Shown: positions 1 to 33,264 of the stretch, piece by piece
How the letters are laid out: the number at the start of each line of letters is the position of its first letter
Numbering within the stretch: the first letter of the stretch is position 1
From: Candidatus Zhuqueibacterota bacterium
GTDB lineage: Bacteria > Zhuqueibacterota > Zhuqueibacteria > Thermofontimicrobiales > Sulfurfontimicrobiaceae
NCBI GenBank assembly: GCA_016927835.1
Contig: JAFGMA010000148.1
Location: 1-33,264, forward strand
Direction: 5' to 3'
DNA length: 33,264 bases
The notes under the pieces: model-generated
Told to the model about the DNA's origin: nothing
Databases searched by the model: none
Seen by the model: the letters and a program-made list of their open reading frames with translations, nothing else
Position numbers and translations under genes: made by a program

Positions 1-180
1 GAAGTAATTTTTCTGAAAAAGTCAAGCTATTTTTTCGATGTTGCTGAAATTTAACATTTCACGCACCGGAGATTCTAAACTATAGTTGGCTTAATAAAAA
101 TACACAAATTCAGCAAAAATGCTGGCAGAATAAAATTGTACCGATTGGGCTGGATTTCTTGCTGAGTCAGGCACACGACT

Positions 181-217
181 TGAGCCTCCAAATATATTTT
201 TGGGGGCTTTTTATTTT
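181..217 (+). terminator. Putative intrinsic terminator for an off-window upstream + strand gene
   Basis: A 7-bp stem agcctcc / gggggct (one G-U pair) with a 12-nt AT loop, followed by ttttatttt. Confidence 0.35.
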
Positions 218-409
218 GAAGGGAATTTTGATATTTTTAAAAAGCGAAAACTTGACCGGGATGGCAATGGCTGGAGATTGGAATAAGAGTATCCACCCAA
301 TTTAATATGGTAAATTTCACAATTTTTGCCCTCATCCTCAGCCCGGCATCGTTGGATTGCTAATGCCACCAACAGGTACCGGATTCAAATAATAACCAGT
401 GAGATAAAA

Positions 410-1843
410 ATGCCGCAAAAACCAAACATATTGCTCATCCACGCAGACCAACATCGCTTCGATTGCCTCGGTGCCTACGGCAATATCGATATTCGCACTC
501 CGAACATCGATAGCCTGGCTGCCGACGGCGTGGTGTTCGAAAACAGCTTTTGCCCGTATCCGATATGCACTCCGTCGCGATACTCTTTGCTGACGGGACT
601 GTACGTGCATCAACATCTTGGTTTCACGAACCGGAGCACGATCCCCGCCGGATTCCCGACTTTGCCCCGCCAACTCAAGCCGCAGGGTTACAAGACCGCT
701 GCTGTGGGCAAAATGCACTTCACTCCCACGTACCTGGATGTGGGATTCGACAGCATGTTTCTGGCGGAACAGTGCGGCGCCGGTCGGTACGATGACGATT
801 ACCATCGATGGCTGCAATCGGAAGGACTGTGCGATCGCATTGACCTCATTGACCAGGAAGCGGAATTCCGAAAGGATGCCCCGCCCGAATACTGGCAAAC
901 GTTCGGTGCGATGCCGTCCAATCTCGATGAAAGCCACCATTCAACAACCTGGATCGGGAATCACGCGGTTGAGGTGATCCACGATTGGGAGCAAGGAGGC
1001 AATTTCCTCATGGTCGGCTTCATCAAACCGCATCATCCGTTCGATCCACCCGTTCCGTGGGACAGGATGTACCATCCCGGTGAACTCACGCTCCTTCCCG
1101 GATGGACCGAAAAACTGATTCATGGCGATGACGGCAGCGGCTACTTCCCTTTCGGTGAGCTTTCCGAAACGCAGCTTCGTCGCGTCATGGCGCTCTACTA
1201 TGCTTCAATCTCGCAAATCGACTTTCATGTCGGCAAAATGATAGAGCGATTAGAGGACAAAGGATTGTATGACAGGACGATTATCGTTTACACGAGTGAC
1301 CACGGGGAATACCTGGGGTACCATCACCGGCTCCTCAAAGCCTATCGCATGCTGGAACCACTGGTTCGGATTCCGCTCATCATCAAGTTCGCCGGCAAGG
1401 GCAATTCGGGAGGTCGGGATGCGCGCCTGGTGAATAATGTGGATGTTGCCCCGACGCTGTTATCGGCAGCGGGTATTTCGATTCCGGAGACGATGACCGG
1501 TCTGGATTTGACGGATGCATGCGCCGAAAACGACTATGTTTTTGCGGAAGACAGCAAAGAATACATGGTTCGGTCGAAGACGAGAAAACTTTTGCTCCAT
1601 CGGGATCTGCAGCAGTCAATGTTTTTCGATCTCACCCGGGATGCTACAGAAATGAATAACCTGTACACTCACAGGGCGCACCAGGAGGAAATCAGGCAAT
1701 ACCGCGACGTGCTGCTGGAGTGGATATTATTTCGTAATCGCGCGACCAACCACCTTGATATGGCAGCGCCCCAATGCCGGGCGCAAAACGTGCCGAAAGA
1801 AGCCGGCAAGCTCTATGCGTACTTCAAGAAACAGATGGCATGA
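410..1843 (+). CDS. Sulfatase (arylsulfatase family, Cys-type formylglycine site), apparently cytoplasmic
   Basis: Begins MPQKPNILLIHADQHRFD and carries the CTPSR signature (PICTPSRYSLLTG). It has a GKMHF Lys/His motif and a SDHGEY metal site. The ATG at 410 gives a protein with no signal peptide. The ORF track's 326 start is a TTG with no RBS. Confidence 0.85.
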   Translation: MPQKPNILLIHADQHRFDCLGAYGNIDIRTPNIDSLAADGVVFENSFCPYPICTPSRYSLLTGLYVHQHLGFTNRSTIPAGFPTLPRQLKPQGYKTAAVGKMHFTPTYLDVGFDSMFLAEQCGAGRYDDDYHRWLQSEGLCDRIDLIDQEAEFRKDAPPEYWQTFGAMPSNLDESHHSTTWIGNHAVEVIHDWEQGGNFLMVGFIKPHHPFDPPVPWDRMYHPGELTLLPGWTEKLIHGDDGSGYFPFGELSETQLRRVMALYYASISQIDFHVGKMIERLEDKGLYDRTIIVYTSDHGEYLGYHHRLLKAYRMLEPLVRIPLIIKFAGKGNSGGRDARLVNNVDVAPTLLSAAGISIPETMTGLDLTDACAENDYVFAEDSKEYMVRSKTRKLLLHRDLQQSMFFDLTRDATEMNNLYTHRAHQEEIRQYRDVLLEWILFRNRATNHLDMAAPQCRAQNVPKEAGKLYAYFKKQMA

Positions 1844-2059
1844 CGTGAGAGCATACTTAATCACGGCTATCGTGCGTTTGAAACCGAATTCCGGATTTTG
1901 GGAGCAGGTGAGTATCTCCCGGTAAACAACATAATCATTCATATCCCTGGTAATCCCTCAGTCACTGCTTCGCAAACTCCAGATCGGGGAAGCACAGAAG
2001 TATTGCAAACCATGAAAAGAACCAATAACTGAAGCATTACAGTAATTCTTCAAAAGTTA

Positions 2060-2088
2060 TTGCATTTTTTGTGATAAAGCAGTATATT
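2060..2088 (+). promoter_or_regulatory. Sigma70-like promoter for the SPFH gene
   Basis: TTGCAT at 2060-2065, a 17-nt spacer, then TATATT at 2083-2088. The RBS ccggagg lies 6 nt before the ATG at 2138. Confidence 0.4.
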
Positions 2089-2137
2089 TACCCGCAAAAC
2101 TCTCTCCTCAACTCATCGTAATACCGGAGGTTCAGCC

Positions 2138-3106
2138 ATGCTTACATGGGGCATTATCGGGGGCATACTCATCATTTTCATCGGATTTGCAATCTGGTTT
2201 TTTGAGCGGAAACAGCCGGCTCAACTTGTCCTGATTGAGCGCAAGGGTGAGGTATCGGTTTGGAAACGCGCCTTTTACCCGAAGCCGCTTTGCCTCGTTC
2301 TGCCGGCAACAGTGCGATCTGTGGCGACTGAGGTAAAAACCCAGGCGAAAGGCAAGATCGATGCAGCGGTGAAACTGGTTGTTACGTTCTATGCGGATCC
2401 CGAAAATATTGCGCATCTGATTCGCATCGGCGGTTGGTCGAAAGAGGCGCCGGGTAAAGTTGAAAAAGAGCTTGCAGGTACATTACAGGGTATTGTGGGC
2501 GAAATCGTGGAACCACTGGAAATTACAGAAATAACGCGTGAAACCATCGCCAAAAAAGTAAAAGCCCGACTGGATACGATTTCCCAAAATTTCGGCATTC
2601 AGATTACCGCAGTAACCGTAACCAGCGCCGAAGCCCTTGAACCTAAAATCGTTGAAGCCATCAGACAACGTGAAGAAGCGCGAATTCTGGAAGAAACCGA
2701 AAAATCTGTTCAAACCAGTCGGATTGCGCGCGCTGAAATGAAAGCCAGCGCCGACCAAAAAATAGCCGAAGCCGAGCACCACACTGCTATGAAAAACTAT
2801 AGCTTGCGAAAAATTCAGGAAGAAGAAGCTGCAATACTGGCAAAAGCGGCTGTGGCACAACAAACCGAACGGCGTCAGATGGAACTCGAAATCGAAAAGC
2901 ACGAAGTGGAAATACTTGCTCAAAATCCGTCATTGCTCTTGCTCGCGCCCCAATTAACCCGACTGACCGAAGCCAGCCAACAACTTAAAAACGCTGAAAC
3001 GGTGATTACACTTTCCTCGGATTTGTTAAATAAATTGCCCGCGCCAATCCAGCAAATACTCAGCGCAATGAAAACCGATTCAAAAGCGAATGAAGCGGAA
3101 GAATGA
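2138..3106 (+). CDS. SPFH/band-7 (flotillin-like) membrane protein
   Basis: An N-terminal TM helix (WGIIGGILIIFIGFAIWFF) is followed by a ~170-aa globular region. The C-terminus is a long Ala/Glu/Lys/Gln-rich coiled coil (EAEHH..EEEAAILAKAAVAQQ..ELEIEKHEVEIL), which is flotillin/YqiK-like architecture. The family call rests on architecture, not on a recognised signature motif. Confidence 0.5.
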   Translation: MLTWGIIGGILIIFIGFAIWFFERKQPAQLVLIERKGEVSVWKRAFYPKPLCLVLPATVRSVATEVKTQAKGKIDAAVKLVVTFYADPENIAHLIRIGGWSKEAPGKVEKELAGTLQGIVGEIVEPLEITEITRETIAKKVKARLDTISQNFGIQITAVTVTSAEALEPKIVEAIRQREEARILEETEKSVQTSRIARAEMKASADQKIAEAEHHTAMKNYSLRKIQEEEAAILAKAAVAQQTERRQMELEIEKHEVEILAQNPSLLLLAPQLTRLTEASQQLKNAETVITLSSDLLNKLPAPIQQILSAMKTDSKANEAEE

Positions 3107-3218
3107 GCAAAAGGTAACTTTTGCACTCCGTGAATGTAAAGGGAGAGATTCAGTTAAGGCAAAATCGACTGTTCGCGTACCGCACGCATAACGCAAGAAT
3201 TAGCATAACCAATTAAAC

Positions 3219-6200
3219 ATGAGCACTCCAGATCATCCAGAAAGCCAATTCGAAGCCCGATTCGGATTGAAGCATACGCCAACGGGCAAGGTTGCAGAAA
3301 TCAGCAAAGCCACCGCAGAATCCGATTGCCCCCCGAAAGAGCGTATTAACCTGCACATCGGAAATCCGGTCCAGCACATTCGCCTCGATGAACGCTACGC
3401 AGAATTGGTTTTCGGAAATGCGCTGAAACAATTCAAAGGACTGATCTGGTCCGAGCGCCAACAGCGACTGATCGAAACGCAAACCAGTCCGGTTCGCGGC
3501 AAGCTGCTGAAATTGATATTCGATACCATCGAAAAAGCCAACCCGTACATGCCCCAGGGTGGATACACTCCCCAAAAGCCAGGTACGTTGATCAAGCAGG
3601 TTCATGCATGGCTCACGCAAAGCCAGGATGAATCGCTGGAATATAGCATCGGTGCCGAGGCGGATCGACCCGAAGTTGCCATCACCAGCGGCGGAAGGAC
3701 TGAAGCGCTGAAACTGCTGCTCCAGGTGATTGAGGAAAATTTAAAAAGCCCTGACAAAAACCTTGTCTCCCTGGAAATTCCGCTCTCCGCATGCACAACA
3801 CGAACGTATAGCGGCAACATTACGTTGCTTGAAGGCACCGAAACCGACCTGCTGAAACAACTCGATCTCCTGGTTTCGAATCCGCAAACACATATCGGTT
3901 TTGTCTTACTTCATAAAATTTATTCAAAAGAATTCCGCCGGGAGTGCGGGGCACTCGCCGTGCGCAAAAACCTGATGCTGGTTGAGGCGAATGATGCCGC
4001 GAATTTTTACTCCCTTGCCAGAAGCCCGGGGATGGCGCAGCGCCTGTTGCGCGTCGTTACGCCGCAAGCTATTGATAAGCGCCTTGGGAACAGCTCAATC
4101 ACGTTTGTGCTGGGCAACGCGCTCTATATCGAAGCGCTGAATCTGTTGCATTTCCTGAAAAAAGGCACGCCTTCTGCCACTGAAGTCAAACTGCTCAGCT
4201 TTTTGCTGAATGACAGGGGATGTCTGGATGAACCACTATGGCGCGACCTGACAGCGCAGCACGGGGCAGCCTATTCGAAACCGCCAGAATTCGAAAACGC
4301 CCTCCGGATTCCGGGGCAACGTCATCCCGGTGTCCCCGATTTTGAACGCATCACCCACGCCCTATCGGGACTCTCATCACGAACCGGGGAGAATATTACC
4401 AGATTAGCCCGATCGGCTGAAAATTTAGGCGGCGATTTTGCGCGCCGGGCGGAAGTCATTTCCAGGAAAATTTTCAAGGACATCCATACGGACTTCTTCG
4501 GCGGGAAATCGAGTTGGGAAGTTATCGAAAATTTTTTCCTGAATTTGAATTCAGTACCGTTTTTAAAACAGCTTGAAGAGGCGTTTTTGGCGCAATTTAC
4601 AAAAGTGCATCCGGAATTCGATCCTTCGAATACCATTTCCCTGAGCGGATCGGCGCGCACAGCGCTCAGTTCAGCCGCCGAAGCCTGGCACCTGAGAGAA
4701 GCGATCATCCCTGATTTGAGTTGGACAATCGGCGACGCTATCCCCAATGTTACGGCTGTGCCGTTGAATGACGATTTATCGATTTGCGCTGATGGCATCA
4801 TTCAAACCATCTCGGCAAAAATCGATTCCGATCCCGACTGGCTCAACACAGGCTGTGTGGTGTTGAATAATCCGCATAATGCTACCGGAAAAATAACTCC
4901 GGAAGCCGAAATCGAAAAAATTCTCGTTTTTTGCCTGTCACGCGGGATCACCGTCATCGATGATTTATCGTATTCGAATGTGATCATCGCGGATCGGTCA
5001 GAACGAAACAAGCGCTTTCCGGTGAAAAATTGCCGTCAACTGACGAACCAATTGATTGCCAGGGGATATTTGCCACGAGATGCTTTTCGAACATTAATCA
5101 CGATTCGATCAATTTCGAAGACCGATTGCAAAGCCGGCGCCCGCCTGTGCGTGGTTGAAATCCCGGACAGGGCAATGCGCGAGGATTTTTTGAAAATCAC
5201 CGCCGAAATCGAGCCGAACCGGATGGCATTGCTGCTGTCATACTTGTTTTATCGAAACGGGCTAGATTTGCTGGAAGCATTCTGGGCGGAACGCGATCAA
5301 ATCATGTGGGAACGCATGCAGGCGCTGCTGATCGGCATCAATGACATTCCAGCCAGTGACAATCCGTACAGCATCCGGTTGATGCCTCCCCAGGGTGCGA
5401 TGTACCCGCATCTCATCGTGGATAAATTGCCCCCAAATGTGAATGTCGATGATCTAAGCACGAATTTAGCTGTCAGCGGCATCGGTCTCATCCCCATGAC
5501 CAATTTCGCCCGTACCGAATCCAGTTTTCACTTTGCCACTCGCGCATTCCGCTTGACCCTTGGCGGAGATAATGATCCATCCCGGTTGAAAAAACAGACC
5601 GCACGTCTCGTGGCGGAATTGACAACTTCAATCCAGCAGATCGCGTATGATTATACCCTGCATTCAACGGCAAAGCATGAAAACGCAGCTTTCAGCGTCT
5701 CACACCCCGGTGCAGATTTATTTCTTCGTGAGTGCAAAACCGGGTTCGAAATGTATTGGAACAAGATCGAGTCCCTCGCCAGGCAACGTATCGATTCTAT
5801 CTGGCTACCGTGGGAGCGCAAGCAACAGCATTGGGGCAGCAACAAGCATGATTTTTTATCGATTTATTTGCCCACCCGCAAATCTGTTATTTTGAGCAAA
5901 TTGGAAGATTACGCGAGGCTGACCGGAAACTTGCGCGAAAATTTCGCCTCGATTCCATTTCAAAAAAGGATTTTGAATCGATTTTGTCATGAAATTGAGC
6001 CTTCTTCTGAATCGATCCGGCGGGATCAATTCCAAACGCGGTTGTTCGATCGGACAGTTCACCCCACACAGGTGTATGCACTGGCACTTGAAAAATCGAT
6101 TTCAGAAATCATTGACGCAATTATAAACAAAAATGGTGATTCACTCCCGTCACCATCGCACCTGCTCAGACAATTGCAACTCGAATACATGGGTGAAAAC

Positions 6201-8933
6201 ATCGCCATCAAATCGGCAGAAGAAGCTGAAGAAGCAATCCACGATCTCGATCTGATTTCCCTGGTCGAGGATTATAGCCATTATTTTTATGGTGCGGATT
6301 TGAATTTAATATTATCGCTCTGGGGTGATTGGGATGGCAGTCAACGCCCAAGTGGTCAGGGACATACATTGGTGGCAGCCACACTGATTGCAAATGTATT
6401 GCGGCTTAGCGACCTGGTGCGCTTCATGGATGAATTGGGAATTTTGAGCGCCTCAGCGCGCCACATCCTGAATGAAATCGGTGCGATTGAAAAAAAGATT
6501 CAGAAATTTATCGAAATACTGGATAATATCACCAAATTAACCACAGAGTTGGAAGCGCGAATTCGCAAACATCTGGATGCGTTGGAACCGCCCGGGCGAA
6601 TGCTCAGAACCTTGCGCAAGCTCGGATTGGCGCGCGATCCCATACAGGTCGTATGGAAACATAATGACCGCAACGAACGGCGGATGCAAGCCTATCGCCG
6701 CGAACGCTCGACCGAAATACTGCGCTTCTTTAAAATCAATTATCAGCTTTGCGGAGAGATACAGCGTCTCATTCCGCACATCGAGCAGCACCTGCACCAG
6801 CCGGAGCTCCTCGAAAAGCTGGCGACGTATAAAAATCCGTTGAAGCGATTCTATCTGACACCTCGAATTCATCAGAAAATTATCACTTCGAAAGATCCGT
6901 TTACGATTGATACCACGGTCTACAACCTGGTTGAAATCAATAAAATGGGCGCGCAATTCGGTCATCCCGGACTCGTTCTCAGCCTGCAAGTGAGTATGAC
7001 CAATCGTGCCGATGCGATTATCAGGCTGGATAAAAAATTGCGCGATGAATGGGAACGGGTAAACCGCGAAAATCCGTCGATTCAACCGACACACATTCGC
7101 ATTGTACCGCTGTTCGAAGAAATCGAAATCCTTCAAAATCTCGAGGCGTTTCTCGATGAAATCTGGAATTATGCCCATGAGAGCAAACGCCTGGAACAAT
7201 CGATCCCGGATCGATTTTGTGAAATCATCGGCGAATTTTTCATCGCCGGATCAGACCTCAGTCAGCAGGTCAGTCAGACACAAGCGCTGGTGCTCTTCAA
7301 GCAGGCAAAAGCGTGTTTGAATACGTATTTATTGAAAAAAGGACTGGCAGGTCGAATACGTATAAAATTCGGAAGCGGGGAATCGGCACAGCGCCAGGGC
7401 GGCTATTTTGATCCGTACGCAGCGAAAAAAGCACTCCAATTGCCCGATACACACACCATAATAGACCAATTGCATGTTGACGGTTTCACGGCTGCCGCAC
7501 TGCAACAGGCGCGCTCACCTCTCAACGGGATTTTCAGCTCGAGCGACTTTCGAACGTTTCAATCGAACCTGGTGGAGAATTTGCGGCAACTCCCGGCAGA
7601 TGCCCTGGTAAATATGTTTCATCACCTTCGAACCACCCAGGCGACTTACGAGAGCGCCATCCAGAATGTGACACATACGTATTGGGGATCTCGACGCCGG
7701 CTGCAAGAGGAAATGCACACCCAATTGAATTTGCTCATGCAAGGCAGGCTCTCGCCGATTTACCTTGAATTTGCGCAACTGGTACAAAAAAATTTCAAAC
7801 ACATTCTTTATGGCAGCGCCGAAGACATGGCTGGGATCCATGCTATTTCCCTCTTCCTCTCGCGTGCGCTGCTGTCTGTTCGAGATCGACCCACGGTGCG
7901 TCCCACCAAAGAAACCGGTGAAGATCGCGGACGCCAAATCGTTGAACGACTATCCGGAACCCTGCCATTGAGCGAGCATGGCACGTTGCTTCGCGCCATT
8001 GGTCATAATAAAGCCCAGACAATGCTTCTGGCGATTAACCAACTCACAACGGGTCTGTTTCGCGCCATGCGAGAATTCCTCGGACAGGCAGGCAATCGTG
8101 ATGAACAAATCTTCAAGCTGCAAAAAGAAATCTTGCCGCATTTGCCCGTCAGGGATATTTTAAACACGCTCAGGTTGTACCACGCGCCAGATTTGCCTTA
8201 CCTGCGCATGGTCGAGTCGGCTTTCCCGCCCGGCAACAGCAGTATCAAGCTTTTATATGAGGAGCAGCGCGTCATGGGCGACTTGATACCGTACCTGCAG
8301 GAAGAATTGCTCCGCAGAAATGGGCTGGCAATGCTCACCAGGCATCGCACTCAAACCAGCATACTGGCACCAGAGGCGCTGCGCGCGATTCGCGCCGATC
8401 TGGCAGTCCTGCTGCAGCCGAATATCTTCAATACCGATATCCGCGAGCTTTTCGGAGAGCATGGCATTTCGGATGGGCGGTTAAAGGGTATGCGGCTGGA
8501 ATTGGAAAAACGGAAAATTATCGCAGCGACCCAATCCCAAATCTGGCAGCTTATCAAAGAGCCGATTACGGAACAAATTTACAGCTTTTTTGAACTGGCA
8601 CAAGCGATTAAAGCGCTGCGAATAGAGGGAAAAATTGGGCATCCCCGACTCAATATTGTCTCGCGCAGCCAGGTAAGTCGGCTGGGATCGGAAGTCAGCC
8701 GAATGTTGCGCAATGTGGCGGATGACAGCATGCGACAATTCCTGATCTCTGCTGTGCAGTATTTGCTCTATCTGCCTGAAACAGTGGAGGATATTCCCGA
8801 AGCCGTACTCATCGCCCTGCGTGACGTTCAAAAAATTCTCAGCCTTGACGAACAAGCTGTCAGCCGGCAGGATCAAAGTTATTTGCAATACCTCTTTTTG
8901 AAAATTGCCCGAATCGGCGGGGATTGCGGTTGA
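3219..8933 (+). CDS. Giant 1904-aa cytoplasmic multidomain protein: degenerate aminotransferase-like module, PLP aminotransferase fold-type-I module, and a C-terminal region with a PEPC-like motif block
   Basis: A 5.7-kb ORF with no interruption. aa 43-240: INLHIGNP, AITSGGRTEAL, VSNPQTHIG, YSKEF (AspC-like motifs, incomplete). aa 470-650: TALSSAAEAW, VVLNNPHNATGKIT, ITVIDDLSYSNVI, SISKTDCKAGARLCV (NPxNxTG / D / SxSK-x5-GxR, the PLP-lysine motif set). aa 1255-1400: QVSMTNRAD..VPLFEEIEILQNLEAFLDEIWNY..FIAGSDLSQQ..IRIKFGSGESAQRQGG. This is colinear with the PEPC motifs ISMA..SD, VPLFETxxDL, GYSDSxKD and FHGRGGxxGRGG, but the Lys and His are replaced. Confidence 0.8.
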   Translation: MSTPDHPESQFEARFGLKHTPTGKVAEISKATAESDCPPKERINLHIGNPVQHIRLDERYAELVFGNALKQFKGLIWSERQQRLIETQTSPVRGKLLKLIFDTIEKANPYMPQGGYTPQKPGTLIKQVHAWLTQSQDESLEYSIGAEADRPEVAITSGGRTEALKLLLQVIEENLKSPDKNLVSLEIPLSACTTRTYSGNITLLEGTETDLLKQLDLLVSNPQTHIGFVLLHKIYSKEFRRECGALAVRKNLMLVEANDAANFYSLARSPGMAQRLLRVVTPQAIDKRLGNSSITFVLGNALYIEALNLLHFLKKGTPSATEVKLLSFLLNDRGCLDEPLWRDLTAQHGAAYSKPPEFENALRIPGQRHPGVPDFERITHALSGLSSRTGENITRLARSAENLGGDFARRAEVISRKIFKDIHTDFFGGKSSWEVIENFFLNLNSVPFLKQLEEAFLAQFTKVHPEFDPSNTISLSGSARTALSSAAEAWHLREAIIPDLSWTIGDAIPNVTAVPLNDDLSICADGIIQTISAKIDSDPDWLNTGCVVLNNPHNATGKITPEAEIEKILVFCLSRGITVIDDLSYSNVIIADRSERNKRFPVKNCRQLTNQLIARGYLPRDAFRTLITIRSISKTDCKAGARLCVVEIPDRAMREDFLKITAEIEPNRMALLLSYLFYRNGLDLLEAFWAERDQIMWERMQALLIGINDIPASDNPYSIRLMPPQGAMYPHLIVDKLPPNVNVDDLSTNLAVSGIGLIPMTNFARTESSFHFATRAFRLTLGGDNDPSRLKKQTARLVAELTTSIQQIAYDYTLHSTAKHENAAFSVSHPGADLFLRECKTGFEMYWNKIESLARQRIDSIWLPWERKQQHWGSNKHDFLSIYLPTRKSVILSKLEDYARLTGNLRENFASIPFQKRILNRFCHEIEPSSESIRRDQFQTRLFDRTVHPTQVYALALEKSISEIIDAIINKNGDSLPSPSHLLRQLQLEYMGENIAIKSAEEAEEAIHDLDLISLVEDYSHYFYGADLNLILSLWGDWDGSQRPSGQGHTLVAATLIANVLRLSDLVRFMDELGILSASARHILNEIGAIEKKIQKFIEILDNITKLTTELEARIRKHLDALEPPGRMLRTLRKLGLARDPIQVVWKHNDRNERRMQAYRRERSTEILRFFKINYQLCGEIQRLIPHIEQHLHQPELLEKLATYKNPLKRFYLTPRIHQKIITSKDPFTIDTTVYNLVEINKMGAQFGHPGLVLSLQVSMTNRADAIIRLDKKLRDEWERVNRENPSIQPTHIRIVPLFEEIEILQNLEAFLDEIWNYAHESKRLEQSIPDRFCEIIGEFFIAGSDLSQQVSQTQALVLFKQAKACLNTYLLKKGLAGRIRIKFGSGESAQRQGGYFDPYAAKKALQLPDTHTIIDQLHVDGFTAAALQQARSPLNGIFSSSDFRTFQSNLVENLRQLPADALVNMFHHLRTTQATYESAIQNVTHTYWGSRRRLQEEMHTQLNLLMQGRLSPIYLEFAQLVQKNFKHILYGSAEDMAGIHAISLFLSRALLSVRDRPTVRPTKETGEDRGRQIVERLSGTLPLSEHGTLLRAIGHNKAQTMLLAINQLTTGLFRAMREFLGQAGNRDEQIFKLQKEILPHLPVRDILNTLRLYHAPDLPYLRMVESAFPPGNSSIKLLYEEQRVMGDLIPYLQEELLRRNGLAMLTRHRTQTSILAPEALRAIRADLAVLLQPNIFNTDIRELFGEHGISDGRLKGMRLELEKRKIIAATQSQIWQLIKEPITEQIYSFFELAQAIKALRIEGKIGHPRLNIVSRSQVSRLGSEVSRMLRNVADDSMRQFLISAVQYLLYLPETVEDIPEAVLIALRDVQKILSLDEQAVSRQDQSYLQYLFLKIARIGGDCG

Positions 8934-9489
8934 GAATTATTCTTTCGATTAACGGAGCCGAGTGAATCAACATCCGGCTTCCTGCTGGCGATCCTGCGGT
9001 ATTCCCGCAGCAAAAATTTCAATTCTCGACATCAGATGGCTCCAACGGAATCATTTGCATTTGAAATGCCGGAATTTATTTCTGAGAAATGAAAGCAGAT
9101 TAGCAGTGAAGCAAAGTACCGGGGATGATGGATGAGAAAATAGTAAAAAAGCGAAACGCGAATCAGGCTAACCGGATCTTTATTCAGGATTTATAGCGTA
9201 CAGGTCATCGCAAATTCGCCCGCCTTCACAAGCGCAGTCACTGTGACGAACCTTCGGCGATCCTAACATTTAGGAGGTGGGATAAAATAAATTACCCATT
9301 TAAATTTCTTAAGTTGCTATGTATAAATACTATTTTTAAGCAAAATGTCCAGGTTATTTAATCCCAACTCCTCAACGTGAATCAGGCAATTTCGATAGAA
9401 ATGTAAGCCTGAATTTCAAACCAGTTGCCTGAATAACTGTCATAAAGATCAAACAGATTTTCCAGAGCTTCGGAAAAAATCGAGCGCAT

Positions 9490-9708
9490 CTACTCGGTAG
9501 TCGGAATCGCGTTTTTTGAGGCAGGTTTCACAACTCTGCCACTTTTGATGCACTGAGTGCAGACGGTGATGCGCCGCGGGGACCCATTTACCAGCGCTTT
9601 CACTTTTTGCAAATTCGGCATAAAGCGGCGCTTGGTTACATTATGCGCATGGCTCACATGATTTCCGATGACCGGCTTCTTGCCACATATTTCACACATC
9701 TTTGACAT
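9490..9708 (-). CDS. rpmB: 50S ribosomal protein L28
   Basis: [34 protein letters not shown] is the classic L28 N-terminus, with the zinc Cys pairs. RBS ggagg is 8 nt upstream. The gene ends with TAG. Confidence 0.9.
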
Positions 9709-10052
9709 TGATTTAACCTCCGAAATTTATCATGGCTACCAATTTTAGTCTTTCACTGCGTGGGTGATCGATTTAATCAAGCTCGGTGTCGGGATCATCA
9801 CTATAAGCGAGCTATTGATTTCAGATACCCGGAAAACAGAGCGTTATGATACAAATTTTTTTTATAAAATGCAAGTGATAAATTCAGGTGCAGGAAATGT
9901 CTCAGTTATCGGTTCCTTTCATGATTTACAATGCATCCCGGATTCCCAAGCGGGAGTTTGGAAACCAGTTTCTGAAGGAAAACAGAGCTTTGTGGAAAAC
10001 AGATGCAAATGTGTAGACACCAAAAATTAATAAACACTTAATCAATAAGTTA

Positions 10053-10081
10053 TTGACTTTCTAAAATCAAATTTGTATATT
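10053..10081 (+). promoter_or_regulatory. Sigma70-like promoter for the corrinoid-protein gene
   Basis: TTGACT at 10053-10058, a 17-nt spacer, then TATATT at 10076-10081. A ~100-nt leader follows. The aaggagg RBS precedes the ATG at 10182. Confidence 0.45.
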
Positions 10082-10181
10082 TAAAAGTTTTTTAGCTCAG
10101 ATGAAATTCCATTTGCTTTGAAATTAAGCGCTATACAACGCATACGACTTAACCGCTTTATCAAACCCCAAGGAGGTTTTC

Positions 10182-10817
10182 ATGGATTTGCTCAAAGAAT
10201 TGGCCGACAACGTAATCAAAGGGCAGGCACCTAAGACTGAGGAATTGACACAGAAATTGCTGGATGACAAAGTTTCGCCAGCAGATATTTTAAATAAAGG
10301 TTTGGTTGCAGGCATGGATGTTGTGGGTACAAAATTTAAAAACAATGAATTTTATGTGCCAGAAGTACTGATAGCTGCCAGGGCGATGAAAGCCGGGATG
10401 AAGCTTTTGCGCCCTAAATTAGCAGAATCAGGTGTAGAACCTGTTGGCAAATTTGTCGTTGGTACAGTCAAAGGCGATCTGCACGATATCGGCAAAAATC
10501 TGGTTGCGATGATGATGGAAGGCGCGGGTTTTGAGGTGATCGATCTCGGTGTGGATGTGACGCCAGAAAATTTTGTCAATACCGCCAAAGAGAGAAAAGC
10601 CAGCGTAATTGGCATGTCGGCATTGCTGACAACAACCATGCTGAACATGAAAGCAACGATTGAAGAATTGAAGAAGCAGGGCTTAAACGATACGATAAAG
10701 GTCGTCATCGGTGGTGCACCGGTCACTCAAAATTATGCAGATGAAATCGGCGCTGATGGGTATGCACCTGACGCAGCATCCGCCGTTGCCGAAGTGAAAC
10801 GACTCATGAAAATATAA
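10182..10817 (+). CDS. Cobalamin-binding corrinoid protein (MtaC/MtbC/MttC methyltransferase-cognate family)
   Basis: An N-terminal B12-binding-2 helical cap (ILNKGLVAGMDVVGTKFKNNEFYVPEVLIAARAMKAGM) is followed by a Rossmann B12-binding domain. The DxHxxG motif is present (GDLHDIGKNLV), and GMSALLTTTM follows. No MttB/MtaB-type methyltransferase partner is in the window. Confidence 0.85.
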   Translation: MDLLKELADNVIKGQAPKTEELTQKLLDDKVSPADILNKGLVAGMDVVGTKFKNNEFYVPEVLIAARAMKAGMKLLRPKLAESGVEPVGKFVVGTVKGDLHDIGKNLVAMMMEGAGFEVIDLGVDVTPENFVNTAKERKASVIGMSALLTTTMLNMKATIEELKKQGLNDTIKVVIGGAPVTQNYADEIGADGYAPDAASAVAEVKRLMKI

Positions 10818-10948
10818 TTTTAAGCAACCTGTTGGATTAAAAGTGTTTATACCAATTCGATGAATTTTTAGTTCGATGTCCGCGATGCGTTTTCATTTGC
10901 TAGTGGCAATTGACTATTCCCATGTATTCTGTAATATAGGAGGTATTT

Positions 10949-12175
10949 ATGGGTAAATTAGCCGTAAATGGCGGTGTACCTGTGCGGTCTAATCCTTTTC
11001 CTAAATGGCCGATTTGGGATCAAGGCGAAATTGATGCACTTACCGAGGTGGTGAAGAGCGGCAAGTGGGGCAGCTTGCACGGTAATAAAGTGAGCGAATT
11101 TGAGCAAAAATATGCAGCAATGCATAACGCCAAACACGGCATCTGCATCAATAGCGGAACGCTCGGATTACGCATTGCGCTGATGGCTGCCGGAATTGGC
11201 GGTGAAAAAGAGGAAGTCATCGTACCCGCTTATACATTTATTGCCAGCGCAAGCGCTGTTATCGAAGCGAACGCCGTACCGGTATTTGTAGATATCGATA
11301 GCGATACGTATAACATTGATCCCGATAAAGTTGAGAAGGCTATTACGCCCCGGACGAAGGCGATCATGCCGGTGCATTTCGGTGGCCGACCCGCAGATAT
11401 GGATCGCATCATGGAAATTGCGAAGAAACACAATCTGATCGTAATTGAAGATGCAGCTCAAGCCTGGGGTTCTTCCTGGAAAGGAACCGGTGTGGGCGCG
11501 ATCGGCGATGCCGGTGCATTCAGCTTCCAATCTTCCAAAAATATCACCAGCGCCGAAGGCGGTATCATTTTAACCAATGATGATGAACTGGCTAAATTTG
11601 CCCGGGCACATTCAAATTGCGGACGCAGCGCAGACGGTCAATGGTATGAACATTATTATTGGGGAACCAATGTGCGGTTGACCGAATTTCAAGGGGCAGT
11701 TCTGCTGGCACAACTGGCGCGGTATCCTGAGTTGCTCAAACGCCGGCAGAAGAATGCGGCTTACCTGAACAAGCATCTGAAGGCGATTGGCGGTACAGAA
11801 CCATTAAAGGATGACACGCGGATCACGAGCAATTCGGTGCACATTTACATCTGGCGTTATAAAAAGGAACAGTTTAACAATGCACCGCGAACAAGGTTCC
11901 TCGAAGCGCTCAAAGCTGAAATCCAGCAGGTCAGTCCCGGATATTCGATCCCGCTGTATCAGCAACCCGTATTCAAACAAAAAGCATTTGGTCCGAAAGG
12001 CAAAAAGATCGATATTGCCGTTGATTATTCAGCATATCATCTGCACGAATGTGAAAAGGCGTGTTTCGAAGAATGTGTCTGGTTCAACCAGAATATGATG
12101 CTCGGAACTGAAAAAGATATGAGTGATATTGTCGAAGCGCTGAATAAGTTAAAAAAACATGCGGATGAATTATAA
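10949..12175 (+). CDS. DegT/DnrJ/EryC1/StrS-family PLP-dependent (amino)sugar aminotransferase
   Basis: LAVNGGVPVR..PFPKWP N-terminus. The PLP lysine lies in FSFQSSKNITSAEGG, and IIEDAAQAWGS is present. A strong RBS aggagg is 5 nt upstream. Confidence 0.85.
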   Translation: MGKLAVNGGVPVRSNPFPKWPIWDQGEIDALTEVVKSGKWGSLHGNKVSEFEQKYAAMHNAKHGICINSGTLGLRIALMAAGIGGEKEEVIVPAYTFIASASAVIEANAVPVFVDIDSDTYNIDPDKVEKAITPRTKAIMPVHFGGRPADMDRIMEIAKKHNLIVIEDAAQAWGSSWKGTGVGAIGDAGAFSFQSSKNITSAEGGIILTNDDELAKFARAHSNCGRSADGQWYEHYYWGTNVRLTEFQGAVLLAQLARYPELLKRRQKNAAYLNKHLKAIGGTEPLKDDTRITSNSVHIYIWRYKKEQFNNAPRTRFLEALKAEIQQVSPGYSIPLYQQPVFKQKAFGPKGKKIDIAVDYSAYHLHECEKACFEECVWFNQNMMLGTEKDMSDIVEALNKLKKHADEL

Positions 12176-12186
12176 AAATGAAACTC

Positions 12187-12216
12187 AAAGCCTTCCTTCA
12201 CGGAAGGCTTTTTTTA
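12187..12216 (+). terminator. Intrinsic terminator-like hairpin directly after the aminotransferase gene and abutting the next start codon
   Basis: A 10-bp stem aaagccttcc / ggaaggcttt with loop ttcac, then a T7 run. The ORF track's extended start at 12178 of the next gene reads through this hairpin, so that start is not real. Confidence 0.6.
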
Positions 12217-12222
12217 TGGGGA

Positions 12223-12930
12223 ATGCACATGAATATTTTAGCTGTCGGCGCCCATCCGGATGATCTTGAAATTTTATGTGGCGGTACTCTCATTCGCTAT
12301 CATATAGAAGGGCATTCGATCACAATGGGATCGGTTTGCAATGGCAATAAAGGACATCGCACCCTGCCCGGGGATAAGCTGGCAAAAATCCGGCTGGCTG
12401 AGGCTCAAAATTCTGCCCGTATCATTCATGCGCAACACTTCTGCCTGAATATCCCGGATTGCGAAGTTTATGTCAACCGGGAAGCGATGGAAAAAGTGCT
12501 TAATCTCATCCGCCAGGCAAAACCGGATATCATCATCACCCACTCCCCGAATGATTATATGCCCGATCACCGCGTGGTCAGCGAACTGGTTTTTCAGGCG
12601 AGTTTTCACGCAACGCTCCCGTTGTACAATGCAGAACAGCCGCCGCATGACAAAATTACACCGGTTCTTTATATGGATACACTCGCCGGCGTCGATTTCA
12701 ATCCGACAATGTATGTCGACATTACAGATGTGTTCGAGCAGAAATTAGCGATGCTGCGCTGCCATAAAAGCCAACGCGATTGGCTCGATGATCACGATGC
12801 TATCGATATGGATGAATTTATGACAGCAGTCGCCCGTTTCAGGGGATTGCAGTGCAGTAAGAAATATGCGGAAGGATTCCGGAGTCTTGACGTCTGGGGC
12901 AGGAACAGGACTCAACGCTTGCTGCCGTAG
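12223..12930 (+). CDS. PIG-L / LmbE-family N-acetylglucosaminyl deacetylase
   Basis: MHMNILAVGAHPDDLEILCGGTL carries the AHPDDxE zinc motif. HSPNDYMPDHR is also present. The first in-frame ATGs after the terminator are at 12223 and 12229. Confidence 0.8.
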   Translation: MHMNILAVGAHPDDLEILCGGTLIRYHIEGHSITMGSVCNGNKGHRTLPGDKLAKIRLAEAQNSARIIHAQHFCLNIPDCEVYVNREAMEKVLNLIRQAKPDIIITHSPNDYMPDHRVVSELVFQASFHATLPLYNAEQPPHDKITPVLYMDTLAGVDFNPTMYVDITDVFEQKLAMLRCHKSQRDWLDDHDAIDMDEFMTAVARFRGLQCSKKYAEGFRSLDVWGRNRTQRLLP

Positions 12931-12966
12931 CGCGTGAATTTTTTCTTTTACCTGAATAGAGCGGTT

Positions 12967-14280
12967 TCACGCATTCGGCAGAGGATCTGTCAATTCTCGC
13001 TCGCGTTGTTTTTGAGTGGGTGTGATTGGTCCCTGCAGCAGCGGATCTTCAGTTTTTTCCATCCATTCATCCACCAAACGCCGCAATTCCTTGACAACTA
13101 TTGTGGTATCAGGCTCTTCAATCAAATTGTTCATCTCCCACGGATCGCGCGCAAGATCGTAAACTTCCTCTGCCGGACGCCGCTGCGCATAAAATTGATC
13201 GCGTACCGCGATTCCGGCGCTGCCTTTAAAAATATCAGCCGGAATATAAACCAGCGGGCGATCGCCAAAATTCCGAATATATTTGTACCTTTCAGTTCGA
13301 ACTGCGCGCATGGGATTATAGCGATCGTGCCAGCTCATTTCGCAAAAAATATGGGTGCGAGCGGTAAACGATTGCCGATTGAGCAGCGGCAAAAAGCTTC
13401 TGCCCTCAATCGTCCCGGGAATCGTTCCCCCAGCAAATTCCACCAGGGTGGGCAAAAAATCTACATTGCTGATCAACTCCCTGTAAACCATTCCTCCTTC
13501 GAAGCGCTGCGGAAGATGCATGAGAAGCGCAATCCTGATTCCCGGATCATAACACGTACCTTTCGCGCGCGGCATGGCGATACCGTGATCCGTGGTGAAG
13601 ATCACCAGCGTATTTTCCCTGAGCTGCAACTCATCCAGTGCATGCAGCAATCGACCAACCGATTCATCGACGCGGTGGATCAAGCCATTTAAGCCGGCGA
13701 TGTCTTTCCTGATTTCCGGCACATCGGGCAGATAGGGCAGCGGTTGCACCGTCCTCCAATCATCGATGGCATATTCCGATGCGTCGTGCGGATAAGGTCG
13801 ATGCGGCTCTTCGAATCCGAGCGAAATGAAGAACGGTCGCTGGTCAGCGGATTTTTGATTCGAAATTTCCTTAAGCCAGTGGATTGCGCCATCGGTGGCA
13901 GCTTTTGCGTTCCTTCCGCAAGTGTGCACCACATTGTATCCCAGGGTTTCGGCATGTGCCGATTCGTGCTGGACGCCGAATAAATGCGTTTCGTACCCGG
14001 CATCCCCCAGGTAGGTGGGAAGCTTTTTCACATCAGAATCAATTTCCCAGCCAATATGGGCTAATCCCATCAGTCCGTTTGCATGCGGTGATTTACCGGT
14101 CATCACGCTGCCCCGGCTGGGTGAGCATTGCGCGGCGCTGCAAAAGCAATTTTCGAATTTTACCCCGGCGCGTGAAAGCGCATCCAGGTTTGGCGTCGAA
14201 ATCCCCGCCTGATAGCATCCGAGTTGTTGACCCAGATCATGGCAGATGATGAAGATAATATTCGGCTGGTGGCTTGGCAT
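12967..14280 (-). CDS. Sulfatase (Cys-type), apparently cytoplasmic
   Basis: MPSHQPNIIFIICHDLG, with the CSPSR signature (AAQCSPSRGSVMTG). TDHG metal site. RBS aaagga is 7 nt upstream. No signal peptide. Confidence 0.85.
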   Translation of the reverse strand: MPSHQPNIIFIICHDLGQQLGCYQAGISTPNLDALSRAGVKFENCFCSAAQCSPSRGSVMTGKSPHANGLMGLAHIGWEIDSDVKKLPTYLGDAGYETHLFGVQHESAHAETLGYNVVHTCGRNAKAATDGAIHWLKEISNQKSADQRPFFISLGFEEPHRPYPHDASEYAIDDWRTVQPLPYLPDVPEIRKDIAGLNGLIHRVDESVGRLLHALDELQLRENTLVIFTTDHGIAMPRAKGTCYDPGIRIALLMHLPQRFEGGMVYRELISNVDFLPTLVEFAGGTIPGTIEGRSFLPLLNRQSFTARTHIFCEMSWHDRYNPMRAVRTERYKYIRNFGDRPLVYIPADIFKGSAGIAVRDQFYAQRRPAEEVYDLARDPWEMNNLIEEPDTTIVVKELRRLVDEWMEKTEDPLLQGPITPTQKQRERELTDPLPNA

Positions 14281-14812
14281 CTGTTTTTCCTTTCTGGTTC
14301 AGTTTTCTTTTAATTTATACTTCACAGGTATTCTGTTTTGGATTGCGAACAGTCATTCCTTCTATAATCCGGCAATTTACTATTGCAGATCAGGACTAAA
14401 AATTGTCATGTATCAAAAATTTGCCAGTGGATATACTTATTTTGGGTTGTTTTGTAACTTTATATCGTGAGCTTGTCGTTCTGGAAGAATCTTTTATCGT
14501 TAAATAACATGTAAAAACTTAACATCCTATTCCGAAATATAACAGATTCCTCCTGAATGACAACAGAAGTGTTACATTTTAATCCGTGATGAGTATAAAT
14601 CGCCTTGCATGTTTGAATCAAACCTTTCGTGTTTTCCCGCACAAAACATCATGTTGACTCGCTTGCACGTTAAGAAAATTTGGCGATAAATTCAAGCAGA
14701 ATTTCAGCGAATGGAAAAAATCATTGATATTCAGCGCATTTTTTCTTATGTTAGGGAATTTCAATCTTGCACATATACATGTTTCGCCTTAAATACATAA
14801 GGAGACTTTCTT

Positions 14813-16291
14813 TTGGAAATAAAATCTGGAGAGGAATCCGTGGTACGCGTTCGAATCGCGCCGAGTCCCACCGGCGATCCTCATGTCGGGACGGCGTATA
14901 TCGCGCTATTCAATTATGCATTCGCAAAAAAAAATAATGGCAAATTTGTGCTGAGGATTGAAGATACTGATCAGGCACGTTCCCGAAAAGAATCGGAAAC
15001 GATGATCATGGAATCGCTGAAATGGCTAAACATCCAGTGGGATGAGGGACCGGATATCGGTGGTTCGCATGGACCGTATCGTCAATCCGAACGCAGCGAA
15101 ATCTATCGCGAGCATGCCCGGATATTGTTGGAAAATGGCAGCGCCTATCGCTGTTTTTGCACCAAAGAACGGCTGGAAAAAATGCGCGAGGAGCAAAAAA
15201 AGAGCAAGCAGTTTTCGGGGTACGACGGATTTTGCCGCAATCTTCCGAAAGAAACGATAGACCAATATCTTTCGGAAAACCGCCCTTACGTTATACGCAT
15301 CAAACTTCCGCAACAGGATACAATCTCATTCCGCGACGAGCTTCGGGGTCAGGTTGAATTCGATTGTTCGACGCTGAATGATCAGATATTGATGAAAGCC
15401 GATGGGTACCCCACGTATCATCTGGCGAATGTAGTGGATGATCATCTGATGAAAATCAGTCATGTCATTCGCGCCGAGGAGTGGATTTCATCAACGCCGA
15501 TTCATATTCTGCTGTACAAAGCTTATGGGTGGCAGCCTGCGAAATTCATTCACATGCCGCTTTTGAGGAATGCGGACAAAAGCAAGATCAGCAAACGCAA
15601 AAATCCGGTGTCGCTGCGATACTATGAGCGCCAGGGATTTTTACCTGAGGCACTCATCAATTTTTTGGCGCTCCAGGGTTGGTCGCTGCCCACTGGCGAA
15701 GAAATTTTTTCAATCGATGAAATGATCAAGCATTTTACACTGGATCGCATCAGCCTGGGCGGACCTGTTTTCGATCTGACGAAACTGATTCGCTTCAACG
15801 GGATTTATATGCGAAATTTATCCGCGGATGATCTGGCGAAGCGCATCACCGAAGCGGTCATCAAACAGAAACTGGCGCAACTTCAGGATCAAGGCTACCT
15901 GATGACTATTTTGCCATTGATTAAAGATAGGCTCAGATTGCTCAGCGAGTTCGATGCCAGAACGCATTTTCTCTATTCCGGCGCGCTCACGTATTCTGCG
16001 CGTGATCTCATCCTGAAGGGCAAAAATCTGAATCAAACGAAAAATATGCTGAATAAAGCACTGGAAATGTATGATGCCATTGCTGATTGGAAGCCCGGAA
16101 ACCTGGATTCCGAAACGCGCCAATTCAGCGAAATTGTGAAATGGGCAACCAAAGACCTGTTTATGGTTTTGCGCATCATCGTTACCGGATCAACCGAATC
16201 GCCGCCGCTTTTCGAGTCCATGACCGTACTCGGAAAAACGGAGTGCCTCAATCGCCTTCAGGATGCGATAGCAACGTTACAACTTGAATAA
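14813..16291 (+). CDS. gltX: Glutamyl-tRNA synthetase
   Basis: The HIGH motif is RIAPSPTGDPHVGTA and the KMSKS motif is KISKRK. TTG start at 14813 with RBS aaggag 8 nt upstream. An alternative GTG at 14840 has RBS ggagagg. Confidence 0.9.
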   Translation: MEIKSGEESVVRVRIAPSPTGDPHVGTAYIALFNYAFAKKNNGKFVLRIEDTDQARSRKESETMIMESLKWLNIQWDEGPDIGGSHGPYRQSERSEIYREHARILLENGSAYRCFCTKERLEKMREEQKKSKQFSGYDGFCRNLPKETIDQYLSENRPYVIRIKLPQQDTISFRDELRGQVEFDCSTLNDQILMKADGYPTYHLANVVDDHLMKISHVIRAEEWISSTPIHILLYKAYGWQPAKFIHMPLLRNADKSKISKRKNPVSLRYYERQGFLPEALINFLALQGWSLPTGEEIFSIDEMIKHFTLDRISLGGPVFDLTKLIRFNGIYMRNLSADDLAKRITEAVIKQKLAQLQDQGYLMTILPLIKDRLRLLSEFDARTHFLYSGALTYSARDLILKGKNLNQTKNMLNKALEMYDAIADWKPGNLDSETRQFSEIVKWATKDLFMVLRIIVTGSTESPPLFESMTVLGKTECLNRLQDAIATLQLE

Positions 16292-16581
16292 AATCTTGCC
16301 ATTTATCCAGCGGCTATCCTTTCACCTACCCAAGCCTTTATTTTCAGAATTCTGTTATCCGATCAATCTCCCTTCGAAACGCGCGAACCGGGACGAGAAT
16401 GCCTGTCATCAAGCTCAATCAAAAATTAGCCTAAAGCTCATTTTAAGTTAAAAGCTTTTAACCTCTACGTTAATCCATTCAGTTATTTTTTTCTTCGCTA
16501 GTTTTTTAAGCACATCCCTCCTGGCAAACATTTTCCGGTAATTCATCCTCTTTTATTTTTCGGTAATATATTCCATTTCTC

Positions 16582-16610
16582 TTGACAAATATTCTTTATA
16601 TTACTAAATT
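16582..16610 (+). promoter_or_regulatory. Sigma70-like promoter for the OmpA-family gene
   Basis: TTGACA at 16582-16587, a 17-nt spacer, then TAAATT at 16605-16610, within a very AT-rich 390-nt intergenic region. Confidence 0.4.
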
Positions 16611-16701
16611 TATTGCGACTAATGTTTTGTTTATTATACTATTTTATTTTATTAAAAACGTAACCAATTAATTTTATTACTGCTTAATGAAAGGATTCAA
16701 T

Positions 16702-18119
16702 ATGATCTACAGGAAATGCAGGTATATCGTGTGTTATTTGAGTATATGTCTCATAATTGTTCCGGAAGCTTTTGCCAATCCCGAATACAATGTTTCAAGG
16801 TTCGGACTGGCGCTGTATGGTTCCGGTGTTAAAATGGTACTCGGCAGAAAAGACGACTCGACAATAGAGCAATGGGTCGGCGTGCAGGGGCGTTACGTAT
16901 TCAATCCCTACATAGCATTCGGTTTGACAACAGCGTTTGGTTGGGTCTACGCACGCAGTGAAAATGGCTCCCAATTCTCTGCCAGCGGAGATTTCAAAAC
17001 ATTCTTAATCCCGATTGAATTTTCTTCCCGATGTTACATGGTAAAACATGCGCGCATCATACCATATATCGATCTGGGCGTGGGCGCAACCAATTGGGAT
17101 GTGCGCAGAATGTCCAATGATGATGATTCATTTATGGCGCGGGGCGTGAGTGTATCACATTCGAAATTTTCACCGACATTCCTCACCAGAATCGGTTTCG
17201 AAACATTTGTCACCAATTCAGTCGCTTTCGATATGGGCATCAATTATCATCATTTGTTGAAAGGCGACGATGATACAATTGGCACTGGCGATGACAACCG
17301 GGGAATCGCGGAGATGAAGGTCGGTTTCAGTTTTTACTTCGGTGGTTATAAAGATACCGACAAAGACGGGATCGAAGACCGGCTGGATAAAAATCCGCTT
17401 GCACCGGAGGACTATGATGGCTTCAATGATGACGACGGAATTCCGGATTTGGATAACGATAATGACGGCATCGTCGATGCCAAAGACAAAAGCCCGAATA
17501 CGCCGGAGGATTTTGACGGTTTCCAGGATGATGACGGAATCCCTGATCCGGATAATGACAAAGACGGCATTCCCGATTCGGAGGATTCATGCCCCGATGT
17601 TGCCGAGGATATTGATGGCTTTCAGGATGAAAACGGATGCCCGGATTTGGATAACGATAACGATGGCATCCCTGACAAGGAAGATGCATGTCCCGATTAG
17701 CCCGAAACAGTCAACAACTACCAGGATGAAGATGGTTGCCCCGATAAAGAGCCTGAACCCGAACACCTGGCTGTGGAAATCGAAAAAGAAGTGCCCGCGA
17801 TTCTGAAGGGGATAGAATTCAAATCCGGAAGCTTTGAATTGACGCCAGAGTCAACTGAAACATTAGGGGATTTATATGACGTATTGCGAAAAAATCCCGA
17901 CATCGTTATCGAGATTCGCGGATACACCGATGATGTTGGTGAAGCCGTAGCAAATCTCAGGCTGTCACAGCATCGGGCGGATGCTGTGCGGAATTTCCTG
18001 ATCCTACGCGGAATCGCCAGCGCGCAATCGGACGCGGCGAAGCTGATCCCATTGCATCCAATGCCACGCCAGAAGGGCGCAAACAAAACCGCAGGATTGA
18101 ATTCGTTCGCATCAAATAA
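16702..18119 (+). pseudogene. OmpA-family outer-membrane protein with thrombospondin type-3 (Asp-rich Ca-binding) repeats, disrupted by an in-frame TAG and a -1 frameshift
   Basis: Signal peptide MIYRKCRYIVCYLSICLIIVPEAFA after RBS aaagga. An N-terminal beta-rich domain is followed by six or more DxDxDGIPDxxD / CPD repeats. TAG at 17698-17700 falls inside a repeat (ACPD*PETVNNYQDEDGCPD). The same frame continues into the OmpA C-domain (IEIRGYTDDVGEAVANLRLSQHRADAVRNFLILRGIASAQ). The canonical end (IGRGEADPIASNATPEGRKQNRRIEFVRIK-stop at 18119) is in the -1 frame from about 18026. The annotated frame instead reads through a terminator hairpin into nonsense. Confidence 0.6.
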
Positions 18120-18123
18120 AGAA

Positions 18124-18160
18124 AGAAATCCCTGCAAGAGCATTTGCAGGGATTTCTTAA
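18124..18160 (+). terminator. Perfect 13-bp hairpin immediately after the true OmpA-family stop
   Basis: Stem gaaatccctgcaa / ttgcagggatttc with loop gagcat. The downstream T-tract is weak (ttaaatcgcttt). Confidence 0.5.
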
Positions 18161-18255
18161 ATCGCTTTCGCCAGCGATGTCCTCCTTTCAATACAGCCGA
18201 GGTTGAAGGCTTAGTGCTTTGTTTCATAAATAAGGTGACGAAGCTAAAGATATTA

Positions 18256-18322
18256 GACAGGATAACAGGATGGACAAGATAAAGAACATCCTGTTTATCG
18301 TGTAAATCCTGTCTAAAATTTT
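18256..18322. terminator. Nested imperfect hairpin between convergent genes (candidate bidirectional terminator)
   Basis: Outer stem gacaggat / atcctgtc and inner stem acaggatg / catcctgt, followed by taaaatttt. It lies between the OmpA-family 3' end and the TPR gene 3' end at 18423. Confidence 0.3.
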
Positions 18323-18422
18323 ATGTCACCATAAATATGAAATTAGATACTCAGGTTTTCATGCCCGAGTGCCTTCGCAGGTGTTTTGCTAAAAGGCTTA
18401 TCAGAATCCTCAGTTTAAACTT

Positions 18423-21400
18423 TCACCTTCTGTTTACATCGTCTGTCGCTTGAAGGCGTTCAATCTCGCTAAGCTGGTCATTTGCAAAGCGCCCGAAATC
18501 ATCCGCCAGTCCGCGGCTTTTGACAATTTTATCAAGAAGCTGCTTCGCCTCCTCGTATTGACCTTTCTTTTTGTATAGCAAGGCGGCGCGGTACTGGGCA
18601 GAAGTCCCGAAAGGAAGTTTCGTCTGCTTGGCAACATATTTTACTTTCAGAAATTCTGAAATAGCCTGCTCAAATTTTCCCTGCAATTCATAACACTCCG
18701 CGAGAAAAAATTGTACTTCTGCTTCGTTTTCGGGATTCGCCTCTTCAAGCAACGCCTCGTAAGCTGCAATCGCTTTGTCGTATTCCTTGCTCTGCTTGTA
18801 AATCGAACCGATCTTGAATTTCATATCAAATACGGATTCGTCCTGGGGATAGAGCTGGATGAAATCCTTTATCAGAGATAATTGCTGATCCGTCATCGCG
18901 TATAACTCATACGCGCTGATGAGTTTTTTCATCGTCATCGGCTTCGATGTGCCAATTCGCGGGTGATCGAGGGCTTTTTTGTACATGGCAATCGCATTTG
19001 GCACTTGCTGTTCGCCGATATAATAATCGCCAAGATTGATGAAGGCAATGGCGGTCACTTCACTATCCGGGTATTTCTGCGGAATCGCTGTTAAAATATC
19101 CAATGCCTTCTCATCTTTATTCAGAATCGTATAAAGCTTTCCAAGCGATAATTCGGCTTTGGGGGCAAATTCTGTGCGCTTGTATTTGCTGCGGATTTGG
19201 GAGAACAATTTCTCTGCGTTGGAAAATGACTTGCTATTCAGGTAATATTCGCCTTTTTCATAATCGAATTGAGCCAGATAAACATCGATGCCACCGAACC
19301 TTTTCCTGAATTTCTCCTGCTCCCTGTCGCCGGCAGCGATTTGCCCGCTTCGATACGAACAGACAATCGACTGCGCCTGGGGGTACTCTTGTTGTACATC
19401 CGATTCGGCAAATCCGACTGCCCGGGCGTATTCAGCCTGCGCTTCCTGGTATTTCCCTTCCTCAAAGAGCAGGTCAGCAACTTTTACCGAAGCATCATAG
19501 CCGAATTTTTGATTGGGAAATTCATCCTTCAGACGTTGATAATAGCTTAACGCCAGATCGCTGTCATGCTGGCTATCAGCAGCAGTGATACGTCCGAGTG
19601 CAAGCAGCGCCTCGGGTACATAGCGCCCGTTCGGGGACATTTTGATGTATTTCTGATACTGCTGCTTTGCCAGGCTATGCTCACCGGCTTGCTCATACAC
19701 GCTTGCCAGTTTGAAAATGACTTCATCAAGATCCAGCACGCCCGAATCCATGTTTTCCTGAGCCAGCCATGAAATCTTGCTGAGTTTGGCTTCAATCGCC
19801 AGATAATGCTTAAGTGCAGATTGCATGTCGTTTTTCTTGAAATAGAGATCGCCCAGGGCGAGTGCTGCACTGTCGGCTGCCTGGCTATAATGATAATTGG
19901 TGATTATGTGTTTATAATGTTCAATGCTTTGCTCGTAATTTTCCTGATCATATTCCATTTTTGCCAGCAAGTTGAAGGCGCGGACAATGAATGCGCCATT
20001 GGGGAAATTGGCGATATAAGCTTCGAACGCATCATTTGCGGCGAAATAGTCACGCGCTTGATAATGATAAATGCCCAGCATGAATCTGGCTTCGCCGCGG
20101 TAGGCGCTGTTCGGATATCCGGATAGAAGCTGTTGGAAATATTGCTTTGCCGTGCCGATGCTATCGGTTGCCGGGCTGCTCTCGCCGATCAGTACTTCCC
20201 CCAATCGCAGCAGCATCAGGTCTTTATTGTCGCTGGCGGGATATTTCCCTAAAGCCTGGAAGTATTGGATGGCGATGTCGCTGCGGGAAGCGGGACTTTG
20301 TCGATCGCGTGCTCTCAGCTCAATCAGGGCGATGCAGGCGTCATCCGCCCAGGGGCTGTTGGCATATTGATCGTTGACGAGTTGATAATTCATGCGCGCG
20401 CTGTCGATGAGTGTATCGTGCCTGTCGAGTGCATTGCTATCCAGCGCGGTTTGCGCCAGCAGTTCGTAGGATTGAGCGATCCGAAAATTAATTTTATCGT
20501 TTAGATCTGACGGAACGCCGGACGTCATACTGCTGCGATAAAAGCGGAGCGCTGACGAATAATTGTGGATGTGTTCGAAATTGATCTCAGCCAGGCGATA
20601 ATACAGCCACCCCTGACTCCGACCCGTGATAACCTCATTCATCAAATCAGAGAAACCGTAGAGCGCCTTCGTCTGATCATCAATTGCAAATTTTTGCAGA
20701 AATTCCACTCGTTGCGCGGTTTGTTTGTAATCTGCGCCACCGGGATAAGCTGACAGAAAATGATGGTACTCTTTTATCGCCCGCCCGTATTGTCCCAATT
20801 GCTCGTAGCACCGCGCGATACCGAGTTGGGCATCATCGATGTAAACGCTGTTGGGAAAACGCTCGATAAATCGATCGTACAATCGAATCGCCTTTTCGGG
20901 GCTGCCCATTTCGCGTTCATGAATTTCGGCAATCCTGTAATGAATGCGATCTACGAGTTGACTTTGCGGGTAGCGTTCAAGGTAAGTTCTAAAATGAATT
21001 ATCGCCTGCGCAACGCTTTTTAGCAGCAGGTAATTTCGAGCGACTTCCAGATAGGCATGCTCGAGATAATCAGCCACTTCATTTTGCCCGGACTGACCCT
21101 CTTTAATAAGGCGCAGAAAATACTGATTGGCATTTTTATAATCGGCAAGATTTTTATATGACAGACCGCTTTTATAGAGCGCTTTAAAATAGATGACTGG
21201 ATCCGGTTTCGCGGCGTCAATTAATTTGGCATAAAATGACTGGGCTTCGGCGTAGCTGTGCAAATCAAAATAGTTTTCGCCGAGCATTAAATACGTTTCG
21301 GCTTGCACCTGTTCGCTGCCGCGGCTTGCGAGCGATTTCATGAAAAAATCATTTGAACGCTGCCACTCACCTTTTAACCGATAGATGGTTCCCAGACGCA

Positions 21401-22163
21401 AATTCGCCTTTGCCTGCAGGTCGCGATTGGCAGAACCCTCGATGACGGCGTGGTATTCATCCTGGGCGCCCTGGATTTGCCCTATTTCTTCCTGAATCAA
21501 TCCTTTGAAATACCTGGCATGCGCTTTATCTTCCTTTTGATAGGCGCCGGCGATTAGTTTTTCGCTCTCAGAAAGCGCCCGTTTCAATTCGCCCTTTTTA
21601 ATGAGAATGTCCAGCAATTCGAGTTTGATTTGAAATGCATTCGAAGCCTCAGGATATTCGTCCAAATATGCGTAGTATGTTCTGATAGCGGCGGGGAAAT
21701 CTCCAGCGAGTCCAAACATTCGCGCGGCTTCGATGATTGCAGGTGGTGCGAATGTGCTTTTAGGATAAAATACCTTCACGCGCTGGTATGCGCTGGCTGC
21801 TTTGGCGTAATCGTTGACCGCCTTGTAACATTCACCAATTTTCATCTGGGCTTCGTCAACCCTGTGCGCTTCCGAATATCGGATCGTCATCTCCAGATAT
21901 GCCTGTTGCGCTTCATTGTATTTTTCAAGTTTGAAATACGCTTCGCCCGCCATAAAAAGCGCTTCAGGTGCTTGTGAACTTGTCGGGTGCTCTTCAATGA
22001 AATTTTTAAACTGGCTCGCTGCCAATGAGAACATGCCTTCATCGTATAATTTTTTGGCATACATAAAAGCCTGATTTTCAGCGGATTGTGCATAAGCACC
22101 ATGCACCCCTATCCACAGGAAAATTCCTGCCAATAGCCAGATTACTAGTTTTGATTGCTTCAT
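18423..22163 (-). CDS. Secreted/periplasmic TPR-repeat protein (1246 aa)
   Basis: Signal peptide MKQSKLVIWLLAGIFLWIGVHGAYA-QS. The whole length is tandem ~34-aa TPR-like repeats (recurring A..Y...G.Y..A..F motifs, e.g. EALFMAGEAYFKLEKYNEAQQAY). The start is 4 nt after the uvrD stop. Confidence 0.8.
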   Translation of the reverse strand: MKQSKLVIWLLAGIFLWIGVHGAYAQSAENQAFMYAKKLYDEGMFSLAASQFKNFIEEHPTSSQAPEALFMAGEAYFKLEKYNEAQQAYLEMTIRYSEAHRVDEAQMKIGECYKAVNDYAKAASAYQRVKVFYPKSTFAPPAIIEAARMFGLAGDFPAAIRTYYAYLDEYPEASNAFQIKLELLDILIKKGELKRALSESEKLIAGAYQKEDKAHARYFKGLIQEEIGQIQGAQDEYHAVIEGSANRDLQAKANLRLGTIYRLKGEWQRSNDFFMKSLASRGSEQVQAETYLMLGENYFDLHSYAEAQSFYAKLIDAAKPDPVIYFKALYKSGLSYKNLADYKNANQYFLRLIKEGQSGQNEVADYLEHAYLEVARNYLLLKSVAQAIIHFRTYLERYPQSQLVDRIHYRIAEIHEREMGSPEKAIRLYDRFIERFPNSVYIDDAQLGIARCYEQLGQYGRAIKEYHHFLSAYPGGADYKQTAQRVEFLQKFAIDDQTKALYGFSDLMNEVITGRSQGWLYYRLAEINFEHIHNYSSALRFYRSSMTSGVPSDLNDKINFRIAQSYELLAQTALDSNALDRHDTLIDSARMNYQLVNDQYANSPWADDACIALIELRARDRQSPASRSDIAIQYFQALGKYPASDNKDLMLLRLGEVLIGESSPATDSIGTAKQYFQQLLSGYPNSAYRGEARFMLGIYHYQARDYFAANDAFEAYIANFPNGAFIVRAFNLLAKMEYDQENYEQSIEHYKHIITNYHYSQAADSAALALGDLYFKKNDMQSALKHYLAIEAKLSKISWLAQENMDSGVLDLDEVIFKLASVYEQAGEHSLAKQQYQKYIKMSPNGRYVPEALLALGRITAADSQHDSDLALSYYQRLKDEFPNQKFGYDASVKVADLLFEEGKYQEAQAEYARAVGFAESDVQQEYPQAQSIVCSYRSGQIAAGDREQEKFRKRFGGIDVYLAQFDYEKGEYYLNSKSFSNAEKLFSQIRSKYKRTEFAPKAELSLGKLYTILNKDEKALDILTAIPQKYPDSEVTAIAFINLGDYYIGEQQVPNAIAMYKKALDHPRIGTSKPMTMKKLISAYELYAMTDQQLSLIKDFIQLYPQDESVFDMKFKIGSIYKQSKEYDKAIAAYEALLEEANPENEAEVQFFLAECYELQGKFEQAISEFLKVKYVAKQTKLPFGTSAQYRAALLYKKKGQYEEAKQLLDKIVKSRGLADDFGRFANDQLSEIERLQATDDVNRR

Positions 22164-22166
22164 TAT

Positions 22167-24395
22167 CTAAATAATCTCCAGATTTGCATATTTAACCATT
22201 AATTTTTTTCGCCCCACCAGGTCAAATGCAACGGTTGCTTTCATGGATTCACCGTCGCCTTCAAGATTCAGGATAATCCCCTTGCCAAACGTAGGGTGTT
22301 TGACCGTTGCGCCGGGTTCCAGGAATTCAACATCACGGTTCGAATCATCAATATAGCGGGGCTCCTCGTAATCTACGTAAACACTCGACTTTGGCTTTTT
22401 TCGATCGGCGGAAGCAGATCTTCGAGCGGAACGGGATTTAATGTCCTCTTCGATGTATTGCGCATCGATTTCGAGGATGAATCGCGAGGGCGTATTCATG
22501 AACGTATCGCCGAAACGACCGCGCTGCGCCGCCCACGAAAGAAACAGCTTTTCTTCGGCGCGGGTCGCTCCCACGTAAAACAAGCGTCGTTCTTCCTCCA
22601 GATCATCCACCGATTCAAAGCTTCGGGATAGCGGAAAGAGTCCTTCCTCCAATCCGGCAATAAATACAACGGGGAACTCAAGTCCTTTGGCGCTGTGAAG
22701 GGTCATCAGCGTCACCGCATTCGACCGGTTATCCCAGCTATCGATATCGGTTAACAGGGATACTTCCTCCAAAAATCCGGCGAGTGTGGGTGATTCGGTT
22801 CTTTTTGAATATTCAGTAATTGCTTGCAGCAATTCCAATACATTTTCATACCGACTTGTCGCCTCTGCGGTTCCTTCCTGCCTGAAAAGCTGCAAAATAC
22901 CGATTTCATCGACCAGTGCACGCGCCAATTCTGTGATCGATATTTTGTTTACCAGGCTCTGATATTTGATGATAAATTTATGGAAATTGGTAATGTTTGT
23001 TTTTGCTTTGATACTCAGTTCGTCAATCGAATGCGCTTTGCCCATTGCATCAAAAAATGTCGATGCAGTGCTGCGACCGAAGCGTTCCACCTTTTCGATG
23101 CTGACTTTGCCAATCCCTCGCAGGGGATAATTGATGATGCGTTTGATACTAATCGTGTCATGGGGATTGACAATCGCCCTTAAATAAGCCAGGACATCCT
23201 TGACTTCCTTGCGCTCATAAAATTTCAATCCGCCGACGATGATGTAAGAAATACCCTCGTTGAGCAATCCTTCTTCGAGTATTCGCGACTGGGCGTTTAT
23301 GCGATAGAGAATGGCAAAATCGGTGAAATTGCGACCGCTTTTATGAAGTTCATCCTTTATTTTATCAACGATTTTCCGTGATTCGTGATAGGCATCGCGG
23401 GTGGCAAGCAGCAGCACTTTTTCTCCGGTTTCCTTTTCCGTCCAGAGCTGCTTTTCCATGCGTCCGGCATTTTTAGAGACAACCGAATGTGCTGCGCTGA
23501 GAATATTCTTTGTGGACCGATAATTCTGTTCGAGTCGAAAGACTCTGCAATCGGGAAAATCCTTTTCGAAATCCAGGATATTTCTGATATCCGCACCGCG
23601 CCAGCGATAGATCGATTGATCGTCATCGCCAACCACACAGACATTCCGGCTTCGGGAAGCCAGCATTTTTATGAGCGAATATTGGGCACGGTTCGTATCC
23701 TGGTACTCATCAACCAATAAAAAAGGGAATCGCAATTGATAATGCTCCAGAAGCGGGGGATGATCCCGGAATAACGCAATCGGCTTGATCAGCAGATCAT
23801 CGAAATCCATCGCATTCAACTGCTTCAAGCGCTCTTGATACTGAGGATAGATAATAGCGACCTTATCTTCGAAAACGTTCTGCGCCGATCGGGCATAATG
23901 ATCGGGTTCAACTAATGCGTTTTTCGCTTTGCTGATATGGGAGCTAATCGCTCTGGGCGCGAAGTCCTTTTGCGGGATGGCATACTCATTCATAATCTCT
24001 TTAACTAAATTGATCTGGTCATCGGAATCGTAAATTGAAAAATTTCGCCCATATCCCAGCTTTTCACCTTCGTAACGCAAGATTCGCGCAAAAATCGAAT
24101 GAAATGTACCCATCCAGACATTCTGGCTGTCATCCCGGCACAGCTTCCGAATACGTTCACGCATCTCGCCGGCGGCTTTGTTGGTGAATGTCATCGCCAG
24201 GATATTCCAGGGCTTGATTTTTTCCGCTTCGATCAGGTAGGCAATGCGGTGTGTCAAAACCCTGGTTTTACCGCTGCCAGCGCCTGCCAGAATCAGAACC
24301 GGTCCCCCTGTCCACTGAACCGCCTCCTGTTGAATCGGATTCAGTCCTGTCAATAATTCAGAAACAGCTGATTTTGCGGCTGAGCGTCCGCTCAT
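22167..24395 (-). CDS. uvrD: ATP-dependent DNA helicase UvrD/PcrA
   Basis: LNPIQQEAVQWTGGPVLILAGAGSGKTRVLTHRIAYLI (Walker A, helicase motif I). FTNKAAGEMRERI, VDEYQDTN (motif II) and FLEQNYRSTKNI are all present. C-terminal Tudor-like tail. Confidence 0.9.
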   Translation of the reverse strand: MSGRSAAKSAVSELLTGLNPIQQEAVQWTGGPVLILAGAGSGKTRVLTHRIAYLIEAEKIKPWNILAMTFTNKAAGEMRERIRKLCRDDSQNVWMGTFHSIFARILRYEGEKLGYGRNFSIYDSDDQINLVKEIMNEYAIPQKDFAPRAISSHISKAKNALVEPDHYARSAQNVFEDKVAIIYPQYQERLKQLNAMDFDDLLIKPIALFRDHPPLLEHYQLRFPFLLVDEYQDTNRAQYSLIKMLASRSRNVCVVGDDDQSIYRWRGADIRNILDFEKDFPDCRVFRLEQNYRSTKNILSAAHSVVSKNAGRMEKQLWTEKETGEKVLLLATRDAYHESRKIVDKIKDELHKSGRNFTDFAILYRINAQSRILEEGLLNEGISYIIVGGLKFYERKEVKDVLAYLRAIVNPHDTISIKRIINYPLRGIGKVSIEKVERFGRSTASTFFDAMGKAHSIDELSIKAKTNITNFHKFIIKYQSLVNKISITELARALVDEIGILQLFRQEGTAEATSRYENVLELLQAITEYSKRTESPTLAGFLEEVSLLTDIDSWDNRSNAVTLMTLHSAKGLEFPVVFIAGLEEGLFPLSRSFESVDDLEEERRLFYVGATRAEEKLFLSWAAQRGRFGDTFMNTPSRFILEIDAQYIEEDIKSRSARRSASADRKKPKSSVYVDYEEPRYIDDSNRDVEFLEPGATVKHPTFGKGIILNLEGDGESMKATVAFDLVGRKKLMVKYANLEII

Positions 24396-24443
24396 ACGTT
24401 TTCCTCATTGAGATAAAATTGAGCTTTGCAAAATTGTCCGGTA

Positions 24444-25511
24444 TTACTTGTTGCGATTTTTGCGATACACTTCCCTGCGATAAGCATCGAATTTTTTCTT
24501 CGCAGAGAGATGTCCGGAATGGGTTCTGCTGAAAGTGTGTCCGCCGTCGCCCCGGGCAACCATGTATAAATAGTCCACATCCTCAGGAAAAGCCGCCGCT
24601 AATAGTGATTGTTTTCCGGGATTGTTGATTGGACCGGGCGGAAGACCGGCAGTTTTGTAAGTGTTATACGGCGAATCGATTTCCAGATCGCGATTCAGCA
24701 ACCTGCGCGGTTCGGGTAGCAAATATTGGATGGTGGGATCGCATTGCAGAAGATAGCCTTTTTTCAGGCGATTTCGGTAAAGCGCTGAAATCAGCGTGCG
24801 TTCGGTATCGAGCATGGCTTCCCCTTCAATGAGCGAAGCCAGGATCACCATCTGGTGCTGCGAAAGATTCAATTCAGGATCGCGATCGCGAATCGTATCC
24901 GGGAAATGCTGCTTGAATTGATTTACCAGTATCGAAATAACCTGTTTCGCAGATGAGCCATCGGTCAGGTAGTACGTATCCGGGAAAAGATATCCTTCAA
25001 GCGTTGGCGCATCGATTCCCAGATTCCTGATAAACGACGTATCATGCACCAATTCCGCAAATTCCGTCGAATCGACAGCCAGCTTTTGCTGCAACAACGA
25101 GGCGATAAACCGGTGGGTTTTGCCTTCGGGGATGGTGACACGGGTGAGCGCAACTTTTCCACTGACCAGTATCTCTAGAATATGGTAGTTGGAAATGCCC
25201 GAGGGAATGTTGTATCTTCCGGCTTTGATTTTATTGGTGTAACCCATGAGCAGGGCGGTAATTTTAAAATGCGTTTTGTTGGCAATGACTTGTTCTGCTA
25301 ACAGCATTTCAGAAATCGCATCAAAACTCATCCCGCTTTTAATCGTGACGTCGGCAAATTCCCTGTCATGCCGAGTTTCGGGTTCCCCGAAGCAAATTGA
25401 ATAGATGTAAAGCGCAAGCGCGTAAACCACCAGTACAAAAACGATGAACAGGTAACGTTTCGATAATTTTTTACGTTTAACCAAATCCTGCGCTTTATTT
25501 TTTTCTCCCAT
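24444..25511 (-). CDS. mltG: Endolytic murein transglycosylase MltG (YceG family)
   Basis: A short cytoplasmic N-terminus, a TM helix (YLFIVFVLVVYALALYIY) and a YceG domain, with the hallmark YNTYKTAGLPPGPINNPG. Start chosen at the ATG at 25511. The track start at 25571 is a GTG inside lysJ. Confidence 0.8.
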   Translation of the reverse strand: MGEKNKAQDLVKRKKLSKRYLFIVFVLVVYALALYIYSICFGEPETRHDREFADVTIKSGMSFDAISEMLLAEQVIANKTHFKITALLMGYTNKIKAGRYNIPSGISNYHILEILVSGKVALTRVTIPEGKTHRFIASLLQQKLAVDSTEFAELVHDTSFIRNLGIDAPTLEGYLFPDTYYLTDGSSAKQVISILVNQFKQHFPDTIRDRDPELNLSQHQMVILASLIEGEAMLDTERTLISALYRNRLKKGYLLQCDPTIQYLLPEPRRLLNRDLEIDSPYNTYKTAGLPPGPINNPGKQSLLAAAFPEDVDYLYMVARGDGGHTFSRTHSGHLSAKKKFDAYRREVYRKNRNK

Positions 25512-25557
25512 TTTTTCTCTCTTTTTTCTAAATGCAAAAATCCACCCGGTACATCGA

Positions 25558-26712
25558 TCAGGCAAGCACACGTTTCAGCTTTTCCAGCACAGCGTCCAGT
25601 TCATCGTAAGATATTGTCAATGGCGGCAAAAGCCGCAGCACTGTTGAGCCTGCCGGCAAGGTGAGCAATCCCTCGTCGATCAGTTGTATAATATAGGGTT
25701 TGACCTTCTCTTTCATTTCAATACCGATCATCAATCCAATCTGCCTGATCTCCCTGACGCTTCTAAAATTGTATTGAACAAGTCGTTCTGCCAGATATTT
25801 GCCTTTTTCTTCTGCCTGTTGAGCGAGCTTCTGTTCGAGCATAAAATCGATTGCGGCACTGGCAGCGGCACAGGCGAGAGGATTGCCGCCAAAGGTTGAT
25901 CCGTGATTGCCCACGGGCGCTTCGATCTTATCGGAGCACACAACAGCGCCCATCGGGAGACCGCCGGCGATGGATTTTGCCAGGCACAGGATATCCGGCT
26001 CCACATCAAAATGCTCGATCGCGAACAGCTTCCCGGTGCGACAAAAGCCGCTTTGCACCTCATCGATGATCAGGATGATTCCCGTTTCGTCGCACAGCTT
26101 TCGAACCTTTTGAAAATAATCCTTTTCACCCAGGTTCACACCGCCTTCTCCCTGAACGGGTTCGAGAAGGATTGCTGCGGTTTCGGCGGTAATGGCTTGC
26201 TGCATTTTCTCAAAATTATTAAACGGCACGAAGTTGAAACCCGGCACCAGCGGTTCGAAATCCTGGCGATATTTCGGATTGAAGGTCGCGCTCAGGGCGC
26301 CCATAGTTCTGCCATGAAAACTTTTCATAGCGCAAATAAAATTCGGCTTTTTCGCTGTGAATCGTACGAACTTGATCGCGGCTTCGATGCTTTCGGTTCC
26401 GGAGTTGCAGAGGAATGCGCGGGTCAGGCTTTTCGGGGTGATGCGAATCAGCTTTTCGAGCAGAAGCGCTTTTTGATCATTATAAAATGTTCCTGAACAG
26501 GTGATCAGGATTTGCGCCTGCCGGACGATGGCGTCAATGACGGCTTCGTTGGCATGCCCAAGATTGGCGACGCCATGCCCGGCAACGCAGTCGATGTAGG
26601 CTTTGCCATTTTCATCCCAGACGGTGGCGCCCTTTCCGCGGACAATCACCACATCGCGTTTGGGATAGACATCGAATTCATACTGATTCTGCAATTCAAG
26701 GGTAGCGCTCAT
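25558..26712 (-). CDS. lysJ: Class III aminotransferase ArgD/LysJ (acetylornithine / LysW-gamma-Lys aminotransferase)
   Basis: GKGATVWDENGKAYIDCVAGHGVANLGH and LIIDEVQSGFCRTGKLFA (PLP lysine region). It overlaps lysZ by 4 nt (ATGA). Confidence 0.85.
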   Translation of the reverse strand: MSATLELQNQYEFDVYPKRDVVIVRGKGATVWDENGKAYIDCVAGHGVANLGHANEAVIDAIVRQAQILITCSGTFYNDQKALLLEKLIRITPKSLTRAFLCNSGTESIEAAIKFVRFTAKKPNFICAMKSFHGRTMGALSATFNPKYRQDFEPLVPGFNFVPFNNFEKMQQAITAETAAILLEPVQGEGGVNLGEKDYFQKVRKLCDETGIILIIDEVQSGFCRTGKLFAIEHFDVEPDILCLAKSIAGGLPMGAVVCSDKIEAPVGNHGSTFGGNPLACAAASAAIDFMLEQKLAQQAEEKGKYLAERLVQYNFRSVREIRQIGLMIGIEMKEKVKPYIIQLIDEGLLTLPAGSTVLRLLPPLTISYDELDAVLEKLKRVLA

Positions 26713-27500
26713 TCGATCACCGTTCCTTTTTCATTTAAGGCATCGCGCACCGGATGCTCGGTTCTGCCATCGCTGATGACGACTTTTGTGGCGCCGCTTT
26801 CGAACAATTTTTTCAACGCGAGCAATTTCCGTTTGATCCTGCCTTCCACGCGGGCTTCCCAAACCTGGAGTTCGTCGACCGACAGCCGGGAAATTAAAGA
26901 AGCCGGATCATCCGGATTTTTCAGGAAGCCGGGCGCTTCGATCAACTGGATCACCTGATCTGCCTCGAACTCGTTCTGAATGACATTGACAATATCATCA
27001 TTTTCGGAATTTATTGCAACATTATTTTCATCGATAATCGGCACGGAGAGCACGGGTGTGAAATGATTTTCCAGCAACAGCGTTAGCAGCGTTTTATTGA
27101 CGGACTTTGGTTTCCCTGAAAAATCCCTGACAATTTTCCGCTTTCCGCCTTCGTAAACTTTAATCCCGCTGTTGCGTTTACCCTGAATAACCTTGCCGTC
27201 CAATCCGGACAAGCCCACGGCGTTGATTCCGTGTTGCTGGCATAATTCGACGATGCGCTTGTTTTTGAGACCGGCATACGCCATCATCAACAAATCAATT
27301 GCGGTTTCATCTGAGAACACGCTGGAATAACCGGAAATCGATGTGAGCACCTTTTTAGACACCCCGATTTTCTGCGCCAGATCATCTCTTGCAGCATTCG
27401 CGCCGTGAACGATGATGAAAGCCTGTTCGACCTCGGAAAGATCGGCAATGATTCCGCTGAGATTAATCGATTTGCCGCCGCCAATTTTTATGATAAGCAC
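26709..27500 (-). CDS. lysZ: LysW-gamma-aminoadipate kinase / acetylglutamate kinase family
   Basis: MLIIKIGGGKSINL..IIVHGANA..NAVGLSGLDGK is nearly colinear with Thermus LysZ. It overlaps the preceding gene by 13 nt. Confidence 0.85.
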   Translation of the reverse strand: MLIIKIGGGKSINLSGIIADLSEVEQAFIIVHGANAARDDLAQKIGVSKKVLTSISGYSSVFSDETAIDLLMMAYAGLKNKRIVELCQQHGINAVGLSGLDGKVIQGKRNSGIKVYEGGKRKIVRDFSGKPKSVNKTLLTLLLENHFTPVLSVPIIDENNVAINSENDDIVNVIQNEFEADQVIQLIEAPGFLKNPDDPASLISRLSVDELQVWEARVEGRIKRKLLALKKLFESGATKVVISDGRTEHPVRDALNEKGTVIE

Positions 27501-28135
27501 CTGAATCCCTCAATGGTTTCGTTTTCAATTTTCTGCCAACCGGTTTCACCGGGATATTTCTCGGAACACAAGATCAACTCGTTTTCGGTGGTTTTTGTGA
27601 ACATGGTGAAATAATCCGCATCTTCGTTGAAGAGCGAGTGCAAATACAGGAAGCGTTTATCCGAAAGGATGATATTCATCGCCCGGATGTAAGTCGTTCG
27701 TTTTGCGATGATTCCTGTTGATTTTTCCAATGCGGGCAGCATATCTCCGTGATCGAATCGCTTGATATAATTGAAAATTTTTTCAGCGCCAATTCTGCCC
27801 TGTTCCTTGATGCGCACACCGTGCAATTCGCCGTTAAAAATGAAGGCGTATTTATCATCTGCAAACGGCATATTATTCTCGACGGCGATGCCTTCATTTC
27901 GGAAGGCACTTCGCGCGTGCACGAGTAACTGGTTGGTCGCGGGAAAATCCGTCAAATTGTCTTCCCAAATCGGACAAACATTTTTATAAATGCTCCAATG
28001 TCCGTCCTCCAACCAGGCGCAGCCCCAGCCGTCACCCTGGTACTCGCGGCTGTTTTGAGCGATGCGGGCAAACTGCCGCAGATGGTTGCGCATATCGGTT
28101 GGTTGCCGCACTGAAATTGCCAGTAATCTGCACAT
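27488..28135 (-). CDS. Class II glutamine amidotransferase-like Ntn amidohydrolase (YafJ/EgtC-like), embedded in the lysW operon
   Basis: Starts MCRLLAISVR (Cys2 N-terminal nucleophile), with LLVHARSAF and an Ntn-hydrolase-like length of 215 aa. The ATG is 2 nt after the lysY stop (TAGCCATG), and the 3' end overlaps lysZ by 13 nt. Confidence 0.6.
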   Translation of the reverse strand: MCRLLAISVRQPTDMRNHLRQFARIAQNSREYQGDGWGCAWLEDGHWSIYKNVCPIWEDNLTDFPATNQLLVHARSAFRNEGIAVENNMPFADDKYAFIFNGELHGVRIKEQGRIGAEKIFNYIKRFDHGDMLPALEKSTGIIAKRTTYIRAMNIILSDKRFLYLHSLFNEDADYFTMFTKTTENELILCSEKYPGETGWQKIENETIEGFRCLS

Positions 28136-28137
28136 GG

Positions 28138-29202
28138 CTATACCGGGTGAAGTCCCGGAAAATCTAATCCGGTGGTTTCGTCGAAACCGTGCATGATATT
28201 CAATGCCTGCAACGCCTGCCCTGCGGCACCTTTCATTAAATTATCGATGGCGCTGATGACCACCAGCCGGTTTGAATGCGGATCGCTTTCAAATCCGATA
28301 TCGCAGTAATTGGTTCCGGCGAGGAGCTTGGGTTCGGGATAGCGATAGATGCCTTCCCGATCTTTTACAATGCGGATAAAAGGTTCCTTCCCGTAAAAAT
28401 CGCGAAACAGCTTCCAAATATCTTTTTCCGCCAGATTTTCCTTTAAAAATACGTGCGAAGTTGCCAGCGTACCGCGAATAATATCAATTGCGGTGGCGGA
28501 GAAGTGAATCTGAATCGGATTGCTAAAGCTCAATTCCTGCAGCATTTCCGCAATATGACGGTGACCGGTGGATTTATATGACCGGACGCACCCGCTGCGT
28601 TCCGGGTGATGCGATCCTTCATTGGCTTTATTGCCGCCTTCGCTCGAACCCACTTTCACTTCGACAACGGTCCGTGCGGCATCAACTAGGTTATTTTTAA
28701 AAAAGGGATAAAGCGCCAGAATCGTCACGGTTGCATTGCAGCCGGCGCTGGAGATGAAACTGGCATGTTTCATTTCCGCGCGATGCAGCTCCGGAATTCC
28801 GTAAACGAATTTTTCGAGCATTTCCGGTGCAGGGTGGCGGCAGTTGTACCATTTTTCATAATCAGCCGGATTTTTCAGTCTGAAATCACCGCTGAGGTCG
28901 ATGATTTTAGGCGCCATTTTTTTGTACATTTCAATATTCTTCATTGACGTGCCATGGGGCAATGATAGAAACAGCACATCGCATGGCTCTAATTCCGCCA
29001 GCCGGCTAAATTTAAGCTGCGTTACCTTTCTTAAATTCGGGTGTACACGATAGACGAATTTGCCCGCGAATTGCTCCGATGTCACCTGGTTTATCTCAAT
29101 CCGCGGATGGAACAGCAGAAGTCGCAGGAGCTCGCCCCCGGCATAGCCCGATCCCCCTGCAATTGAGGCTTTAAGTTCAGCCATTGGTACCATCTCTCCC
29201 AA
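28138..29202 (-). CDS. lysY: LysW-gamma-aminoadipyl-phosphate reductase / N-acetyl-gamma-glutamyl-phosphate reductase family
   Basis: [19 protein letters not shown](P) fold. Active-site SAGCNATV. C-terminal [11 protein letters not shown]. Confidence 0.85.
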
Positions 29203-30031
29203 TTTTTATGACATAATCGACGATATATTTGGGGATGTCAACACCTGTGGGTGCGATGCTGTTCTTGAACTCCATCGTATAATTCACCTCATTTACGAGC
29301 AAGCCGGTTTCTGTTTCAAAAATATCCATAGCCACGATGCCGCCGCCAACAGCTTTCGCGGCTTTGACTGAAATGTCACCAATATCGGCGGTAACGGGAC
29401 AATTTGAAGCGATGCCGCCGCGCGCGGTGTTGGTAATCCAGTGTTCCGATGTCCTGTAAATCGCAGCGATGCATTTATCCCCGACGACGAAGCTTCGAAT
29501 ATCCCTGCCCTTTTTTTCGATATATTTTTGAATATAAAAAATTGAATGGTGATACGTTCCTAAAACGGTTTTATGTTCGAGAATAGCTTCTGCAGCGTCG
29601 TGATCATTCACTTTCGACAATAACCTGCCCCACGAGCCCACCGCCGGCTTCAATACCGCGGGATATCCCATGTCTTCAATCGCTTCCAGAGCCGATGCCT
29701 CAGTAAAAGCGATCCTGACCTCCGGTTGAGGAACCTTCTTTTCCTTGAGGGCGATGGATGTCAGCAGCTTATCGCCGCAGACAGTGGCGACGTGTGACGT
29801 ATTTACGCATCTTATGCCGGCGCTTTCGAATAGCCGCATCGCGTGCAATGCCCGGGAATGGTTAATACATCGCTCAAGCACAACGTCAAGATCGAAAGCG
29901 TCTTTTCCGAGATTAAATGTCAATTGCCGATCGTCGATCATCACAATCTCAACATCTTTGCGTCGCCGAAATTCATCCAACAAAAGCTTTTCATCTTTTC
30001 TGATCAAAGAATGCAAAAATCCGATTTTCAT
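29177..30031 (-). CDS. lysX: RimK-like ATP-grasp ligase LysX (alpha-aminoadipate--LysW ligase)
   Basis: Near-colinear with Thermus LysX over the whole length: [94 protein letters not shown]. Confidence 0.9.
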
Positions 30032-30068
30032 ATTCCCTCTTTACGTTATATAATAGAGTAAATCCCCG

Positions 30069-31232
30069 TTAACTTTGCTCACTCAAATACCTGACAATAT
30101 ATTTCAATTCAGTGAGATCGACGGTGCGTCCGCGTTGTCCGACTTCCTTGACTTTTTCAAGAATGCGCAGCGCAAACGCCCGGTCCGTATTCTCTTCACC
30201 AATCTGATCCAAAGAATACCTCACCGCCGAGAGTCCGGACATGTGATCGAGAGCGATTTTAGATTTTCTTCCGACAATCGAGGGATCGAGACTCTGGTAA
30301 TGCAATGGATTTTTAAGGGCGGCTTGCGTGTGTACGCCGGCGCAATGTGTGAATGCATTTTCACCAATAACGGGAAAATTCACCGGAATCGGCAAACCGG
30401 AATATTTGCTCACGAGATGGTAAAGCTCGGGCAATTTATTCAAACGCAAATCATCCCTTGCATTGAAATCATTGACTAAAACCGCAAGCAAGATCGCCAA
30501 ATCCACAATCCCGGCTCGTTCGCCGAGACCCATCACCGAGGCATCGATGATTTCTGCCCCGGCGCGATAGCCATCGAGTGCATTTGCCAGCGCCAACCCG
30601 CGATCGTTGTGACAATGCACGGCGATGCGCGGAGAAAGGCTGCGTTTAGCTAATTCATCTTTAAGGCGCGACACATAATCATATAAATTATGTTTTGTGC
30701 CGGGAATCATAAAGCCGGTTGTATCGGCGATACTTATCACATCCGCCCCGGCATGGGCAGCTTCGCTCGCAGCAAAAATTACATTCTCAAACGAAGAGCG
30801 CACCGCATCTTCCGGGGTATACCGAACAACCAGGTCCGGTTTTAGCGCTTTGGCATACGAAATAACCTGGCTGATTTGTTCGACCGCTTGCGTCAGTCCT
30901 TTCGAGTGATGAGTCAATCGTTCTTCGGCGACACAATAAAAAATTCCGAGAAATTGTACGCCGCATTCCAGCGCCAGATCGACATCCGCTTTCAACGATC
31001 GGGCATGGGCGCCGACGCGGGCATGCAAATTTCTGCCGGCGATTTCCTCCACCGCATGTTGTATTTCATCAGTAACCGCGGGGTGACCGGCTTCAATAAT
31101 ATCCAAACCAATCTCGTTCAGCAGATCGGCAATGGCAACCTTGATATGTACATCGAAATAGACGCCTGGCGTTTGTTCGCCTTCTCTCAGGGTCGTATCG
31201 AGCAGACTGACTTTCGGTGTTACTGACCCCAA
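30069..31232 (-). CDS. hcs: Homocitrate synthase (short LeuA/NifV/HCS family form)
   Basis: LLDTTLREGEQ and HCHNDRGLALANAL..GLGERAGI motifs. 387 aa, with no LeuA regulatory domain. TTG start at 31232 with RBS aggagg 7 nt upstream. It overlaps the last 13 nt of lysW (translational coupling). The product name is taken from context. Confidence 0.75.
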   Translation of the reverse strand: MGSVTPKVSLLDTTLREGEQTPGVYFDVHIKVAIADLLNEIGLDIIEAGHPAVTDEIQHAVEEIAGRNLHARVGAHARSLKADVDLALECGVQFLGIFYCVAEERLTHHSKGLTQAVEQISQVISYAKALKPDLVVRYTPEDAVRSSFENVIFAASEAAHAGADVISIADTTGFMIPGTKHNLYDYVSRLKDELAKRSLSPRIAVHCHNDRGLALANALDGYRAGAEIIDASVMGLGERAGIVDLAILLAVLVNDFNARDDLRLNKLPELYHLVSKYSGLPIPVNFPVIGENAFTHCAGVHTQAALKNPLHYQSLDPSIVGRKSKIALDHMSGLSAVRYSLDQIGEENTDRAFALRILEKVKEVGQRGRTVDLTELKYIVRYLSEQS

Positions 31233-31384
31233 TCTTCTTCCTCCTGCGGCGCTTCAGCCAGTGTGAATGGATCCACACCGGTGACTTCGAGTTCTGTGCC
31301 ACAATCCGGGCATTCGATCAATTCGCCTTCCACCGTATCGCTGTCTAATTCGATAGGTGCGCTGCAGACTGGACATTCTGGCAT
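31220..31384 (-). CDS. lysW: Amino-group carrier protein LysW (54 aa) with a non-canonical C-terminal Gln
   Basis: MPECPVCSAPIELDSDTVEGELIECPDCGTELEVTGVDPFTLAEAPQEEEDWGQ: a zinc ribbon CPxC..CPDC plus an acidic tail. RBS aaggag is 7 nt upstream of the ATG at 31384. The terminal codon is CAG (Gln), followed by TAA. The track's longer ORF starting at 31453 lacks an RBS and has 23 extra residues. Confidence 0.85.
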   Translation of the reverse strand: MPECPVCSAPIELDSDTVEGELIECPDCGTELEVTGVDPFTLAEAPQEEEDWGQ

Positions 31385-31418
31385 ATCTGTGCTCCTTTTA
31401 TTTGCTTTAAATCCGGGT

Positions 31419-31441
31419 AAAAAAAAAGCCTGCTGGCTTTT
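31419..31441 (-). terminator. Terminator-like hairpin plus U-run on the minus strand in the lysW 5' leader (or the terminator of the upstream cytochrome gene)
   Basis: Minus-strand RNA is aaaagcc-agca-ggcuuuu followed by further U's (plus-strand A9 at 31419-31427). It sits between the putative -10 and the lysW RBS. Confidence 0.45.
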
Positions 31442-31455
31442 GTTAAAATTCATTT

Positions 31456-31484
31456 AATTTAATAAATTGATAGCTATTTGTCAA
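31456..31484 (-). promoter_or_regulatory. Sigma70-like promoter for the lysW operon
   Basis: On the minus strand: TTGACA (plus 31479-31484), a 17-nt spacer, then TAAATT (plus 31456-31461). Located in the AT-rich 140-nt gap upstream of lysW. Confidence 0.4.
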
Positions 31485-31593
31485 TACTTTTATCAGCATA
31501 ATTTTTAAAACCCAGTTACAGGATGTCGCCAGCATTCGCAGAGCGCAAAGAACGTTTAGCATCCGAAAGAGCGAAATCGATCCAACCTCGATT

Positions 31594-32895
31594 TCAATGA
31601 GCGATCCGCTTCCAATAATCATGAAACTCGAATTGCGGGCTGTTGGTATGCGTGTGACATTTTATGCATACCGATTCTCCCACCGAATCCGGGTGCGCTT
31701 CAACGGCTGGATTGATCTTTGTGACATCGAACTGGTGGCAGGCTTCGCATTGCACGGCTGTCAATTCATCCGGAATGCCTGAATCAGGCGTAATCGCTGC
31801 GCCTTTCCAGCCGGTGGTATGGCAGGCAATACAATCCCGATTTGACTTTCGTGATTGCTGAATTGGCAAAAACGCCTGCGCGTGTTTGGAATTTTGCCAC
31901 TTATCGAATTCCAAAACATGGCACTGCCGACAATAAGTGACGCCGAAGATGGGCAATCCCGTGGAGCGTTGTCCTCCCTGGTTACTCAGCATGTTGAATT
32001 CTTCAAAATAAGCCGCCGTCAGGCTATCAATCGATTCATCATCAAGGATTGTATTGTTGATGCAAATATATTCAATATTGAAATCGACCAGCCGTTTTGT
32101 ACGATCCAGGTGCAGATCGAGTCGGCCCACCTGCTGCCCGTCAACGCCGGCGCTGATGACAATTGTATCATGCAGCCGTTCGAATCCGGTCTCGGGCACA
32201 TAAGCCTGGTACCCCTGGACGATTACATCAATGCCCTCGACCTCTTCGGCGACGGTCATTAATTCCTGCCGGGTTACCTGAGCCAACAACACCCGGATGT
32301 CCGCCCGGGATCCGATGTTTTCAAGCGTCTTTTGCAATGCATCCAGCCAGGGCAGAATCTCAAGGCGATCATATTTGGCGGCTGGCATGTATCGAAAAAT
32401 GGATTCTGAGGTGATAGCAGTAATTCCGATCCGGACATCGCCGGCTTCAACAATCCGAAATGGTTGTACCAGCAGCTTCCCGGTCGCTTTTTCAATGAGA
32501 TTGGCGGAAACCAGGGCACATTTAGACCGAAGCAGCTTCGCCTCGAAAAATTCCCACCCGTCAATAAATTCCTGTTCGCTGATGGCGATCGCATCATATT
32601 TCAATGATTCGTACGCCCGGATGACAATCTCATCATTGCGCTGGCGCCCCATTGTCGAAAAAAAGCCACCGCTGTCGAGAAAAATCGATTGGGCTTGCAC
32701 CTTCCGCAACGCCTTGAAGAGCGTCATGCGTTCGGGCAAACCGCCCTGGCATTCCAACGCACAGCCGCAATCGCGGAGCACACCGTTGTTTCTGGTGGTA
32801 AAAACCAGCGTAACTGTCCGCGCCAGAACAAGTTCCCCGAAACAAATTGCGATTCCCGCAAACAGGATGAATTTATGCATTGAAAACCTGGTCAT
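31594..32895 (-). CDS. Secreted tetraheme c-type cytochrome fused to a degenerate 5'-nucleotidase/metallophosphatase-like domain
   Basis: Signal/anchor MHKFILFAGIAICFGELVLA. The N-terminal ~300 aa resemble the 5'-nucleotidase fold (LVSANLIEKATGK, GIDVIVQGY), but the metal ligands are replaced (TTRNNG for the DxH motif, SEQEF for GNHE). There is a Cys cluster DCGCALEC. The C-terminus has four CxxCH motifs (CRQCH, CIACH, CEACH, CIKCH). Confidence 0.75.
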   Translation of the reverse strand: MTRFSMHKFILFAGIAICFGELVLARTVTLVFTTRNNGVLRDCGCALECQGGLPERMTLFKALRKVQAQSIFLDSGGFFSTMGRQRNDEIVIRAYESLKYDAIAISEQEFIDGWEFFEAKLLRSKCALVSANLIEKATGKLLVQPFRIVEAGDVRIGITAITSESIFRYMPAAKYDRLEILPWLDALQKTLENIGSRADIRVLLAQVTRQELMTVAEEVEGIDVIVQGYQAYVPETGFERLHDTIVISAGVDGQQVGRLDLHLDRTKRLVDFNIEYICINNTILDDESIDSLTAAYFEEFNMLSNQGGQRSTGLPIFGVTYCRQCHVLEFDKWQNSKHAQAFLPIQQSRKSNRDCIACHTTGWKGAAITPDSGIPDELTAVQCEACHQFDVTKINPAVEAHPDSVGESVCIKCHTHTNSPQFEFHDYWKRIAH

Positions 32896-33264
32896 TTTCG
32901 ATAGTGCATTCCTCTGGTAATTAAATTCCTGTTTATGATGTTACATGCCAATATCATCAGGGTTAATGGGAAAGTTGTTATTCCCGCATCTTTTTAGCGG
33001 CGCGCCGCCCGGCGGGTATCCAGGAGGGGTTGGGGATGTAATTTTTCTCTTAACCTAACGACGTTGATTTACATGAAATTTATTTGTTTTACAATTAATC
33101 ATACAATTTTTTCGCCGCTGACTGGCATTCGCTGGCTAACATTTTTGCCGAGAAAATGATTCAGTGGTTGCTTCCCGATTTATACTGCAAACGGTCATAA
33201 ATTGAACATTTTTTTACTGTCATTGCGAGGCGTTTTTTGCCGAAGCAATCTTTTCAGTGCTTAA

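Follow-up and report, generated by a model that had tools for sequence, protein, structure and literature searches.

An Ntn cysteine amidohydrolase within LysW operons: a candidate LysK replacement and LysW-Gln deamidase

Carrier-protein pathways and the operon in the window

In the LysW pathway of lysine and ornithine synthesis, described in Thermus thermophilus, Sulfolobus and Thermococcus, the ligase LysX couples the amine of the substrate to the C-terminal Glu of LysW through its gamma-carboxyl. Characterised LysW proteins have a GAR (Glu) terminal codon. Lysine is released from LysW-gamma-Lys by LysK, an M20 metallopeptidase; in Thermus, the genes lysJ and lysK are found away from the main cluster. 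Pup offers a functional analogy, being likewise a small acidic protein that an ATP-dependent ligase attaches via the gamma-carboxyl of its C-terminal Glu, and one in which Gln and Glu termini differ among lineages. The target of Pup is a protein lysine, whereas that of LysW is a metabolite amine. Dop deamidates Pup-GGQ to GGE and is also the depupylase.

The window (the whole 33 kb stretch of DNA that was analysed, 33,264 nucleotides) holds clear homologues of the carrier, LysX, LysZ, LysY and LysJ in a single operon on the minus strand. This operon departs from the pathway described above in that the cluster lacks an M20 LysK and has an Ntn cysteine amidohydrolase embedded in it. Its carrier ends in Gln, a terminus shared by about 15-20% of related clusters but by none of the characterised carriers, all of which have Glu. 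The features, in order of transcription, were as follows.

31385..31484, minus strand: operon leader with a promoter-like TTGACA-17-TAAATT, a hairpin and T-run, and an AAGGAG ribosome-binding site (consensus matches only)
31220..31384, minus strand: lysW, 54-aa amino-group carrier protein ending ...EEEDWGQ (TIGR01206, Pfam Zn_ribbon_LysW)
31220..31225, minus strand: terminal CAG (Gln) codon of lysW, then the TAA stop (read from the sequence)
30069..31232, minus strand: hcs-like gene with HMGL-like and HCS_D2 domains and a TTG start (domains, operon position)
29177..30031, minus strand: lysX, ATP-grasp ligase (TIGR02144; Pfam LysX_preATP_grasp and RimK)
28138..29202, minus strand: lysY, semialdehyde dehydrogenase of the ArgC family (TIGR01850, 392.5 bits)
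27488..28135, minus strand: 215-aa Cys2 Ntn amidohydrolase beginning MCRLLA (Pfam GATase_4)
26709..27500, minus strand: lysZ, [LysW]-aminoadipate kinase (NF010659)
25558..26712, minus strand: lysJ, class-III aminotransferase, ArgD/LysJ-like (TIGR00707, 449 bits)

Open reading frames and family profiles agreed with the gene set proposed in the first-pass annotation, including the lack of LysK: profile searches detected no M20/LysK gene in the whole 33 kb window. LysJ is the final gene of the operon and is followed by MltG. LysX scored 354.6 bits with TIGR02144 (cut-off 275.6) and LysZ 242.4 bits with NF010659 (cut-off 223), while LysJ reached 447.6 with the LysJ_Th_th model, under its cut-off of 700. 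The hcs-like gene fell below both NCBIfam cut-offs (HCS, 330.7 against 413.6; IPMS, 340.9 against 517), and its assignment to HCS thus rests on operon position. The junctions had been described as 2-nt gaps or overlaps of 4 to 26 nt throughout. This was correct for five of them, namely the overlaps lysW/hcs (13 nt), lysX/lysY (26 nt), amidohydrolase/lysZ (13 nt) and lysZ/lysJ (4 nt) and the 2-nt gap between lysY and the amidohydrolase gene, but hcs and lysX are separated by 37 nt. The leader had no match to an Rfam family.

The lysW gene starts with the ATG at 31384, preceded by the AAGGAG site, and ends GAT TGG GGT CAG TAA (CAG at 31225-31223, TAA at 31222-31220). Its product exceeded the cut-offs of TIGR01206 (64.3 bits against 53.2) and PF21344, Zn_ribbon_LysW (67.6 against 27; 7e-19 in the Pfam search). 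It has a zinc ribbon with two CxxC pairs (CPVC ... CPDC), then the acidic tail EAPQEEEDWG. Alignment to the LysW chains 5k2m_E, 3wwl_A and 3vpb_E in the PDB covered the full length; all three end in EDWGE, while the last residue in the window is Gln. As encoded, this LysW has no carboxylate for attachment and would have to be deamidated.

A GAG codon differs from CAG by a single G-to-C change, and an error in sequencing or assembly of an ordinary LysW operon would produce the same reading. This explanation is effectively refuted by the recurrence of the terminus in many independent assemblies. Among close homologues of LysW, 18 of 120 had Gln as the last residue, as did the LysW of 10 of 63 orthologous genome clusters and 9 of 111 LysW from an unbiased metagenome sample (loci matching the DNA pattern EEDWG[E/Q]-stop). 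Both Gln codons were used (CAG 17, CAA 3), and GAR and CAR codons occurred side by side among orthologues. A tree of LysX, LysY and the amidohydrolase placed at least nine independent Glu-to-Gln changes on a clade whose inferred ancestral terminus was Glu. The window is a MAG contig of candidate division KSB1, and its LysW and amidohydrolase are both 100% identical to deposited NCBI records.

The 215-residue amidohydrolase

The description of the 215-aa protein as an Ntn hydrolase of the class-II GATase type, with Cys2 as nucleophile, was upheld. It matched PF13230 (GATase_4) above the gathering threshold (32.1 bits against 23) over residues 1-114 only, and it has the alpha-beta-beta-alpha Ntn fold. 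There was no Pfam match to Peptidase_M20, so the protein is not a member of the LysK family. Met1 and Cys2 were invariant in 52 family members and were also found in the distant members L101, L129, L155 and L164.

The protein is a stand-alone class-II GATase fold nearest to EgtC of ergothioneine biosynthesis (PDB 4zfj/4zfl), to which it is only about 20% identical. It is not EgtC by profile (TIGR03442, 44.8 bits against an equivalog cut-off of 218.65), and its context is lysWXYZJ and not egtABDE. Cys2, Arg75 and Asn101-Gly102 were invariant across the family, and the last three residues align with R73, N98 and G99 of GlmS. We take Arg75 to be the counterpart of GlmS R73 and EgtC R87, which bind the alpha-carboxylate, and Asn101-Gly102 to be the oxyanion hole.

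The roles of active-site residues in class-II GATases are well established; the free alpha-amine of glutamine is bound by an Asp (D123 in GlmS, D127 in PurF). At this position (D123 in GlmS, D132 in EgtC) the family has an invariant Gly116 in the MAFFT alignment, a provisional equivalence that depends on register, as hhalign shifts the Gly116 helix by three residues. Provisionally, Gly116 in place of Asp fits a glutamyl substrate whose amine would be held in a peptide bond. Since LysW is very acidic, its partner might be expected to carry a basic net charge, but that of the family was not notably basic.

The class-II GATase fold serves many glutamine-dependent reactions and the matches to named families were weak, which leaves room for some other pathway-linked role: proofreading of mis-ligated LysW (e.g. 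LysW-gamma-Glu-Glu), simple glutaminase activity, or action as an amidotransferase subunit for a further partner. We consider such a role very unlikely. No fused or partnered synthase domain was found, the protein being a single 215-aa domain whose conserved neighbours are only genes of the lysW pathway. The apparent loss of the Asp would argue against free glutamine as the substrate, and a role of this kind would explain neither the absent LysK nor the Gln termini.

Exclusivity with LysK and distribution of Gln termini

Eighty genome loci were retrieved through the amidohydrolase itself, and as far as contigs permitted a view the gene lay inside a lysW cluster in all 80. The order was fixed as lysW-(hcs)-lysX-lysY-amidohydrolase-lysZ-lysJ. 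Hosts included Ignavibacteria/Melioribacter, Calditrichia, KSB1, Gammaproteobacteria, Acidobacteria, Binatia, Thermodesulfobacteriota and Gemmatimonadetes, and the clusters span at least eight phyla. Linkage to lysW was thus tight and not sporadic. Three loci (L129, L155 and L164) had a second architecture, lysW-X-Y-(hcs)-Z-J-amidohydrolase, with amidohydrolases of 31-35% identity and an MCRFL start. The position after lysJ that the gene takes in these loci is occupied by LysK in 9 of 22 LysK-type loci.

LysK was found inside the cluster in none of the 80 genome loci. One apparent cluster with both genes (L080) was rejected as a shadow-ORF artefact. In the metagenome sample, 16 clusters had the amidohydrolase, 22 had an in-cluster M20 LysK (all Pfam-verified by a match to PF01546), none had both and two had neither. 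Altogether, of the fully viewed clusters without the amidohydrolase 22 of 24 contained LysK, against 0 of 96 with it, counts that refer to the clusters themselves. On the proposed reading, LysK would also be absent elsewhere in genomes of the amidohydrolase type. In locus L055, which encodes a LysW-Gln, the operon is directly followed by argC-argJ-argB-argD-argR; arginine synthesis there uses the ArgJ cycle and therefore needs no ArgE-type hydrolase that could moonlight as LysK. Pointing the other way, to a possible M20 LysK or ArgE outside the cluster, homologues in Caldithrix abyssi were reported to be scattered in arginine loci (PMC5317091).

Gln termini were restricted to one cluster type. 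Of the amidohydrolase-type clusters that could be viewed directly, 14 of 80 had one, against 0 of 22 of the LysK type. All nine Gln-ended LysW of the metagenome sample were assigned to the amidohydrolase type, three by direct view and six, on short contigs, by their nearest LysX (identity of 55-100% with amidohydrolase-type clusters and of 45-64% with the LysK type), and none fell in the 43 LysK-type or LysK-like clusters of that sample. Fisher's test gave p = 0.066 for direct views, a small table with three Gln, and p = 2.7e-4 with nearest-neighbour assignment; in both, the clusters are phylogenetically related. Three further Gln-terminated LysW were looked up by identity: two had the amidohydrolase gene in the cluster, and in the third it adjoined lysJ on a separate contig of the MAG concerned. 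A LysK-type profile search returned no Gln terminus among 120, although that search was biased against Gln termini.

This restriction might suggest a dedicated LysW-Gln deamidase that only primes the carrier, with release left to a LysK or ArgE-like M20 enzyme encoded elsewhere, as LysK can sit outside the cluster (e.g. in Thermus) and the LysK counts cover clusters alone. We regard this as a highly improbable reading. LysW-Glu is encoded in about 80% of amidohydrolase-type clusters and LysW-Gln in the rest; the gene is equally fixed where there is nothing to prime, and priming therefore cannot explain its presence. The in-cluster exclusivity with LysK and the ancestral Glu terminus also speak against it.

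Conversely, the enzyme could be a release hydrolase only, with Gln handled by another deamidase or the Gln carriers being impaired variants within the clade. The prevalence of LysW-Glu agrees with this, and exclusivity with LysK bears on the release step alone. We think it unlikely, however, because the independent Glu-to-Gln changes, in otherwise intact conserved operons and never in the LysK type, would be hard to explain without a rescue of Gln specific to this cluster type, and hydrolysis of gamma-glutamyl amides covers both substrates.

Proposed function and its meaning

We suggest that the amidohydrolase is probably a non-orthologous replacement of LysK that also deamidates LysW-Gln by the same chemistry. 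Its substrate and both reactions are inferred from comparative evidence. The enzyme would act through Cys2 on the gamma-carboxyl amide of the C-terminal residue of LysW. Its main job would be the last step of the pathway, hydrolysis of the isopeptide LysW-Glu(gamma)-N(alpha)-lysine, and probably also of the ornithine equivalent in some lineages. This would free the amino acid, regenerate LysW-Glu and replace the unrelated M20 metallohydrolase. With NH2 in the place of lysine, a C-terminal Gln would be the same substrate, and the amidohydrolase should thus also turn new LysW-Gln into ligation-competent LysW-Glu. A change from GAR to CAR would then be tolerable only in genomes that have this enzyme.

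Both activities had been put forward in the first-pass annotation as alternatives. Replacement of LysK appears to be the primary and better-supported role, given the exclusivity within clusters and the shared position after lysJ. The proposed reaction is that of LysK/ArgE, metal-dependent M20 enzymes whose fold and mechanism are unrelated to those of a Cys Ntn hydrolase. Deamidation of LysW-Gln is supported indirectly: Gln termini were seen only in amidohydrolase-type clusters, but the gene is not specific to Gln carriers.

A more elaborate possibility, which we consider distinctly unlikely, is that LysW-Gln is a true pro-carrier whose activation is gated by the release enzyme. A LysW-gamma-Glu-S-enzyme thioester, formed as lysine or ammonia leaves, would be captured by aminoadipate in a transfer resembling that of gamma-glutamyl transpeptidase, reloading the carrier without ATP and partly bypassing LysX.

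The loss of LysK from the cluster and the restriction of Gln termini to amidohydrolase-type clusters point to an undescribed release-plus-activation enzyme that would work on LysW as Dop does on Pup, one hydrolase both cleaving the gamma-glutamyl isopeptide and deamidating the C-terminal Gln. The likeness is of function and not of descent, Dop having a glutamine-synthetase-like carboxylate-amine-ligase fold and an ATP/ADP cofactor. Our literature search found nothing on an Ntn amidohydrolase as a LysK replacement or LysW-Gln deamidase.

If correct, the proposal would fill the last-step gap of LysW-dependent lysine/ornithine synthesis in a large and phylogenetically broad group of bacteria; among the fully viewed LysW clusters in the metagenome sample, about 40% were of the amidohydrolase type. 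The exchange of a metallopeptidase for a Cys Ntn hydrolase would be a further example of non-orthologous enzyme displacement. The system would also be a second, independent instance of the Pup/Dop logic, in which an inert Gln-form carrier is activated and unloaded by one hydrolase. The long-debated question of 'why Gln' would then become testable in a simple metabolic system, for which Melioribacter, Rosettibacter and Caldithrix are cultured hosts.

Genes of the window operon

Seven minus-strand genes ran from 31384 to 25558 in the order lysW, an hcs-like gene, lysX, lysY, a 215-aa ORF starting MCRLLA, lysZ and lysJ, on a contig of a deposited candidate division KSB1 MAG. The gene set claimed in the first-pass annotation, including the embedded amidohydrolase, was thus recovered in full. 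LysW, the small amino-group carrier protein, was best read as 54 aa from an ATG at 31384 with an AAGGAG ribosome-binding site ahead of it. It scored above the TIGR01206 cut-off (64.3 vs 53.2), as did LysX with TIGR02144 (354.6 vs 275.6) and LysZ with the [LysW]-aminoadipate kinase model NF010659 (242 vs 223). Curated models placed lysY as ArgC-type and lysJ as ArgD/LysJ-type, and the 215-aa protein matched Pfam GATase_4 (32.1 vs 23). The hcs-like protein had HMGL-like and HCS_D2 domains. Because it scored under the NCBIfam cut-offs for homocitrate synthase and isopropylmalate synthase alike, its HCS label reflects operon position only.

The lysW gene ended in GAA GAT TGG GGT CAG TAA, giving ...EEEDWGQ-stop, so that the Gln terminus read in the first pass is indeed encoded. 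The junctions were gaps of 2 nt or overlaps of 4-26 nt as described there, except that hcs and lysX lie 37 nt apart. A family search found no M20 peptidase gene in the whole 33 kb window, in agreement with the claimed absence of LysK, the usual M20 hydrolase freeing lysine from LysW. An Rfam scan of the window gave no match to a lysine riboswitch or to any other family upstream of lysW, where two other features were found:

31424-31484, minus strand: promoter-like TTGACA-17-TAAATT, then a hairpin and T-run (AAAAGCCAGCAGGCTTTT TTTTT), upstream of lysW and just ahead of the ribosome-binding site
31594-32895, minus strand: 433-aa multihaem cytochrome with Cytochrome_C554 and NapC/NirT-like motifs, directly upstream of the lys operon

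The hairpin and T-run may terminate transcription of the cytochrome gene upstream or act as a leader element. Elsewhere in the window, a 1904-aa ORF (3219-8933, plus strand) had an aminotransferase class I/II domain (residues 458-784) as its sole Pfam match, the remainder matching no family.

Amidohydrolase and LysK in lysW clusters

Eighty genome loci were obtained via the 215-aa protein. All 80 had the order lysW-(hcs)-lysX-lysY-amidohydrolase-lysZ-lysJ as far as each contig reaches. They belonged to Ignavibacteria/Melioribacter, where cultured strains of Melioribacter and Rosettibacter are represented, to Calditrichia, KSB1 and several orders of Gammaproteobacteria, and to Acidobacteria, Binatia, Thermodesulfobacteriota and Gemmatimonadetes. 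About 80% of amidohydrolase clusters encode LysW-Glu, and the amidohydrolase gene is therefore not there merely to prime LysW-Gln.

Six gammaproteobacterial loci (L041, L044, L045, L047, L068 and L071) kept lysW-lysX-lysY-amidohydrolase together (lysW and lysX were undetected in L044) without hcs, and no lysZ or lysJ was found within 8 kb. All five LysW detected in this set ended in Gln. A lone LysW homologue with a Glu end and no lysX beside it was found on a contig classed as viral (IMGVR_UViG_3300030102_006837, L081 2066-2227).

A metagenome collection was also scanned, ignoring context, for DNA that encodes EEDWG[E/Q] and then a TAA or TGA stop; 111 of the 120 pattern loci listed were true LysW genes. 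Where sequence was sufficient to view the cluster, 16 clusters had an amidohydrolase, 22 an M20 peptidase, none both and two neither. The M20 genes of the LysK-type clusters were verified as Peptidase_M20. Three loci had a second architecture, lysW-lysX-lysY-(hcs)-lysZ-lysJ-amidohydrolase (L129 5612-6229, L155 4533-5198 and L164 7093-7758), in which the amidohydrolase was distant (31-35% identity), started MCRFL and carried an IG[AS]QK motif. Its place after lysJ is the position of LysK in 9 of the 22 LysK-type loci. Exclusivity within clusters and this shared position are the pattern expected of a non-orthologous displacement of LysK.

One genome locus, L080, appeared to combine an amidohydrolase with LysK. 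The LysK matches came from over-extended shadow ORFs in the LysK query set; the genuine genes there encode a GlcN6P isomerase/PIG-L fusion and a glycoside hydrolase.

Glutamine and glutamate termini of LysW

All three structure-solved LysW proteins end in EDWGE (Thermococcus 5k2m_E, Thermus 3wwl_A and Sulfolobus 3vpb_E). Among the best 120 LysW homologues in a large protein collection, 101 ended in Glu and 18 in EEDWGQ. The count in genome loci was limited to the 63 with an intact LysW end, of which 53 had Glu and 10 had Gln, so that a Gln end beside the amidohydrolase gene, as queried in the first-pass annotation, does occur in orthologous clusters. Over all loci the Gln codon was CAG in 17 cases and CAA in three. 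On a neighbour-joining tree of concatenated LysX, LysY and amidohydrolase from 79 clusters, parsimony gave a Glu root and at least nine independent Glu-to-Gln changes. Since the Gln terminus recurs and has arisen this often, sequencing error is excluded as its general explanation. Two lysW genes were broken, one frameshifted into two pieces in an Acidobacteria MAG (L059 5967-6115) and one interrupted by masked N bases (L013 4665-4784); both are probably assembly artefacts.

Gln-ended LysW went together with the amidohydrolase. The metagenome pattern sample held nine of them. The amidohydrolase was present in all three whose clusters were fully viewed, including L164 with the distant architecture. 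The six on short contigs had LysX sequences 55-100% identical to those of amidohydrolase-type clusters and 45-64% identical to the LysK-type. No Gln end occurred in the 22 LysK-type clusters or in 21 LysK-like short contigs. Fisher's exact test gave p = 0.066 for direct views only (a small 2x2 table) and 2.7e-4 with nearest-neighbour assignments, values which are not clean probabilities because the clusters are related. The contrast of at least nine independent Gln origins with none is more robust. As a control, a profile of LysK-type LysW was searched, and all 120 best matches had Glu ends. This result is biased against Gln and carries little weight: the terminal Glu is invariant in the profile, and with scores confined to 90-95 bits Gln variants drop below the best 120.

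Three further Gln-ended LysW were looked up by exact sequence, and the amidohydrolase gene lay between lysY and lysZ in two. The third, from a Calditrichaceae MAG, had a main cluster without the amidohydrolase (L205 1044-8437: LysW-Gln, an hcs of only 223 aa, lysX, lysY, another lysX paralogue, lysZ, and after these argG and argH); an amidohydrolase-lysJ pair was found elsewhere in that assembly, on a separate contig (L019 6093-7534). The two LysX paralogues and argGH suggest a combined lysine/arginine system.

Active site and proposed role of the amidohydrolase

An AlphaFold2 model of the 215-aa protein, built with a 52-sequence alignment, was confident (pLDDT 92.7, pTM 0.91). EgtC was its closest fold relative; GlmS and PurF came next, through their glutaminase domains. 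A TIGR03442 score of 44.8 vs 218.65 shows that it is no orthologue of EgtC. M1, C2, R75, N101 and G102 were invariant in the alignment, which upholds the Cys2 nucleophile proposed at first reading. Against GlmS and EgtC, whose reference sequences were verified against the PDB, C2 aligned with the nucleophile, R75 with the Arg binding the alpha-carboxylate, and N101-G102 with the Asn-Gly of the oxyanion hole. In the class-II GATase fold, the free alpha-amino group, whether of glutamine or of a gamma-glutamyl group, is bound by an Asp (GlmS D123, EgtC D132). This Asp aligned in MAFFT with invariant Gly116, in the motif RIGAEK (IG[AS]QK in the distant group); hhalign shifts the helix by 3 residues. 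Depending on that register, the replacement would fit a glutamyl whose amine is peptide-bonded, as at a protein C-terminus. In a search for a basic LysW-docking surface, the family had a median pI of 7.7 and the window protein a pI of 6.1.

LysX is an ATP-grasp enzyme whose acyl phosphate formation requires a gamma-carboxylate; LysW-Gln as encoded therefore cannot be loaded. As the sole amidohydrolase of its cluster, matching a gamma-glutamyl-amide hydrolase in fold and residues, the 215-aa protein would stand in for LysK. In the simplest model it would cleave LysW-Glu(gamma)-NH-R. With R as lysine (probably ornithine in some lineages) this would be the release step, and with R as H it would deamidate LysW-Gln. 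A single-base Glu-to-Gln change would then be tolerated only in amidohydrolase-type clusters, which matches the distribution seen. Dop acts as a depupylase and also deamidates Pup-Gln, and Pup ends in Gln or Glu in different lineages. The proposed dual role and the Gln/Glu variation mirror this system, although the proteins are unrelated. On comparative evidence, the 215-aa protein is very probably an enzyme of the LysW pathway; the full model, combining LysW-lysine release with LysW-Gln deamidation, is favoured with considerably less assurance.

The pathway product (lysine, or lysine and ornithine) was inferred from the hcs-like gene. In L055, a locus of a Melioribacteraceae MAG whose LysW ends in Gln, a canonical argC-argJ-argB-argD-argR set lies directly after lysJ (10830-15537). 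Arginine is made there via the ArgJ acetyl cycle, side by side with the carrier pathway; thus the LysW cluster is lysine-dedicated, and ArgE, which might moonlight as LysK, is not required.

A full-text literature search found no paper in which LysW/AmCP pathways are tied to a Gln-ended carrier or to any class-II GATase/Ntn hydrolase, and a 2025 Thermus paper and a GapMind 2026 preprint mention neither the amidohydrolase nor Gln-ended LysW. The Caldithrix abyssi genome paper describes an 8-gene locus, naming LysWXZYJ and Hcs only and neither LysK nor an amidohydrolase, with homologues of the remaining steps scattered in arginine loci (PMC5317091). The proposed system would be a variant of the carrier-protein pathway in which another enzyme performs the release step and the carrier is made as a pro-form.
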